Assembly: GCA_965223325.1 (NCBI GenBank)
Contig: CBDCWI010000001.1
Span: forward strand, 1,408,001 to 1,472,000
Direction: 5' to 3'
Length of the DNA stretch: 64,000 nt
Source of the DNA: Candidatus Multivoradales bacterium
Lineage (GTDB): Bacteria; Acidobacteriota; Thermoanaerobaculia; Multivoradales; Multivoraceae
The notes under the pieces were generated by a model, which ran no database searches, was not told where the DNA came from, and saw only the letters and a program-made list of their open reading frames with translations. Positions 1-64,000 of the stretch are shown here, one piece after another (positions within the stretch are counted from its first letter, which is position 1; the number at the start of each line of letters is the position of its first letter). The translations under genes were made by a program, and so were the position numbers.

Positions 1-2
1 GC

Positions 3-335
3 TCGAAACCGCTTCCCGCCATCTCCTTCGGTGAGGTGCTGCACTCCTCCGACGTACCGGGAGGGGTCGTGAACCTGCTCACCGGGCGGGCCGACGAGCT
101 GCTCGAGCACTTCGCCTCCCATATGGACGTCAATGCGCTGGTCCTCGCGCGTCGCGGTGACTCAGAAGCCGTAGATCTGGCCACCGCCAGAACGCTCGCC
201 GCCTCAAACCTCAAGCGGGTCCGGGCAACCTCCGCGGAGTCTCTTGCCGACTTCCTCGAAGACACAGCCCAGGGCCCCTGGTCGATTCGCGACCTGCAAG
301 AAGTCAAGACCACCTGGCACCCAATCGGGTCTTAG
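3..335 (+). CDS. Aldehyde dehydrogenase family protein, C-terminal part (5' truncated by window edge)
   Basis: Frame is open from the window start. EVLHSSDVPGGVVNLLTG, HFASHMDVNAL and C-terminal EVKTTWHPIG are typical ALDH-family motifs. Confidence 0.85.
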   Translation, partial: SKPLPAISFGEVLHSSDVPGGVVNLLTGRADELLEHFASHMDVNALVLARRGDSEAVDLATARTLAASNLKRVRATSAESLADFLEDTAQGPWSIRDLQEVKTTWHPIGS

Positions 336-341
336 CCGCTC

Positions 342-2273
342 GTGTGCCGGGTCGGAGCCGCGAGCCCGCCGCTGCTGGCTGCAACACTGACGGCCGTCAT
401 GCTCCTGGCCGCGCCGCAACAGTCGGCGTTGGCTGCCAGCGAGGTGACCTGGGCGCGCGACGTGGCGCCAATTCTCCAGCGCTCGTGTGTAGCGTGCCAT
501 CGACCCGACGGCGCGGCTCCCTTTTCGCTCCAAGGGCCCAGCGACGCAAAGAAGCGCGCTCGCCTGCTCGCCGAAGTGACGACAACCAGAACCATGCCGC
601 CGTGGCTGGCCTCCGGGGACTACGCCTTCACCGGCGACCGGCGCCTTTCTCGCGAGGAGATCGAGACCATTGCGCGCTGGGCCAACGACGGCGCACCACT
701 CGGTGACCTCGATCAGGCCCCAGAGCCGACCTCCCCCTCGGTTGGCTGGCAGCTCGGCACTCCCGACTTGACTGCGCGCTCGCCCAGCTGGCGGGTTCCA
801 GCGGACGGAAGCGACGTCTTTAGAAACTTCATCCTCGAGTGGGACGGTGACAAAGAACTCCAAACCAGGCGCCGAATTCGCGCTGTCGAGATCCGCCCAA
901 CCAACCCACGCCCGCTCCATCATGCGGTGCTCACCGTCGATCACACCGGCTCTTCACGCCGGCTCGACCGGGCCGACCCCGAGCCGGGGTGGAACGGTAT
1001 GGAAAGTGCGTCCCGGGCGTTTAGCCCAGAGGGTCTGTTCCTGGGCTGGACTCCCGGGAAGGCCGCCTTCCCTGGCTACCCCGACCTGACCTGGGAACTC
1101 GCACCGCGCGATGACCTGGTCGTGCTTGCTCATCTACTGCCGACCGGCCGCAGCGAGCCGTTTTCTATCGAAGTCGGCCTCTTCTTTGAGGAGACCGGCA
1201 GCGCCAGGCAACCGTCACGGCGAGCCACTGCGCTGCGGCTCGGCTCGCAGGTTCTCGACATCCCGGCGGGCGGCGAGTTCGAAATCACCGATCGCTTCGT
1301 CCTGCCGGTCGATGCCGAGCTGCGCAGCGTCTACCCCCACGCGCACTATCTCGGCAAGTCCTTCTCGCTCACCTCGACCACTGCCGCCGGTGATCAGAAG
1401 ACCATCCTTGTGATCGAGCGCTGGAACTTCGAATGGCAGGACGAGTACCGCCTCGAAGAGGCGCTGGTGCTGCCCGCCGGCACGACCCTCGAAGGACGCA
1501 TTCGCTGGGACAACAGTGCGGAGAACCCGCACAACCCTTCCGACCCGCCGCAGAGAGTTCGGTTCGGACCCGGTTCCGAAGACGAGATGGGTGATCTCTG
1601 GGTTCTGCTCGTCGCTCGTGACCCTGAAACCGAGCAGCGGCTTGCTGAAGCGGCCACGAGCCATGCGCTGGGACTGCGCGAAGCGGGCCTCGAAGCACGG
1701 CTGGCACGGGACCCGGGTGACCTTGAAGCGCGCCGAGGCAAAGCCGACATTCGCATCGCCAAAGGCGACTTCGAGGCCGGCGAGCTCGGTTTACGTACGG
1801 TGCTCACTGAAGACCCGAACGACGCGCTCGCAAACGGCAACCTGGGAAACGTGTTGATGGCCACCGGCAGACACGACGAAGCGGTCGCCCACTTCGAACG
1901 CGCCGCCACCCTCGAGCCCTGGCGAGCCGAGGCCTGGTTCAACCTCGCGAACGGTCGCGCCGCCAACGGCCGGTTCGAAGAAGCACTTGCAGACCACCAA
2001 CGCGCTCTCACCATCGACGCCGATGATCCAGCGATCTGGCTCAACCGGGGCATCGTGCTCAACAGCCTGGCGCGACACAAAGAAGAGCGAGCATCCTACG
2101 AACGAGCACTCAGCCTCGATCGTCGCTACGCACCGGCCTGGTACAACCTTGCCCTGGCGCTCATTCGTTCCGGCGAGCCCGACCGAGCGCTCGAAGTGCT
2201 TGACCAGGCTCTCGGCGAGATTCCTGATCAGCCACGGCTGCGGGCGTTGCGACAGGAACTCGACAACCGCTGA
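342..2273 (+). CDS. Secreted heme-c (CxxCH) + copper type II (PHM/DBH-like) monooxygenase domain + TPR repeat protein
   Basis: Signal peptide; CVACH; LHHAV, LAHLL, YPHAHY and DEMG copper-ligand pattern; C-terminal TPRs (AWFNLANG, IWLNRGIV, AWYNLALA). Confidence 0.75.
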   Translation: MCRVGAASPPLLAATLTAVMLLAAPQQSALAASEVTWARDVAPILQRSCVACHRPDGAAPFSLQGPSDAKKRARLLAEVTTTRTMPPWLASGDYAFTGDRRLSREEIETIARWANDGAPLGDLDQAPEPTSPSVGWQLGTPDLTARSPSWRVPADGSDVFRNFILEWDGDKELQTRRRIRAVEIRPTNPRPLHHAVLTVDHTGSSRRLDRADPEPGWNGMESASRAFSPEGLFLGWTPGKAAFPGYPDLTWELAPRDDLVVLAHLLPTGRSEPFSIEVGLFFEETGSARQPSRRATALRLGSQVLDIPAGGEFEITDRFVLPVDAELRSVYPHAHYLGKSFSLTSTTAAGDQKTILVIERWNFEWQDEYRLEEALVLPAGTTLEGRIRWDNSAENPHNPSDPPQRVRFGPGSEDEMGDLWVLLVARDPETEQRLAEAATSHALGLREAGLEARLARDPGDLEARRGKADIRIAKGDFEAGELGLRTVLTEDPNDALANGNLGNVLMATGRHDEAVAHFERAATLEPWRAEAWFNLANGRAANGRFEEALADHQRALTIDADDPAIWLNRGIVLNSLARHKEERASYERALSLDRRYAPAWYNLALALIRSGEPDRALEVLDQALGEIPDQPRLRALRQELDNR

Positions 2274-2309
2274 TCGCCAGCCCAATCGGGAGGTCGCGCA
2301 GGTGGTGCA

Positions 2310-3320
2310 ATGATGAGGCCTGCACTGCACTTCGTTTCTCGAACCAGGAGGCACGCCTTGACCATGTCGAGCCTGACCCATGCATCTCGTCACCTGACCA
2401 GCACACCCCTCGCCGCTCTCATCGCCACACTCACCGTTGTCGTTCTGGTACAGAGCCTCTCTGCCCAGGATGCGCCGCCCTCGACCGACATCTTCGTCGT
2501 GTCCTGGCAAAGCACCGACGGCGAAGTACCGATGGTTGGAAGCGTCACCCGGGTGACCGACCGCGACGGCTACGACAATCAACCAGCCTTCCTGCCACCG
2601 GTAGGCGATCAGGCACCAGAGCTCGCCTTCACCTCGGCGAACGCGAGCGGGTCCACCGAGATCCTCGTCCATTCGCTCGAGGACGGCGCCACTGACACTC
2701 TGATCTCCACTCCCCAGAAGGAATACTCGCCGACTCAGGTTCCGGGCAGCACGGCCATCTCGGTGATCCGCGACTACGGCAACCAGCGCCAGGAGCTATG
2801 GCGATTCGACATCTCGGGCGAGCTTCCAGCGCGCGATGGTGCGGGCGCGAAGCACCTGCTTCCGGACATCAACCCGATTGGCTACCACGTCTGGACGACC
2901 GACGGTCGTCTGCTGCTGTTCGTTCTGGGCGATCCCCCCACGCTGCGCCTGGCGAAACCAGGTCCCGGAAGCGGCACTGTCCTGGCGGAAAACCCGGGCC
3001 GCGCACTCAAGCGCATTCCAGGTTCTGACCGGTTGGCGTTCGTTCACAAAGTCGCGGCCAACGAATGGTGGATCACCTCTGTGGACCTCGAGTCGCGCAA
3101 GCTCGAGCGCCTCTTCACAACGGTCGAGGGAAGCGAAGATTTCGCGATCGCGCCCGACGGGGCCTTCTGGATGGCGAAAGACAGCCACCTCTACCGCCGC
3201 TCACCCGGTGACGACGCCTGGCAGACGGTCGCGGACCTGGCGGCTTCAGGAATTGGAGGGATTACCCGTCTGGCGTGGGACCAGAAGGGCGAACGCCTGG
3301 CCGTCGTGGCAGCGCGCTAG
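2310..3320 (+). CDS. TolB-like beta-propeller periplasmic protein (start may be 2364)
   Basis: Signal peptide, GYDNQPAF, EYSPT and repeated WxxDG/PDG blades. Confidence 0.65.
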   Translation: MMRPALHFVSRTRRHALTMSSLTHASRHLTSTPLAALIATLTVVVLVQSLSAQDAPPSTDIFVVSWQSTDGEVPMVGSVTRVTDRDGYDNQPAFLPPVGDQAPELAFTSANASGSTEILVHSLEDGATDTLISTPQKEYSPTQVPGSTAISVIRDYGNQRQELWRFDISGELPARDGAGAKHLLPDINPIGYHVWTTDGRLLLFVLGDPPTLRLAKPGPGSGTVLAENPGRALKRIPGSDRLAFVHKVAANEWWITSVDLESRKLERLFTTVEGSEDFAIAPDGAFWMAKDSHLYRRSPGDDAWQTVADLAASGIGGITRLAWDQKGERLAVVAAR

Positions 3321-5185
3321 CCAGAGGCCGCTAGCTGCCGCTCGAGAGCCGCGCGATTGGCAGCTGCTTCGGCGTAGCTCGGATCGATTTGGCTTGCCTT
3401 TCGAAAGTGCATCAACGCCTCCCTCGCTCGCGACGGGCTGGGAGATTGCTGCATGATCACCACGCCAAGAGCGTTCCAGCTCGGCGCGTGACCAACACGC
3501 GCAGCGACGGCTCGGCGCAGCGTGACTTCAGCGCGCTCGAGTTCACCGAGTTCGACCAGCACGATGCCCAACCGGTAGAGCAGCTCGCCGTCCTCTTTGG
3601 CTGGGTTGCGTGAGAAGAACTCGTCGATCGCCTGGCGGGCACGTTCGATTTCGCCGGCCTCGAGCAGCGCACCAGAGAGATCGTGGATCGCCTGCAGCTG
3701 ACCGGGGCGGAGCCGGGCAGCCTCTTCGAATAGCGGCAGGGCCTCACCCTGGCGACCGCTCTCCGCCAAAAGAACCGCCAGGTTGCCCATCGCTTCGGCG
3801 TCGTCGGGTTGGAACACAAGCGCCTTTTCAAACGACTCGATCGCCGCTTGCCGCTGGCCGTGATTCTTCTGCGTCAGGCCGAGGTTGTAGAACGCCCAGA
3901 AGCTCCCTCCTCGCGCTTCGGCGGCCCGTGTGTATAGGCTCAAGTCGTCGCGCCAGGTCTGGGCCTGGCGCCACGTCAAAACAGACATCACACCCACGAT
4001 AGGGAGAAGGGCCAGCACCGCCACGCGCGGTGCCAGTGCTCGCTGCTTCAAACCGGCCGCTCCCTCCGACAGCCATTTCCAAGAGCCCCAGAACAGTGCG
4101 AGCGAAAGACCGACACTCGGCAGGTAGGTATAGCGATCGGCGTGACCCTGGAGGCCAACCTGGACGATCCCGATCATCGGAACCAACATGCCAACGAACC
4201 ACAGCCAGCCGACCAACCACCACGGCTCGCGGTGCCGAACGCGCCAGGCAGCTGCCGCGATGAGCACCACCAGAACTGCCGCCGGGATCGCCATCGCGAG
4301 AGAGGGTGGTTCGAAGCGGTAGAAGACGGCGAGATCGTGCGGCCACAGGAGCATACTCAGGTAGCGCGGGATCGAAACCGCAGCGTTCGCCAGGCGATCA
4401 GTGAGCGGAAACACATCGAGGCTCTGCACAACCGCGTGCTGCGCCCGGAGCGTCATGGCGATCGACCCCACAACAAGAGCGAAGAAGGGCACCTTCTCAA
4501 GTACCAGGCGCCGCCACAGAGGAGCCTTGCCAGAGCGCATGCGGTCAAGCGGCCAGAGGTCGATGAGGAGTAACACGAACGGCACCGTCACCAGGACCGG
4601 CTTGGTCATCAGCCCGCACGCAAACAAGGCGAGTGCCAGAAGGTAGCGCGCCGTTCCGGGCTTGCTCGCGTACCAGAGCCAGGCCAGCAACAAGAGAGCA
4701 AAGAACAGCGCCGAAAGTGTGTCCTTGCGTTCTGATAACCATGCCACCGACTCGACGTGCAGCGGATGGAGCAGAAAAACGGCCGCAACCGCAACAGCTG
4801 GCCAGAGCGCTCTGGTCGCCAGCCAGGCGAAGACCAGGAAACCGACTCCAGCCGCCGCGTGCAATCCCACCGACACAAGATGGTGCTTGCCCCATTGGTC
4901 GCCAAACAGGTCGACGTCGAGCATGTGCGAGATCCACGTCAATGGATGCCAGTTGTTCGAGTGGGTCTCGAGAAAGGCCCACCGAATGCTGTCTGCAGTC
5001 AGACCGGCAAGGACTGCCGGATTGGTAGTGACGTAGGCGGGGTCATCGAAGCTCACCGGGCCGTGGTTGCGCACCGGGGCGTAGGCCGCGAAGGTGAGAA
5101 CGACGAGTACAACCGCCGCAAGGAACAACGCACGGAGGGCGGGGGACTCCATCCGCTCCGGGCTCCCCTTCTTCGGCTTGCTCAT
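3317..5185 (-). CDS. TMTC-like GT-C membrane glycosyltransferase with C-terminal TPR repeats
   Basis: FDD motif after TM1, WHPLTWISH, HPLHVESVAWLSERKD, ADRYTYLP, many TM helices, TPRs. Confidence 0.8.
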   Translation of the reverse strand: MSKPKKGSPERMESPALRALFLAAVVLVVLTFAAYAPVRNHGPVSFDDPAYVTTNPAVLAGLTADSIRWAFLETHSNNWHPLTWISHMLDVDLFGDQWGKHHLVSVGLHAAAGVGFLVFAWLATRALWPAVAVAAVFLLHPLHVESVAWLSERKDTLSALFFALLLLAWLWYASKPGTARYLLALALFACGLMTKPVLVTVPFVLLLIDLWPLDRMRSGKAPLWRRLVLEKVPFFALVVGSIAMTLRAQHAVVQSLDVFPLTDRLANAAVSIPRYLSMLLWPHDLAVFYRFEPPSLAMAIPAAVLVVLIAAAAWRVRHREPWWLVGWLWFVGMLVPMIGIVQVGLQGHADRYTYLPSVGLSLALFWGSWKWLSEGAAGLKQRALAPRVAVLALLPIVGVMSVLTWRQAQTWRDDLSLYTRAAEARGGSFWAFYNLGLTQKNHGQRQAAIESFEKALVFQPDDAEAMGNLAVLLAESGRQGEALPLFEEAARLRPGQLQAIHDLSGALLEAGEIERARQAIDEFFSRNPAKEDGELLYRLGIVLVELGELERAEVTLRRAVAARVGHAPSWNALGVVIMQQSPSPSRAREALMHFRKASQIDPSYAEAAANRAALERQLAASG

Positions 5186-5217
5186 CGTGTGCCGGATATC
5201 TACCTTCTGGTCAAGCA

Positions 5218-5246
5218 CAAAAGAGGGGACCATCTGGTCCCCCCTT
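5218..5246 (-). terminator. Probable intrinsic terminator of the TonB receptor gene
   Basis: GGGGACCA/TGGTCCCC stem followed by TCTTTT on the minus strand, about 40 nt after the stop at 5286. Confidence 0.6.
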
Positions 5247-5285
5247 GCATCATCTAGCGGCTGCTGCCGGCACGGCGACGACTAG

Positions 5286-8200
5286 CTAGAAACGAACCGA
5301 AGCCAACAGACGATACTTCCGCGGCTGCTGGAAGGAACGACGGGAGCGCAACGGAAAACCAGTGCGCGAACTCGTCGAGACCTGCTCCTGCTCCATCGTC
5401 AGGTTGGTGACCTCGAAGCGCAGGCGTCCCTGGACACGGTCGCTCAAGGGGAACGTCCAGGCGGCGCTGGTGTTCAGCCAGTAGTGGTCGTCGTTCTCGA
5501 AGGTCCCGCGCGGCGTCAGGTAGAGGTTGATGCCGGTGTTGCGGGCGTTGTCGAGCAACGACACAGCCGGGTTGGCGGCACCCACCGTCTTCTGCCAGGG
5601 CGAGCCCGACTGGAAGGTGAAGCTACCGCCGACGTTGAGGCTGTGCTTGCCGAAGTTCCAGACCTTGAAGCCGTACGACTTGAAAATGACCGGCCGGTCG
5701 ACCGGCATTTCGCCTTCACGGTTGATCGTCGACAGCGGCTGGCCGATGAACTGCACCATGTCATCGATGCATGAAGCACTGAGTCCCTGGGCGGTGCAGA
5801 AATCGGTGACTTCCCCGGTCGGCAAGGTGACCGGATTGTTGCGCCAGGCCTCGATGATCTGGTCGGTCAAGACGGCGTCCATATTGCGACCGTAGTCATC
5901 GTCGAGGTTGTTGAAGGCGCCGAGGTCGTTGTTGCCGTTACCACCACCGTAGGTGCGGCCTTCGACCTTCGAGAAAGTGATGTTGTTGAACCACGCCCAG
6001 TTGTTGCGGAAGCGGCGGTTGAGCTGCAGCTGCAAGGCCTGGTAGTTGCGGTCGTCGTCCTGGAAGTTGTTGAGGATCTCCTCAGCCATCGCCTCGGTTG
6101 CTGGCGCCCCATTGAACGTCGAGTTGGCGTTCGTGGTGACGAAGTTCTGTGCGAAGTTCGTCGCCCGCAGATTGCCGGCATAGTCGTCGTAGTTGGCAAC
6201 CATCAGGTAGAGGTTGCCGTTGTTGTCGCGCTGAAGAGTCGAGCCAATGAGGTTGTCGACCTCCCAGAAGATGCCCTTCGCGTCGAATGCCCAGTTGTCG
6301 GCGAACTGCCACTCCCACCCGATCACCAGCTCGTCGCGGTGGTAAGGGGAAATGTCGGTGCGATAGAAGCCTTCGTCATTGAGCTCCCACATGCGACCGG
6401 GGCGAACCTCGCCAAGCCGGAAACAATAGTCACCGTGGCCAGGGTTACTCGAGATGGGCAGCCCGAGACTCCCCAGAATCGAACAAATGATTGGCGGTGG
6501 CAACGCCCCGAAGGCGGCACTGTTGACACTCGAGGCGTGCATCAAGAGGTCGTAGGCATTCGATGCCCCGGTCCAGTCCTCCTGCAGATTGGCGTTGACC
6601 AGGAACTGCGGCGTCTGGTTGAAGAAGCGCCCGACGTTCAGGGTCAAGAGCGAACGGCCGTCGCCCTTCATGTCATAGACCGCGTTGAGGCGCGGTGACA
6701 GGTCATCGCTATCGATGACGGTACGACCACGGTCGTTCTTGAGCTCCTGCTGCTCCAGGCGCAGGCCGATGTTGAAGGTGAAGTGATCACCGACACTGAA
6801 ACGATCGCGTACATAGAACCCGAAGTTCTCACCGTCAGACTCACCCGAGCCTTTGGTCAGACCATGGTTGTTGTAGTCGACCAGGAAGCAGCGGGTCTCC
6901 TCACCGAAATTGGCCGGATCGTTGGCTTGACCAATGCAGTTGGTGCTCGACCCGTAGCGGGTGCCGAGCTGGAAGTCGTACGCCTGCTGGATGTTGGGGC
7001 GCTGAACCTCCTGCTCCCAGGCCACCTGCTGCGCGTCGACGCCGTACTTGAACTCGTGGTTGGCACCGGCAAACTGCGTGGCGGCGATGTTGAGCTGCTC
7101 GCGCGGAAAATCGTTTTGGCCGTAGCCCTGGGCAAAGATCCAACCGTTGTGCCAGCTGTTGTCGAAGGCCTGCACGAAGGCGTTGTCGTTGTTGTTCGGC
7201 GATAGTGCACCGAGGCTGGCGTCAGGTGCATAGCGCGGGTCCTGGGCCTTCTGCTCAGGAGTGAAGGGACGACGACGGTTCTCGGTCGAAACCTGGCGGG
7301 CAATCTTGGCTTCGAGGAAGAGCTTCTGGCTGATCGACCAGTTCCACGACAGCGAGTTCACGTCGCCAGAGAGGTCAAAGAAGGTGGCGTTGTAGCGGTC
7401 ACCCATCGCCGGCAGCAGGAAGATGCGATCGACCGGAGCGTCGATATAGGTGTAGGCGATGCTGTGCTCGAAGCTCGGTTGGAAGTTGAGCTTGCCAATG
7501 GTTGCGAACAGCTCGGAGCTGTTGTTGAAAACATGGCCATCGAGGGTCTTGTCGAGCTGGTTGGTCGAGGTCTCACCACGAGCGGCGAACCACCAGGCTT
7601 TGTCCTTCTTGAACCAACCGCCCAGCGAGGCTTCGACGTTGACGTTGTCGCCACCCTGCTCTCCCGGTCCGTAGACCGTCCAGTTGGTCGCTGTCTGAAT
7701 CGCCTGGTCGCGGGTCTGCCCCTGATCGATGAACGTGCGCACCAGGCGTTCGTCCTGCGCCAGGGCCGGCTGCGGATCGTAGTTCTCGTTCCAGCTGTTG
7801 TTGCTGTAGACACCAGCGAGATCGCCATGGAACTTGTTCGAGCCCGACTTGACGATCAGGTTGGTGTGCGAGCCGACGTTGCGGCCGTACTCGGCCGAGC
7901 CGCCGCCGGCTTCGAGGTTGACCTGTTGAAGCGCCGACGTGGGCAGAAAGACGCGGGTTCCGCCGCCACGCATCGAGTACGTGGTGTCGACACCATCGAC
8001 GTAGACGTTCGACTCCTGCCACAGCGCACCGTTGACGGTGGGTCGCGAAGACGAAAGATCAGCCGATTCGGCGTCGTTGGTGACGCCGGGCAGAACCTGG
8101 AGCGCGCCGTAGAAAGAACGCACACTGGCCGAAATCTCGCCGGCCGTCTCGGCTTCCATGGTGGCACCGGCGGTGACGTTGTACTTGTCGACCATCGGTG

Positions 8201-8579
8201 CTTCGGAAGTGACGGTGATCTCTTCCGAGGTCGCGGCCACGCCGAGGCGCAGCTCGACGACATGGCGACCGCCTGCGTCGACCTTGGCAGCACCGAGCGC
8301 CGGCTCCATTCCTTCGAGCTCGGCGCGCAGCTGGTACTCACCCGGCCTGACGAGCCCAAAACGATACGCGCCGGTGTCATCGCTGATGACGCTCTGCTCG
8401 CCGCGCTCACCCACGAGGGTGATGGTGACGCCGGGTAGCGGCGAGCCGTCGGCTGCCGTCACGGTGCCGGTGATGTTGCCGGTCTCGGGACCATCGGCCA
8501 GGGCTGGAGCTGCCGCTACGGCCAGGAGAGCCATCGCCAGCAGGAAGATGAAGGGGATCCTGTATCGCATTCGAGTCAA
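5286..8579 (-). CDS. TonB-dependent receptor (Oar-like, N-terminal carboxypeptidase-regulatory-like domain)
   Basis: Signal peptide; GNITGTVTAADGSPLPGVTI; EEITVTSEAP; SAEYGR; SPRL; ends in ...LASVRF (C-terminal Phe of a beta-barrel). Confidence 0.9.
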   Translation of the reverse strand: MTRMRYRIPFIFLLAMALLAVAAAPALADGPETGNITGTVTAADGSPLPGVTITLVGERGEQSVISDDTGAYRFGLVRPGEYQLRAELEGMEPALGAAKVDAGGRHVVELRLGVAATSEEITVTSEAPMVDKYNVTAGATMEAETAGEISASVRSFYGALQVLPGVTNDAESADLSSSRPTVNGALWQESNVYVDGVDTTYSMRGGGTRVFLPTSALQQVNLEAGGGSAEYGRNVGSHTNLIVKSGSNKFHGDLAGVYSNNSWNENYDPQPALAQDERLVRTFIDQGQTRDQAIQTATNWTVYGPGEQGGDNVNVEASLGGWFKKDKAWWFAARGETSTNQLDKTLDGHVFNNSSELFATIGKLNFQPSFEHSIAYTYIDAPVDRIFLLPAMGDRYNATFFDLSGDVNSLSWNWSISQKLFLEAKIARQVSTENRRRPFTPEQKAQDPRYAPDASLGALSPNNNDNAFVQAFDNSWHNGWIFAQGYGQNDFPREQLNIAATQFAGANHEFKYGVDAQQVAWEQEVQRPNIQQAYDFQLGTRYGSSTNCIGQANDPANFGEETRCFLVDYNNHGLTKGSGESDGENFGFYVRDRFSVGDHFTFNIGLRLEQQELKNDRGRTVIDSDDLSPRLNAVYDMKGDGRSLLTLNVGRFFNQTPQFLVNANLQEDWTGASNAYDLLMHASSVNSAAFGALPPPIICSILGSLGLPISSNPGHGDYCFRLGEVRPGRMWELNDEGFYRTDISPYHRDELVIGWEWQFADNWAFDAKGIFWEVDNLIGSTLQRDNNGNLYLMVANYDDYAGNLRATNFAQNFVTTNANSTFNGAPATEAMAEEILNNFQDDDRNYQALQLQLNRRFRNNWAWFNNITFSKVEGRTYGGGNGNNDLGAFNNLDDDYGRNMDAVLTDQIIEAWRNNPVTLPTGEVTDFCTAQGLSASCIDDMVQFIGQPLSTINREGEMPVDRPVIFKSYGFKVWNFGKHSLNVGGSFTFQSGSPWQKTVGAANPAVSLLDNARNTGINLYLTPRGTFENDDHYWLNTSAAWTFPLSDRVQGRLRFEVTNLTMEQEQVSTSSRTGFPLRSRRSFQQPRKYRLLASVRF

Positions 8580-8777
8580 CCTCCGATTCGTGTGCCGGTT
8601 CGTGGGTCGAGATGCCGGCGGGTTTCGGTCCGGGTGTGGTTCTGGTTCTCTAGCAGCTTGAAAGATTCGCCGAGACTACAGCATCGAACACTCGTTCAAG
8701 GGCCTACTGGTCCCGGGAACAGAAACTTCTACCGTCCGGTCGGTCGGGGCGCAATGCGCGCGAGCGCCTCGCGTTTT

Positions 8778-9212
8778 TCAGTCCTGCCCCTTGATCTCCT
8801 CATCCTCGCGACGGTCCGGCCGCGCCTTGACGGTCGAGTAACGCCTGAGGTTGACGGTTCCTGGCGGCGCACCACGCGGCTTGCTGACATCGGCACCGCG
8901 GGCCATGTGAATGTCGACCTGGCCGCCAGCGCGAGCACCCGAGTAGCCGGCCGCCAGGCCAGCAGCAAAACGTTCGGTCTCGCGCGGCAGACGATCGACT
9001 CCGTCAGGGTTTCGAATGACCACATGCGAACCCGATTGCGCAGCAACATGCATCCAGAAGTCTTTGGGGGAGGCGAGTTTGATCGATAGCACGTCGTTGT
9101 CGCGCGCACTCCTTCCTACGAGCACAATGAAACCGTCAGGCGAGAGGAAGCGCCGAGCGATACTTTTGCCACGAAAGATGCCGCGGTCGCGATCGGTCAG
9201 GGGCTGGTTCAT
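8778..9212 (-). CDS. Stand-alone NFACT RNA-binding domain protein (DUF814)
   Basis: VLVGRSARDNDVLS, DFWMHVAAQSGSHVVI, AAGLAAGYS and VSKPRGAPPGTV match NFACT-R. Confidence 0.85.
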   Translation of the reverse strand: MNQPLTDRDRGIFRGKSIARRFLSPDGFIVLVGRSARDNDVLSIKLASPKDFWMHVAAQSGSHVVIRNPDGVDRLPRETERFAAGLAAGYSGARAGGQVDIHMARGADVSKPRGAPPGTVNLRRYSTVKARPDRREDEEIKGQD

Positions 9213-9219
9213 AGGACGC

Positions 9220-11652
9220 ATGGTGTCATTCTCCGGCAACCTACGAACTTCTGGACCGCTTCCTTTGTTCTCCTCGCTGTTTCTCCCCTCGGCTCGAATC
9301 CGTCCGCGCACGACATTGCCGCTCATCGCGAGTGCCATTGTCCTGGCTGCGGCATGTCAGAGCCACGACACCGACAGCTCAGAGAGGGAAGCGCAAACCC
9401 GAGAGGCCAACGCCGAGGTTCCCGAGCAGCCGACCTTTCACCGCGACGTCGCGCCAATCCTCAACGAGCACTGCGTGAGCTGTCACCGACCGAACGCCTT
9501 CGCACCTTTCGCCCTGGTCTCCCATGACGACGCCCAGCGACGCGCAAAGCTGATTGCGACTGTCACCAGAGAGCGGCGCATGCCGCCCTGGCTACCCAGC
9601 GCCAGTGATGGCTCGGTACCGGTGTTTCGTGGCGCCCGCCACCTCAGCAATCGCGACCTCGAGGTCCTCGACCGCTGGGCCACCACCGGCGGCCTGCCTG
9701 GCGATCCTGCCGACGCACCGCCGACGCCCGAGTACTCGACCGGCTGGCAGCTTGGCGAGCCCGACCTGATCCTTACGATGGAGGAATTCACCCTGGCAGC
9801 CGAGGGTGGCGACGAGATTCGGAACTTCGTTTTGCCGCGCGCCCCCCTCGAAGGTCGCTACGTCAGCGCCATCGAGTTCCTGCCCCAGAACCCGCGTGTC
9901 ATCCATCACGCCAACGTCCTCGCCGACACCACCGGCCAGGCCAGGCTGCTCGACAAACGCGATCCCGACCCAGGCTATCGCGGCATGGTGGCAGCGATTG
10001 CTCCCGGTGGTCACTTCATGGGCTGGACGGCGGGCCGCACGGCACGGCCGTTCGAGGAAGGCACCGCCTGGCAGGTCGAGGCCGGCACCGACCTGGTCGT
10101 ACAGCTCCATCTCTTTCCGAGCGGCCGCACCGAGGAGGTCCAACCGTCGGTAGGCCTCTGGTTCACCGACGACCCACCAGAGCGTCAACCAGCGTCTGTT
10201 CATCTAGGAACGACCGCGATCGATCTTGCGGCCGGCGAAGAGGCCTACGAACTCACCGACTCGTGGACGCTGCCCTTCGACGTGCAAGCAGTCGCGATCT
10301 ATCCTCACCAGCACTACCTGGGACGGGCGGTCAAAGTCACCGCAACTGCACCGGAAGGCACTCCCGAGCCCACGGTCCGCACTCTTCTCGAGATCACCGA
10401 CTGGTCGTTTGACTGGCAGGACGAGTACGCCTGGACCGAGTCGGTCACCCTCCGCGCCGGCACCCGACTGGAGGCGCGCTTCGTGTGGGACAACTCGGCA
10501 TCCAACCCGCAGAACCCGCACGACCCTCCCCAGGCTGTGCGCTGGGGCCCGGGTTCGTTGGATGAGATGGGTGATGTGTGGATCGAGGTTCTACCGCTCG
10601 ACTCTCGTGACCTCGTTCCGCTGCGCGCTGCGATCTGGCGACGTGATCTCGAGCTGTCGCTCGCGGCTTTCGAGATCGCGCGGGTCAAACGCCCCGGCGA
10701 CTGGCTTCCTCATGCGCGCAGCGCGCAGGTCCTCTTGTCGTTGGAGCGCTTCGAAGATGCACTGGCACCGCTTCACCAGGCGCTGGCAAGAGACCCAGAC
10801 GACCCCTGGCACCTGCACTACAACCTCGGCCTCGCTCTTTCCGGCTCGGGTCGCTACGAGGAGGCCACTCTGGCGTTTCGCCAGGCTACCCGTGGCCAGC
10901 CCTCCTACGCGCCGGCCTGGGGCAACCTCGCCAACTGCCGGTTGCAGCTGGGTGCACTCGATGAAGCTGCCCAGTTCTGGCAGCGCGCGCTCGAGCTCGA
11001 TCCGAAGGACCCGACGCACCGCACGAACCTGGCGGTGCTCGAGGCAAAACGAGGGCACGAAGAGCGCGCCGAGGCGCTTTACCTCGAGGTCCTGGCCGAG
11101 CATCCGCGGTCGTCGCGAGCGCACGGCAATCTGGCAACTCTGTTGGCCAAGCGCGGCGACCTCGGGCGCGCCACCGCGCATCTCGAAGAAGCGCTGACGA
11201 TCGACCCCAACTATGTCGAGGCGCACAAGAACCTCGCCACCATCGCCGTTGGCCGGGGCGATCTGCCAGGTGCCATCGGGCACCTCGAGAAAGCCGTCGA
11301 GATCGCACCGCGCGACGATGGCGCTCTGGCGCTCCTGGGATTGGCCTACAGCCAGAGCGGCGATCTGGGTCGGGCCCGCACGACGCTCGAGCGCGGGCTC
11401 GAGGTCGCACCACGAGACGGCGGGTTGCACTGGACGCTCGCCGACGTTTTGGCCCTCGAGCAGCGACACGGCGAGGCCATCGAACACTACCGAGCCGCCG
11501 GCGAACTCCTGCGGCCCAACCCAGACCTGGCCTGGAGCACCGCCCAGGCATTGACACGCGCCGGGCGCAGTCGCGAAGCGCTCGCCGCTGTCCGCCGAGC
11601 GGCGGCGCTCGGCCACCCAGAAGCGGAGCGCCTGCTGGCGGGTACGCAGTAG
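9220..11652 (+). CDS. Second heme-c + copper type II monooxygenase + TPR protein, probable lipoprotein (start uncertain)
   Basis: Lipobox-like LAAAC; CVSCH; IHHAN, QLHLF, YPHQHY, DEMG; long TPR array; paralogous to 342..2273. Confidence 0.75.
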   Translation: MVSFSGNLRTSGPLPLFSSLFLPSARIRPRTTLPLIASAIVLAAACQSHDTDSSEREAQTREANAEVPEQPTFHRDVAPILNEHCVSCHRPNAFAPFALVSHDDAQRRAKLIATVTRERRMPPWLPSASDGSVPVFRGARHLSNRDLEVLDRWATTGGLPGDPADAPPTPEYSTGWQLGEPDLILTMEEFTLAAEGGDEIRNFVLPRAPLEGRYVSAIEFLPQNPRVIHHANVLADTTGQARLLDKRDPDPGYRGMVAAIAPGGHFMGWTAGRTARPFEEGTAWQVEAGTDLVVQLHLFPSGRTEEVQPSVGLWFTDDPPERQPASVHLGTTAIDLAAGEEAYELTDSWTLPFDVQAVAIYPHQHYLGRAVKVTATAPEGTPEPTVRTLLEITDWSFDWQDEYAWTESVTLRAGTRLEARFVWDNSASNPQNPHDPPQAVRWGPGSLDEMGDVWIEVLPLDSRDLVPLRAAIWRRDLELSLAAFEIARVKRPGDWLPHARSAQVLLSLERFEDALAPLHQALARDPDDPWHLHYNLGLALSGSGRYEEATLAFRQATRGQPSYAPAWGNLANCRLQLGALDEAAQFWQRALELDPKDPTHRTNLAVLEAKRGHEERAEALYLEVLAEHPRSSRAHGNLATLLAKRGDLGRATAHLEEALTIDPNYVEAHKNLATIAVGRGDLPGAIGHLEKAVEIAPRDDGALALLGLAYSQSGDLGRARTTLERGLEVAPRDGGLHWTLADVLALEQRHGEAIEHYRAAGELLRPNPDLAWSTAQALTRAGRSREALAAVRRAAALGHPEAERLLAGTQ

Positions 11653-11693
11653 CGGGGCCAGCCGCTAGGATCAGATGCTCCTCTAGGTCGTTG

Positions 11694-12914
11694 CTACCAG
11701 AGGTCGAAGATCAGGATGCGGGCGTCGAGAGGCCCGCTGCGGACCGGAATCCTGCGCGTTGGTTTGAGGCCGACCGCCTTGCCGCGACTCTCGTCACCAG
11801 CCAGAACGACTGCGCGCCAACCCTTGTAGCGTTTCTTGAACAGGTCACCGAGCCGCTTCCAACCCTCGCCTGGGTTCTCGAGCCGCATTCCCCAGGCGGG
11901 ATTCACCGCCACGATGCCCTCACCCGGCGGCGGCGCGGTCGTGAAGGCGTCACCCTCGAGCACTACTGAGCGGTCGGCGAGGCCCGCCAACTCGAGATGC
12001 TCGCGGGCAGCGTAAACGGCCCCGGCATCCTGGTCGACTCCAAGGATGAAGGCCTCGGGATCTGGCGTCGGGATCTCCTCTCTGCGGACCGCTGCGAACC
12101 GTTCTTCATCAAAGCCCGGCAGCCGCTCGAAGGCCCAGCGCTCGCGCAGCACTCCTGGAATGATCCCGCCGCCGATCCAGCCCGCTTCGATCAGAAGGGT
12201 GCCAGAGCCACACATCGGGTCGACGATCGGACCCTTGCCGTCCCAGCCACTGGCGAGAATGCAGGCTGCCGCCAGCTGTTCGCGCAGGGGCGCGGCAATC
12301 GAGGTCTTGCGATAGCCCCGTCGATCGAGCGGCGTCTGGGAGGTGTCGAGCAAGAGCGTCGCCTGGTCGTTCTTGAGCAGGAGGCGCAGCGGGGTCTCGG
12401 CGTGTCGCTTGTCGACCCAGGCGCGGCGACCAAAACGATCGCGCTGGCCATCGACGATGCCATCTTTCGTGCGCAGCGCAATCCACCGGGTATCGCGTTC
12501 CTCCGAGCGGCTCGAGGTCGCCTGGATCGAGAGCGAGCGATGGGGCGCGAACAGCTCTTCGGTGTTCACGCCATCCCACGACTTCTTTCCTGCTGCAACC
12601 AGTTCCCTGGCCCCTTGCGCGAGCGCATCGCCGTCGCCACCAAACCAGCGATCGAGAACCACCAGAACTCGATTGGCGGTCCGCAATCGCAGGTTGGCCC
12701 GCCACACATCCGGCCAGCGCCCGCGAAAGGTGACTGCTCCGCGCTCTTGCTGGCACTCGAGCCCGAGGGCTTTGACCTCACCGGCGAGGATCTCCTCGAT
12801 CCCGAGGCCGCAGATGGCCACGATTTCGAGTGGCCTCGGCGCACGCGAGTGTTTTCTGCCCGAATCGCTAGAATCGAGCGGAGCCGATTGACCTCTGGCC
12901 GAAGGAGTCTTCAT
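11694..12914 (-). CDS. THUMP-domain class I SAM RNA methyltransferase (RlmL/YpsC-like); true start probably downstream
   Basis: NLRLRTANRVL, LDRRGYR, APLREQLAAA, DPMCGSGTLLIEA, NPAWG. Confidence 0.85.
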   Translation of the reverse strand: MKTPSARGQSAPLDSSDSGRKHSRAPRPLEIVAICGLGIEEILAGEVKALGLECQQERGAVTFRGRWPDVWRANLRLRTANRVLVVLDRWFGGDGDALAQGARELVAAGKKSWDGVNTEELFAPHRSLSIQATSSRSEERDTRWIALRTKDGIVDGQRDRFGRRAWVDKRHAETPLRLLLKNDQATLLLDTSQTPLDRRGYRKTSIAAPLREQLAAACILASGWDGKGPIVDPMCGSGTLLIEAGWIGGGIIPGVLRERWAFERLPGFDEERFAAVRREEIPTPDPEAFILGVDQDAGAVYAAREHLELAGLADRSVVLEGDAFTTAPPPGEGIVAVNPAWGMRLENPGEGWKRLGDLFKKRYKGWRAVVLAGDESRGKAVGLKPTRRIPVRSGPLDARILIFDLW

Positions 12915-13371
12915 GAAAGGGTTCGTACGTTGGGCGTTGTTGGCAGCGGTGCTGTGGGGAGCGTGGGCCTACGGTTGGCCGCTGGTCACCGACAAGCTCG
13001 ATGAAATGGCAGGCCGCCAACGTACCAAGGGTGTCACCGAAGGCGCCATCTGCGTGCGTTTTCTCGAGCGAGCCCTGCACGAGTACGAGAGTGTGGCGAG
13101 AAAGTATGAAGCCGGCGACGACACCGCCAAGCTGGCCCGAGCGCTCGCCAAGCCTCTCGAGAGCCTGGACACCGCGCGCACTGAGTGCGGCTGTAACAGC
13201 AGTGCCTGCCGGCGCTCGAAGTCTGCTCGGACTTCCATCGAGGTCGAGATCAAGCGCCTCAAGGCCGCTGCGGCGGACGGTAACCCCTACGATCCGAAGC
13301 GCGGGGTGTCGAACATCAATACGTTGCTCGACGAGATCCGCGACCTGGCGCTAGAAGAGAATCCGCTGTAG
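12913..13371 (+). CDS. Hypothetical protein with N-terminal membrane anchor and Cys cluster
   Basis: AAGGAG RBS before the ATG; N-terminal hydrophobic helix; coding-like codon usage. Confidence 0.6.
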   Translation: MKGFVRWALLAAVLWGAWAYGWPLVTDKLDEMAGRQRTKGVTEGAICVRFLERALHEYESVARKYEAGDDTAKLARALAKPLESLDTARTECGCNSSACRRSKSARTSIEVEIKRLKAAAADGNPYDPKRGVSNINTLLDEIRDLALEENPL

Positions 13372-13439
13372 CGTCCGCGCATATTCCCGGCCGGCTTGGA
13401 CTCGATTCAGCCAATCAGATCGTCGAAGCTAGACGCCGA

Positions 13440-14555
13440 CTACTCTTCAAACTGCGACGCGTCGAGACCCGGAACGATCGCCAGCGCGTTCTTGTAGTAG
13501 ATCTTTCGGAGCACCTCGTCGGGTACGCCGAGGCCGTACATCTTCCAGTGGGCGTGGCGCTTGCGGTAGTAGTCGAAGTACTCGTCTTCGGTCTCGAGAA
13601 CCCGGAAGTAGACGAAGTACTCGGACGGGTTCCAGGAGTCTTTGCCGAACAGGACGCGGTCCTGGTAGTCGATCAAGAATTGGCGCGCGCGGCGGGGCTG
13701 GCGGCCGAGCTCGGCGAGGACGGCGCCGATTTCGGTGTACATGTTGGGTATCTCGTCGAGCAACTTGCCGAGGCGATCGAGGTCGTTGCCCATCCAACCC
13801 AGATGCGCGTTGATGAACTTCGTTCCCGGGTGCTTGCGAAAAATGTTGAGCTGCTCGTTCATCGTTTGCTCGAACGATGCGAAGCGCTCGGGGTCGTCGC
13901 GACGGCGGTTGGGGAACTGTTTGAGCTCGAGCCACCGCTCGTTGTGGAGATCCCAGGGCGACCAGAACGGCGACGGTTCACCGACGTGAATGAGAACCGG
14001 AATGCCCAGTTCTCCCGCCTTCGCCCACACCGGATCGATCCGCGGGTCGTCGGCCGGGACGCGACCGTTACTGTCGGTGACGAACATGCCGAGGTTCTTG
14101 TAGATCTTGAGGCCGACGGCACCGTTGGCGACGTCTTGCTCGAGTTGCGCCGCCGAACGCTCGCCCCAACCGTCGTCTTCGAGGTTCCTGAAGTCGACAT
14201 TGGCAAAGTTGACGAAACGACCGTCGTGCCGACCGCGCGTTTCTTCATCAATGCTCTTGAAACGGTCGCCGGACGTGCCGCTGAGATTGACGAAGACCGC
14301 CATGTTCATGGCGTCCATGTCGCGGACCATCTGGTCGATGGTCTCGGCACTGGCGCCGCGCAGATGGCCGTGAACATCGACGAACGGGAACTTCGAGCGT
14401 TCCCTCGGGTGTTCCGGAACGACCAGGGTCGACCGAGGCTCGTAGTCTTCAACCGACATCGTAGCCTCGGCGGCACCGCTGCCCGCCTGGCCGGCTGCTG
14501 GCGCGGCCACAATCCAGAATGGCCAGAGCAACAGAGCAACGAGAGCCCTCTCCAT
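13440..14555 (-). CDS. Amidohydrolase family protein (Amidohydro_2), secreted
   Basis: VDVHGH, GAVGLKIYK, PVLIHVGEP, INAHLG, RVLFGKD; signal peptide. Confidence 0.85.
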   Translation of the reverse strand: MERALVALLLWPFWIVAAPAAGQAGSGAAEATMSVEDYEPRSTLVVPEHPRERSKFPFVDVHGHLRGASAETIDQMVRDMDAMNMAVFVNLSGTSGDRFKSIDEETRGRHDGRFVNFANVDFRNLEDDGWGERSAAQLEQDVANGAVGLKIYKNLGMFVTDSNGRVPADDPRIDPVWAKAGELGIPVLIHVGEPSPFWSPWDLHNERWLELKQFPNRRRDDPERFASFEQTMNEQLNIFRKHPGTKFINAHLGWMGNDLDRLGKLLDEIPNMYTEIGAVLAELGRQPRRARQFLIDYQDRVLFGKDSWNPSEYFVYFRVLETEDEYFDYYRKRHAHWKMYGLGVPDEVLRKIYYKNALAIVPGLDASQFEE

Positions 14556-14953
14556 CCATGGAGAGGCGCTGAAACTGCGGTCTTCGTGGTGACGAATCTG
14601 AAGCATGCTCGGGACTCCTTGAAAGAGGACAGCGGCCTGCGATCTTTCCACATCTGCCCACTAGCCGGTGGGACGACCGTCGGGCACACATTCCCACCGG
14701 CGACAAGAAAACCTTCGCCCAATGCATCCCTCCAGCGCTTCCCCCGCGTACATCTCAACAGCCTGTGGGTGGTCCTCCTCCTCATTCGAGTCTCCGACGC
14801 CTCGGACGTTTCTCGACGCCACCCGCAGGCTTCTATCGTTGGCCGTCGTGGCGCCTCGCACATCCAGCCCAGTACCATGAACACTCCTCCCCGCCCGCCA
14901 TCGGGAGCGGCCCTCGAAAGATCGACTGAGCAAGAGAGTCTCTGGAGAGTCTG

Positions 14954-15814
14954 ATGAACGGAATTGTCTCCTCAAGCCAAGAACGCGCCACCGCGCGACG
15001 TCGCGGCCTGCCGCTTGTCCTTTTGTGCGGCCTTCTTCTCGTCATCGGCTGCGCACCGAAGGCCGAGCCCGCAAAAGGCCCGATCGCCGACGAAGTGAGA
15101 GCGGCGCTGGCCTCCGGCACGCAGTCGTTCGATCATTCGCTTCTCGACCAGCTGCTTCGTGACACGGTTCGCGATGGGCTCCTGGACTACGACCAGGTCG
15201 CGAGCCAGCGCGAACTTCTCGACCGCTATCTCGAGCAAGTCAGTACGGCCTCACTCGCAGAGCTCAGCCCTCCTCATCTCAAGGCGCTCCTCATCAACGC
15301 CTACAACGCCTACACGATTCGCTCGATCCTCGACCACCCCGATGTGGCCTCGATCAAGGAGATCGACGGTGTCTGGGACACCGCACTGCACTCTGTTGGT
15401 GGGCACCAGATCACGCTCGACGGCATCGAGCACAACCTGCTGCGGCCCTTCTACAAAGACCCCCGCATTCACGTGGCCGTCAACTGCGCCTCGATGTCGT
15501 GCGCACCGCTCACACCCTGGGCCTGGAGCGGCGAAGCTGTCGACGAACAGCTCGAAGAAGAAACCCGTCGCTTCTTCAACAACCCGAAGTACACCAGCGT
15601 CGAGGGCTCAGTGGTCTCTGTCTCAAGACTGCTCGACTGGTACGGCGACGACTTCACAGCCCCGGACGCAATGCCGCGCGCCGACTCGATTGCGCTCTTC
15701 GTGGCGCGCTACGTGCCGGCTGTCTCCGCAATCGAGAACCCTCAAATCGCTTTCAAGGACTACGACTGGGCGCTCAACCGCGCTCCTGTCGGTCTCTCCT
15801 GGAACAGCCTCTAG
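14954..15814 (+). CDS. DUF547 domain lipoprotein
   Basis: LLVIGC lipobox; ALLINAYNAYTI, TLDGIEH, DPRIHVAVNCASMSC, YDWALN. Confidence 0.85.
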   Translation: MNGIVSSSQERATARRRGLPLVLLCGLLLVIGCAPKAEPAKGPIADEVRAALASGTQSFDHSLLDQLLRDTVRDGLLDYDQVASQRELLDRYLEQVSTASLAELSPPHLKALLINAYNAYTIRSILDHPDVASIKEIDGVWDTALHSVGGHQITLDGIEHNLLRPFYKDPRIHVAVNCASMSCAPLTPWAWSGEAVDEQLEEETRRFFNNPKYTSVEGSVVSVSRLLDWYGDDFTAPDAMPRADSIALFVARYVPAVSAIENPQIAFKDYDWALNRAPVGLSWNSL

Positions 15815-15852
15815 CTTGCGCGCCTCCGCCTCGCTGCAGGTAGGGTGTCGCT

Positions 15853-17955
15853 ATGCGCAACCGTTGGTTCCACGCCCCTCGCCTGCATAGCCCAGGCCCG
15901 GGCGAAGAAAAGCGTGTCGGCTGGATCGAGCTGTTCTACGACCTGGTCTACGTCGCAGCGATCATTCAGCTCGGCAACGGCCTCAGCTACCACCCGGATC
16001 TCTACGGCTTTTTGGGTTTCGCCGCCTTGTTCGCGGCGATCTGGTACGCCTGGACCAGCTTCACGTTCTACTCGAACCGCTTCGACGTCGACGACCTGCT
16101 GCACCGGGTGCTGGTGTTCGTCAAGATGTTCGGGATCGCCTCGATGGCCGTTCTGGCGCCGGGAGTTTTCGAAGGGCGCACCCAGGGGTTCGCGCTCGCC
16201 TACACGCTGGTGCGGGTTACCGTTATCGCCTTCTACGTGCGCGCCTACCTGCACGCCGATCGCGGGCGGGCGCTTTCGGGGCGCTATGCCATTGGCTTTT
16301 CAATTGGGGCGCTCTTCTGGCTGGCATCGGCATTCGCGCCCAAACCCTGGGTGTGGGTGCTGTGGGTGGCGGGGTTTGCGATCGAGCTCAGCGCTCCGAT
16401 CACCGGCAAGGCCCGTGAGCTCAACTACCAACACCCACCCGATGCCGCCCACCTCTCGGAGCGCTTCGGTCTCTTGACCATCATCGTGCTCGGCGAGTCG
16501 TTCGTGAAGGTGCTCACCGACCTCGCCGCAGCCTCTGAGGTGGCCGGCTGGGAAACCGCCGCCATGGGAGGGGTGGCGCTCCTCGTCACCTGCAGCGTGT
16601 GGTGGATCTACTTCGATGACGTCGTCCACTCGCGCATTCGCCAACGCCCCGCCGCCAGGCTGCTCTGGCTCTACGCCCATTTGCCGCTGGCCATCGGCGT
16701 CACCTCGCTGGGTGTCGGCATCAAGAAGGCAGTGGCTGCAAACCCCGACGTCGCCCTCGAGACCGCGCGTTGGATTTTGGGGGGTTCCCTGGGGTTGGTT
16801 TTCCTGGCGGTTGCCGTTCTCGATTGGGTGACCGAGCGCGACGAGTCGACCCTCGACGATGCCGCACGAGTGTGGATGCGACTGGGTTCGGCCGCTGCCA
16901 TCCTGGCCCTGACGGCGGCCGGCGATCTGATCCCGAACTGGCTGTTCCTGACTCTCATTGCGACAGTCTCTGTGGCTCAGGTCGTCGCCGACCTGATGAT
17001 CGCACCGCTCGCCGCACAGGAAGTCGACCACAGCCACTTGCAATCGGCTTTCGACCGCCCGCTCGAGTTGACACCCGAGGAGATCGAAGCCAACGCCCAA
17101 CGGCAGCGGCGTGACCCGCTCGAGGCCGTCCGCGTCGGCACACCGTCAGGACTGCGGCGCGGGCTCTACTTCTTCTTCATGCACGGCTCCTGGATGCGCC
17201 TCCTGTTCGCGGCGATCGCCTCGTTCCTGATCATCAACCTGATCTTCGCCGTGCTCTACCTGTTCGACCCGGGAGCGGTCTCGGGTGCCACGCCCGACTC
17301 TCTTCGCGATGCGTTCGCCTTCAGCGTGCAGACCATCTCGACGATTGGCTACGGCACGCTTTCGCCCGGCTCTGCGTACGGAGACCTGCTGGTGGTCGTC
17401 GAGGCGATCATCGGCGTCTTGTTCACGGCCTTCTTCACCGGCCTGGTTTTCGCCAAGGCGTCGCGCCCCGAAGCGAGTGTTCTGTTTAGCGAGCCGATCG
17501 TGGTAACTCAGTTCGAAGGCACCCCAGCGCTCATGTTTCGGTTGGCCAACGCGCGCGGCAACGAGATCGTCCAAGCGACCATTCAGGTCAGCACCGCGCT
17601 CGAGGAAGAGACCACCGAAGGTCACCGCATGCGACGCATTCGCGACCTCGAGCTGGTTCGCGACAACCAGCCTCTGTTCAGCCTCACCTGGACGGTCGTT
17701 CACCGGATCGACGAGAAGAGTCCCTTCTACGGCCTCGACGAAGCCGCGGTGCGCGAATGCAATGCAGGAATCATCGCCTCGATGACCGGCTACGACGCGA
17801 CCTACGCTCAAACGGTGCATGCGCGCAACATCTGGTACGCCGACGACATGCGCTGGGGTGAACGTCTCGTTGACGTGCTTTCCGAGCTCGACGACGGCCG
17901 GATGTCGATCGACTACCGCCGGTTCCATCACACCGAAAGCCAACCGGCGGGCTGA
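15853..17955 (+). CDS. Fusion of low-temperature-requirement protein A (LtrA) domain and inward-rectifier (KirBac) K+ channel
   Basis: N-terminal WIELFYDLVYV and HLSERFGLLTIIVLGES (LtrA); C-terminal FSVQTISTIGYG filter, GLVFAKASRP, LMFRLANARGN and WTVVHRIDEKSPFYG (KirBac). Confidence 0.85.
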   Translation: MRNRWFHAPRLHSPGPGEEKRVGWIELFYDLVYVAAIIQLGNGLSYHPDLYGFLGFAALFAAIWYAWTSFTFYSNRFDVDDLLHRVLVFVKMFGIASMAVLAPGVFEGRTQGFALAYTLVRVTVIAFYVRAYLHADRGRALSGRYAIGFSIGALFWLASAFAPKPWVWVLWVAGFAIELSAPITGKARELNYQHPPDAAHLSERFGLLTIIVLGESFVKVLTDLAAASEVAGWETAAMGGVALLVTCSVWWIYFDDVVHSRIRQRPAARLLWLYAHLPLAIGVTSLGVGIKKAVAANPDVALETARWILGGSLGLVFLAVAVLDWVTERDESTLDDAARVWMRLGSAAAILALTAAGDLIPNWLFLTLIATVSVAQVVADLMIAPLAAQEVDHSHLQSAFDRPLELTPEEIEANAQRQRRDPLEAVRVGTPSGLRRGLYFFFMHGSWMRLLFAAIASFLIINLIFAVLYLFDPGAVSGATPDSLRDAFAFSVQTISTIGYGTLSPGSAYGDLLVVVEAIIGVLFTAFFTGLVFAKASRPEASVLFSEPIVVTQFEGTPALMFRLANARGNEIVQATIQVSTALEEETTEGHRMRRIRDLELVRDNQPLFSLTWTVVHRIDEKSPFYGLDEAAVRECNAGIIASMTGYDATYAQTVHARNIWYADDMRWGERLVDVLSELDDGRMSIDYRRFHHTESQPAG

Positions 17956-17962
17956 CCACGAG

Positions 17963-18676
17963 ATGACTTCGGCGATGACTTCGACGAACGGTGGCCTGAT
18001 CGCGCTGGACGCCGACCTTTGGGTTGTGTCGCGCCCCCTGGCGCTCGCGGTTGGCGATGTCGGCTGTCGAATGACCGTCGTGCGCCTCCCAGACGGTGGT
18101 CTCGTCTTGCATTCGCCGGTTGCGAACCAGGAGGGCCTGGCCGAGAAGGTCCAGACACTCGGCGAACCGCGCTACCTCGTCGCGCCCAATCTGGTGCATC
18201 ATCTCTTCCTTGATGATTGGACCACGCAGTTTCCCGAGGCAAAGGTCTGCGCGCCTCTGGCGCTGGCTCGGAAACACAAGGGGCTCGCCATCGCCCACGA
18301 GCTCGGTGCCAGCGACCCACCATCGTGGGCGGGCGCGCTTGCCACGCAGAAGATCAGGGGCGCACCACTCATGCAGGAGACGGCGCTCCTACACCGCCCG
18401 AGCCGCACGCTGATCGTCGCCGACTTGACCTTCAACGTGGTCTCCGGCAAGACCGAAGGCGGCAGCTTTTTCTGGCGCCTGGTCGGAGCACGAGACCGTT
18501 TCGGTCCGCACCGGCTCATCCGTCTGGGGTTCAGAGACCAGCACAAGATCAGCCAGTCACTCGAAGCGATCATGCAATGGGACTTCGACCGCATCATCAT
18601 GAGCCATGGCGAAGTCATCGACAGTGGCGGCAAGGACCTGATGGCAGAGGCCTTTGAAAGGTGGCTGCCGGCCTAG
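17963..18676 (+). CDS. DUF4336 domain protein (metallo-beta-lactamase-like)
   Basis: RMTVVRLPDGGLVLHSP, VAPNLVHHLF, HRPSRTLIVADL, WDFDRIIMSHG. Confidence 0.85.
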   Translation: MTSAMTSTNGGLIALDADLWVVSRPLALAVGDVGCRMTVVRLPDGGLVLHSPVANQEGLAEKVQTLGEPRYLVAPNLVHHLFLDDWTTQFPEAKVCAPLALARKHKGLAIAHELGASDPPSWAGALATQKIRGAPLMQETALLHRPSRTLIVADLTFNVVSGKTEGGSFFWRLVGARDRFGPHRLIRLGFRDQHKISQSLEAIMQWDFDRIIMSHGEVIDSGGKDLMAEAFERWLPA

Positions 18677-18683
18677 ACCCCCG

Positions 18684-19991
18684 CTAGTCCGGGGCAGCCG
18701 CCAACTCTTCCTCGAGCTTGCGTGACGCCAAGAAGAAGTGCAGCACCGACCAGGCCATCACCGCGGGCAGCACATAGAGCATCGCGATCCGCAGTGACTC
18801 GACGCCGTGTGCGCCGGCCAACTGATCGCTGAGGAAGCCCACGAACCACGGGCCCATCCCAAGGCCGATCAGGTTGAGGATAAAGAACAGGATCGCCGAG
18901 GCGAGGGCGCGCATACGCAGGCCAACCAGGCCGTGGGTCATCGCCAGGGTGTTGCCGAGGTAGACGTTGAACAGAATGCTGGGAATGATGCCCATGATCA
19001 GCGCCTGGTAGCCGGTTCCCACCAGATACGTCGCCACCATGAACGGCAGGCAGATGATGCCGGTGATCGTCGGTAGCCACATGTACCAACGCACGTCGCG
19101 AACCGCCAGTCGCTGCGCCAGGAGACCACCCCCGAGCACTCCGATCGCTCCACCGGCGCCCATCGAGAGCGCCAGCCAGGTTCCGAGCTCGCCGGTGCTC
19201 ATGTCGTGGCTGCGAATGATGAACGACGCCGTCCAGCTACTGCTGCTGTAGCCCGCAAAGGCGTTGAGGGCCGCGCCGAACGCCATGTGCCGGAACGACG
19301 AGCGGCTGGCGAGCAGTGAAAGGACTGACCCGAACGGCGCTGTTTCACCGGCAGCGCGATTCTCGGCGAGTCCGCGTGGTGGCTCCTTGACCGTTAGCCA
19401 AACGACGAACGCCAGCAGAATGCCGGGCGCGCCAACCACCATGAATGCCACGCGCCAGCTGAAGAACTCGTTGAGCCAGCCGCCGAAGAGAAAGCCGAAC
19501 AGGATCCCGAAGTTCACACCCATCGAGTAGATCGACAGTGCACCAGCACGTTTGTTGGCGGGGAAAATGTCCGAGATCATCGAATGCGCTGGAGGGCTTC
19601 CGCCGGCCTCACCGATTCCGACCCCCACGCGTGCCATCAAGAGATGAAAGTAGGTCTGAACGAAACCGCTGATCGCGGTCATGAAGCTCCAAATACCAAC
19701 CGCCAACGCCACGATGTTGCGGCGGTTGCCGCGGTCGGCCCATCGCGCGATCGGAATCCCGGCCGAAACGTAGAAGAGCGCGAACGCGAAGCCGGTAAGC
19801 AGTCCCAACTGGGTGTCTGTGAGATCGAGGTCGACCTTGATCGATTCCTGCAGAATGGCCAGCAGCTGGCGGTCAATGAAGTTGAAGGTATAAACGACCG
19901 TCAGGAGACCGAGTACGTAGTAGCGCGTTCGGTTGCCACCGTAGGCATTCGAAGGGGGCGTCTCGGAGGGCTGCGTTCCGTCCTGGCTCAT
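18684..19991 (-). CDS. Spinster-like MFS transporter
   Basis: FNFIDRQLLAIL, ARWADRGNRRNI, RVGVGIGEAG; about 12 TM segments. Confidence 0.9.
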   Translation of the reverse strand: MSQDGTQPSETPPSNAYGGNRTRYYVLGLLTVVYTFNFIDRQLLAILQESIKVDLDLTDTQLGLLTGFAFALFYVSAGIPIARWADRGNRRNIVALAVGIWSFMTAISGFVQTYFHLLMARVGVGIGEAGGSPPAHSMISDIFPANKRAGALSIYSMGVNFGILFGFLFGGWLNEFFSWRVAFMVVGAPGILLAFVVWLTVKEPPRGLAENRAAGETAPFGSVLSLLASRSSFRHMAFGAALNAFAGYSSSSWTASFIIRSHDMSTGELGTWLALSMGAGGAIGVLGGGLLAQRLAVRDVRWYMWLPTITGIICLPFMVATYLVGTGYQALIMGIIPSILFNVYLGNTLAMTHGLVGLRMRALASAILFFILNLIGLGMGPWFVGFLSDQLAGAHGVESLRIAMLYVLPAVMAWSVLHFFLASRKLEEELAAAPD

Positions 19992-20125
19992 AACGATTCG
20001 CTTTTCTGGTTGTCTGCGGGTCGCGACAGGGTACACCGCTTCCGCCCCGTGACCCAAAGGCGCCCAGAGGTGGCCGGCAGGGCCCGGCAGCGTATGATGG
20101 CTGGCAGACCCATAGGAGACAGTGG

Positions 20126-21808
20126 ATGGCCGAGAAGACATACGACGCGATCGTCGTCGGTTCGGGTGCAACCGGTGGCTGGGCCGCCAAGGTGATGACC
20201 GAAGCCGGCATGGAAGTCCTGATGCTCGAAGCCGGCACTTCGTTTGACGAAACCAAGGACTATCGCGAGCACACCCTGGCGCACGATCTGCCCCTGCGGG
20301 GTCGCCCTGATCCGCGCAACGAGCTACTCCAGCGACGCCCGGTGCAGACCTATTGCTACGCCTGTACCGAGGTCAACGCCGACTTCTTCATCGACGACAT
20401 CGACAACCCGTACACCACCGCTCCCGGCAAACCGTTCAATTGGATCCAGGGCAACAAGGTCGGTGGGCGCTCACTGATGTGGGCACGGCAGTCGTACCGC
20501 ATGAGCGACTACGACTTCAAAGCCGCCAGTCGCGACGGTTTCGGTATGGATTGGCCCATCAGTTACGCCGACCTCGCGCCCTACTACGACCGCGTCGAGC
20601 GCTACATCGGTGTTTCGGGTCAAAAGGAAGGTCTCGCGGTTCTTCCCGACGGCCAGTTCCTGCCACCGATGCCCTACTCCTGTGGGGAGCGGATGCTGAA
20701 AGAAACCATGGAAGGCAAGTTCGGGGTGCCGATGACCATCGGTCGCACCGCGGTGCTCACCGAGTCACGCGACGGGCGCCTGGCTTGCCACTACTGCGGG
20801 CCATGCCACTACGGCTGCCGCACGCGTTCCTACTTCAACTCGCCGCAGACGACACTCAAAGACTGCGCGGCGACCGGCAAATTCACTCTCGTTCCTGAGG
20901 CAGTCGTCACCACGGTCGACATGAACAACGAGAACCTCGCCGAGGGCGTGACCTACTTCGACAAGACCACCGGCGAACGCCATCAGGCCAGGGCCCGGGT
21001 GGTTTCACTTTGTGCCTCGACCCTCGCCTCGACGCGTATTCTGCTCAACTCCGCCGAAGGTGGGCTGGCGAACTCGAGCGACGTGCTCGGCCGCTACGTC
21101 ATGGACCACATCTACGCCACCGGCGTCGGCGGTCGTCTACCGGCACGAGCCGGTGCCAAGCGCGAGAACGCCAGCCGCCCCAACGGCATCTACGTGCCGC
21201 GCTTCCAAAACCTCGACGATCCCAAGACGCACGACAAGAACTTCCTGCGCGGCTACGGCTTTCAGGGCGGCGAAGGCATCACAGCCTGGGAGCACGCGCT
21301 CTCGAAGAAAGGATTCGGAGCTGCGTTCAAAGACTCGATCCCCGGCGACACCGTCTCGCGCATGTCGCTCGGTGGCTTCGGCGAGATCCTGCCGCGTGCC
21401 GACAACCGCGTCGTGCTCGACCCCGAGGTGCGCGACAAGTGGGGTGTTCCGGTCCTGCGCATGGAGTGTTCGCTGGGAAGCAACGAGCTGGCCATGGTCG
21501 ACGCCCTCCTGACTCGCGGCGCCGAGTTTCTGGAAGCTATGGGTTGCACTGACATCTCGGTTCGCAGCGACCCGGCTCCGATGGGCTCAGGCATTCACGA
21601 GGTCGGCACCGCGCGCATGGGCGACGACCCGAAGACTTCTTACCTGAACGGCTTCCAGCAGTCCCATGAGATCAAGAACCTGTTCGTCATGGACGGTGCG
21701 GGCTACGTCTCGATCGGCTGTGTCAACCCAACGCTCACCATGATGTCGCTCGCCCTGCGCTCGAGCGAGTACCTGGTCGAGCAGATGAAGCGCGGCGAAC
21801 TCTCCTGA
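20126..21808 (+). CDS. GMC family FAD oxidoreductase (glycoside/sugar dehydrogenase large subunit)
   Basis: VVGSGATGG, GGRSLMW, WPISYADLAPYYD, CHYCGPCHYGC, IHEVGTARMG, NPTLT. Confidence 0.9.
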   Translation: MAEKTYDAIVVGSGATGGWAAKVMTEAGMEVLMLEAGTSFDETKDYREHTLAHDLPLRGRPDPRNELLQRRPVQTYCYACTEVNADFFIDDIDNPYTTAPGKPFNWIQGNKVGGRSLMWARQSYRMSDYDFKAASRDGFGMDWPISYADLAPYYDRVERYIGVSGQKEGLAVLPDGQFLPPMPYSCGERMLKETMEGKFGVPMTIGRTAVLTESRDGRLACHYCGPCHYGCRTRSYFNSPQTTLKDCAATGKFTLVPEAVVTTVDMNNENLAEGVTYFDKTTGERHQARARVVSLCASTLASTRILLNSAEGGLANSSDVLGRYVMDHIYATGVGGRLPARAGAKRENASRPNGIYVPRFQNLDDPKTHDKNFLRGYGFQGGEGITAWEHALSKKGFGAAFKDSIPGDTVSRMSLGGFGEILPRADNRVVLDPEVRDKWGVPVLRMECSLGSNELAMVDALLTRGAEFLEAMGCTDISVRSDPAPMGSGIHEVGTARMGDDPKTSYLNGFQQSHEIKNLFVMDGAGYVSIGCVNPTLTMMSLALRSSEYLVEQMKRGELS

Positions 21809-21817
21809 GGAGAAACG

Positions 21818-22405
21818 ATGTCTGAAAATAGGAAACAAGAAACTCCCACCCGATCCGCAGCTCTGTCGAGGCGCACCGTGCTCGGCTCGAGCGTCGGCGC
21901 AGCGGCGGCGACCCTTCTGCCGGCCGCGAAAGCAGCTGCCGCAGCCGCACCCAACTGGTCGCCGAAGTTTCTAAGCGCCGATCAGGGTCAAATGCTCGCC
22001 ACCCTCTGCGATCTCATCCTCCCAAGGACCAACACTCCCAGTGCCACCGAAGCAGGCGTTCACGAGTACATCGATGAGGCGCTCTCGGTAGCACCGAGCG
22101 ACGAGCAGCTCGAGTTCCTGGGTGGGCTCGCCTGGGTCGATCGCTTTGCCCAGGAACGTTTCGGCAATCGGTGGAGCGCTTTGGCTGCCCGTCGGCAGAC
22201 GGAGTTGCTGGGCGACATCGCTGACGATCGTGCCCACAACGAGGACACAGAGCTAGGAGCGGCGTTCTTCAACGACCTCAAGCGTCGCACCCTGTTCGGC
22301 TACTTCACCTCCAGGCGCGGCCGAACTGAGGCTCTCGGTCTGCCCGAAACCGTTCGGCGCGAGACGCTCGATGGCTGCAAGCACGGCGCAGGTGGCCACG
22401 GCTGA
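21818..22405 (+). CDS. Gluconate 2-dehydrogenase subunit 3-like Tat-exported partner subunit
   Basis: Tat motif SRRTVLG; ILPRTNTPSA; TLFGYFTS; directly downstream of the GMC gene. Confidence 0.85.
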   Translation: MSENRKQETPTRSAALSRRTVLGSSVGAAAATLLPAAKAAAAAAPNWSPKFLSADQGQMLATLCDLILPRTNTPSATEAGVHEYIDEALSVAPSDEQLEFLGGLAWVDRFAQERFGNRWSALAARRQTELLGDIADDRAHNEDTELGAAFFNDLKRRTLFGYFTSRRGRTEALGLPETVRRETLDGCKHGAGGHG

Positions 22406-22447
22406 GCGCGGCGCTTCTCTTCCAGAGACCCCTCCCTCCGAAAGGAT

Positions 22448-22990
22448 TCAGAGCATCGCGAGCAGGCGCTGCACTGTGTTCCAGTTGCGGGCCGTGGCCC
22501 GGACACCGAGGGTTTTCTCGAAGTAGGCGTGCGTCAGCCGTGACTGGTGCGAGCCATTGGGATAGCAGGCGAAGACCTCGCGCCCTTTGACCTCGAAGGT
22601 ATCTGGCGGTGAGCGCTCAGGATCGAGGGCACCGACCTTCGCGGCTGGAGGCTTCTGGTCGAGAAACAAAACGCTCAGGAACTTTGCGTCGATACCTTCG
22701 GCGGCCAGAGGGTGCGCACGTGCCACAGCGCGGAACTGGCGAGCCGTGCGGGTGACGATGTCCGGTGCGAAACCGAAATCCCGCTCGATTCTGCCTGGCA
22801 GGTCCTCGGCCAGCTGCACGACGGCCTGCGGAGTGGCTTTGAAGACGATGTTGCCGGTTTGAATGTAGGTGCGAACGCCGGTGCAATCGAACCCTTCGAA
22901 GAGGACTGTGAGATCCGCCATGGGTAAGCGGTTGCGACCGCCAACGTTGATACCGCGCAGGAGCGCAACGTGGGTTTGGTGCTTCGTCAC
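22448..22990 (-). CDS. DUF1697 domain protein
   Basis: VALLRGINVGG, VRTYIQTGN, TARNWNTV. Confidence 0.9.
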   Translation of the reverse strand: MTKHQTHVALLRGINVGGRNRLPMADLTVLFEGFDCTGVRTYIQTGNIVFKATPQAVVQLAEDLPGRIERDFGFAPDIVTRTARQFRAVARAHPLAAEGIDAKFLSVLFLDQKPPAAKVGALDPERSPPDTFEVKGREVFACYPNGSHQSRLTHAYFEKTLGVRATARNWNTVQRLLAML

Positions 22991-22999
22991 CGGTGGTCC

Positions 23000-23656
23000 C
23001 TACGCGAGGCCCTCGGGCCTCTTGAACGAACGACGCAACTTCTCGACCTCTTTGCGCCTCCAGCACCCCTCGAGGTGGTCGTTGACAAGCCCCACCGATT
23101 GCATGAACGCGTAGGCCGTGGTCGGGCCAACGAACTTCCAACCTCGCTTGCGCAGGGCCTTCGACAGCGCCGTTGACTCAGCGGTCTTGGCAAGCGCTGC
23201 CATGGCCTTCTTGTCGATTCGTTGCGGCCGTGCGCTCGCCGGCGGTTCGAACTGCCACACGAAAGCCGCGATCGAACCGGCTTCTTCGACCAGATCGAGC
23301 GCCCGCGACGCATTGTGAATGGCGGCTTCGATCTTGCCGCGATGGCGCACGATGCCAGCGTCTCCTAGAAGTCGCTTGGTGTCACGCTTGCCGAATCGCG
23401 CGACCTCCTCGAACTCGAAGTTGGAGAATGCCCTGCGGAAGTTCTCCCGCTTGCGCAGAATCGTCAGCCAGGACAAACCGGACTGAAAGCCTTCCAGGCA
23501 GAGCTTCTCGTAGAGCCGCCGGTCTTCCGCAGTGGGTACGCCCCACTCCTCGTCGTGGTAGGCGCGGTAGTCCTCGTGGTCACCACACCACCAGCAGCGG
23601 TGACGTCGGTCAGGGCCCTTGATCATCCCATCGGGGAGCTTCTTCTTTGCTGCCAC
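23000..23656 (-). CDS. tag: DNA-3-methyladenine glycosylase I
   Basis: YHDEEWG, LEGFQSGLSWLTILRKRENFR, GIVRHRGKI, FVGPTTAYAFMQSVGLVNDH. Confidence 0.95.
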   Translation of the reverse strand: MAAKKKLPDGMIKGPDRRHRCWWCGDHEDYRAYHDEEWGVPTAEDRRLYEKLCLEGFQSGLSWLTILRKRENFRRAFSNFEFEEVARFGKRDTKRLLGDAGIVRHRGKIEAAIHNASRALDLVEEAGSIAAFVWQFEPPASARPQRIDKKAMAALAKTAESTALSKALRKRGWKFVGPTTAYAFMQSVGLVNDHLEGCWRRKEVEKLRRSFKRPEGLA

Positions 23657-23671
23657 GAGCGCGCTCCGCAG

Positions 23672-25630
23672 TCAGATGAGGAGAGAATCGGTCAGGACTT
23701 CGACAGTCGCCGGGCCGTCATAGGCCAGAGCCTCTTCGAGCGCGGCATCGAGCTGCTTGGCCTCGCGCACTTGGATGCCAAAGCCACCGCAGTTTTGGAC
23801 GTAGCGCGCGAAGTCGGGATTGACCAGGCCGGTCTGCCACACGTCGAGCTCGATGGCGCGTTGCTCCTTACTGATCTTGCCGAGCTCCCGGTTGTTGAGC
23901 AGGACGTGCGTGATGTTCATCTCGTGCTTCACAGCCGAGGTGACCTCGGCCAGGTACTGGCCGAACCCGCCGTCGCCAGTTACCGCGATGACGGACCGAT
24001 CGGCGAAGGCCGGGTCGCCAGAACGAGTCGCCGCCCAGGCCCCCATCGCAGCAGGGTAGCCGAAACCAATCGACCCCAGGTAGCCCGACATGATGACGCT
24101 GTGCTCGCGGGCCTCGAAGTAGCGACCGAACGAGTAGGTGTTGTTGCCGACATCGACCGCGATGATCGCGTCGTGCGGTATCACGCGATTCATCGCCGCA
24201 AAGACCGCCGCCGAGTTGACACCGTTTCCCCGATCGTCGGGAAGGCGCCGTTCCTTTTCTTCGCGCCAGAGCTTCCAGCGCTCGGCAACTTCTAAGCGTT
24301 GGTCAGACGCCTGGTGCCTGCCCGCGAGGCGTTCGCGCAAGAGCTCGGCGGTGACGCCGATCTCACCCCACATGGGAACGTCGACTCCGTGGAAGCGGCC
24401 AAGCGCCGTTCGCTCGTAGTCAACCTGAATGGTTGGCTTGTAGGTCGTAATGCCAGTGTGATTCGAGAACGATGCGCCGAACACCAACAAGGCGTCGGAT
24501 TCATTCATGAACCAACTCGCGACGGGCGTTCCGCTACGACCAAGCACCCCGCAGCCAAGCGGGTGGTGATCGGAAATCAACCCCTTGGCCTTGAAGGTTG
24601 TAAGGACCGGGGCACCGAGCTCTTCGGCGAGTGCCCGCACGCCGTCCATCGCAAAGCGTGCTCCATGACCAACGATGATCACTGGGCGCTTCGCGTTCTC
24701 GAGCAACGCGGTCGCCTCGGCGAGGGCCCCGGCCGGCGGCGCAATCTCGGCTGCGGCAACCCTACCTTCCGGGGAACCAGCAGTCGCCTCTGGAGCCGGG
24801 ATCGTCTGGACCTCGTCCGGGAAGACCAGGTGCGACACAGAGCGATCGAGCATGGCGCGCTTACAGGCCAGGTTCATCAGCTCAACCGCGCGGCTGTCGC
24901 GGAGAACGGTGTGCGAAAACGGAGCGACCGACGAAAAGGCCGCCGCCAGATCGACCTCCTGGAAGGCTCCTGGCCCCAGCACCTGCGTGTCCACCTGGCC
25001 CGTCAGGGCGAGAATCGGTGCCCGGTCGACGTGCGCGTCCCACATGCCCGTCAAAAGATTGGTCGCCCCCGGACCGGCGATCGTCAGGCAAGCCGCGGGA
25101 CGACCGGTGAGCTTGCCATAGGCCGAAGCCGCAAAGGCGCCGGCGCCTTCGTGACGAATCGATACGAACTCGAGGTCGCCGGCTTCGTCGGCGCGCCGCA
25201 CGGCGTCGGAGAGGCCCAGATTCGAGTGCCCCACCATTCCGAAGACGTGGGTGACTCCCCAATTGGTCATCGTCTTGACCATCACGTCCGTGGTCGTCTG
25301 CTGATGTGAGCCTTCCTCCTCGACCGCCACATAGATCCCGTCATCGCGAATCTCTATCGGATAGGTCGGCACTCGCTCGTCGAAACCCTCCGGAGCCTGA
25401 CCCGAGATCGGGTTGTAGTCCCAACCATGCCAGGGGCAGCGCAGCCAGCCATTTTCGATCGAACCTTCGCCCAACGGACCGCCCTGATGCGGACAACGGT
25501 TGTCGAGCGCACCGTACTCGCCACCGAAGCGAGTCAGGCAGATTGACGCGTGCCCGGCCACCACCGTCTTGACACGCCCTTCAGGCAGTTCATCGGTGTC
25601 CGCAACGCGATGCCAGATGGTCTTCTTCAT
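23672..25630 (-). CDS. Rieske [2Fe-2S] domain fused to a TPP-dependent enzyme (pyruvate oxidase/ALS-like)
   Basis: CPHQGGPL...CPWHGW; RHEGAGAFAA, AGPGATN, FQEVD, GDGG...NN TPP motif. Confidence 0.9.
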   Translation of the reverse strand: MKKTIWHRVADTDELPEGRVKTVVAGHASICLTRFGGEYGALDNRCPHQGGPLGEGSIENGWLRCPWHGWDYNPISGQAPEGFDERVPTYPIEIRDDGIYVAVEEEGSHQQTTTDVMVKTMTNWGVTHVFGMVGHSNLGLSDAVRRADEAGDLEFVSIRHEGAGAFAASAYGKLTGRPAACLTIAGPGATNLLTGMWDAHVDRAPILALTGQVDTQVLGPGAFQEVDLAAAFSSVAPFSHTVLRDSRAVELMNLACKRAMLDRSVSHLVFPDEVQTIPAPEATAGSPEGRVAAAEIAPPAGALAEATALLENAKRPVIIVGHGARFAMDGVRALAEELGAPVLTTFKAKGLISDHHPLGCGVLGRSGTPVASWFMNESDALLVFGASFSNHTGITTYKPTIQVDYERTALGRFHGVDVPMWGEIGVTAELLRERLAGRHQASDQRLEVAERWKLWREEKERRLPDDRGNGVNSAAVFAAMNRVIPHDAIIAVDVGNNTYSFGRYFEAREHSVIMSGYLGSIGFGYPAAMGAWAATRSGDPAFADRSVIAVTGDGGFGQYLAEVTSAVKHEMNITHVLLNNRELGKISKEQRAIELDVWQTGLVNPDFARYVQNCGGFGIQVREAKQLDAALEEALAYDGPATVEVLTDSLLI

Positions 25631-25681
25631 GGGTATCAGGCCCTCTTGAGGGGCGGTCGACGTTGATTTCTGGAGGCGGAG

Positions 25682-26932
25682 TCAGTGCTCGGCCTGAAAG
25701 TGTCTCTCGACCAGCGAACGCGAGTACTCGACCACGCCGTCGACACTCGAGAAGTTACACAACGCGCCGGCGACATAAACGCCCGCAATCCCCTGCGCGC
25801 TCTCGAGCCAATCGTAGAAGCCAGCTGCATCGGCACCTGGTGGAAGGTGGGGAAAGAAGTGCACCCGCCTCTGGGCGACAAAGACAGGGTTTTCGACTCC
25901 GAGAGCCAGCAGATCCTCTCGCAGGATCGACTTCACCTCGGCGTCAGACTTGCCGTCTACAACCGTATAGACCATGAGCATCTCACGCTCCTTGTCCGGG
26001 CGCACGATGACATGAACCCGTCCACGACGCTTGGACTCGAAGTTCTGCGGAAAGACCGCGGACCGCCCCTTGTAGCCCGGCGCCTCAACCAGACAGGTCA
26101 TGTACTCGACGGTCTGGACCCGCGCGAGGTGTGCCCGAGCGGTTTCGTCGTAGTGTGTTGGAACGACCCCGCCCGTCGGCGGAAACGTGATGACGACGGC
26201 ATCGAACAGCGAGCTTCCGCTAGCAGTTCGGACCCGTGGCGGTGAACCGGGAGCGCTCTCGATCGCCAGGACCTGCTGGTCGCAGCGCACATCGAAGTCA
26301 GAGGCGAGACGACGGAAAAAACTACCAAAACCACCCTCGAGGTAGCGCACCTCGCCGGTCGCAAAGCAACCATGACGGGTCTCCTTGTCCATGTACTTGA
26401 GCACATAGGCCGTCGGCGTCTCATCGAAGTAGCCGTAGCCGAAGCCGGTCACGAAGGGCTCGAGGAGTCGCCTAAGGTCCGGCAAGTCGTACTTCTTGAC
26501 GAACTCAGAAAAGGACAACCAGAGATCTGGATGTAAGCCCGCAAAGCCCGGATCGCTGAGGCTGTTGTAGCCAGTGTCGAGATCGATCGCCGCAAGTCGC
26601 TCTTCGATTGGCCCGAGGATCGCCGGACCTGCAAAGGGAGGCTCGGAGTGCCCGTCGACGATCGGGGGAAAACCGCCAGTGCGTTCACCGAGAGCTCCTC
26701 CCGCTTCGTCGAGCAGCTGACGAAGCGATTGAAACGAATCGACCGCGAAGACTGCACCGAGGTCGTAACACTCGCCTCCAATCTCGACGTCGTAACAAAG
26801 ACCACCGGGCTCGCTAGCCGACTCCAGAACGACGACGTCTTCGTAGCCGGCCTTCTTCAAGTACCACGCGCAAGAAAGTCCTGCCGCACCTGCTCCGAGA
26901 ATCCCTACGCGCAATCGCTCGTCCTCCCCCAC
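25682..26932 (-). CDS. FAD-dependent oxidoreductase resembling polyunsaturated fatty acid isomerase (PAI)
   Basis: GAGAAG Rossmann fold; GFGYGYFDETPTAYVLKY, FFPH, and C-terminal VEYSRSLVERHF resembling Cutibacterium acnes PAI (comparison from memory). Confidence 0.7.
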   Translation of the reverse strand: MGEDERLRVGILGAGAAGLSCAWYLKKAGYEDVVVLESASEPGGLCYDVEIGGECYDLGAVFAVDSFQSLRQLLDEAGGALGERTGGFPPIVDGHSEPPFAGPAILGPIEERLAAIDLDTGYNSLSDPGFAGLHPDLWLSFSEFVKKYDLPDLRRLLEPFVTGFGYGYFDETPTAYVLKYMDKETRHGCFATGEVRYLEGGFGSFFRRLASDFDVRCDQQVLAIESAPGSPPRVRTASGSSLFDAVVITFPPTGGVVPTHYDETARAHLARVQTVEYMTCLVEAPGYKGRSAVFPQNFESKRRGRVHVIVRPDKEREMLMVYTVVDGKSDAEVKSILREDLLALGVENPVFVAQRRVHFFPHLPPGADAAGFYDWLESAQGIAGVYVAGALCNFSSVDGVVEYSRSLVERHFQAEH

Positions 26933-26954
26933 TCACTCGCGCGCTCCATCGTCG

Positions 26955-28589
26955 TCAAGGCCGGCCAACTCCCCCATAGCGAACCCCGGCCAGAGCAGCG
27001 ATCTCGCTCTTCCAGGAGGTCAGGTCGCGCACCTCGAAGTCACTGAGCTGGGAATGCCCACAGGCACGCGCCAGAACCTGCATGAGTTCCACCGACGCGC
27101 GCAGGAAACGATCCAGCCGTTCGGCCGACGGGTCAATGACCAGACGCTCGCGCAGGTGGGGCTTCTGAGTGGCGATTCCCACCGGGCAGTTGTTCGAGTG
27201 ACAAGCGCGCATGGCGACGCAGCCGATCGCCTGCATTGCAGAATTCGAGACTGCCACCGCGTCGGCGCCCAGCGCCAAGGCTTTGACAAAGTCGGGTGCC
27301 ACACGCAAGCCGCCGGTCACAACCAGGGTGATGTCTGCGGCGTTCGATCGGTCGAAATGGGCACGGGCACGCGCCAGAGCTGCGATGGTCGGCACGGAAA
27401 TGTGATCGCGAAACAAGAGAGGCGCCGCACCCGTACCACCGCCGCGGCCATCGAGGATCACATAGTCGGCGCTCGCTTCGAGCGCGAAGTCGAGGTCGTC
27501 TTCGATGTGCTGGGCCGAGAGTTTGAAGCCGACCGGGATGCCGCCCGTTGCTTCTCGCACCTCGTCGGCCACGGCGCGAAAATCCGCCGGCGAGTGTAGG
27601 TCAGGGAAAGTTGCCGGGCTGATCGCAGCCTGGCCCGCTTCGAGGCCTCTCACCTGGGCGATTTCCTCGGAGACCTTGGTCCCGGGGAGGTGCCCACCGG
27701 TTCCGGTCTTGGCACCTTGCCCGCCCTTGAAATGGAAGGCCTGGCAGCGCTTGACCTTGTCGAGTGACCAGCCAAAACGCGCCGAAGCGAGCTCATAGAA
27801 GTAGCGGCTGTTGGCGGTCTGTTCGTCAGGCAACATGCCACCCTCCCCCGAACAGATGCCAGTGCCAGCCAGTTCGGCGCCCTTTGCCAGGGCGACTTTG
27901 GCTTCGCGTGACAGCGCGCCGAAACTCATGTCTGAGACGAACAGGGGAATCTCGAGCCGGAGTGGCTTGTTCGCCCGCGGGCCGATCACCACCCCGGTCT
28001 CGACCGGCGCATCGTCGAGAAGCGGTTGCCTGGCAAGCTGGGCGGTCACGATCTGGATGTCGTCCCAACCCGGCAGCTGGGAGCGGGGCACTCCCATCGC
28101 ATCGGTCGGCCCGTGGTGCCCTAGCCTGGAGAGTCCCTCGCGTGCGAGCCGCTGAATGAGGGCGTTGTGCGGCTCATCTGAAATGCCGTGCGGGTCCTGG
28201 TAGGCCCCAAGGTACTCATCGCGGCTCCAGGGTTGCGGGTGAAGACGCCCCCAGGCAGCGACTTCGTCCTCGTCGACCTCGACGCGGCCGTCCTCGACGA
28301 ACACCGAGAAGCGCTCGAGGGACTCTTCGTTGTTGTACTCACTGACCCCGGTGTCGTAGCGATAGTCCCAGCCGTGCACACCACAGATGAGGTTCTTGCC
28401 GTCGATGTGACCATCGGCGAGCAGCGCACCCCGGTGGTGGCAGCGACCGTAGAGCACCGAGACCTGGTCGTCACCCTCACCACTGGGATCAGCAAACCGG
28501 GTAACCACCAGGTCGACGCCGGCCACCAATGCATGCTTCGGTACGAGCCGTTCGAGCTCGCTGAGTTGTGCAACGACAATTCGATTCAT
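26955..28589 (-). CDS. Rieske domain fused to a glutamate synthase FMN-binding domain with [3Fe-4S] motif
   Basis: CHHRGALL...CGVHGW; SDMSFGALS, SGEGG, KGGQGAKTGTGGHLPG, DGRGGGTGAAP, CVAMRACHSNNCPVG. Confidence 0.9.
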   Translation of the reverse strand: MNRIVVAQLSELERLVPKHALVAGVDLVVTRFADPSGEGDDQVSVLYGRCHHRGALLADGHIDGKNLICGVHGWDYRYDTGVSEYNNEESLERFSVFVEDGRVEVDEDEVAAWGRLHPQPWSRDEYLGAYQDPHGISDEPHNALIQRLAREGLSRLGHHGPTDAMGVPRSQLPGWDDIQIVTAQLARQPLLDDAPVETGVVIGPRANKPLRLEIPLFVSDMSFGALSREAKVALAKGAELAGTGICSGEGGMLPDEQTANSRYFYELASARFGWSLDKVKRCQAFHFKGGQGAKTGTGGHLPGTKVSEEIAQVRGLEAGQAAISPATFPDLHSPADFRAVADEVREATGGIPVGFKLSAQHIEDDLDFALEASADYVILDGRGGGTGAAPLLFRDHISVPTIAALARARAHFDRSNAADITLVVTGGLRVAPDFVKALALGADAVAVSNSAMQAIGCVAMRACHSNNCPVGIATQKPHLRERLVIDPSAERLDRFLRASVELMQVLARACGHSQLSDFEVRDLTSWKSEIAALAGVRYGGVGRP

Positions 28590-28929
28590 GGCTCGCAGAT
28601 TACACGCTGCCGAGCGCGTGTACCTGGACCTTCGCTCTGTTCGCCGACGCCGCCGGCATCGACTGGGCGGTGCTCCGCCGCTCTTTCGGGCTGTCCGCTC
28701 GCCTCCTCTTGGTCTCCACACCGCTCCAGATCGACCTTGGCACACTGCTGGCCTTGGATCTCCTGCCAGGCCCAGACTGGGGGAAGGCGCCCTGCTGGCG
28801 AGTGTGCTCGCAACGGGCGAAGCGGCGCGCGGACACCTTCTTCTAAATCATTCTTCATCGCCTCGCCGCGCACCCGGTGATCGGCTGGATAACATCCGGC
28901 CATCCAGTAACCGGAGAAGGGATCGATCA

Positions 28930-29247
28930 ATGGCCCAGGCATTGACCCAGACTTCACAGGCGGAGTCGGTCACCCCCTGGCATCTCACCGCAGAACTTCT
29001 TGTCAACGCTGCGACGCTGTACGTCGCCGTCGGCCTCCTCTTTGCCATCCTCTACGCGTCCTTCGGTGCTCCGAGGCTCGACCCAGCGGCAGAAAAAGGC
29101 ACCTGGGGCTTCCGCCTGCTGAGCATTCCAGGCACCGTCGCCCTCTGGCCGCTCCTCGCCTGGCGGTGGCTGCGACGAGAGGGACCACCGATCGAGGACA
29201 ATGCCCACCGGCGCGCGGCACGATCGGGCGGAGGATCCAACTCGTGA
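28930..29247 (+). CDS. Small two-TM membrane protein
   Basis: GGAGAAGG upstream; two hydrophobic helices; FRLLSIPG...WP; GTGA overlap with the next ORF. Confidence 0.7.
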   Translation: MAQALTQTSQAESVTPWHLTAELLVNAATLYVAVGLLFAILYASFGAPRLDPAAEKGTWGFRLLSIPGTVALWPLLAWRWLRREGPPIEDNAHRRAARSGGGSNS

Positions 29248-29411
29248 TTGCCCGCCTACGTCGTCGCCATCGTTTGATCTGGCTCGTTCTGCTGGTTCTG
29301 GTACCTGTCATGCTGGTGATTGCCCTCAGTCTGCGGCCGCCGGCGCCGGAACTAGAAACCCTTCCAGCTGCTCTCGAGCAGCTCGCAACAGAAACGAGCG
29401 AGGCGCCATGA
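29244..29411 (+). CDS. Small single-TM protein (55 aa)
   Basis: GGAGG RBS; translationally coupled at both ends (GTGA and ATGA overlaps); LRRRHRLIW followed by a TM helix. Confidence 0.65.
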   Translation: MIARLRRRHRLIWLVLLVLVPVMLVIALSLRPPAPELETLPAALEQLATETSEAP

Positions 29412-31204
29412 GCGCCTCCTACCGAGCCGTCCAGTGGACGCCGCACAAGAAGCGCTACGACCTGGTGTTGCTTGCGGCCGTTCTTAGCTACCTGGTGATT
29501 TTCGTCGCGGTCGGTATGCTCAGCCACCCGCAGACGACGATCGAAACCCAGCTCATTCGTGCCCTGGGGACATGCAGCTTCTTGATGCTGTACGTCATCC
29601 TACTGATCGGCCCGCTGGCGCGACTCGACCCTCGATTCCTGCCCCTGCTCTACAACCGGAGGCACTTCGGCGTCGCCATGTTCTTGGTGGCGGCGGCGCA
29701 CGGCGTGTTTTCGATCGTGCAGTTCCATGCCCTCGGCGACATCAACCCGCTCTTCAGCGTTCTGGTTTCGGGCACCGAGAGCATGCCGTCAATCGTCTGG
29801 CTGCCTTTTCAACCCTTCGGCTTCCTGGCTCTGGTGATTCTGTTCGTCATGGCCGCCACCAGCCACGACTTCTGGCTGGTCAACCTCACGGCGCCGGTGT
29901 GGAAGGCGCTACACATGTCGGTCTACCTGGCGTGGGTACTGCTGGTTCTCCATGTCGCCCTGGGTGGTCTGCAAAGCGAGCGCAGTGTCTTCTACGCCTT
30001 CCTCGTTGCGGCTGGGGTGGCGCTGGTCACCGGGCTCCACGTCGTGGCCGCCCTGCGAGAGCGCTCCGGGGCCGCGACCGCGAATCGTTCGCCCGACGAT
30101 CAGGGCTTCGTGGCCGTCGCCAAGGTGTCCGAGATTGCCGAGGACCGAGCCATCACCGTCGAGCTCTCGGGCGAGCGTGTGGCGGTCTTTCGCTACAACG
30201 GCAAGATCAGCGCGATCTCCAACGTCTGCCGCCATCAGAACGGCCCGCTCGGCGAAGGCAAGATTGTCGACGGCTGCATCACGTGCCCCTGGCACGGCTG
30301 GCAGTATCGTCCGGAAGACGGCGCATCGCCGCCGCCATTTGACGAGAGCGTCCCCACCTTTCGTGTGCGCCTCCTGGGCGACCAGGTTCTCGCTCACCCG
30401 ACTCCACTGCCTGCGGGCACCCACGTCGAACCAGCGACCATCGAAGGAGAAGCGCTCCAAGGGCCGCCAGGCGAAGCCTTCTTCATCGGCTGGAGCGCCG
30501 ACATACCCAGCGACATCGGCCGCTTCACCCGCAGCGCGGTCTTGGCTATCACGACCCTCGGCGTGGCGCTGGCGGTGATCCTCCCTCTTCTCCAGAACCG
30601 CTTCGACCCCGGCTCTTTCGACTTTGGAAACACCACAGTCGTCGAGGGTGAGCTGGTCACTGAGCCCTACCCAGCTCTGCACACCGATGACCTCGACTCG
30701 ACAAGTGATCCCCTCCTGGTCGCGACCGGCAAGCGTGGCGCCGAAGGACTCCTCGCCGCCCTCGAGAGCGGCAGCTGGGTAGAAGTCGAGGGAACGAAGA
30801 TCGACGCCCCGGCGGCCACCATGATCGAGATCACCAGAGCAGCTCCGGCCGACTCTCCCCGGACGGTCCAAAGCGCGAACTCGATCGACTTCGGCGAGTT
30901 CGAGCTCGCCGGCGAGATCGTCGACAGCAAGTGCTTCCTCGGCGTCATGAAACCCGGGCGCTCCCGAGGCCACCGTGCCTGCGCCATCCGTTGTATATCC
31001 GGCGGAGTCCCCCCAGCCCTTCTCGTCACCTCCAAAGACAAGACCCTGCTCCTTCTGCTGGCCGACCAGAACGGCAAGCGTGTCGCTGCCGCCACCGCGG
31101 CGCCACTCGCCGCGCAACCGTTGACCATCCGTGGTCGAGTCGGCCTGCGTAACGGCCACCTGACCCTCGAATCAGACCCTCTAACCTGGGCGCTCCTCGA
31201 CTGA
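29408..31204 (+). CDS. Ferric-reductase-like (MsrQ-type) heme-b membrane domain + Rieske domain + C-terminal exported Cys/His domain
   Basis: YNRRHFGV, AAHG, MAATSHDFW, WKALHMSVY, VLHV; CRHQNGPL...CPWHGW; TM; GEIVDSKCFLGVMKPG...HRACAIRCISGG. Confidence 0.8.
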   Translation: MSASYRAVQWTPHKKRYDLVLLAAVLSYLVIFVAVGMLSHPQTTIETQLIRALGTCSFLMLYVILLIGPLARLDPRFLPLLYNRRHFGVAMFLVAAAHGVFSIVQFHALGDINPLFSVLVSGTESMPSIVWLPFQPFGFLALVILFVMAATSHDFWLVNLTAPVWKALHMSVYLAWVLLVLHVALGGLQSERSVFYAFLVAAGVALVTGLHVVAALRERSGAATANRSPDDQGFVAVAKVSEIAEDRAITVELSGERVAVFRYNGKISAISNVCRHQNGPLGEGKIVDGCITCPWHGWQYRPEDGASPPPFDESVPTFRVRLLGDQVLAHPTPLPAGTHVEPATIEGEALQGPPGEAFFIGWSADIPSDIGRFTRSAVLAITTLGVALAVILPLLQNRFDPGSFDFGNTTVVEGELVTEPYPALHTDDLDSTSDPLLVATGKRGAEGLLAALESGSWVEVEGTKIDAPAATMIEITRAAPADSPRTVQSANSIDFGEFELAGEIVDSKCFLGVMKPGRSRGHRACAIRCISGGVPPALLVTSKDKTLLLLLADQNGKRVAAATAAPLAAQPLTIRGRVGLRNGHLTLESDPLTWALLD

Positions 31205-31250
31205 GAAACCGAAGCGCGATCCAGAAGCAGAGAAGCGCCGACCCCTCTTC

Positions 31251-32138
31251 TCAGTCGAGAGGCGCCAGAAGCTCGGGTGCGGTGACCAGCTCGCGGACAC
31301 CGTGGGACTTCGTCTCATGGAAGACGTTGCCAGCGGCGGCCCACGCGTGCAGAGAACCGATGTCAAGACGGGCGCACTCGGGACGCACGCTCCATGTCAC
31401 TTTCATCGGTGAGCAATTCACCTGGTCATAGCTTGGCCCAGTCGTTGAGCCTCGAAAAACAACGGGCGTGCCGGTGTCTGACGGGATCTCCTTGGCCTGG
31501 TGCAGCCCAGAGCGCACGGTGCCACCGTAGGCCATCTCGCGAAAGTCCAGCGCCTCGCTGTCGTTGACCACCAGAAAAACCTGCGCCTCGACGCGGAGGA
31601 GGGGGTCACTGCAGGTTTCCGTAAGGCACGAGCCCAGACCCTCGCCCGGGGAAACGTCACAGGACGTGTGAACCCAATGCACTTCGATCGTGTCTCCAGG
31701 CACAGCACCTTTGAAGGCGCCCTCGCCGGCAAACGGATCGCGGAGCTCTTCGTCGGTCAGGGCATCGCGGTCGTTGCAGGCATAGCCGCCATGCTCACCT
31801 GGGCCAGCGAAAACTGCAAAACCCGGCCCCTTGTGCTCGGCGTTGGTATGCGTGTGAATGTTGCACAGGTTCATCTCGGCAGCCGGCGGTGCCAACTCGA
31901 AGGCCATGGTGTTCAGACCGGTCGGGCTCGAAATGTCGCGTGGTGTCTGCGGTCCCATGTCGACACAGAGGTTTGTTGCGGCGTCGGCCTGTCCCTCGCC
32001 GGCCATTGGGGTAGCCGCGTCTTCCGTCGAGGTGGTTGATTCGCCCTCGCCGGAACATGCAGCGATAACGAGGACAGAGAACAGCACGATCACCGCAGTC
32101 GTTGCGGCCGGTGAGACAGAGTGGATCTTCTTGGACAC
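31251..32138 (-). CDS. Delta-class carbonic anhydrase, lipoprotein
   Basis: IAAC lipobox; GPQTPRDI, LCNIHTHTNAEHK, IEVHWVHTSC, GSTTGPSY, HGVRELVT. Confidence 0.8.
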   Translation of the reverse strand: MSKKIHSVSPAATTAVIVLFSVLVIAACSGEGESTTSTEDAATPMAGEGQADAATNLCVDMGPQTPRDISSPTGLNTMAFELAPPAAEMNLCNIHTHTNAEHKGPGFAVFAGPGEHGGYACNDRDALTDEELRDPFAGEGAFKGAVPGDTIEVHWVHTSCDVSPGEGLGSCLTETCSDPLLRVEAQVFLVVNDSEALDFREMAYGGTVRSGLHQAKEIPSDTGTPVVFRGSTTGPSYDQVNCSPMKVTWSVRPECARLDIGSLHAWAAAGNVFHETKSHGVRELVTAPELLAPLD

Positions 32139-32153
32139 GGTGAGTCTCCTCTA

Positions 32154-32630
32154 CTAGGGGAGGGGCGACGATAGCTGAAGCACGTTGCCTTCAGGGTCGC
32201 TGAGTTGAAGGATGTAGATCCCGTACGGCTCGAAGGACACAACGTTTGGACGCTCGCCGGTGGCTTTCTCGACCCGATCAGCGATGTGTCGGACATCTGG
32301 AACCGCAGAGCCCACCTTGAACAATCCAAGAGGACGCCCAGCGTCCTGCGCACGGTTGTCTCGAACGATCTCGACAGCGAGGTGCTCGTTCGCGAGATTG
32401 ACGAAGCGCCAGGACCCGTCATCGGCATCTGACCCATCGACCTCGCGCAACCCCAACGCGGTGCGGTACCAGTCGACAGCTCCATCGACGTCCACCACCC
32501 TGACGGCGAAGTACCAGGGAGCCTGAGGTGCAGTAGCCCACGCCCCGCTCCCCTCCTCAGCCTGACCCGGAGCCGCGATGAAGAAGATGAGGGCGCCGAA
32601 CCAATGAGAAATGATGGCGAGATATCTCAT
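32154..32630 (-). CDS. VOC/glyoxalase family protein with signal peptide
   Basis: AVRVVDVDGAVDWYRTALG ... DPEGNVLQL. Confidence 0.8.
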   Translation of the reverse strand: MRYLAIISHWFGALIFFIAAPGQAEEGSGAWATAPQAPWYFAVRVVDVDGAVDWYRTALGLREVDGSDADDGSWRFVNLANEHLAVEIVRDNRAQDAGRPLGLFKVGSAVPDVRHIADRVEKATGERPNVVSFEPYGIYILQLSDPEGNVLQLSSPLP

Positions 32631-32715
32631 CGGTTTCGTCCTCCTACTGCTGCCTTGGCTGGGCCCGGCCTTTGGTCTTGCGCCTCGTTCACGAGATCGC
32701 TAGCGCGAGCGCGGC

Positions 32716-34860
32716 TCAGGCTTCGGGCAGTCGGGGTAGTCGCTCGAACCCCAGTTGGTCCTCGGTTTCGAGGACGAGAAGCGCAAGCCGCCCGAACAGG
32801 CGCTGGCGCGTTTCAGCGCTCAGCTCGAGAGTCGCCTCGAGTGCCTGGGTTATCGCGCCGACGTCCTCCTTGAGGACTGCACCCGGTGAGCACGCATCAG
32901 CCATCGAGATGCCATCCTGGGCGTGCTCTAACGGATAGGGAACGTCCCGGAGCAAGCCGCGGAACAAGATGATCTTGTTGTATGCACGCGCGCAGCTTTC
33001 AAGCAGGTGTTGAGCCACCAACTCGCTCTGCTTCTCCTGGAATCGTGGCAAGAGCACAGAGAGCACGCAGTACTCCTCACAAAGGCTGGGAATGAATTCA
33101 TGGGCGGCTTCGAGAGCCGCCGCTGCGCGGTAGAGATCTCTGCCATCGGAGCGAAGCGACAGAGCTAGAACTAGACGCGACGCGGCAAGTTCTTCGCTGG
33201 GTAGCAACTTGGGAGCGAGCTCTTCGAGACGCTTCAGCCCCGCGGCCCGATCGGCGAGCATCGTCGAGGCGGCAGCGTCTTCGATGCCGAAGTCCTTGGC
33301 GGAGACCCGGAGCCTGGCGTTGTGCAACGCTTCGATCTGCGCGTCTCGTAGCAGTCGGGTTTGCACCTCGACCCATTCTGCGAGGTTCTTGGCGTAGCCT
33401 TCGCGGCGAGAAAAGAGCTCGCTCCTTATCTCTGCCAGCCGCGCTCGAAGGCTCGCTGTGACCTCCTCTCTGCCGTCCAGTTCCGGCAGGGCCATTCTTC
33501 GCGACTGCGAGCGCTCGCTCTGCAAAAGGGCCAAACCGGCCTCGAACTCCTGCCGCCATGCCTGGTCCCGGTCGACCACTGAAGATAGCGGGCGAAGGGC
33601 CTCGGCACGCACCTCTTCGCCGAGGACGGCGTGAAAGAAGTCGAGCGAAGTGGCCCGGCAGAGGGCATCAAAGTCCCGGAAGAGAACGTTTGCTCCCAGA
33701 TCCGACGAGAAGACACCCACCTCCCCTTCGCGCAGCGCGCTGGCGATTCGATCTGCGTCAGCTGGATGCGTTGCGAAGAGCTCGGTTTCCGCCTCGTCGA
33801 CATGGAGATCGATCTCGCGCAGCGTTTCTTCCGCCAGGCTTACCCGTCGCCAGGCAACGAGTTTCGGAAGATTGTCGACAAGCTCGCCCTCACGCCACGA
33901 GGTCTCGAGATCATTGAGCGACCACTGAAAGGCAACCCCTAGCCGTGAGAGCTCACGACAGGTCGACTCGAAAGTCGACGAGCCCACCAACCGAGCTTCG
34001 TGGCGATCGGCGTCGTACTCCATCTGGCGCAACATGAAACCACTGATCAGATTGCCGATCATCATCAGGCCCCAAAGCACCCGACGGGTGAGCCAGACGA
34101 AGAAGCGAGCGATGTGCACCGAGATGACGATTAGGATCAAGAAGCCTTCGCGCGCAGCCGTCTCGAGCGCCGCGTCCCAGGAGTCACGCTCGTAGACCAC
34201 CCTCATGAACCAGCGGTTGATCGAACGGATCACATAGGTGAGGCGCATCCCCGCCTTCTGGGAAAAGTGGCCGAATTCATGCGCCAGCACACCGGCAAGC
34301 TGCTCGAGGGTGAGGCCGGCAACAAGGGGCAGACCCAGCGTCAGGACGAGATCACTCGAGACCAGGCTGGCGACCCCGCGGCGAAAGCTCGCCGAGGCGT
34401 TGATCTGTGAATCGACGTCGATGCGCGACGGTGCGGGAGCACCTACCGCAGCGCAGACGCGCTCTACAAAAGCAAAGAGCAGCGGCTCTTCTCGAGGGTC
34501 GAGCGAGCGGGGATTCGCCGTTTCACGCCGCGGCGCGAACACGGGCTTGATCATGAACAGGACCAGCACAATCCCGACGAGCAGCGGCCCGATGTAGAGG
34601 AAGGCCCCCACCTGCACCGAACTCGAGGACCCGAGAACCGCGTGGTTCTGGGTTGCGTGCACGAAGACGGCGTAGGAGACGAGGCAGATCAGCCCGACGT
34701 AGACGAGCGGCAGGAGCACCATCCCCAAGGCGACCACTGCGAGGCCCAGCCGGTAGACCCAGGGTTCTTTGACGGGCTCGATAGCGCCGGTGAAGGACCC
34801 GAGAATCGCGTCGCGAAGCGCCGGGCCATACTCGACTTGTGTTGACCGTTCCGAGGTCAC
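32716..34860 (-). CDS. M48 (HtpX/Ste24-like) membrane Zn metallopeptidase with long C-terminal extension
   Basis: N-terminal TMs, INASA, VLAHEFGH, RQMEYDAD, THP..DRI. Confidence 0.85.
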   Translation of the reverse strand: MTSERSTQVEYGPALRDAILGSFTGAIEPVKEPWVYRLGLAVVALGMVLLPLVYVGLICLVSYAVFVHATQNHAVLGSSSSVQVGAFLYIGPLLVGIVLVLFMIKPVFAPRRETANPRSLDPREEPLLFAFVERVCAAVGAPAPSRIDVDSQINASASFRRGVASLVSSDLVLTLGLPLVAGLTLEQLAGVLAHEFGHFSQKAGMRLTYVIRSINRWFMRVVYERDSWDAALETAAREGFLILIVISVHIARFFVWLTRRVLWGLMMIGNLISGFMLRQMEYDADRHEARLVGSSTFESTCRELSRLGVAFQWSLNDLETSWREGELVDNLPKLVAWRRVSLAEETLREIDLHVDEAETELFATHPADADRIASALREGEVGVFSSDLGANVLFRDFDALCRATSLDFFHAVLGEEVRAEALRPLSSVVDRDQAWRQEFEAGLALLQSERSQSRRMALPELDGREEVTASLRARLAEIRSELFSRREGYAKNLAEWVEVQTRLLRDAQIEALHNARLRVSAKDFGIEDAAASTMLADRAAGLKRLEELAPKLLPSEELAASRLVLALSLRSDGRDLYRAAAALEAAHEFIPSLCEEYCVLSVLLPRFQEKQSELVAQHLLESCARAYNKIILFRGLLRDVPYPLEHAQDGISMADACSPGAVLKEDVGAITQALEATLELSAETRQRLFGRLALLVLETEDQLGFERLPRLPEA

Positions 34861-35095
34861 CAACCCCCCTGACTCATGAGCCCATCGGGCCCACTCTAGA
34901 GTTGCAATTCTCACTGATTCGCAGAGCTCGGTCCAACCGCGAGGCTCATCAGGACGCCAGCCTCTGGCCCGGCACAAGGTGCCGCGGCCTTTGAACCCAC
35001 CGAGGCCCTGGGCGCTCGAGCACTAATCACCGAGTGCCGAGCGACCTGGAGAAGGGCGGCCCTCCGCGGCGCAGCAATCGATCCAGTCAACCGCC

Positions 35096-35128
35096 AGCGG
35101 GCGGCGGGTTCGACCCCCGCCGCCCGCT
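35096..35128. terminator. Strong GC hairpin (13-bp stem) downstream of the beta-helix gene
   Basis: AGCGGGCGGCGGG (35096-35108) is the exact reverse complement of CCCGCCGCCCGCT (35116-35128). There is no U-tract on the coding (minus) strand. Confidence 0.5.
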
Positions 35129-35143
35129 TTCGGTACCTCCTGA

Positions 35144-35995
35144 TCAGGGCACGAAGGAGACGTTGCCGCCGCCGTCGGCGCAGCCCTGGAGGGCACTTTG
35201 GTAGCCGATCGCATGGTTGCCAGTGCACAGGGGCCGCGAGTTGAGCGCCGACCAGACGACGCCAGCGTATCCGTCACCGGAAACGTTGTTGTCGCGAACG
35301 AGTGCTGCATCGTCGAGCCAGATCGGAGCGCTAGACGCATTCGTGGCGACGACACCGGAGATGTCGTTGCGAGCCATGACTCCGCCCCGCGAGTTCAGAT
35401 AGATGCCAACCGATTGGGCCTGCCCTTTGTGCTCAACGCCCCGAATCTCATTGTCTTCGATCCGCGCGTGGGGACCCTGGACGGCAATGGCGCGCGAGTA
35501 GATTCCGTTGGGTGCGCCGGTGTTGAAGACGTTGGAACGCCGCACCGTATGGCCCGTACCGGACATGAAGATCCCCATGCGGCGACAGGAATCGACGGTG
35601 AGATCCTCGACGAGGTGGTTGCTGCTCCCAGCGCTGGGCAGACCAACGCCGGTACCGAAGGCACGGATGGTTCCGTTGCGGACGGTGACGTTGCGTAGTG
35701 TCTTGGTCGTTCTGACTCCAGCCGCGGTGTTTTGAGGACCAGCCAGATTGGCGATGCGATAGCCGCCCAGATCGACGACAACGTTGCTGGTGTTGACATT
35801 CACCGCTTCCCCGGACTCGAGATTTACGGCGTGGTTCTGGTCGAGGCAGTAGTGACCTGCACTCGTGATGATGGTCGGCAACTCGGTGATCACGATGCAA
35901 TCCGACGCTGCTGCAGGTGATACAGAGGCGAATGAGAGCCCGACGAGGGCGGTAGCGTGGGCTAGGCGGCGAACGGTAAGGGCAAGAGGAAACAT
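35144..35995 (-). CDS. Secreted right-handed parallel beta-helix repeat protein
   Basis: GGAG RBS before ATG 35995; signal peptide; ITSAGHYCL, NVVVDLGGYRI, NVTVRNGTIRAF, repeated N-ladder. Confidence 0.8.
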   Translation of the reverse strand: MFPLALTVRRLAHATALVGLSFASVSPAAASDCIVITELPTIITSAGHYCLDQNHAVNLESGEAVNVNTSNVVVDLGGYRIANLAGPQNTAAGVRTTKTLRNVTVRNGTIRAFGTGVGLPSAGSSNHLVEDLTVDSCRRMGIFMSGTGHTVRRSNVFNTGAPNGIYSRAIAVQGPHARIEDNEIRGVEHKGQAQSVGIYLNSRGGVMARNDISGVVATNASSAPIWLDDAALVRDNNVSGDGYAGVVWSALNSRPLCTGNHAIGYQSALQGCADGGGNVSFVP

Positions 35996-36563
35996 TTCAA
36001 ACTCCATAAAGAGAAATGAGGGTGAACCAAGAGCAGCACTGATCACGATGGCCAGGTGTCTTGGTAGAGGGGCCACCAGTGCAACGCGTGTGCCATTATC
36101 AATGTATGAATATTTCATCGCGACTTCCAACAGTTCTTGAATCGTGTTCGTCCCATTTAAACAACGCCGTCGTCCTTCCAGCGAGACAGCCAGGTTCACC
36201 TAGAGACTCTTAAAACCTCCAAAGCTATTTTCCGAACCGACCGCCAACCACTCCTTCATCGCAGCCTCAGAACGCGGAACGAACGACGAGGAAGTACGAG
36301 GCGAGAGCGCCGAGACTCCGGGTCGGCAGAGTCGGAGCTTGATCAACGAACCCCTCGCTAGCGGATCGGCATCCACGGCCTGGTTCATGGTGGCCACCGT
36401 CTCGGTGCACCAGGGTCTTCTACTCGCCAGGATCTTGCTTGATCAGAACCCCTCCAGCCGACCACGGGGTTGCTGGATTGCGAACCATCGGGCGCGCCAA
36501 CGCGTACGAGTGCGAGAAGGAGTGACCTGAAGAGTCGGGGTCGCTTTGAGCAATTCGGTCATA

Positions 36564-37454
36564 ATGGACGTTCAACCTATGCCTACCCAACCGAATCCGA
36601 AGAGCGCTCCGACGGGCGACGCCGCGCCCTATCCGAGAAGCCTCGGCGCGCTACCCGATGGCGTGTTGCGCGCGGGCCGCTTCGAGGCGCGTTTCGCACG
36701 CACCGGGGAAGAGCTCGATCGCCTCCTACGACTGCGCTTTGAAGTGTTCAACCTCGAACTCGACGAAGGTCTCGAAAGCTCCTGGGCAACGGCGCGCGAC
36801 GAGGACCCCTTCGACGCGCAGTGCCACCACCTCCTGGTCGAAGACACCTCAACCCTGAGAATTCTCGGTACCTACCGCCTGCAGACCGCTCAGATGGCGG
36901 AGGCTGGAATGGGTTTCTACTCGGCGGCGGAGTACGACCTCGGCGGAATCCCCTCCTCAGTGATGGACTCGTCCGTCGAAATCGGGCGGGCCTGCATCGA
37001 TCGGCGCCACCGCAATCGTCAGGTTCTCTTCCTCCTATGGCGCGGGCTGGCGCGCTACATGACCTGGAACGACAAGCGCTACTTCTTCGGCTGCTCTTCT
37101 CTGACCAGCCAGGACCCGCGCGAGGGCTGGCAGTTGTTCGAGCAACTCAAGGAACGCGGAACGCTCCATCCGTCGATCCTGCTCGATGTGAACCCTGAGT
37201 TCGCCTGCAAGAAACCCGAGTCGGGCGGGTATGGCGAAACGGTCGAGATCCCACAGCTGTTTAAAACCTACCTGCGCTACGGCGCACGCGTCTGCAGCGC
37301 TCCGGCACTCGATCGTGAGTTCAAGACCATCGACTACTTGATGCTCTTCGACCGCGAGGCAGCTTCGGCGCGCACGGTGCAGATCTTCTTCGACCAATCG
37401 ACCGCGCCCGGCTTCGGGCGCGACCCCAGGAGCGGTGGGGCCGCCGTCACCTGA
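36564..37454 (+). CDS. olsB: OlsB-like GNAT N-acyltransferase (ornithine/amino-acid lipid synthesis)
   Basis: LRFEVFNLE, DEDPFDAQCHHLLV, GTYRL, FYSAAEYDL, EIGRACI, FGCSS, PQLFKTYLRYGA...PALDREF. Confidence 0.8.
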   Translation: MDVQPMPTQPNPKSAPTGDAAPYPRSLGALPDGVLRAGRFEARFARTGEELDRLLRLRFEVFNLELDEGLESSWATARDEDPFDAQCHHLLVEDTSTLRILGTYRLQTAQMAEAGMGFYSAAEYDLGGIPSSVMDSSVEIGRACIDRRHRNRQVLFLLWRGLARYMTWNDKRYFFGCSSLTSQDPREGWQLFEQLKERGTLHPSILLDVNPEFACKKPESGGYGETVEIPQLFKTYLRYGARVCSAPALDREFKTIDYLMLFDREAASARTVQIFFDQSTAPGFGRDPRSGGAAVT

Positions 37455-37463
37455 CCTCTTCCG

Positions 37464-38375
37464 ATGGTCGACAGCCCTCTCTCACCCCGACTCGATCCAT
37501 CGGTTCCGGTTCCGCCGGGCCACGAGTTCGCACCCGGCGCAGACGACGTGATGGCGTCGCCGCACCGACTGTCGTGGCTACGCGTGCCGCATCGGATCGT
37601 GATCGCCGCCAGCGTATCGATCGCATCGGCGGCGATCCTGACGCTATGCCGACCAATCGGCGCCATTTCGAGACCAGCACTATTGGCGGTGCGGCGCTTC
37701 GTCTACCGAAGCTGGGGTAACACCCTTTGTTGGGTCCTCGGAGTTCGGGTCGAGACCGTCGGGCAACCTCCCACACGACCCTTCCTCCTGGTATCGAATC
37801 ACCTCTCCTATCTCGACATCCCGCTCCTGGCCTCGATTCGGCCCGCTCGCTACGTTGCCAAGGTGGAAATCAGTTCCTGGCCGTTGGTTGGCTGGATGTG
37901 CCGAAGCGTTGACACGGTCTTCGTCGACCGTTCCTCCCGACGTGACGTCGTGCGCGTTGCCCAGGAAATGCGCCGCGCACTCGACGAAGGCGACGGAGTC
38001 GTCTTGTTCGCCGAAGGAACCAGCACACGCGGAGACGCCGTCGCACCGTTTCAGGCACCGCTTCTGGCATCTGCCAGTCGCACCGGTGAACCGGTGCACG
38101 CGGTTGCAGTGCGCTACGAAGTCGCAGACGATCAAGTGCCAGCCGACCGCTCGGTGTCGTGGTGGGGCGGCATGCCCTTCGGCAGTCACATCATCCAGCT
38201 CCTGCGCCTGCCGCGGATCGATGCCCGGGTGACCTACGCACCCAACCCCGCCACCGACCAGGATCGCAAACAGCTGGCGCGCGCCCTCCAGGCACAGGTC
38301 GAGGAGCTCTTCGAGCCGATGACCGATCAACCAACGTTCGTCGCGGCGGAGCACGATCATCCCGACTCCGTCTGA
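37464..38375 (+). CDS. PlsC/OlsA-like lysophospholipid (lyso-ornithine lipid) acyltransferase
   Basis: NHLSYLD, FVDR, FAEGTST, WWGGM; follows the olsB-like gene. Confidence 0.85.
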   Translation: MVDSPLSPRLDPSVPVPPGHEFAPGADDVMASPHRLSWLRVPHRIVIAASVSIASAAILTLCRPIGAISRPALLAVRRFVYRSWGNTLCWVLGVRVETVGQPPTRPFLLVSNHLSYLDIPLLASIRPARYVAKVEISSWPLVGWMCRSVDTVFVDRSSRRDVVRVAQEMRRALDEGDGVVLFAEGTSTRGDAVAPFQAPLLASASRTGEPVHAVAVRYEVADDQVPADRSVSWWGGMPFGSHIIQLLRLPRIDARVTYAPNPATDQDRKQLARALQAQVEELFEPMTDQPTFVAAEHDHPDSV

Positions 38376-38430
38376 GCCGGCGGCTCCGGAGACGATACCC
38401 GAACCACGATCGCGGCGCCGCCGCCTGCTG

Positions 38431-41043
38431 GTGCGGCTGGCGACCGTCTACTTGACGTTGCTGGCAGCGTCTTACGTCGTCCGCTGGATCAACCCGTCTG
38501 CACCCCCTCTGCCAACTGGCCAGACCATGCCAATCGCCGAGATGACTGTCGATGGCGACCGCATCGTGCCCACCGGGCGCGAGATCACGCTGGCCTGGCA
38601 GGGCTGGGACGGCGGGCCGACGGCCGGCCCCAATGCTCCCCCAGAGCGCATGGAGAAGACGCCGGTGGTTTTCCTGCACGGTTCGCCGGGAGGAGCAGGC
38701 AACTTCTGGCTGATGATCGGATCGTCGGTTTCTCGGAGGCGAGCGATCGCGCCAGATCTGCCGGGCTTTGGAGCCTCTGAACACCGAGTTGCCGACTACA
38801 GCATTCGCGCGCACGCCGCCGAGGTTTTCGACTGGCTCGATCGACTGGGCGTCGATCGGGTTCACCTGGTGGGTTTCTCGATGGGTGGCGGGGTCGGCCT
38901 CGAGATGGTCCGTCAACAGGAAGAACGAGTCGCCTCGCTGGCCCTGCTTGCCTCGATCGGAGTCCAGGAGCTCGAGCTGTTTGGCAACTATCGCCTCAAC
39001 CACCTGCTGCACGGCCTTCAACTTGGGGCCATCTGGGCCGCCGGGGCACTCACCCCGCATTTTGGACTGTTCGACCAGACGTTTCTCGACCGCTCGTACG
39101 CGCGCAACTTCTACGACACCGACCAACGACCCTTGCGCTCGGTGCTGCAGAAAATCGAGGTGCCGGTCCTGATCATCCACGGCAAACGTGACCCACTGGT
39201 TCCGGTTGCAGCGGCCGAGGAACACGCCCGGTTGGCTCCCCAGGCGGAGCTGGTCGTTCGAGAAGACAGTCACTTCTTCGTCTTCTCCGGGGAAACAGCG
39301 ACCGCAGTCGGCGAGCAGGTGGCTGCGTTTCACGAGCGCGTCGACCGTGGCGAGGCGAGAACCCGAAACGATGTGTCTGCGGTCGAACGCCAACGTGCCC
39401 TGGAAGAGATGGACCCTTCGATTGCAGCCCCCTTTACCGGACCGGCCCTCCTGGCGCTGGTCTTGTTGCTCGCCGCGAGCACAATGATCAGCGAAGACCT
39501 GACCTGCATCGTCGCAGGGCTCCTGGTGGCTCAGGGTCGCATCGAATTGTTACCGGCAACGCTGGCCTGCCTGGCCGGGATCACGGTCGGCGACATGGCG
39601 CTGTTCATGGCCGGGCGTTGGTTCGGGCGACCGTTGCTTTCGCTGCCGCCTCTTCGATGGTGGATAACCCGCGACGCATTCGAGCGCTCGAGTGCCTGGC
39701 TTCGGTCCCGCGGCCCGCTGGTCATCGTCATGTCGCGCTTTACACCGGGCCTACGACTGCCGACCTACGTCGCAGCCGGTGTCCTGCGTACTTCGTTCTG
39801 GCTCTTCAGCCTCTACTTTCTACTGGCCGCCAGCTTGTGGACACCGATTCTCGTGTTCGTCGCCAGTCGACTCGGTGCTGACGCGTTGGAGCGCTTCGAA
39901 GGAGTCGAGTGGGCACTACCGCTGATCGCGATCTCGCTATTGGTCGCTCTGATCGTGGCGCGCAAGCTGGTGCTGCCATTGCTCACACATCGCGGCCGCC
40001 GCACTCTCGTTGGGCGCTGGCTGCGCCTGAAGCGCTTCGAGTTCTGGCCGATCGGCATCTTCTACCTGCCCCTCCTGCCATGGTTCGTAGGCCAGGCGAT
40101 CAAACACAAGAGCTGGACGGTCTTCACAGCGGTCAACCCCATGATGCCGGCTGGGGGCTTCATCGGCGAGTCGAAGAAGGAAATCTTCACCGCGCTCGGG
40201 CCGTCGGCCCACGTGCCGCCGTGGTCGACGATTCCCAGGGGCGCCACAGTCGACCAGGCAGTTCAGGACGTCGAGCGCTTTCGGACCGAACAGGAGCTCG
40301 AGTGGCCGCTGATCCTCAAGCCCGACGCGGGTCAGCGTGGTCAGGGCGTCTCGCTTGTCGCATCGACAGAAGAGGTTCGCCAGTACTTCGAGCGCCGCGA
40401 GCGCTCGCTGACTCTGGTGCAGAAGTACGTCGGTGGCGTCGAGTATGGGGTCTTCTGGTACCGGCTGCCTGGAGAGGAAAGAGGGCGAGTGTTCTCCATC
40501 ACCGAGAAAGAGGTACCCAGAGTCACCGGTGACGGGCAGCGCTCGATTGCTGATCTGGTGCTTGATCATCCGCGCTTCGTCGCCCTGGCGACGGTTTACC
40601 TGCGCGACCTCGGCGAACGCGCCCAGCGGGTTCCCGCGGCCGGCGAGGTGGTGAGCATCCAGGAAATCGGTGCCCACTCGAGAGGGACGGTGTTCAAAAG
40701 TGGTACTCACCACCTGACGCCGCAGTTGGCAGATGCCATCGAACAGGTCTCGCTCGAGTGTGAGGGCTTCGACTTCGGGCGCTATGACGTGCGCGTTCCG
40801 TCGCTCGAGCACTTGCGAAGCGGCCAGCAGCTCTCGGTCATCGAACTCAACGGAGTGACGTCGGAGTCAACCGACCTCTACGACCCTCTCAATTCTCTTC
40901 TCGACGCCTATCGGATCTTACTGCGTCAGTGGCAAGTGGCATTCGAGATCGGCGCACGTCGTCGTGCCCTCGGCCACCGACCGGCGAGTCCTCTGAGCCT
41001 GCTGCGCGCCTGGATGAAGTTCCGGCGGGGTGAACCCATCTGA
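38431..41043 (+). CDS. Tri-domain protein: alpha/beta hydrolase + DedA/VTT membrane domain + ATP-grasp ligase
   Basis: FLHGSPG and GFSMGG; SEDLTCIVAG and SRFTPGLRLPTYVAAG; ILKPDAGQRGQGV, VQKYV, GRYDVR, IELNG. Confidence 0.8.
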   Translation: MRLATVYLTLLAASYVVRWINPSAPPLPTGQTMPIAEMTVDGDRIVPTGREITLAWQGWDGGPTAGPNAPPERMEKTPVVFLHGSPGGAGNFWLMIGSSVSRRRAIAPDLPGFGASEHRVADYSIRAHAAEVFDWLDRLGVDRVHLVGFSMGGGVGLEMVRQQEERVASLALLASIGVQELELFGNYRLNHLLHGLQLGAIWAAGALTPHFGLFDQTFLDRSYARNFYDTDQRPLRSVLQKIEVPVLIIHGKRDPLVPVAAAEEHARLAPQAELVVREDSHFFVFSGETATAVGEQVAAFHERVDRGEARTRNDVSAVERQRALEEMDPSIAAPFTGPALLALVLLLAASTMISEDLTCIVAGLLVAQGRIELLPATLACLAGITVGDMALFMAGRWFGRPLLSLPPLRWWITRDAFERSSAWLRSRGPLVIVMSRFTPGLRLPTYVAAGVLRTSFWLFSLYFLLAASLWTPILVFVASRLGADALERFEGVEWALPLIAISLLVALIVARKLVLPLLTHRGRRTLVGRWLRLKRFEFWPIGIFYLPLLPWFVGQAIKHKSWTVFTAVNPMMPAGGFIGESKKEIFTALGPSAHVPPWSTIPRGATVDQAVQDVERFRTEQELEWPLILKPDAGQRGQGVSLVASTEEVRQYFERRERSLTLVQKYVGGVEYGVFWYRLPGEERGRVFSITEKEVPRVTGDGQRSIADLVLDHPRFVALATVYLRDLGERAQRVPAAGEVVSIQEIGAHSRGTVFKSGTHHLTPQLADAIEQVSLECEGFDFGRYDVRVPSLEHLRSGQQLSVIELNGVTSESTDLYDPLNSLLDAYRILLRQWQVAFEIGARRRALGHRPASPLSLLRAWMKFRRGEPI

Positions 41044-41148
41044 GCACGGGCCTCGGCGCGGCCACCTCGACCCGGTCGGCCCGCACCCCGAAACCCGGTG
41101 ACAAAACCTCGCCCCACACGAAGTCGTGGTCCTCGCTATAGTGCAGAG

Positions 41149-41703
41149 GTGCGCCTAAGACCGGCCGTGCGCGCCGACCTCCCCGCCAGCCGTGAGCTGA
41201 TCGTCGGCATCCTCGCCGAATTCGGAATCGCCGAGGATCCGGAAGGGGCGGATCGTGACCTGGCTGACCCTGAGATCTTCTTCAACGGCACCGCGTTTGC
41301 GGAAGTCGTCGAGGGAACCGAAGGTGGCATCCTGGGCTTCGTCGGGTTGACGGTCGACCAGACGATGCACCAGGCCAGGCTCCGCAAGCTCTACCTTGCG
41401 AAGGCGTTACGCGGCACCGGCCTCGGCCGCCGTTTGTTGCAGCGCGCCGAGTGCTGGGCGCGCGAGCAGGGCTGCACGACGGTGATTCTCGAAACGTCGT
41501 CACGGCTGGATCGCGCCCTCGCCCTCTATCGCGAGGCGGGTTATCAGCCGGCGCCCGCCTGCGCTCAGTCATCGTCCTGTGACTGCGATCTTGTTCTCCA
41601 GAAGGTCCTCGACCGACACTGCCTGCGCGCCGTTTCCGCTGACCACCGAGCAGCGAGTGGCGAGGAAGAAAAACGCTCTCCGACCTCGCGGAGGAACCGG
41701 TGA
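41149..41703 (+). CDS. GNAT family N-acetyltransferase
   Basis: LRKLYLAKALRGTGLGRRLL, LETSS, ALALYREAGY; GTG start 6 nt after TATAGT. Confidence 0.85.
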   Translation: MRLRPAVRADLPASRELIVGILAEFGIAEDPEGADRDLADPEIFFNGTAFAEVVEGTEGGILGFVGLTVDQTMHQARLRKLYLAKALRGTGLGRRLLQRAECWAREQGCTTVILETSSRLDRALALYREAGYQPAPACAQSSSCDCDLVLQKVLDRHCLRAVSADHRAASGEEEKRSPTSRRNR

Positions 41704-42818
41704 CGGGGGCGGCCAACGACCTCTTCCTGCACTTGACACCTGAGCGGGTTCTCGAGGCCGTCGAAGCCTCGGGGATTCGCTGCACCGGCCTCTGCTACCC
41801 GCTCAGCTCGTTCGAGAACCGCGTCTACGAGGTCGAGGTCGAAAGCGAGACGGGCAACCGCGAGCGCCTGGTCGCCAAGTTCTACCGTCCTGGTCGCTGG
41901 AGCCGTGAACAGATCCTCGCCGAGCACCGACTGCTCGACCAACTGGTCGATGCCGAGATTCCCGTATGCAACATGCGCCGCTTCGCTGATGGGCGCACGC
42001 TGCACGAGATCTTCGACCTCTGGTACTGCCTCGCAGATCGCCGCGGTGGACGCGCCCCCGACGAACTGCACTCGCCAGATCTGCGGCGACTGGGGCGCTT
42101 GATCGCTCGCATGCACAACGTCGCAAGCCTCGAGGCTGCGCCATCGCGGTTATCGATCGATGCCGACAACTTCATTCGCGAGCCCATCGGCTGGCTCGAC
42201 CGCAACCACGTGCTACCCCTGGCTGTGGCGCGTCGCTACCGTACGGTCGCCCTCGAGATCGCCGATCTCGTCGAGGCGGCGCTCGCCAACACCCGCCGCC
42301 AACGCATCCATGGCGATCTCCACCTGGGTAACGTGCTCTTGCGTGACGATGAACTGCGGCTCCTCGACTTCGACGACATGGCCATGGGTCCGGCGGTGCA
42401 AGACCTGTGGCTGGCGGTCCCGGGTCGCGACCCGCAGTCGGTCGCCCAACGCGACCTCCTCATCGAGGCCTACTCCGAGTTTCGCGACTTCGACCGCTCG
42501 ACCCTCGCTTTGGTCGAGCCCCTGCGCGCCCTGCGCATGGTGCGCTACAACGTCTGGCTGGCCCAACGCTGGCACGACCCGATCTTCCCGTTGACCTGGC
42601 CTCACTTCGGTACCGAAGAGTTCTGGCTACAAGAGGTCGAAGACCTCGAGGATCAACTGGGGTACCTCGAAGGCGCACGTCTCGAGACGGCACATTCCCA
42701 AGGCTGGTCGGACCTACGTGCCTCCGGTTCACAACCGTGGATCACAGCTTCGGCGGTGCCCGAAGGCCCGGCAGCGCTCACCAACAAGGACTACTTCTGG
42801 GATTGGGAAGGCGACTAG
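41700..42818 (+). CDS. srkA: SrkA/RdoA (YihE) stress response Ser/Thr kinase
   Basis: LSSFENRVY, KFYRPGRWS, IHGDLHLGN, DFDDM, GPAVQDLW, EPLRALR, RWHDPIFP. Confidence 0.85.
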   Translation: MTGAANDLFLHLTPERVLEAVEASGIRCTGLCYPLSSFENRVYEVEVESETGNRERLVAKFYRPGRWSREQILAEHRLLDQLVDAEIPVCNMRRFADGRTLHEIFDLWYCLADRRGGRAPDELHSPDLRRLGRLIARMHNVASLEAAPSRLSIDADNFIREPIGWLDRNHVLPLAVARRYRTVALEIADLVEAALANTRRQRIHGDLHLGNVLLRDDELRLLDFDDMAMGPAVQDLWLAVPGRDPQSVAQRDLLIEAYSEFRDFDRSTLALVEPLRALRMVRYNVWLAQRWHDPIFPLTWPHFGTEEFWLQEVEDLEDQLGYLEGARLETAHSQGWSDLRASGSQPWITASAVPEGPAALTNKDYFWDWEGD

Positions 42819-42980
42819 TACCCCGTACCATTGAAACGGATAGTGGCTGAGCGGATGATCGTGCTCGAGATCAAGGCGTCACGACGCAGGCATATTGGTG
42901 ATCTGTCGAGGAGTGACAACACAGAGATCGAGCGCGAGGACCGCGCAGACGCTGTGCGTTTCAATGGTACGGGGTACTAG
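42815..42980. mobile_element. MITE-like non-autonomous element (166 bp) with perfect 24-bp terminal inverted repeats ending in CTAG
   Basis: CTAGTACCCCGTACCATTGAAACG (42815-42838) is the reverse complement of CGTTTCAATGGTACGGGGTACTAG (42957-42980). No ORF inside; sits between convergent genes. Confidence 0.75.
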
Positions 42981-42986
42981 AACGCT

Positions 42987-43364
42987 CTAGCGACCTTGCG
43001 TCGAGCGCCAGATCAGAATCAGGAGCACGAGCGTCATGCCCAGGCCGAAGGCCAGGCCGTTGGCCCACAGGCCAATGCGCGCCAAACCGCGCCGCCGGCC
43101 AAGAAGCGCAAACAGGAGCCCGAGGCCTGTCAGGACGGGGACCAGAGTCACCGCCAGCGGTGGAATCATGTCGTATCCACGCAGGCGCCAGGGCAACAAC
43201 CTCAGGATCTGCCCGGTCCCCAACGAGGCGATGAAAGTGAAGATCGAGAGCACACCCCAGGTCTCTCGCAGCGAAACCGTCTCGTAGGCTGCCTCTCTGG
43301 TTTCTTCGCTGTCAGTGGTGGGCGGACCCGGCCGACCAGAGGCTGTGAGTGGTGCTTCGACCAT
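42987..43364 (-). CDS. Small three-TM hypothetical membrane protein
   Basis: Three hydrophobic segments; follows the helicase on the same strand. Confidence 0.6.
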   Translation of the reverse strand: MVEAPLTASGRPGPPTTDSEETREAAYETVSLRETWGVLSIFTFIASLGTGQILRLLPWRLRGYDMIPPLAVTLVPVLTGLGLLFALLGRRRGLARIGLWANGLAFGLGMTLVLLILIWRSTQGR

Positions 43365-43392
43365 GCCGAAGAGTCCCGGTGGCCTTTTGAGG

Positions 43393-44646
43393 TCAGCGGC
43401 GCAGAGAGCGGCGCTTGCGGTCCTGGAGCGACTGGCGTTCGACCCACTCTTCGACACCCTCGACCGAACAACGCGGCAGCGGCTTCTCGAGGGTGCGCTC
43501 GATCTGTTTGATGACCGTCTTGTCGAGCCAGGTCGCGACCGACGAGACGATACCTTTGTTGGCACCACGCGCTGTTCGTCCAGCTCGGTGTATGTAGTCC
43601 TCGACGTTGTCGGGAAGATCGAAGTTCATGATGTGCTCGATCTCTGGGATGTCGATTCCGCGCGCCGCAATGTCCGTTGCAACCAGGATGCGGTGATCGC
43701 CGCGACGGAAGCCCTCGAGGGCGTGCGTGCGCTTGCTCTGCGAGCGATTCGAGTGAATGCGTTCGACCGCGAAGCCTTCGCTCTCGAGCACCCGGCAAAG
43801 CCACTCGGCGTCACTCTTGCGGCGTGTAAACACCAGGGTGCTGCCTTCATGGTGCCGCAAGAGCTCCATCGCGCAGGCCTTCTTGTCTTTCTCGCGCACC
43901 AGATACAGGCGATGATCGATCCCTTCGGCAGCGCGCCCAGAGGGCCGCAGGTCGACCAACACCGGATCGTCGAGGTAGCGCTGCGCCAAGCGCTCGATGG
44001 GCGGCGGCATGGTGGCCGAGAACAACATCGTGTGGCGGTTCTTGGGCAGCTGGTTGAGGATCTTCTGGATCTGCGGCAGGAAGCCGAGGTCGAGCATGTG
44101 GTCGGCTTCGTCCATGACCAGCTCACGAACGCGCGACAGTGAAACGTTGCCGCGGCTCGCATGATCGAGCAGCCGCCCCGGGGTCGCGACCACGATGTCG
44201 GGACGGTTACGCAGCGCGCGGATCTGCGGTTGAAAACTCACCCCGCCGATGATGCACGCGGTGCTGAGGTGATGAGCCTGTCCGAAGACGTCCAGAAAGG
44301 CCTTGGTTTGCAACGCAATCTCGCGGGTTGGACAGAGGATCAGGCCACGGAAGCCCTGCCCTTCGGTGAGCCGCTGCGCCACCGGTAGGCAAAACGCTGC
44401 CGTCTTGCCGGAGCCGGTCTGGGCAAGGCCGATCAGGTCGCGCCCCTCCACTGCAACTGGAATGACGCGCCCCTGAATCGGGGTCGGGTACTCGAAACCA
44501 GCTTCACGAACTCCAGCGAGAACATCGTCGTCGAGCCCGAGGTCTTCGAAGCGAAGGCCTGCTTCGGCGTAGTTCTGTTTGATGTCAGAGCTCAAGGATG
44601 AGGGCGCTCGTTTCTGGCTGGAGTCAATGTTTCTGGCGGGATGCAC
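43393..44646 (-). CDS. DEAD-box RNA helicase (RhlE-like); start may be slightly downstream
   Basis: Q motif PTPIQ, AQTGSGKT, PTREIA, TPGRLLDH, DEAD, SAT, ARGID, HRAGRTAR. Confidence 0.95.
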   Translation of the reverse strand: MHPARNIDSSQKRAPSSLSSDIKQNYAEAGLRFEDLGLDDDVLAGVREAGFEYPTPIQGRVIPVAVEGRDLIGLAQTGSGKTAAFCLPVAQRLTEGQGFRGLILCPTREIALQTKAFLDVFGQAHHLSTACIIGGVSFQPQIRALRNRPDIVVATPGRLLDHASRGNVSLSRVRELVMDEADHMLDLGFLPQIQKILNQLPKNRHTMLFSATMPPPIERLAQRYLDDPVLVDLRPSGRAAEGIDHRLYLVREKDKKACAMELLRHHEGSTLVFTRRKSDAEWLCRVLESEGFAVERIHSNRSQSKRTHALEGFRRGDHRILVATDIAARGIDIPEIEHIMNFDLPDNVEDYIHRAGRTARGANKGIVSSVATWLDKTVIKQIERTLEKPLPRCSVEGVEEWVERQSLQDRKRRSLRR

Positions 44647-44701
44647 CCCGCGACCAGCGTCGATCTTTCTCGACCGGGAGCCCCGCCGTCAAGCGCGCGT
44701 C

Positions 44702-47700
44702 CTAGCGCCACCAACGCTTGCGCTCGATCTCGAGCGGCTCAGCCTTGCTTGCCAATGTGCCGCGGTTGCCCGAGAAGTCGAAGGCCTCGCCCCAGATCTC
44801 GAAGTCACGATCACCGTGGAAACTCGGCGGCACCCTGACCACGTACTGCCCTTCGGCCGATTGTTCGATCTCGAGCGCCTGCCACTCGACGTGGATCTGG
44901 CTGCGACCAAAAACCGCCACCGAGGTCACCAGATAGTCGTCCTTGGTGTCGAGGACCAGCTCGAGTGTGCTTCCACGCGCAAAACGCCCCTTGGCCCCGG
45001 TCACCAGCTCGATGGTCGGCCGGCGCTCGTCGCGACGCGCAACCTCGCTTTCGAGCCTGGTCTTCAGCTGTGCGAACTGACTTGCCATGTGCGCAGGTGG
45101 CGTGACACCACTCAGCATGTTGATGCCCTGATGGGGTTCCTTCTCGAGCGTTCGGCGGGCCGAGGCAAGCAGTTGCTGCCACCGTTGGCTCGAGTTCTTG
45201 CCACGCTGGATCGTGGCCTGGCGGGCGCTGGCACCTGCACGATCTGGCCAACTGGCGAGCAGTGAGCTGAGTCTGCGCTCGGCCTCGTCGAAACGACTCG
45301 AACGATTGAGGTCGTCGATCTCGCGTTCGAGACCCTTGGCGGCACGCTCACGCAGGCCGAGTTTGCGCTCGAAGACGGCCAGGCTACCGCGCAGCTCGCT
45401 GGCGCCTACCAAGGCCTCGGCATGCTTCGAGGTACGGATCAGTTCGAGGACTTTGCCGACCCGCAGAACGGCACGACCACCAGCTTCGAGGGCCTCGGTG
45501 CCACCCGGCCGTGCGGCCAGACGGGCCCTCTCTTCAGGTCCGAGGCTTTCGAGGGTCGTCCGCACCACCGCCAGATCACCGGTGGAGAGAGCACCCTCGA
45601 GGTTGGCCAGGGCATCGGTGGCGAGGGCTCGCATGACGGCTTCGCGGATCGGGTTCAGAACTTCACACACACGAGGGTCGATTTCTCCAGCGTCGGCTTC
45701 CGCCTCGAGGTCAACCAGCAACTCGCGCGCTTCTGGAAGTTGGCCCTCGGCAAACAGTGCGAGCGCCTCTTCGAGGGCCGGCGGCCAGCGAACTGGATCT
45801 TCGACCGCGAGGAACTCGTCGGCGGACACGTCTTGCTCTTGTTCTGGAGCGGCAACCCTCGGTCCATCAGCCACCACCGCGGGGACCTCGCCGGCAGAAT
45901 CGCCGCCACGACTGAGCAGCCAGAAAACCACAAGACCAAGGACCATGAACACACCGACCGCAGCGGCCAGACCCCAGAGCGGTAGCGAGCGCTTCGCGTC
46001 TCCGCTCGCCGGTGCCCGCCCAGCGGCCTCTCGGGCAGCAGCCGGCGGCGGTACCTGCTTCTCGGAGGGAGTCTTCTTCTCGGCTTCGGCCCGAGTGATG
46101 GTTTCTTTGCTGCCGGCCCGGGGAGCCTCTTTTGGAGGCGGCGTTGGTTCAGAGCGCAATGCGGCTGCGGTCTCGGCTGACTGCAGCGGAGTGATCGTCT
46201 CGGTCGTCTCGTCGGGAACGACCCTCGGCAGAGCGGGTGGAGTCGGGGGATCGGGTACCGCCATCGGATAGCGACCAGACGGAGTACGTGAGGCACCCTT
46301 GTCCTCCACCGTTTTCTCTGTTGGCGGCAGAACCGACGGTTCGTCGTCCGGTTTCGGCAGTCCCGTTGTGCCCGGAATCTCGGTGACGACTGTCTGCTCT
46401 GAGATGGGCAGGGTGTCTCGCCGCTTCGCCGACGAATCCGGGTCACGCTGGCCAAGGGTGGGGAAAGGCAGCCTGGGGGCGGAGGCGGGTTCCCCTGCCT
46501 TCCCGAGCAAGGTACGAGGCTCGAACGGCACCGTCTTGTCAGTCGAGGTGTTCTCGCCCTCTCTAGGCTCCTTGCTTGAAGCTGAGGCCATGGCGGTATC
46601 GATGCGAACCGTCTTGTCTTCGATCTCCTCGACCTCGTCTTCGATCGCCGTTGCTTCCGGAGCGTCTGCCTCGCTGGCCGTCGCATCGCCAGGCAGCGGC
46701 GCAAGGTTCTCCATCGCAACGACGGTCGCCTCTTCGGGAGGGGTCGCAGCCGATCGGTCGGGAAGCTGCACGGTGCCGGTCACCTGAGTCGCGAAGGGGT
46801 TACCGTCCTCGCGGGTCAGACGCGGCGGTTCCGACTCGCCAACCGGAGGCAACGGCGTGAACAAGGTCGCATCGAGATCGTCGGGAGCTCCTTCGACCTT
46901 GACGGTCGACATCAGGTCGTCGCCGGGATCTGCTGGCGGCAGCCGGCGGGCGTCGGGCCGACCGCGTTGCAAGGCCCGCATGACCTCGGCGATCGAAGCA
47001 GGCCGTTGATCGGGGTCGGCGCGCAAGCATGACTCGAGGACTGCCAGGGTCTGCCGATCGACTCCCGGGACTCCATGGACTCGCGGCTCGTTGGTTCCCG
47101 CCCCTTCGACGACAGCACCAACGACATCGCAGGCAACCTGTGCCAGCGAATAGAGATCGCAGCGCCACCAGGCACCGCCAATCGCCGGCGCCCGGCTGCC
47201 GCCGAGCGTCAAGAGCTCAGGCGCCATGTAGCGCTCACGCTCCTCGGCACCGCGGCGGTGCTGCTCCCACCACTCCATTGGCAACAACGAGCCCCCGATG
47301 CCCACCAGACGCGCGCCACCGTCCGGAAGTACGAGGACATTGCTGGGGGTGAGGTTCCAGTGGACCAGGCTGTGCAGGGCCAGGCACTCGACGCCTTCGA
47401 GGGCCGACACGAGGAGCGGAAAGGCCTCGTGCGGATCCATCGGCAGGCGCTTGGAAACCGGAACGCCCTCCGACCAGTCAAAGATCAAGAAGGCGTCGCC
47501 CTCTGGCGTCAGTCCGGCTTGACGAAGATGAGGAAGCGCATGATGCTGCAAACGACCGAGAATCGCCGCCCGATCGAGAAAGACGCGGCGCAAGATCCCC
47601 TGCGCGTCCGAAACCGCGATCCCCATGACCTTCGCGACCACCGGGGTGCTGGTCTCGGGATCGCGGCCACGGAACGTCCTGACCCCTTCGGTCCAGTGAA

Positions 47701-47776
47701 GGACCTCCTGAAGGCCATAGATTTCTTCGGGATCTAGAACGGGGTGGGTCAAGGCGCAACTACTCCAGCCGCTCAT
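44702..47776 (-). CDS. Membrane-anchored Hanks-type kinase-like protein, probable pseudokinase
   Basis: VAKV, HWNLTPSNVLV, YMAPE, DLYSLA, DPDQRP; Pro/Thr-rich linker; single TM; extracytoplasmic helical and beta domains. Confidence 0.7.
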   Translation of the reverse strand: MSGWSSCALTHPVLDPEEIYGLQEVLHWTEGVRTFRGRDPETSTPVVAKVMGIAVSDAQGILRRVFLDRAAILGRLQHHALPHLRQAGLTPEGDAFLIFDWSEGVPVSKRLPMDPHEAFPLLVSALEGVECLALHSLVHWNLTPSNVLVLPDGGARLVGIGGSLLPMEWWEQHRRGAEERERYMAPELLTLGGSRAPAIGGAWWRCDLYSLAQVACDVVGAVVEGAGTNEPRVHGVPGVDRQTLAVLESCLRADPDQRPASIAEVMRALQRGRPDARRLPPADPGDDLMSTVKVEGAPDDLDATLFTPLPPVGESEPPRLTREDGNPFATQVTGTVQLPDRSAATPPEEATVVAMENLAPLPGDATASEADAPEATAIEDEVEEIEDKTVRIDTAMASASSKEPREGENTSTDKTVPFEPRTLLGKAGEPASAPRLPFPTLGQRDPDSSAKRRDTLPISEQTVVTEIPGTTGLPKPDDEPSVLPPTEKTVEDKGASRTPSGRYPMAVPDPPTPPALPRVVPDETTETITPLQSAETAAALRSEPTPPPKEAPRAGSKETITRAEAEKKTPSEKQVPPPAAAREAAGRAPASGDAKRSLPLWGLAAAVGVFMVLGLVVFWLLSRGGDSAGEVPAVVADGPRVAAPEQEQDVSADEFLAVEDPVRWPPALEEALALFAEGQLPEARELLVDLEAEADAGEIDPRVCEVLNPIREAVMRALATDALANLEGALSTGDLAVVRTTLESLGPEERARLAARPGGTEALEAGGRAVLRVGKVLELIRTSKHAEALVGASELRGSLAVFERKLGLRERAAKGLEREIDDLNRSSRFDEAERRLSSLLASWPDRAGASARQATIQRGKNSSQRWQQLLASARRTLEKEPHQGINMLSGVTPPAHMASQFAQLKTRLESEVARRDERRPTIELVTGAKGRFARGSTLELVLDTKDDYLVTSVAVFGRSQIHVEWQALEIEQSAEGQYVVRVPPSFHGDRDFEIWGEAFDFSGNRGTLASKAEPLEIERKRWWR

Positions 47777-47919
47777 CTTATCGTTCCCTAGCTGGCTTTG
47801 GAAACCTAGTTTTTGATGTTTTACGAATTCCCACAGTTCCGCTGAACCGGTACGCTCGGCGCCGCCAATCGCGGCCCGTTCCCAGAGACCAGACCCGCGA
47901 CTCCCAGGAGCCCTGACTC

Positions 47920-49626
47920 GTGCAAACGACCCTTCTGCCCCTCCCCGATCTGCTCTTCTTCGAGCCTCGCCTGACTGTCGACCGGGCGGCGCTCGAAGAG
48001 GTCCTCGGCATGGCCGCCCTCGGACGTAACCTGGGAACGGAGCTCTTCGACCAGGTCTCGGCAGCCGAGATGCCTGCCGAGACCTGGTCGCCAGAGTTCT
48101 TCGCCGGCGATCTCTTTCTCGAACAGCTGGTTCGCGACGTCTTGACGCTCGAGATCAGCGGGCGCAGTTTCCCGGCCAACCGCGGCTTCCTCGCCAAGGC
48201 GCTCGGCCACGCGCCGATCGACCGCCAGAGCATTGAAATGCGCCAGGGCATCCTGCGCGAGCTCGACGACGACCCCGAATGCGCCAAGCAGCTAGAACTG
48301 CTCTACATCGCGATCTTCGACCTGGTCTCGCTACACCGCACCCCGAGCTACCAGACATCGGTAGATGTCGCAGCCTTCCACCTCGACATCCTGCGTCAGA
48401 TGCGCCACGTCATCGACTCGATGGAAGGCGCTTGGCGAGGTGCCCACTCAGCTCTCAGACGGCTACACGAAACAGCCGTGGCGATCCAGAAGACCGAGGA
48501 GTATCAAACCCTGACTGCCCTGCTCGAGTACGAGAACGGCCTTGCGCGCCTCGATCTCGAAGTCTCGGTGGGCGGCGACGGCCGGATCCGCAACTTCGGG
48601 GTCCGAGCTCTCGAAGAGAACCGGGCCAACCGCTTTTATCGCCGTCCGCTCGGCCGCCTTCTCGACCGCGTGCGTCTCTTGATGCGCGGCTATCCGATGA
48701 GCAACCGGGAGCTGATGAACCGGCTGGTCAATGACGTCTACCGGCGGCTCGCCCCGCATTTCGTTCCGCTCGTTCAGCTCAGCGGCCACCTCGAGTTCTA
48801 CCTCACTGCACGCGCTTTTCGAGATCGCGCCTTTTCGCGCGGCCTGGCGATGACGCTACCGACGCTGCTCGACGAACAGGACGAAACGACAGCGCTCGAG
48901 TTCGAGGGACTCTTCAACCCTCTTCTGCTCGCGGGCGGCGGTCAGCCGGTCGCCTGCCAGCTGGCGTTTGATCATCGTTATCCGATCACCATCATCACCG
49001 GCCCCAACTCCGGCGGCAAGACGCGCCTGCTGCAGGCGATTGGTCTCGCCCAACTGCTCGGCCAGTCGGGAGTGTACGCACCGCTGGCAAACGGCAGCAT
49101 TCGAATTCTCGATGGCCTTTTCGTCTCCCTGGTCGAGGACGAGTCTGCCGACCAGATCGAGGGGCGTTTGGGTCGCGAACTGGTGCGCGTGCGCTCGCTG
49201 TTCGAAGAGATGTCACCGAACTCAATGGTGATTCTCGACGAGCTCTGTTCGGGGACGAACCCATCGGAGGGCATCGAGGTTTTCGAAATGGTGCTGCGTC
49301 TGCTGCGAGAGATCGAACCCACGGCCTTTGTCACCACCCATTTCCTCGACTTCGCCCGCCAACTTCAGGAAGGCCACACCTTCGACGCCCTCGAGTTTCG
49401 CCAGGTGGAGATCGACGAACACCAACGCTCGACGTACCAGTTCGTCGATGGGGTCGCCGAAACGTCGCTGGCTTCGGTGACCGCCCAACGACTCGGTGTC
49501 ACCTTCGACCGCCTGTCGGACATCATCCACACGCGTCGACGAGCGCAGCGGTTGGCGACGGCACCGATGACGCGCCAGAAGCAGCAGGTCGTCGCGCCCA
49601 CGAAGGGCTCTCGCAAAGACGCTTGA
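47920..49626 (+). CDS. MutS-related ATPase (domain V only, no mismatch-recognition domain)
   Basis: ITGPNSGGKT, LAQLLGQSG, EGRLGREL, ILDELCSGT, VTTHF, A..LG. Confidence 0.85.
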   Translation: MQTTLLPLPDLLFFEPRLTVDRAALEEVLGMAALGRNLGTELFDQVSAAEMPAETWSPEFFAGDLFLEQLVRDVLTLEISGRSFPANRGFLAKALGHAPIDRQSIEMRQGILRELDDDPECAKQLELLYIAIFDLVSLHRTPSYQTSVDVAAFHLDILRQMRHVIDSMEGAWRGAHSALRRLHETAVAIQKTEEYQTLTALLEYENGLARLDLEVSVGGDGRIRNFGVRALEENRANRFYRRPLGRLLDRVRLLMRGYPMSNRELMNRLVNDVYRRLAPHFVPLVQLSGHLEFYLTARAFRDRAFSRGLAMTLPTLLDEQDETTALEFEGLFNPLLLAGGGQPVACQLAFDHRYPITIITGPNSGGKTRLLQAIGLAQLLGQSGVYAPLANGSIRILDGLFVSLVEDESADQIEGRLGRELVRVRSLFEEMSPNSMVILDELCSGTNPSEGIEVFEMVLRLLREIEPTAFVTTHFLDFARQLQEGHTFDALEFRQVEIDEHQRSTYQFVDGVAETSLASVTAQRLGVTFDRLSDIIHTRRRAQRLATAPMTRQKQQVVAPTKGSRKDA

Positions 49627-49754
49627 GAAGCGGCTGACGCGAGCTCTAAGCAGATCTTGCCCTCGCCGTCGGCGGGCTCCCCTGACGGCGCCGGCTCGGC
49701 TATTCTGCCGCTGTTCAGAACTGCTAACTCCCGTTCGTCCAATACCTTAGACGT

Positions 49755-51650
49755 ATGAACCCGACCGCGCCCACCGGGCGAAAGGCTCTCTTCATGAAAC
49801 TGTCCCCGCGTGCCTCGATCCTGCCGCTCTTCCTGCTTCTCGTATGCCTCTCGGCTCCGCCGAGCATCGCGCAAGGCCCGGTGACCGATACCACCTGCTG
49901 GGCGGGCTCCGACACTTCGGACACCTTGATCGCCGTCGAACCCGACGGCACCGGCCAAACGGCGCTAGGCATGTTCCTGGAAGGAGCAACGGTACGCAAC
50001 GAAGTCGAAACGATGACCTGGCATGGCGGGGAAGGACAGGTCTACGTCTACCACGCCAATCGCCTCGGCACCGTCGACACGGGCACGGGCAGTTTTACCA
50101 CGGTCGGTGTCACCGTCTCCTGCACGCTGCCTGGCGGTCAGATTCTGGACCTCGACGACGTCGACAGCCTCGGCTGGGACCCGGTCACCGGTGACTTGTG
50201 GGGAGTCGAACGCAACGCGACCGGCGCCGGTCTCGTGGCTGGCGGTGAGGTGCTCTTCCGGCTGACGGGTGCCGTCCCACAACCAGTCTTCGCCGGTGGC
50301 GCGACCTGCGTCGAGGTCGACCTCTCGGGCGTCGGCCAACTCGATGTCGACGACATCGAGTTCGGCCCCAGCGGCACGCTGTACGCAGTCGTCTCCACGT
50401 CGGGTGGTGCCACGGACAACCTGGTCACCATCGATACGGCAACCGGAGCGGTCACCGACATCGGTATCACCGAGCTTTCGGACGGAACCGACGTCAACGA
50501 CTTCGAAGGGCTGACCGTGACCGGAAGCGGCGGCCTGCTGGCGTCGACCGGGCAGGACGGCACGGTCATCAACCGCCTCTACAGCATCGACGAGGCCACT
50601 GGCGTGGTCGCAGAGATCGCACCGCTCCTCAACACCGATGGAATGAATGCGCTGTCCGACTACGAGGGGCTGGCCTGTGCCAGTACCGAGATCGACGTGC
50701 AGAAGACGGTCTATGCCGGTCACGACACCGGCGCCAGCTGCCCCGGCGGTGAAAACGCCGCAACCGCACTCGGCGCCGACGTCACCTACTGCTTCGTGGT
50801 GACCAACAACGGGCGCGTGCCGCTCGACAACGTCACGGTGACCGATGCCGCTCTGGGGGCGAACCTCTCGGTCGCGGCGGCTGACCTGCCGATGCTTCCA
50901 GGCGAGAGTGTCACCCTCTTCTTCGAGACCACCAACGGCGGCGACCTGGTCAATACCGCTCAGGCAACTGGCGAGCCGAGCACTTCGACCGGCACCGCAA
51001 TCGCGGTGCTCAGTGACCCCAGCGACAGCGATACGGCTTCGGTTTCGGTCGCCGGCGCGCCGCCCGACCCCGTCATCGGGCTCGCCAAGCGGGTGACCTC
51101 GCTGGTCGACAACGGCGGTGGCAACTTCTCGGTCTTCTTCACTCTCGTGGTCGAGAACCTCGGCAACGAAGACCTGATCGACGTTCGCGTCACCGACAAC
51201 CTGAGCACCCCGCCGAACAACTTCCCCGCCGGCACCACCGGCCAGGTGGTGGCAACCACCGGCGGCCTGACCGCCAATCCAGGCTACAACGGCCAGGCCG
51301 ACGATGAACTGCTGGCCGGCACCGACACGCTGGCGGTCGGCGCCAGCGGCACCATCGACCTGGTGGTGGACTTCGTCGACGACGGCACCGGTCCCTACTT
51401 CAACCAGGCGATCGCCGATGGTGAAGGCGATATCAGCGGGCTGCCGACGAGTGACCCCTCAGACGACGGCATCAACCCAGACACCGATGGCGACGGCATA
51501 CCCGACGAACCCGGCGAAGACGACCCGACGGTTGTCGATCCACCGGGAGACGACCCCTACGCGGTGCCGACCCTCGGTACGCTCGGTCTCCTGGTTCTTC
51601 TCGGCCTGCTGCTGGTGCTGGCGACCGGTCGCATCGGCCGGCTGGGCTGA
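49755..51650 (+). CDS. Secreted surface protein with beta-propeller-like and DUF11-like Ig domains and an IPTL-CTERM sorting signal
   Basis: Signal peptide; VTYCFVVTNNG.VPLDNVTVTD; acidic DxDGDG tail; C-terminal AVPTLGTLGLLVLLGLLLVLATGRIGR. Confidence 0.8.
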   Translation: MNPTAPTGRKALFMKLSPRASILPLFLLLVCLSAPPSIAQGPVTDTTCWAGSDTSDTLIAVEPDGTGQTALGMFLEGATVRNEVETMTWHGGEGQVYVYHANRLGTVDTGTGSFTTVGVTVSCTLPGGQILDLDDVDSLGWDPVTGDLWGVERNATGAGLVAGGEVLFRLTGAVPQPVFAGGATCVEVDLSGVGQLDVDDIEFGPSGTLYAVVSTSGGATDNLVTIDTATGAVTDIGITELSDGTDVNDFEGLTVTGSGGLLASTGQDGTVINRLYSIDEATGVVAEIAPLLNTDGMNALSDYEGLACASTEIDVQKTVYAGHDTGASCPGGENAATALGADVTYCFVVTNNGRVPLDNVTVTDAALGANLSVAAADLPMLPGESVTLFFETTNGGDLVNTAQATGEPSTSTGTAIAVLSDPSDSDTASVSVAGAPPDPVIGLAKRVTSLVDNGGGNFSVFFTLVVENLGNEDLIDVRVTDNLSTPPNNFPAGTTGQVVATTGGLTANPGYNGQADDELLAGTDTLAVGASGTIDLVVDFVDDGTGPYFNQAIADGEGDISGLPTSDPSDDGINPDTDGDGIPDEPGEDDPTVVDPPGDDPYAVPTLGTLGLLVLLGLLLVLATGRIGRLG

Positions 51651-51689
51651 CGTTCGATGAACTCACGCTTCGTGTAGCCTGACTCACCT

Positions 51690-52862
51690 ATGAAAACGCC
51701 CCCTTTCGAAAGAGCCCACGTCCTTGCCCTGGCGTGTACAGCCATGGTCACGCTGGGAGGCACGGCCGCGGAGTCCGAAACCCGCACCGCGCTCTATCTC
51801 GATCGCACCGTCAGCCTCGCAGAGACCCTGCCCGACCCCACTGACCTCTGGGTTCGCCCGGCAGATCTGACGCGCGTCAACGGCTTCGAACTCAAGCCCG
51901 AAGGCGCCTGCCTCGACGACCTGTGCATTCCGCTCGAGCAGGGGCCCGAGAGCTCACGTGACGACGACATCGTTCTGCAGAAAGGCGACGACGTTTGGTT
52001 CAGCCTGACCGGTTTTGCCGAGCGCGTCGGCCAGGCCTGGGTCAGCGACGCCGAGGACGGTGTGTGGAGCTTCGGAACCATTCCGGTCGCACGGTCTTCT
52101 TTTCATGAGCAGGCGCTGGCTCCCGACTTCGCTCTCGAGGATCGCAACGGGGAGATTGTCCGACTCTCCGACTTCCGTGGCAAGAAGGTTTTGATCGTCA
52201 CCTGGGCGTCCTGGTGAGGATGTTCCAGGGACCTGCCAGGTTGGCAGGCTACGTACCAGGAACTGCGTGACCAGAACTTCGAGCTCATCGCCGTCGCCCA
52301 GGACACCGGCGGGCTCCCCGCCGCCGGACCCTTCTATGAAACCGCTGCAGCCACCTATGCCGCTCTGATCGACCCTCGCCACACGGTGAGCGCACTTTAC
52401 GACCTCGTCAACGTGCCGACCGGCATCATGATCGACGAGGAGGGGCGCATCGTGCGCATCGACGAAGGCACCTACACCAAGAAGTACAAGGCCGGAGCAC
52501 TCGAGTTCGGCACCGACGAGTACCTGCCGCTGCTGCGCGATTGGGTGGCGAACGGCGCCGAAAGCGCCGTCGCCCGGTCAGCGTCCGAGGCGCGCCGCAA
52601 CATCGAGCGCCCAGACGACAAGCAAAACAGGGCACAGGCAGCTTTCAGGCTCGGCGTCTACTTTCACGAGCAAGCCGACGCCGAACGCGCCGACCGCTAC
52701 TGGCAGATGGCGCAAGAACTCCACCCCGAAAGCTGGAACTACCATCGCCAGGACTGGTCCTTCACTCCTGAAGAGGCCGGCGCCAACTGGCTCCGGAAGT
52801 TCCAGGAGCTCGACGGCAAGCCCTACTACCGGCCCATGGACCTGCCGGAAGAGCTGCCGTAA
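51690..52862 (+). CDS. Selenoprotein: exported AhpC/TSA (Prx/TlpA-like) redoxin with UGC motif, Sec at UGA 52215-52217 (390 aa)
   Basis: ORFs 51690..52217 and 52386..52862 are in one frame separated only by this TGA. Read-through gives VTWASW-U-GCSRDLPGWQATYQEL...IAVAQD...VNVPTGIMIDEEG. A SECIS-like hairpin follows the UGA. Confidence 0.85.
52218..52260 (+). promoter_or_regulatory. Bacterial SECIS-like element
   Basis: CCTGCCA (52232-52238), loop GGT, TGGCAGG (52242-52248). The G-led apical loop starts 21 nt after the UGA. Confidence 0.7.
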
Positions 52863-52949
52863 CCATAGGGCAAGCGGCCAAGCCTGGTTCCGGGCTCAGG
52901 TGGCGGGATCTGAACTGAGTTGCGTTCTCTCTAGCAGGAGAGCAACGCG

Positions 52950-53720
52950 ATGACTGAGACAACCGAAGAACACCCGCAGTCCCCGTCGAGGAACGCCCTT
53001 CGCCAGGGAGTGGACAAGAGCGGCTTTCGCTACTTCGCCGAGGGCGATATCGGCCAGGCGCACGCCATGGCGCACGAACTCCTCGACGACGGGCGAGAGC
53101 TCGACGGCTACGTGCAGCTAGGAGAATGGCTGCGGCTGTTCGAGGCCTCAGGCGCCCCCATCGACCGCGCATCGAGTGAGTGGATTCACTTGCAGTGGCA
53201 CATGGCGGTGTTCGAGATCGCCGCCGGGCAACTCATCGCCGCCTACGAACGCTACCGGCGCGCGATTCTGCCGTTCGTGCCAGCTGGCAAGGCGCTGACC
53301 GACGCACCGTCTCTCTTGTGGCGATTGCACGTGGCACCTGAGGCCGCCGCCACCGGCGAGCCTTGGACCTCTGAATGGCAGTGCGTGTGCGACGCTGCGC
53401 TCGAGCGCATGGACCTCGAATGCAACGCCTACATTGCCGTTCACCATTTGCTCGCCTTCGCCGGCGCACGCGACGTCCGCTCGCTCGACACCTGGCTCGA
53501 CGCCTTCTACGCCAGAGCTCCCTGCTGCCAGAAGAGCCGCTTCCTGCTGCAGATCGGCTGGGGCCTGCGAACGTTCGCCAATCGCGACTATCTGCCCGCG
53601 ACTCGACTCCTCGAGAACCCTTCCCAGGAGGTCGCACAGTTCGGAGGCAGTGCAGCACAGAACGGAATCTTCAAGCAGATTCAGCAACAGGCAGCGTTGT
53701 ACTGCGCCAACGCTGCCTGA
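52950..53720 (+). CDS. TTC38-like protein, C-terminal half only
   Basis: HAMAHE, HLQWHMA, DAPSLLWRL and GGSAAQ resemble TTC38-family motifs; AGGAG RBS. Confidence 0.6.
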   Translation: MTETTEEHPQSPSRNALRQGVDKSGFRYFAEGDIGQAHAMAHELLDDGRELDGYVQLGEWLRLFEASGAPIDRASSEWIHLQWHMAVFEIAAGQLIAAYERYRRAILPFVPAGKALTDAPSLLWRLHVAPEAAATGEPWTSEWQCVCDAALERMDLECNAYIAVHHLLAFAGARDVRSLDTWLDAFYARAPCCQKSRFLLQIGWGLRTFANRDYLPATRLLENPSQEVAQFGGSAAQNGIFKQIQQQAALYCANAA

Positions 53721-53753
53721 CTACCGCCCCGCGCCCCGGATGACTGCCAGGCT

Positions 53754-54716
53754 CTACTTTCTCGCCAGTAACCACCACTTCATGGTCGTACTCACGGTGT
53801 CCGCGGCGTCCTGCTGGACGAAGTGGCCGGCACCGGGCACGGTGACCAGGGTGTAGTCGGCGTTGATCCAGTCCCAGGTGTTGTTGAGACCGTCGGAGTG
53901 CAGGGCCGTGTCGGCGAGGCCGTGGAACTGCAGCACCGGGATCTCGAGTGCGGGCGCGGCGGGCGGAGTCGGCCCATCCGAGCGCGGGTAGTTCACCTTG
54001 TAGTAGGCGAGCATGGCGTCGAAGTCGGAGCGCTTGAACGCCTCGACGTACACCTTCTTGGCATCGGGATCGGTGACCCAACCGGAGAGCGTCATGGCGT
54101 TCATCGGCATGCCGAAGAAGATGTCGGGATCGCTGGCGTTTCCCTCCTGAAATTTGCGCGCGTAGCCGCTGTTCTTCTGCTGCTCTTCATTAGAAGCCAT
54201 TTCACGCCCCATACCGTTGGGATGCGGCAGGTTGAGGATGATCAGGTTCTCGGTCATCTTCGGCATGAAGAAGGCGAACTGCCAGGCAACTGCACCACCC
54301 CAATCGTGCCCAACGATGGTCGCCTTCTCTGCTCCGAGACTCTTGATCACGGCGGCGACGTCACCGATCAAGTTCGGCATCGCGTAGGACGCCTGACCTT
54401 CTGGCGCGTCGCTCTTGTTGTAGCCGCGCTGGTCGATGGCGACGACCTTGAAATCACTCGACAGCTCCTCCATCTGGTGACGCCAGCTGTACCAGAAGTC
54501 CGGGAAGCCGTGAATCATGACCACCAGCGGGCCTTCTCCGAGGGTGGCGTAGTGGATCTTGACGCCATTGTTCTCGGCGAAACCGTGGGTGACGCTCTCG
54601 AGAAAGGCATTGGCGTCGGCCGCTCTCGAGGCGGCGGCCACTGGAGCCGCGGCGGCGACCAACAATCCAAGAACGGCAGTAACGAGGGCGGTCAGATGGC
54701 ACGTGCGACGTTGCAT
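53754..54716 (-). CDS. Secreted alpha/beta hydrolase (epoxide hydrolase-like)
   Basis: [36 protein letters not shown]. Confidence 0.9.
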
Positions 54717-54856
54717 AGGGTCCTCCCGGGCGCTTGCGGGCGCCAACGGTGATCTGTTTGCTGCAGGCTAGGGGTCGGTTGTCATCCTACGATGTCACGG
54801 ACGCCAAGGTTCCTGACGCGCCTCGGATGTCGAGCGGTGCACTAGGCTGATGGGCA

Positions 54857-56779
54857 ATGACCCCTCAGTCTCAGCCGACCGTCATCTTGCGGTCCTCGCC
54901 CTGGCGCCGCGCGCCCGCCTGGTTGCGTTTTCTCGGGCTCGAGAACCAGGTCACCGCGTTCGAGCTCGCCGAAGTCGCTCCCGCCCTCGCGGTGATCTCC
55001 GGCTGGATCGATAGGGGCGTGCCCGTTGCTGGATTCGTCTCGTACGAAGGTGCACCGGCCCTCGACCCAACGATGGTGGCGCACGCGCCGAGACGCGAAC
55101 AACCGATTCTGTGGTTTGGGGCCTTTGACGGGGTGCAGTCGTCAGAGGAGCTGGCCGCAGTCTTGACGCCGCCGGAACGAAGGGCCCTCGAAGGCGCACC
55201 TCCTCGCCGCTACAACGCACGGCCCGCGGTAACCGCCTCGGAGCACCGGGAGGCGACCGAGACCATTCGCCGCGCCATCGCACGAGGCGACGTCTACCAG
55301 GTCAACCTCACCTATCTGTGCAATCTGATCGCCCTGGAGGAGACTGAGCCCGCCACCGGTAGTTCGAGAAACAGGCGAGATCAGCCGGCTCTCGAGCTTT
55401 TTGTCCAGCTACTCGGTCTACAGGACGCTCCCTTCGCCGGCTGCATCACACACCCTGACTTCGAGATCTGTTCGGCATCACCTGAATTGTTTTTCGAGGT
55501 CCAGAAGCAGCGCGTCATCATGCGCCCGATGAAGGGCACGGCCGCCCGCGGTCGCTTCCTCGCCGAAGATCACCAGGCCAGAGAGGAGCTCTTTCAAAGC
55601 GAGAAGGACCGCGCCGAGAACCTGATGATCGTCGACATGGTGCGCAACGACCTCGGCCGCATCGCGAACCCCGGCAGCGTCGAGGTCAACAGCCTCTTTG
55701 ACATCGAGACCTACCGCACCCTCCACCAGATGACCTCGACCGTCTCGGGCCAGTGCAATGCGTCCTTTCCAGAGCTTCTTGCGGCGCTCTTCCCCTGCGC
55801 CTCAGTCACCGGCGCGCCGCGCTTCGCTGCGATGAAGGCCATCAGAGATCTGGAAGCCGGACCGCGCGCGGTCTATACCGGAACCCTCGGCTACTGGCTG
55901 CCGGGCCGCCAGGCGCAATGGAACGTCGCCATCCGAACCGCGACCAGAACCCGCACGGTGAACCAAGCAGGCAAGGGGAGCGTCACCGCCGGCTACTCCT
56001 ACGGTGTCGGCAGCGGCATTGTCTGGGACTCGAGCCCAACCAACGAGTGGGAGGAGTGCCGAACCAAGTCACAGATCACCCGTGGCCGGGAACGATCCTT
56101 CGAGCTCTTCGAGACCATGCTGTGGCGACCCCATCGTGGAGTACGCCTCCTCGAAGAACACTTGGCCCGACTTCGTGAGTCGTGCTGCTACTTTGACTAC
56201 CCCTACGACGAAAGAGAAGTCCTCGACGCCCTCTGGCAACACACCGGGTCGGCCCGCACCGCGCTCCGGCTGCGACTGCTGGTCAGCGAGGCCGGGGTCG
56301 TGAGGCTCGAGAGCACTCCTTTCGAACCCTCTGCCCAACGAACCTGGAGGGTCGCCCTGGCCCGCGGTCCAGTCGACGAAAGCGACCGCCGCCTGTTTCA
56401 CAAAACAACCGACCGCAGACTCTACGAGCACGCGGCGGCCGACTTCCCCGAGGTCTCTGAGGTCCTGCTCTACAACCGCGAGCGCTGCCTGACCGAAGGC
56501 ACGATCAGCAACGTCGCCCTCTTGCTCGATCACCAATGGGTCACCCCGGCCCGCACCAGCGGTCTGCTCGCCGGCACCCTGCGCGCGCGCCTCTTAGAAC
56601 GCGAGCGGCTGATCGAAAGGCCGGTGACTCTCGAGGAAGCGGCAACCGCGACGGACTTCGTCCTCATGAACTCAGTCCGGGGCCTGGTGCGAGTCCGCAA
56701 CCAGGACCAGCTTCGGCACGACCTCGAAGGGGTGGGGGATGAACGGCTTCACGAACTTCGTGATACACTGTTCTCGTGA
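54857..56779 (+). CDS. pabB: Aminodeoxychorismate synthase component I fused to ADC lyase (PabB-PabC)
   Basis: YQVNLT, SPELFF, PMKGT, AENLMIVDMVRNDLG, FPCASVTGAP, NVAIRT; C-terminal class IV aminotransferase-like FETML, HKTT, TEGTISN, GLLAGTLR, NSVRG. Confidence 0.9.
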   Translation: MTPQSQPTVILRSSPWRRAPAWLRFLGLENQVTAFELAEVAPALAVISGWIDRGVPVAGFVSYEGAPALDPTMVAHAPRREQPILWFGAFDGVQSSEELAAVLTPPERRALEGAPPRRYNARPAVTASEHREATETIRRAIARGDVYQVNLTYLCNLIALEETEPATGSSRNRRDQPALELFVQLLGLQDAPFAGCITHPDFEICSASPELFFEVQKQRVIMRPMKGTAARGRFLAEDHQAREELFQSEKDRAENLMIVDMVRNDLGRIANPGSVEVNSLFDIETYRTLHQMTSTVSGQCNASFPELLAALFPCASVTGAPRFAAMKAIRDLEAGPRAVYTGTLGYWLPGRQAQWNVAIRTATRTRTVNQAGKGSVTAGYSYGVGSGIVWDSSPTNEWEECRTKSQITRGRERSFELFETMLWRPHRGVRLLEEHLARLRESCCYFDYPYDEREVLDALWQHTGSARTALRLRLLVSEAGVVRLESTPFEPSAQRTWRVALARGPVDESDRRLFHKTTDRRLYEHAAADFPEVSEVLLYNRERCLTEGTISNVALLLDHQWVTPARTSGLLAGTLRARLLERERLIERPVTLEEAATATDFVLMNSVRGLVRVRNQDQLRHDLEGVGDERLHELRDTLFS

Positions 56780-57009
56780 AAAACGTGACCGTCTCCCTGG
56801 ACGAAGAAACAGCCAGCTGGCTCCGCATCCGGGCAGCCGAGGCCGATACAAGCGTCTCGCGATTCTTGGCCACGCTCCTCCTCGAGAAGCGCCGCGAAGA
56901 AGAGGTCTATCGAATCGCTCGTGACCGAGCACTCTCTGTCGAGCCGATGACCCTCCGGGAAAGCCCCGAGAGCCCCCTGCCCAGCCGGTCTGACCTTTAT
57001 GACCGCTGA
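56776..57009 (+). CDS. RHH/CopG-type antitoxin (VapB-like)
   Basis: MKNVTVSLDEE...SVSRFL, ending RSDLYDR; overlaps the PIN gene. Confidence 0.85.
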   Translation: MKNVTVSLDEETASWLRIRAAEADTSVSRFLATLLLEKRREEEVYRIARDRALSVEPMTLRESPESPLPSRSDLYDR

Positions 57010-57457
57010 GGCGCTTTCGCGGGCGGGCGTGTTTGTCGATACGAACGTCCTGGTCTATCGACATGACGCAACTGAACCCTTGAAACAGGAGCGGGCGGCA
57101 GGCTGGATCGATAGCTTGTGGCAATCGCATGCGGGCAGAATCAGCGTTCAGGTGATGCAGGAGTTCTACTCCACTGTGACGCGAAAGCTAAAGCCTGGTC
57201 TGGAGCGCGACGTCGCGCGGCAGCTGCTCGAGCCCTACGAGGCGTGGGAACCTGTGCCGATGAGCCCAGCGTTGTTGCGGTTGGCCTGGAACCTGGAAGA
57301 CTCCTACTCCCTCTCATGGTGGGACTCCCTGATCGTTGCGGCAGCCCATCGTTCGAGGAGCCGGTTCCTACTCAGCGAAGACCTGTCTCACGATGCAGAG
57401 ATTGGCTCCGTTCGGATCCTCAGTCCGTTTGCGGCTTCGCCCTCCGATCTGTACTGA
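56999..57457 (+). CDS. PIN-domain toxin (VapC-like)
   Basis: FVDTNVLVY, QVMQEF, SWWDSLIVAAA, LSEDL, SPF. Confidence 0.9.
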   Translation: MTAEALSRAGVFVDTNVLVYRHDATEPLKQERAAGWIDSLWQSHAGRISVQVMQEFYSTVTRKLKPGLERDVARQLLEPYEAWEPVPMSPALLRLAWNLEDSYSLSWWDSLIVAAAHRSRSRFLLSEDLSHDAEIGSVRILSPFAASPSDLY

Positions 57458-57485
57458 ACCTCGAAGGCTTCGGGGGCTGCCGCCG

Positions 57486-59354
57486 CTACTTCTCGCGCTT
57501 GCGATCCGAGGGGTTGAGGACCTTCTTGCGCATACGGTAGGCCTCAGGGGTCACCTCGACCAGCTCGTCTTCTTTGACGAACTCGAGTGCTTCTTCGAGG
57601 GTCAAAATGCGCGCGGGAGTGAGACGAACCGTGTCGTCGCTGCCGGCGGCACGCATGTTGGTCAGCTTCTTTTCGCGGGTTACATTGACATCGAGCTGAC
57701 TGGGGCGGTTGTGCTCGCCAACGATCTGCCCCATGTAGACCTGGTCGCCAGGTGCCACAAAGAGCTCGCCGCGGGGAGCCAGCCCGGCGACCGAGTAGGC
57801 GGTGACCCGACCAGGACGATCGGCAACCAGGGCGCCTCGATCGCGGTGCCGGATCTCACCCTGCCAGGGCTCCCAGCCATCAAAAAGATGATTGAGAAGA
57901 CCCGTGCCCCGGGTCTGCTCGAGAAATTCGCCGCGTAAACCGATCAGGCCCCTCGCCGGGATCCGGATGTCGATGCGAACGCGATGACCGCTGGGCTTGA
58001 TCTGCAGAATGCGACCTTTGCGCGGCCCCATCATCTGAGTCACCGTGCCGACGTGCTCTTCCGGCACGTCGATCACCATGAGCTCCATCGGCTCGTGCAA
58101 CGTGCCGTCGATCTGCCGGGTGATGACCTGCGGTTTGCCGAGCGCCATCTCGTACCCTTCGCGGCGCATCGTCTCGACGAGAATCGCCATTTGCAGTTCG
58201 CCGCGGCCTTCGACCTTGAAGACATCCGGCGAGTCGGTCGTCGCAAAGCGCATTGCGACGTTGTGCAGCATTTCCTTCTCGAGCCGTTCGAGCAGATTGC
58301 GCGAGGTGACGTACTTGCCCGACTTGCCGGCCACCGGCGAGTTGTTGACGTGGAACATCATCGACAAGGTGGGTTCGTCGACTCGAATCCCGGGCAGCGG
58401 CCTGGGGTCTATGGAATCGGCAATGGTGTCGCCGATCGTCACTTCCCCGATTCCGGTGACCGCCACGATGTGTCCCGGGCCCGCTTGAGCGATTTCTGTC
58501 CGGTCGAGACCCTCGTAGCCATAGAGCACCGAGATCTTGGCCGTACGCGGTTCAGCGGGCTCGGCCTCGGTACCGGGGGCCATCGGGTTGGGGCACACGG
58601 CAACCTGCATGCCTTTCGAAACAGTGCCCGACTGGATGCGGCCGATCGCCAGACGACCGGTGAACGAATCCCAGTCCAGGTTGGTCACCAGGATCTGGAG
58701 CGGCATCTCGGGGTCGTAGCGCGGCGGCGGCACGGTTTCGATGATCTGGTCGAAAAGTGGCTGGAGGTCAGTCTCTTCACCGTCCGGGGTCAAACGGCAG
58801 GTACCGGCTTTGGCGTTGGTGTAGAAGACCGGAAAGTCGAGCTGCTCCTCGGTCGCGTCGAGGTCGATGAAAAGGTCGTAGACCTCATCGAGCACTTCGG
58901 CAGCGCGCGCGTCCTGGCGGTCGATCTTGTTGATCACTACGATCTGGGAGAGGCCTGCAGCCAGCGCTTTCTGCAGGACGAAGCGCGTTTGCGGGAGCGG
59001 GCCCTCAGCCGCATCGACTAACAACAGCACCGCGTCAACCATCGTCAGGGTGCGCTCGACCTCGCCACCGAAATCGGCGTGACCCGGGGTGTCGACAATG
59101 TTGATGCTGTGATCGCCCCAGGTCACCGCGGTGTTCTTGGCCATGATCGTGATGCCGCGTTCACGCTCGAGGTCGTTCGAATCCATCACCCGATCGACGA
59201 CCGTCTGGTGGGCACCGAAAACGCCGCTCTGCCACAAAAGCGCATCGACCAGGGTTGTCTTGCCGTGATCGACGTGCGCGACAATGGCGAGGTTGCGCAG
59301 CTTGCTCTGCTCGGCAGTGCGTTCGGTCATGGGTTCTTCAGTTGCAGTGCTCAT
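57486..59354 (-). CDS. typA: Translational GTPase TypA/BipA
   Basis: [72 protein letters not shown]. Confidence 0.97.
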
Positions 59355-59642
59355 GGGTTTCTCGATGAACTGGAGGAAGACGTCATGCGTCGAGCAGGCG
59401 GCGCACGGGATTGGAAGGCGGTGGGCTTCGGTGGCGAGAGCCCTGCTGGCGGCAGTCCGGGCACTCGCCGCCAGGTGGGCCACCAGAATCTCTGACTACC
59501 GGAGGTCAACAGGCGCTCGGTGTAGCAGGAACTCTGTCTTTCTGGAACTCTGTGCGATGGAAGCGACCCCTCCTGGATGGGTGCTCCGCCGGTCCCACCG
59601 ACAAGCATGATTGTATTGCACTTCACCAACCGGCGAGAAACG

Positions 59643-60266
59643 ATGCTGGAACACCCGGCGGCATCGCGCGTTGTTTCTGCTGCTCGCTCCCTCACGCACC
59701 CACGTGCCCAAGAACGCCCCGAGGAGTCAACCTTGAGACCCAACGCTCCATCGAAGCCCAGGCTCATCGCCCTGGCGCGCCTGTCCGCCATCGCTGCTCT
59801 TGGTGTGCTCCTCGGAGTCGCCACCGCCACGGCCGAAGAGGCTACCCGAGTCGCCGACCTCGACTGGCTCGCTGGCCACTGGCGCAGCGACGTCGACACA
59901 GTGAAGCCGGTCACCGGGCAGCCGGTTTCTGAAGAGTGGTGGACCGACCCTGGTGGCGGACTGATGCTCGGTAGCCATCGCGACATGCGACCGGGCCGGC
60001 GATCGTTCTTCGAGTACCTCCGCATCGAAGACCGCGAAGAGGGCGCGGTCTACTTCGCCAGCCCGCGCGGCAGCGAAGCCACGGCGTTTCCTCTGGTAGA
60101 GCACGACAACTCAGACGGGCAATGGTCCGCGACCTTCGAGAACCCCGAGCACGACTGGCCGCAGCGTCTGGTCTACAGCCGCAGCGGAGACCGTTTGACG
60201 GTAAAAGCGGAAGGCCTGGACGAAACAGCGCGCCAGGCGGAGTGGCAGTTTTCCCTGGTCCCCTAG
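59643..60266 (+). CDS. DUF6265-like secreted protein (start uncertain)
   Basis: LDWLAGHW, EEWW...GGLMLG, FEYLRI, FENPEHDWPQRLVY. Confidence 0.75.
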   Translation: MLEHPAASRVVSAARSLTHPRAQERPEESTLRPNAPSKPRLIALARLSAIAALGVLLGVATATAEEATRVADLDWLAGHWRSDVDTVKPVTGQPVSEEWWTDPGGGLMLGSHRDMRPGRRSFFEYLRIEDREEGAVYFASPRGSEATAFPLVEHDNSDGQWSATFENPEHDWPQRLVYSRSGDRLTVKAEGLDETARQAEWQFSLVP

Positions 60267-60267
60267 A

Positions 60268-62550
60268 TCAGCTGCTGCTGGCAGTGTCGATCTGGCGCGC
60301 GACGCGAACCGCAAAGGCCTGCGGCCTCGGAGACGCGAGAACTGGCGCGAGTGCCTTGCCGTCGAGACTGCCGACGGCGGCACGCTCGAGCGCCACGACC
60401 AAGCGAATCGTCTCGGGTTGGTGCGCTCCAACGACGGCCCGCAGGTGGTCGAGATCGGTGACTCCTTCGGCCACCAGAATCGCCTGGCCACTGTAGGAGC
60501 GAACCTGCTCGACCTCACTGCCCATCGCACGTCGCCACTTTGCGACGTCCATCTTCCAGGTCGTCTTCTTCCCTTGCGCGGCCTGGGCTGCCCAACGCAA
60601 CACCATCGCCGGCGGCCATGACTGAGGTTCCTGGTCCAGGACCTCGTCTACGTACCGACGGACGGCCTTCCACTTGCCGCGGGCGAGGGCAATCTCCGCG
60701 CGCAGCACGCTGAGACTGGCAGGCCGACGGTAGGGATCGAGCGGCTCTCCGACGAGCTCCTGCGCCAAGCGCTCTGCCTCACCGAGATCTCCCTCGGCAA
60801 TCAACAGCTCGACCCCGGCCAGGCGAAGAGCGTTGCGCCAGGCCAGGTCCTGATCCTCCTCGGCCTGGAGCGCTCGACGCGCCCGGTCCTTTTCGCTGAG
60901 ACTCTCGAGTAGCGTGCGAGCGCTTTCTGGTGACGTCTCGATACGGCGCTCCGCGAGGAGGAGTGCTGCCACTTCGCGATCCGGGTGCTCAGAGACGTAG
61001 CGTTCGAGAAAGTCGTTTGCCGCCCCAGGCGCCATCGGCGTGAGCTTCGCGTCGAGATACATCGCCGCCAGCACTCGGGCGAGAGGACCCTGGCCCTCAA
61101 CGAGCGGGCGCGCGATCTGGGTGATTTGGTCACGCTGGGTCACTCGATCGAGTTCGGCTATGCGCAGGAGTCCGATCATCGGGTCGGGGCTGGTTTCGAG
61201 GCGCCGATCGAGCAGGCCGAACCAGGAGGGCTCATCCTCGAACCAGGGCCGAGCCACCAGGAGCGCCTCGCCCGGAGTCGAGGGATCAGCCAACCAGGCC
61301 GCGATACGGCTCCGCACCGCGGGAAGCTCTCCGGCCCGATCCGCCGCGGCCGCGAAGCGCTCCATCGAGTCGATGCTGTAGTCGTCCTCGACCCAGCGTT
61401 CGATGAGCCCCTCGACTTCGGCGCGCGGCTCGGTACGCATGTTGAGCAGTTCACCGGCCATCTCGGCGACCGGAAGTGCGCGATCTTGGGGCGACATTCC
61501 CTGCCAGAGAGTGCGGGCGTCCTCGACTCGGTCGAGACCGACGAGGGCCGTCAATCGCAGGCCGCGATAATAGGAAGCCTCTTCGGGACCCAGTTGCGCG
61601 CCGGCGACCGCCAGGCGCTCGAGCGCACTCCAGTCCTCGAGGTCGATGTACAACATCTGCAGCCAGTAGAAGTCACCCTCCTCGAGCCCGTCAGTACCTT
61701 CGATGTCGGCTGCCAGCCTTCGCGCTCGTTCTTCGTTGCCCAGCACCAGCTGCAGCCAGGAGTAGAGCGCCGTGTTTCCGGGCTCCGTGTCGAGTTCGTA
61801 AGCCTTCTCAGCGTAGGGAAGGGCCTGCTCGAGATCTCCCAACATCACCGAGGTATCGGCAAGCATGTGGTTGATGACGCTCGAGTCGGGGAGTTCCCGG
61901 TGAGCCTTGCGATACAGGCTGAAGGCACCCTGATAGTCCCCGGTGCCGTACTTTTCGTGACCGCGCTCGACCAGGTTCGCGACCTCATCGGAGGCGACGT
62001 TGCCGGTGGCTTCCGCCTGCTTGCGCTCCGCGCGCCTTTCCTTGGCTGCGGGTGTCGACTCGCTCTGGACGATCCAACCGACGAAGGCTAGCGGCAGCGA
62101 AAGGCTGACCAACACGAGAAGCGCAGTAGCCGCTTTGGGCAGCCGCGACCAGGTAAACAAGACCTTGAGATCGAGCCACAGTGCCTTGAACGTCATGAGG
62201 CCCCATGGGAAGCCCCACCATCCAAGCGTCGCCGACTGGGCGAGCGCGACGGTCGCCGCCCGAGTGCTGCACTCGCGACACAGCACCAGGTCATGGGTCG
62301 CCCAATTGGTGAACACCACAAACGACATGACGTGCATGAGGCGCACCGGCCTGACCGGTTCGTAGCGACCGCACTTCTGGCACTCGCCGCCGAACTCGTC
62401 ACTCGCCGGTGCGTGCGGAGCCTCGGCAGTCCAGTCTTCGAGTTCGGAGAGCGAGGACTCTCCCATCAGCCCAGAGCGGGTCGGTTCGACCGCACCGGGA
62501 CCGGTCGAACCCATCTCCGCCTCGCTATAGCGGCGGTCTGAATCGGACAT
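60268..62550 (-). CDS. Membrane protein with N-terminal CxxC...CxxC zinc-finger-like motif and a TPR-rich C-terminal domain
   Basis: CQKC...CREC, LGWWGFPWG, TM helices, TPR-like repeats. Confidence 0.65.
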   Translation of the reverse strand: MSDSDRRYSEAEMGSTGPGAVEPTRSGLMGESSLSELEDWTAEAPHAPASDEFGGECQKCGRYEPVRPVRLMHVMSFVVFTNWATHDLVLCRECSTRAATVALAQSATLGWWGFPWGLMTFKALWLDLKVLFTWSRLPKAATALLVLVSLSLPLAFVGWIVQSESTPAAKERRAERKQAEATGNVASDEVANLVERGHEKYGTGDYQGAFSLYRKAHRELPDSSVINHMLADTSVMLGDLEQALPYAEKAYELDTEPGNTALYSWLQLVLGNEERARRLAADIEGTDGLEEGDFYWLQMLYIDLEDWSALERLAVAGAQLGPEEASYYRGLRLTALVGLDRVEDARTLWQGMSPQDRALPVAEMAGELLNMRTEPRAEVEGLIERWVEDDYSIDSMERFAAAADRAGELPAVRSRIAAWLADPSTPGEALLVARPWFEDEPSWFGLLDRRLETSPDPMIGLLRIAELDRVTQRDQITQIARPLVEGQGPLARVLAAMYLDAKLTPMAPGAANDFLERYVSEHPDREVAALLLAERRIETSPESARTLLESLSEKDRARRALQAEEDQDLAWRNALRLAGVELLIAEGDLGEAERLAQELVGEPLDPYRRPASLSVLRAEIALARGKWKAVRRYVDEVLDQEPQSWPPAMVLRWAAQAAQGKKTTWKMDVAKWRRAMGSEVEQVRSYSGQAILVAEGVTDLDHLRAVVGAHQPETIRLVVALERAAVGSLDGKALAPVLASPRPQAFAVRVARQIDTASSS

Positions 62551-62602
62551 TGCGAGGTGATCCCTCTTTGGTGGATGGGATGAGAAACGGACGGAAATAT
62601 CG

Positions 62603-63823
62603 ATGCGCGCCACCTCACGGGCGGCGCCAACTGACCGTGCATTCTATCATCCAAAAACCATAAATACTATGTATCAAAGTTTTTCAGCCACCTCGATCTT
62701 GGGTTGGGAAGGGAGTCGGGAACGTTCTGCCAGACTTAGAGCTTCCGCTTCCAGCACGCTCAGGCGCTCGGCTGCCAACCAGTGGCCAGCCTCCAGACGG
62801 GGATGCCCCCACCGGAAAGTGTGTCCGCTCTTGAACCCTGCCAGTCGAAAAGGCCCCAAGGGTCACGCAACTCCATTCGACCGAACCCTCGAGGAGGGAG
62901 TCGGAGGCGGTACCCGTAGCGAAATCGAGCAGTACTACGACGACAACACAGCCCTTTTTCTGGGTCTGGGTGCGGGTCGTTCAACTGGCGATATTCACCG
63001 TCCCGTTTGGGCACCGGGAGTCGAAAACTCGCAGGAGGCGCTCCGGTGGGTGGCGGGCGATTTACTGCGGCAGGCCGACGAACTCGGTGGTCGTGACATC
63101 GCACACACAATCGATCTCGGCTGCGGAGTGGGTTCGACCCTCTTGTTCTTGCAGCGGGCCGGCCTCGGCTCCGGTCTTGGGGTCACGGTGAGCACGGAGC
63201 AGGTTCGGCGGGCACGGCGAGCCAGTGCGCACACACCAGCCCTTGACTTCGAACGCCTCGACTTCTGCAGCCCCGGCTTTCGCCGTGCCGTGCTCGAAGA
63301 CCGCGAGCCTGCCGAGAAACAGCCAAGAAAGTTCGACCTCGCCTTCGCGATCGAATCCTTCGTGCACGCCCGCGAGCCACAGCTCTTCTTCGAGAACGCC
63401 GCGCGCGTCCTCCGGCCCGGAGGTCGCCTGGTGGTGTGCGACGACTTTCTCGTTGCGCCAGAACGATCCCGCCTGCGAAAGAAGGTTGCCAAGCCGCGTC
63501 GTTCGAAGCGACAGCGGGACATGGTCAACGCCTTTCGCTGGGGCTGGCAGGCCTCTGCATTGATGACCCCTAAGAACGCCAAACAGCTGGCACGCAAGGC
63601 AGGGTTCGAGATCGCGCAGGAGCAAGACCTGACTCCCTGGCTTCGTCTGCGCACCACAAGAGATCGCGTCACCGGCGCGACCGTGGCCAACCTCTCCCCG
63701 CTCCTTCGCCGACTCGCGCCGCGATGGTGGCGGAGCCTCGCGGGAGGGGCTGCTCTCAACCAGTGCCTACGCCGCGGTCTGGTGCAATACCGCCTGATCA
63801 CCTGGCGGCGAATCGATGGCTAG
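62603..63823 (+). CDS. Class I SAM-dependent methyltransferase (true start probably near 62900)
   Basis: IEQYYDDNT, DIHRPVW, IDLGCGVG, AIESFVHA, LRPGGRLVVCDDF. Confidence 0.8.
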   Translation: MRATSRAAPTDRAFYHPKTINTMYQSFSATSILGWEGSRERSARLRASASSTLRRSAANQWPASRRGCPHRKVCPLLNPASRKGPKGHATPFDRTLEEGVGGGTRSEIEQYYDDNTALFLGLGAGRSTGDIHRPVWAPGVENSQEALRWVAGDLLRQADELGGRDIAHTIDLGCGVGSTLLFLQRAGLGSGLGVTVSTEQVRRARRASAHTPALDFERLDFCSPGFRRAVLEDREPAEKQPRKFDLAFAIESFVHAREPQLFFENAARVLRPGGRLVVCDDFLVAPERSRLRKKVAKPRRSKRQRDMVNAFRWGWQASALMTPKNAKQLARKAGFEIAQEQDLTPWLRLRTTRDRVTGATVANLSPLLRRLAPRWWRSLAGGAALNQCLRRGLVQYRLITWRRIDG

Positions 63824-64000
63824 CGCTCCGCCAGAGCGCCTGGCCGTTGCGGTACTCCGGGGAACGCTGGGTGTCTTACTGCTGCAGTTTCTGTTCTCCT
63901 ACGCCAACGTCGTGTCGACCCCGTGGGTAGAGCCGCGCTGGTCTCTCGCCCTCGAGGTCACCCTCGGCCTCGGACTGTGGGCCACATGGAGAACTCGGGC
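63816..64000 (+). CDS. Membrane protein, N-terminal fragment (3' truncated by window edge)
   Basis: ATG overlaps the methyltransferase stop; frame open to the window end with hydrophobic segments (MASAPPERLAVAVLRGTLGVLLLQFLFS...). Confidence 0.55.
   Translation, partial: MASAPPERLAVAVLRGTLGVLLLQFLFSYANVVSTPWVEPRWSLALEVTLGLGLWATWRTR

Follow-up and report, generated by a model that had tools for sequence, protein, structure and literature searches.

Three unrelated enzymes encoded within a few kilobases of one another each carry a Rieske domain, and the locus therefore raises the question of whether these domains join the enzymes into one dedicated electron-transfer chain, as a preliminary description of the sequence had proposed. 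We find that the locus, which lies in a 64,000-nucleotide stretch of DNA (the window) from an acidobacterium-like genome, consists of two independent, widely distributed and uncharacterised modules placed back to back, a soluble enzyme pair and a membrane cassette, and that each module works also without the other. A chain in which electrons pass from the soluble Rieske enzymes through the cassette to the envelope is a serious possibility that stops somewhat short of probable.

Architecture of the locus

The genes form two divergent arms, which are listed here with their domains and with a neighbouring amino-lipid block.

23672..25630, minus strand: Rieske-ThDP enzyme, 652 aa, with an N-terminal Rieske domain (~nt 25328-25615) and a PoxB-like thiamine-diphosphate core
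25682..26932, minus strand: amine-oxidase-family FAD oxidoreductase, 416 aa, between the FMN and ThDP genes
26955..28589, minus strand: Rieske-GltS-like enzyme (FMN enzyme), 544 aa, with an N-terminal Rieske domain (~nt 28344-28583) and an FMN/[3Fe-4S] synthase domain
28590..28929, no strand: divergent intergenic region of 340 bp separating the two arms (sequence inspection)
28930..29247, plus strand: sm1, 105-aa two-helix membrane protein, first gene of the cassette
29244..29411, plus strand: sm2, 55-aa single-helix protein
29408..31204, plus strand: membrane protein FRD-Rieske-Cdom, 598 aa (Pfam Ferric_reduct and Rieske)
~nt 29567-29947, plus strand: six-helix ferric-reductase (haem b) domain of the membrane protein
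~nt 30110-30325, plus strand: cytoplasmic Rieske domain of the membrane protein, followed by a seventh helix
nt 30593-31201, plus strand: periplasmic tandem OB-like Cys/His/Met domain of the membrane protein
36546..41043, plus strand: amino-lipid block (Pfam assignments)
36546-37454, plus strand: OlsB-like N-acyltransferase (Pfam)
37464-38375, plus strand: OlsA-like O-acyltransferase (Pfam)
38431-41043, plus strand: alpha/beta-hydrolase + VTT (DedA) protein (Pfam)

The gap between the arms, put at ~340 bp in the preliminary description, measures 340 bp, and the translational coupling proposed there for the two small membrane genes is confirmed by short overlaps, GTGA where sm1 meets sm2 and ATGA where sm2 meets the membrane gene. 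Upstream of the sm1 ATG lies GGAGAAGGG. No sigma-70-like site was found in the 340-bp region, and its comparison with the equivalent regions at six other loci revealed no common motif. The soluble enzymes, the membrane cassette and the associated parts are single-copy in the genome and span 17.4 kb.

The FAD oxidoreductase gene that separates the two soluble enzymes had been overlooked. For its product (Pfam Amino_oxidase, E 2.4e-19), 5.8 billion clusters contain just 29 proteins at E<=1e-5, counting the product, and the best match is 45% identical; the gene was found at 0 of 160 related loci, and its GC3 is 0.70, compared with 0.75-0.77 in the adjoining genes. Judged by these properties, the gene is an orphan, lineage-specific insertion between the FMN and ThDP genes.

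The complete Rieske motifs first read from the three enzymes (CPH..CPWH in the ThDP enzyme, CHH..CGVH in the FMN enzyme and CRH..CPWH in the membrane protein) hold up as Pfam Rieske domains, with E-values of 1.6e-17, 1.5e-11 and 9.6e-19, respectively, at the coordinates given above. The whole 6.69-Mb genome has five Rieske matches (Pfam), three of them inside this one 5-kb stretch, a concentration beyond chance; of the remaining two, one is the alpha subunit of a ring-hydroxylating oxygenase and the other a protein of 266 residues bearing a CPHLGC..CPCH motif. The likeness of the ThDP-enzyme and membrane-protein Rieske domains, visible by inspection, corresponds to 43% identity over 91 residues, and the FMN-enzyme domain is 27-28% identical to either. 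A Rieske tree did not single out the first two as sisters (p-AU 0.425 for a special shared origin). In the same phylum, FMN enzymes occur with two CDGSH [2Fe-2S] domains in place of the Rieske domain, and ThDP enzymes also occur as Fer4_19 + 2xCDGSH + Rieske + ThDP. On the strength of these domain arrangements, the electron port of the soluble enzymes is modular.

The soluble pair and the membrane cassette

In the ThDP enzyme, the Rieske domain is joined to TPP_enzyme_N, _M and _C (Pfam). Among solved structures, E. coli PoxB (3eya, E 1.9e-58) is the best match, and the enzyme aligns to it over PoxB residues 3-527 with Glu50 retained. The ThDP enzyme stops at the end of the PoxB catalytic core and therefore lacks the lipid-binding tail; its electron acceptor is presumably a protein, rather than quinone or O2. 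Its closest solved relatives are all FAD-containing family members, and it probably binds FAD as well. At least 574 relatives with 60-78% identity are present in representative genomes of many phyla.

The FMN enzyme has a true start at 28589, from residue 1 of which its homologues align. Pfam finds the Rieske domain and Glu_synthase (E 2.8e-88) and no amidotransferase domain, in agreement with the preliminary description. The enzyme matches PDB GltS large chains with E-values of 1e-39 to 5e-35, and the alignment retains both the QGAK..GG.LPG motif and the C-x5-C-x4-C-P motif that bears out the earlier [3Fe-4S] assignment. We take QGAK..GG.LPG, an Arg 14 residues further on and the 3Fe-4S cysteines to be the GltS active-site and cluster residues.

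The membrane protein, whose true start is 29408, had been described as a haem-b protein of ferric-reductase type with a Rieske domain, and Pfam Ferric_reduct (E 2.6e-9) agrees; it is the sole Ferric_reduct protein in the genome, and at least 547 loci for the membrane protein are present in representative genomes of many phyla. An AlphaFold model (pLDDT 91.6) consists of six helices, the Rieske domain, a seventh helix and a beta-rich domain. The seventh helix and the 200-residue extracytoplasmic domain had been overlooked. His86, His98, His169 and His182 are invariant in 44 of 44 homologues, as are the four Rieske ligands; the histidines, which lie in helices 3 and 5, are putative haem ligands in two His pairs. 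In the last domain, C509, M514, H522, C525 and C529 are invariant in 54 of 54 homologues. This domain is encoded as a separate gene in 61 of 80 loci, and Lys/Arg residues precede helix 1; the fusion seen here and in ~11 of 80 other loci requires that this domain face one side of the membrane and the Rieske domain the other. Taken together with the model, these features suggest that the cassette is built for electron transport across the inner membrane.

The small protein sm1 is present in 73 of 80 cassette loci (tblastn) and has the conserved motif GFRLL..PG..ALWPLL..RW. A predicted complex of sm1 with the membrane protein scored 0.58, whereas the best of three controls scored 0.00, and across runs at least 77% of contacts agreed and the partner pLDDT was at least 70. 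Of 157 solved complexes, 116 reached the pass mark, as did 2 of 215 mismatched pairs. A pass with a score of 0.60 or less was obtained for just 18 of the 157 solved complexes and for both passing mismatches; because a pass at this level is rare among solved complexes and common to the mismatches, the model only weakly suggests that sm1 binds the membrane protein. An N-terminal MI.PLR.RHR motif and helix are common to sm2 and 15 p173 proteins, whose ~110-residue outer domain it lacks, and by this comparison sm2 is a truncated version of p173, a cassette protein of ~173 aa.

Linkage of the two modules and direction of electron flow

Proteins of the locus are broadly conserved, with at least 7999 protein clusters at E<=1e-100. 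The FMN gene is found in 38 of 80 ThDP-enzyme loci, mostly directly adjoining, and the membrane gene in just 6 of these 80, many of which end at contig ends. Of 80 cassette loci, 15 have the ThDP enzyme nearby, 16 the FMN enzyme and 19 at least one of them; the soluble genes adjoin the cassette in Pseudomonadota, Bacteroidota, Acidobacteriota, Planctomycetota and Krumholzibacteriota, and six further genomes, five from Acidobacteriota and one from Planctomycetota, have the identical divergent layout (L167, L168, L010/L083, L012, L014 and L097). A sample of 300 genomes of the phylum contained 20 carriers of the ThDP enzyme, 28 of the FMN enzyme and 25 of the cassette. The two soluble enzymes occur together in 16 genomes (Fisher p 9e-16), and the ThDP enzyme and cassette in 10, compared with 1.7 expected (Fisher p 2.7e-7); counted by genus, given that related genomes are non-independent, the latter association is 7 of 15 genera against 19 of 185 (p 1.5e-4). 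Co-occurrence and clustering, on which the preliminary description had made its proposal depend, thus lie far above chance.

That part of the proposal stands, but the chain is not obligate. The modules are mostly apart, and 15 of the 25 cassette genomes in the sample lack both soluble enzymes. In two same-family genomes all three genes are present megabases apart; the genomes in which the genes are dispersed are G196, G236 and G282. The soluble-enzyme trees are mutually incompatible (p-AU 3.8e-30 and 4.7e-88; 10 of 34 splits common), although their pairwise distances still correlate (r 0.47, Mantel 0/2000). DUF5996, the commonest neighbour of the soluble pair elsewhere (33 of 80 loci), was not found in the present genome, so part of the usual context is missing here. 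Because those 15 cassette genomes lack the soluble enzymes, the cassette must have other donors, and because co-occurrence is nonetheless above chance, an electron link by way of the Rieske domains is likely, though facultative.

In the chain that we consider, the N-terminal Rieske [2Fe-2S] domain of each soluble enzyme, of low-potential type, would be its electron port, replacing the PoxB membrane/quinone tail in the ThDP enzyme and the GltS reductase subunit in the FMN enzyme. Assuming cofactor loading, the ThDP enzyme would oxidise a 2-oxo acid (pyruvate-like) and the FMN enzyme an amino acid (glutamate-like); single electrons would then move by direct Rieske-to-Rieske transfer to the cassette. 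From its cytoplasmic Rieske domain we infer an outward flow through the two-haem MsrQ-like six-helix domain to the periplasmic tandem OB-like domain, with its invariant Cys3/His/Met site, and finally to an acceptor in the envelope.

This acceptor may tie to amino-lipid remodelling. In 28 of 80 loci, which represent at least eight phyla, a homologue of one or more lipid-block genes is found no further than 8 kb from the cassette, and each lipid-block gene is single-copy or the best copy in the genome. The Acetyltransf_5 + PlsC-type acyltransferase tandem is directly 3' of the cassette in many loci; here it is 5.3 kb away, and four unrelated genes set the block apart from the cassette.

A doubtful though possible alternative is that the soluble pair forms a closed loop, in which electrons from pyruvate oxidation by the ThDP enzyme travel between the Rieske domains to the GltS-like enzyme and there drive the reductive amination of 2-oxoglutarate. 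The pair would then be a glutamate synthase that runs on pyruvate and needs neither NAD(P)H nor ferredoxin, and the cassette a separate neighbour. The soluble pair is indeed the tightest association at the locus, the FMN enzyme is present in 16 of the 20 ThDP-enzyme genomes, the presumed GltS residues are retained and most pairs are found without the cassette. However, 12 of 28 FMN-enzyme genomes lack the ThDP enzyme and 4 of 20 show the reverse, the soluble-enzyme trees are incongruent, and FMN_red (flavodoxin-like), present in 11 of 80 ThDP-enzyme loci, adjoins the ThDP enzyme instead in Solirubrobacterales-type loci. The loop also leaves the excess co-occurrence and clustering with the cassette unexplained.

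It is unlikely that the proteins have no direct interplay, each using general redox partners, with proximity due to rearrangement by chance or to co-regulation, as in a stress regulon. Dispersal of the genes in the close relatives G196 and G236, the orphan gene inserted in the operon, the unrelated genes before the lipid block and the lack of a common motif in the divergent promoter regions would all fit, as would the ECF sigma factors, glutathione peroxidase and ergothioneine genes that are neighbours elsewhere. Against this stand the excess co-occurrence, the identical layout in two phyla and the adjacency of the soluble genes to the cassette in five. DUF5996, the commonest neighbour of the soluble pair elsewhere (33 of 80 loci), was not found in the present genome, so part of the usual context is missing here.

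Ferric-reductase-domain proteins pass electrons either way, according to partner potentials, and a periplasmic donor or quinol might instead reduce the haems and then the cytoplasmic Rieske domain, supplying the soluble enzymes for reductive chemistry. Periplasmic GMC + Gluconate_2-dh3 dehydrogenase genes without a cytochrome subunit, found near the cassette in 8 of 80 loci and in the window at 20126-22405, would suit such a donor. We regard this reversed flow as quite improbable: to our knowledge, every characterised member of the superfamily (NOX, FRE, STEAP, MsrQ) exports electrons, and electrons from pyruvate or glutamate run downhill to a Rieske ferredoxin, whereas to drive these reactions backwards would take a reductant far stronger than quinol. 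A role for the pair in ergothioneine metabolism, for example in disposing of the pathway's pyruvate, ammonia and glutamate or supplying its reducing step, is very improbable. It would fit that EgtB + EgtD adjoin the pair in 5 of 80 loci (three phyla) and that EgtD + a class-II amidotransferase adjoin the triple locus of G184, but EgtD is in only 14 of 20 ThDP-enzyme genomes, compared with 138 of 300 overall (p 0.02), no EgtD match was found in four ThDP-enzyme genomes of the window's own family, and EgtB and EgtD in the present genome are far off on different contigs.

Comparison with known systems

The preliminary description knew of no characterised pathway with these architectures, and we likewise found none described in searchable papers, the literature on the domain combinations yielding catalogue mentions only. 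The FRD + Rieske combination appears solely as a domain model in a 2013 survey (PMC3591440). The acyltransferase tandem is that of the OlsB/OlsA ornithine-lipid (acyloxyacyl amino-lipid) pathway; a term search of a 2026 amino-lipid review (PMC12971839) returned no redox cassette, DedA, TANGO2 or DinB partner.

Rieske ferredoxins of oxygenase systems (BphA3, CarAc, NDO, T4MO) are alike in fold and ligand motif, and the membrane-protein Rieske domain superposes on them with TM on target of 0.8-0.87 (for BphA3, 2e4q_C, Foldseek E 1.2e-5 and TM 0.84). Stand-alone Rieske proteins are 46-48% identical to the ThDP-enzyme domain. Unlike the oxygenase ferredoxins, the Rieske domains of the locus are fused to the enzymes they serve, and a Rieske oxygenase is not involved.

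The ThDP enzyme resembles E. coli PoxB (pyruvate:ubiquinone oxidoreductase, 3EY9/3EYA) in its three-domain ThDP fold, which aligns with PoxB residues 3-527, and in keeping both the GDG..NN ThDP motif and the catalytic residue Glu50. Other close systems are C. glutamicum PQO (9EV3-9EV6) and the pyruvate oxidase of L. plantarum. The ThDP enzyme differs from PoxB in its N-terminal Rieske domain, in lacking the C-terminal lipid-activated tail and in scoring far under the NCBIfam equivalog cut-offs (385 bits vs 742 for pyruvate oxidase; 276 vs 792 for a second model). Similarly, the FMN enzyme shares the Glu_synthase domain, FMN-site motif and three [3Fe-4S] cysteines with the glutamate synthase large subunit (7MFM, 1EA0, 1LLW/1OFD), but lacks its amidotransferase, central and beta-helix domains, has no adjoining GltD partner and is headed by a Rieske domain (CDGSH in relatives); in the GltS sequence QGAKPGEGGQ, the Gln after GG is replaced by His.

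The cassette is closest to MsrQ (YedZ, MsrPQ) and the ferric-reductase superfamily (NOX, FRE, STEAP), with which it shares the six-helix Ferric_reduct domain and two His pairs in helices 3 and 5, and its predicted role, electron transfer across the inner membrane, is MsrQ-like. The NCBIfam MsrQ model gives the membrane protein 34.7 bits against a cut-off of 130. Unlike MsrQ, the cassette has a fused cytoplasmic Rieske domain as its putative electron port, and where MsrQ is paired with the molybdoenzyme MsrP, the cassette has a tandem OB-like Cys/His/Met domain as its partner.

Divergent arms and their Rieske domains

The locus comprises seven genes in two divergent arms that are separated by a 340-bp gap.

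Features of the two arms
23672–25630, minus strand: thiamine enzyme, with Rieske and ThDP parts (652 residues)
25682–26932, minus strand: amine-oxidase-family FAD protein, the orphan FAD gene (416 residues)
26955–28589, minus strand: FMN enzyme, with Rieske and Glu_synthase parts (544 residues)
28930–29247, plus strand: sm1
29244–29411, plus strand: sm2
29408–31204, plus strand: membrane protein (598 residues)

The minus-arm genes are spaced by 22 and 51 nt, and sm1, sm2 and the membrane gene are linked by GTGA and ATGA overlaps. Homologues of the FMN enzyme align from MNRIV, and the longer upstream extension of its reading frame has no homologue support. The 340-bp divergent region contains no sigma-70-like site, terminator-like sites were not above shuffles (7 versus 5.2 ± 2.0), and no k-mer is common to more than one of six equivalent divergent intergenic regions. 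All parts of the three modules are single-copy in the source genome (6.69 Mb in 2 contigs, 98.2% complete), where they lie within 17.4 kb. The listed sequencing runs are four DNA runs from one study and none of RNA.

The preliminary description read a Rieske motif in each of three enzymes, and this reading holds: Pfam matches are above cut-off on all three large proteins and the ligand motifs are those described for each. Genome-wide there are five Rieske matches, three of them at this locus; the remaining two belong to a subunit of a ring-hydroxylating oxygenase and to a protein that looks bc-type. Ligands of the CxH..CxxH pattern occur together with a Rieske fold, the fold match having been made for the domain of the membrane protein, which superposes on oxygenase-type Rieske ferredoxins. 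From this likeness and from NirD-type models, all three domains are probably of the low-potential ferredoxin type. Trees of 84 and 82 domains, the test proposed for a shared origin, neither support nor reject such an origin for the domains of the thiamine enzyme and the membrane protein; each architecture forms its own group, and the deeper order does not resolve. The membrane domains group together (28/28, at 99/99), as do those of the FMN enzymes (20/20, at 100/100), the latter on a very long branch. Two library proteins (P0008 and P0034) that nest inside the thiamine-enzyme group and are likely fragments were left out of the careful tree.

In the soluble enzymes the Rieske head serves as a modular port for electrons. 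Some FMN enzymes from the same phylum carry a pair of CDGSH domains where others have the Rieske head (related loci L164:1049-2572 (-) and L165:814-2622 (-)), and the thiamine enzyme also occurs in a form of 873–884 residues arranged as Fer4_19, two CDGSH, Rieske and ThDP domains (related locus L166:1457-4111 (-) and library protein P0137), which places four Fe-S sites in series before the catalytic core. Separately, three library proteins, P0001 (362 aa), P0124 and P0055, are made up of Rieske domains in tandem, three or two of them, that are close relatives of the Rieske head of the thiamine enzyme. Three apparent FMN-Rieske-ThDP "Rosetta-stone" fusions (library proteins P0025, P0032 and P0090; Glu_synthase + Rieske + TPP_N) were treated as frameshifted metagenome calls and discounted as fusion evidence because their sequences contain long Arg/Pro-rich stretches that look out of frame.

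The membrane cassette

The AlphaFold model of the membrane protein (pLDDT 91.6, pTM 0.89, from an 89-row alignment) places six helices first, followed by the Rieske domain, a seventh helix and a beta-rich domain, Cdom. The helical part scores 37.6 bits with Ferric_reduct (PF01794), for which the cut-off is 28. Helix 3 contributes His86 and His98 and helix 5 His169 and His182; these, like the Rieske ligands, are invariant in 44/44 homologues. The histidines are putative haem ligands, arranged in the two-haem pattern known from the ferric-reductase superfamily. With basic residues ahead of helix 1, the predicted location of the Rieske domain is the cytoplasm and that of the last domain the periplasm. 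A single in-frame TGA stands in the cassette FRD-Rieske gene of two congeneric genomes of the phylum sample (G163:C9:58633-59643 and G284:C6:47781-48791); the gene may be broken, the codon recoded or the sequence in error.

Cdom is encoded by a separate gene in 61/80 related loci and is fused, as in the window, in about 11; the fusion would hold the Rieske domain and Cdom on different sides of the membrane. Residues D506, K508, C509, M514, H522, C525 and C529 of Cdom are invariant in 54/54 sequences. Modelled alone (pLDDT 92.3), Cdom forms two OB-like barrels, and structure searches returned generic OB-fold matches and no functional relative. The best Foldseek match is a two-OB SSB (2ihf, E 1.4e-4, TM 0.26), the best VIA match has Z 7.2 in the wide search and 7.7 on a second look, and the second half aligns with potempin A (Z 7.4, rmsd 2.5, 75 aligned residues). 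A protein atlas search with Cdom retrieved unnamed clusters only.

The window carries every element of the cassette: sm1 upstream, a protein with the MI.PLR.RHR motif, FRD-Rieske and the OB-like domain with D.KC..G.M.P..H..CA..C. In its variant, p173 has only 55 residues left and FRD-Rieske and Cdom are joined in one protein. The shortened protein, sm2, is a remnant of a cassette protein of ∼173 residues that keeps the motif and a helix, and sm1 is a conserved two-helix protein found in 73/80 cassette loci. Complex prediction for sm1 with residues 1–400 of the membrane protein gave a score of 0.58, against 0.00 for the best of 3 controls, with at least 77% contact agreement between runs and a partner pLDDT of at least 70. 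The pass mark is reached by 116/157 solved complexes and 2/215 mismatches, and at scores of 0.60 or below by only 18 of the 157 solved complexes together with both passing mismatches. The model thus weakly supports a pairing of sm1 with the membrane protein.

Association of the modules and their neighbours

The preliminary description proposed that the three Rieske proteins belong to one dedicated electron-transfer chain and named co-occurrence and clustering in other genomes as its test, and here the evidence divides. In 80 loci fetched with the thiamine enzyme, many of them cut by contig ends, the FMN gene is present in 38, mostly directly upstream, sm1 in 7, the membrane gene in 6 and the orphan FAD gene in 0. 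Conversely, of 80 loci fetched with the membrane protein, 15 hold the thiamine enzyme, 16 the FMN enzyme and 19 either soluble gene. Five further Acidobacteriota genomes and one from Planctomycetota show the exact divergent layout of the window. Co-occurrence was counted in 300 genomes sampled evenly from the phylum of the window.

Occurrence in the 300-genome sample
Thiamine enzyme: 20 genomes
FMN enzyme: 28 genomes (19 with the Rieske part)
Cassette: 25 genomes
Thiamine enzyme and FMN enzyme: 16 genomes
Thiamine enzyme and cassette: 10 genomes, versus 1.7 expected (Fisher p 2.7e-7)
All three: 8 genomes

At genus level the thiamine enzyme and cassette still coincide (7/15 genera versus 19/185, p 1.5e-4), although kinship inflates such tests. 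Clustering and co-occurrence above expectation therefore stand, but 15 of the 25 cassette genomes lack both soluble enzymes. In three sampled genomes (G196, G236 and G282) the genes of the trio are scattered, and clustering like that of the window is confined to two (G054 and G184). Tree topologies of the soluble enzymes are mutually rejected (p-AU 3.8e-30 and 4.7e-88; 10/34 splits in common, after L008, a locus with a 33%-identical paralogue, was dropped), so congruence was abandoned; their pairwise distances still correlate (r 0.47), and both trees group the window with one set of three Acidobacteriota bins, identical in each (100/99 and 99). Cassette-alone genomes, dispersed genes and incongruent soluble-enzyme trees count against an obligate system.

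A conserved partner role for the orphan FAD gene was also rejected, as it is present in 0/160 related loci and has 1 weak relative in representative genomes. It is one foreign gene inserted in an otherwise compact, complete copy of the locus.

Neighbouring features in the window
15853–17955, plus strand: LtrA membrane domain fused to an inward-rectifier-type K channel (Ion_trans_2 + IRK_C; 700 residues)
20126–22405, plus strand: GMC oxidoreductase and Tat-signal Gluconate_2-dh3 small subunit, with no cytochrome subunit
31251–32138, minus strand: delta-class carbonic anhydrase (CA_like, E 6.6e-66) with a lipoprotein-like signal
32716–34977, minus strand: M48-family peptidase, unusually long (753 residues), with a big C-terminal extension that has no Pfam match
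36546–41043: OlsB-like, OlsA-like and hydrolase-VTT genes

Many loci have, after the cassette, genes for OlsB-like and OlsA-like acyltransferases, an alpha/beta-hydrolase+VTT protein, DinB_2, TANGO2 and YHS; 28/80 cassette loci, from eight or more phyla, hold one or more genes for the two acyltransferases and the hydrolase+VTT protein. GMC genes lie within 8 kb of the cassette in 8/80 loci, often with MIP and GH63 genes. Elsewhere, the soluble pair neighbours DUF5996 (33/80 loci), Na/H exchangers (22/80), FMN_red proteins (11/80), ECF sigma factors (9/80), alpha carbonic anhydrase (5/80) and EgtB/EgtD (5/80). Only EgtB/EgtD among these was found in the source genome, distant from the locus; with the queries used, DUF5996, the FMN_red partner, DinB_2, TANGO2, p146 and the neighbour-type Na/H exchanger had no match there. 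Carbonic anhydrases of two classes thus adjoin the system in two phyla: the delta-class enzyme abuts the cassette, convergent to the membrane gene, and in 5 Nitrospirota loci an alpha-class enzyme comes directly after the thiamine enzyme. In G184, a genome with a triple-Rieske locus laid out like that of the window, L167 (G184:C364, 236-3087 (-)) encodes EgtD and a class-II, EgtC-like glutamine amidotransferase directly downstream of the thiamine enzyme.

Proposed electron transfer and known systems

These genes make up a real, conserved and uncharacterised system built of known kinds of parts. In the reading that we favour there are two modules whose Rieske ports are compatible, and the soluble pair would feed the cassette where both are present. 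The soluble enzymes would oxidize a 2-oxo acid and an amino acid in the cytoplasm and pass electrons to the cassette, which would carry them to the periplasmic Cys/His/Met domain. Such a mechanism is plausible, and the direction proposed for it is drawn from redox potentials and the behaviour of known ferric-reductase-domain proteins. More specifically, and tentatively, the three Rieske proteins may form an electron export line that is independent of the respiratory chain and leads from pyruvate- and glutamate-type substrates to an envelope-servicing periplasmic site. Rieske-ported cytoplasmic enzymes would oxidize these substrates, electrons would pass directly through the Rieske/di-haem membrane protein without NAD(P)H or quinone, and a new periplasmic OB-fold redox site with Cys, His and Met residues would service the envelope by amino-lipid modification, metal reduction or oxidative repair.

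A closed loop from pyruvate to glutamate is an unlikely alternative to the two-module reading, and mere co-regulation of the genes strikes us as somewhat more doubtful still. Inward electron flow, the reverse of the direction drawn from potentials and known ferric-reductase-domain proteins, is improbable. A link to ergothioneine is very improbable, since EgtD is present in 14/20 thiamine-enzyme genomes, versus 138/300 overall (a tally that takes in G152, G049 and G024, sampled genomes flagged unpublished, all EgtD-positive and none with the thiamine enzyme), and so is not obligatory.

A full-text literature search found no functional work on these Rieske fusions, only domain-catalogue mentions. 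Entries in a 2013 survey place Rieske among the domains fused to ferric-reductase domains (PMC3591440), and entries in a 2018 survey list CDGSH with Glu_synthase, Fer4_19 and Rieske_2 (PMC5859297). The Rieske passages of PMC8097209 are not about GltS fusions, and a term search of a 2026 amino-lipid review (PMC12971839) gave no hit for DedA, ferric reductase, TANGO2 or DinB.

Both modules are nevertheless very common (at least 574 and at least 547 species-level genomes from more than ten phyla), with sponge and clam symbionts among their carriers; they are widespread and conserved, yet their functions are uncharacterised. Isolates that carry them include Planctomycetes bacterium Pla163 and Acidobacteria bacterium Mor1 for the thiamine enzyme and Saltatorellus ferox Poly30 for the cassette. 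Relatives of the thiamine enzyme number at least 574 in representative genomes of many phyla, at 60–78% identity, and 90%-identity clusters at E ≤ 1e-100 number at least 7999. Mean pairwise distances of the two enzymes are 0.31 and 0.33 across 38 loci, and between phyla about two thirds of their residues are identical. Each of these families is very large and conserved to an unusual degree. The window holds a compact, complete version with two cassette genes fused, a fusion that sets the membrane topology and makes cloning of the system convenient.

Each large protein resembles a known enzyme in its core and departs from it elsewhere. Like MsrQ (YedZ), the membrane protein has a six-helix Ferric_reduct domain with haem-ligand histidines; unlike MsrQ, it scores 34.7 bits against NF003831, versus 130, and no molybdopterin oxidoreductase that could be its MsrP partner, nor any other, is present among the genes scanned at 9–44.6 kb of the window or among the conserved neighbours. 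Within glutamate synthase, only the synthase domain has a counterpart in the FMN enzyme (E 1e-39; PF01645, E 2.8e-88). The FMN enzyme keeps the QGAK..GG.LPG motif and following Arg of GltS, residues that we take to be its substrate and catalytic residues, and the three [3Fe-4S] cysteines (C-x5-C-x4-C-P), but has His in place of the Gln after GG. Its 544 residues contain no Pfam Ntn glutamine amidotransferase, central domain or C-terminal beta-helix of GltB, and it scores 142 bits against GltB NF008730 (cut-off 1047). The thiamine enzyme has the Pfam TPP N, M and C domains, and its nearest solved relatives are FAD enzymes, the best being E.coli PoxB (E 1.9e-58, aligned to PoxB 3–527), an indirect sign that it may use FAD as cofactor and pyruvate as substrate. 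It falls below every NCBIfam equivalog cut-off (NF006377, 385.4 bits versus 742; NF006591, 276 versus 792). The catalytic Glu aligned to PoxB Glu50 and the GDGG..NN ThDP motif are kept, but whereas PoxB has 572 residues, the thiamine enzyme ends at the position aligned to PoxB 527–532, where the PoxB core terminates, and therefore lacks the C-terminal lipid-binding and activation peptide that couples PoxB to membrane quinone. Should the soluble enzymes indeed pass electrons to a haem wire across the membrane, metabolites of central carbon and nitrogen pathways would be coupled to envelope redox chemistry in a new way, and PoxB-like and GltS-like enzymes would gain a new class of electron partner.
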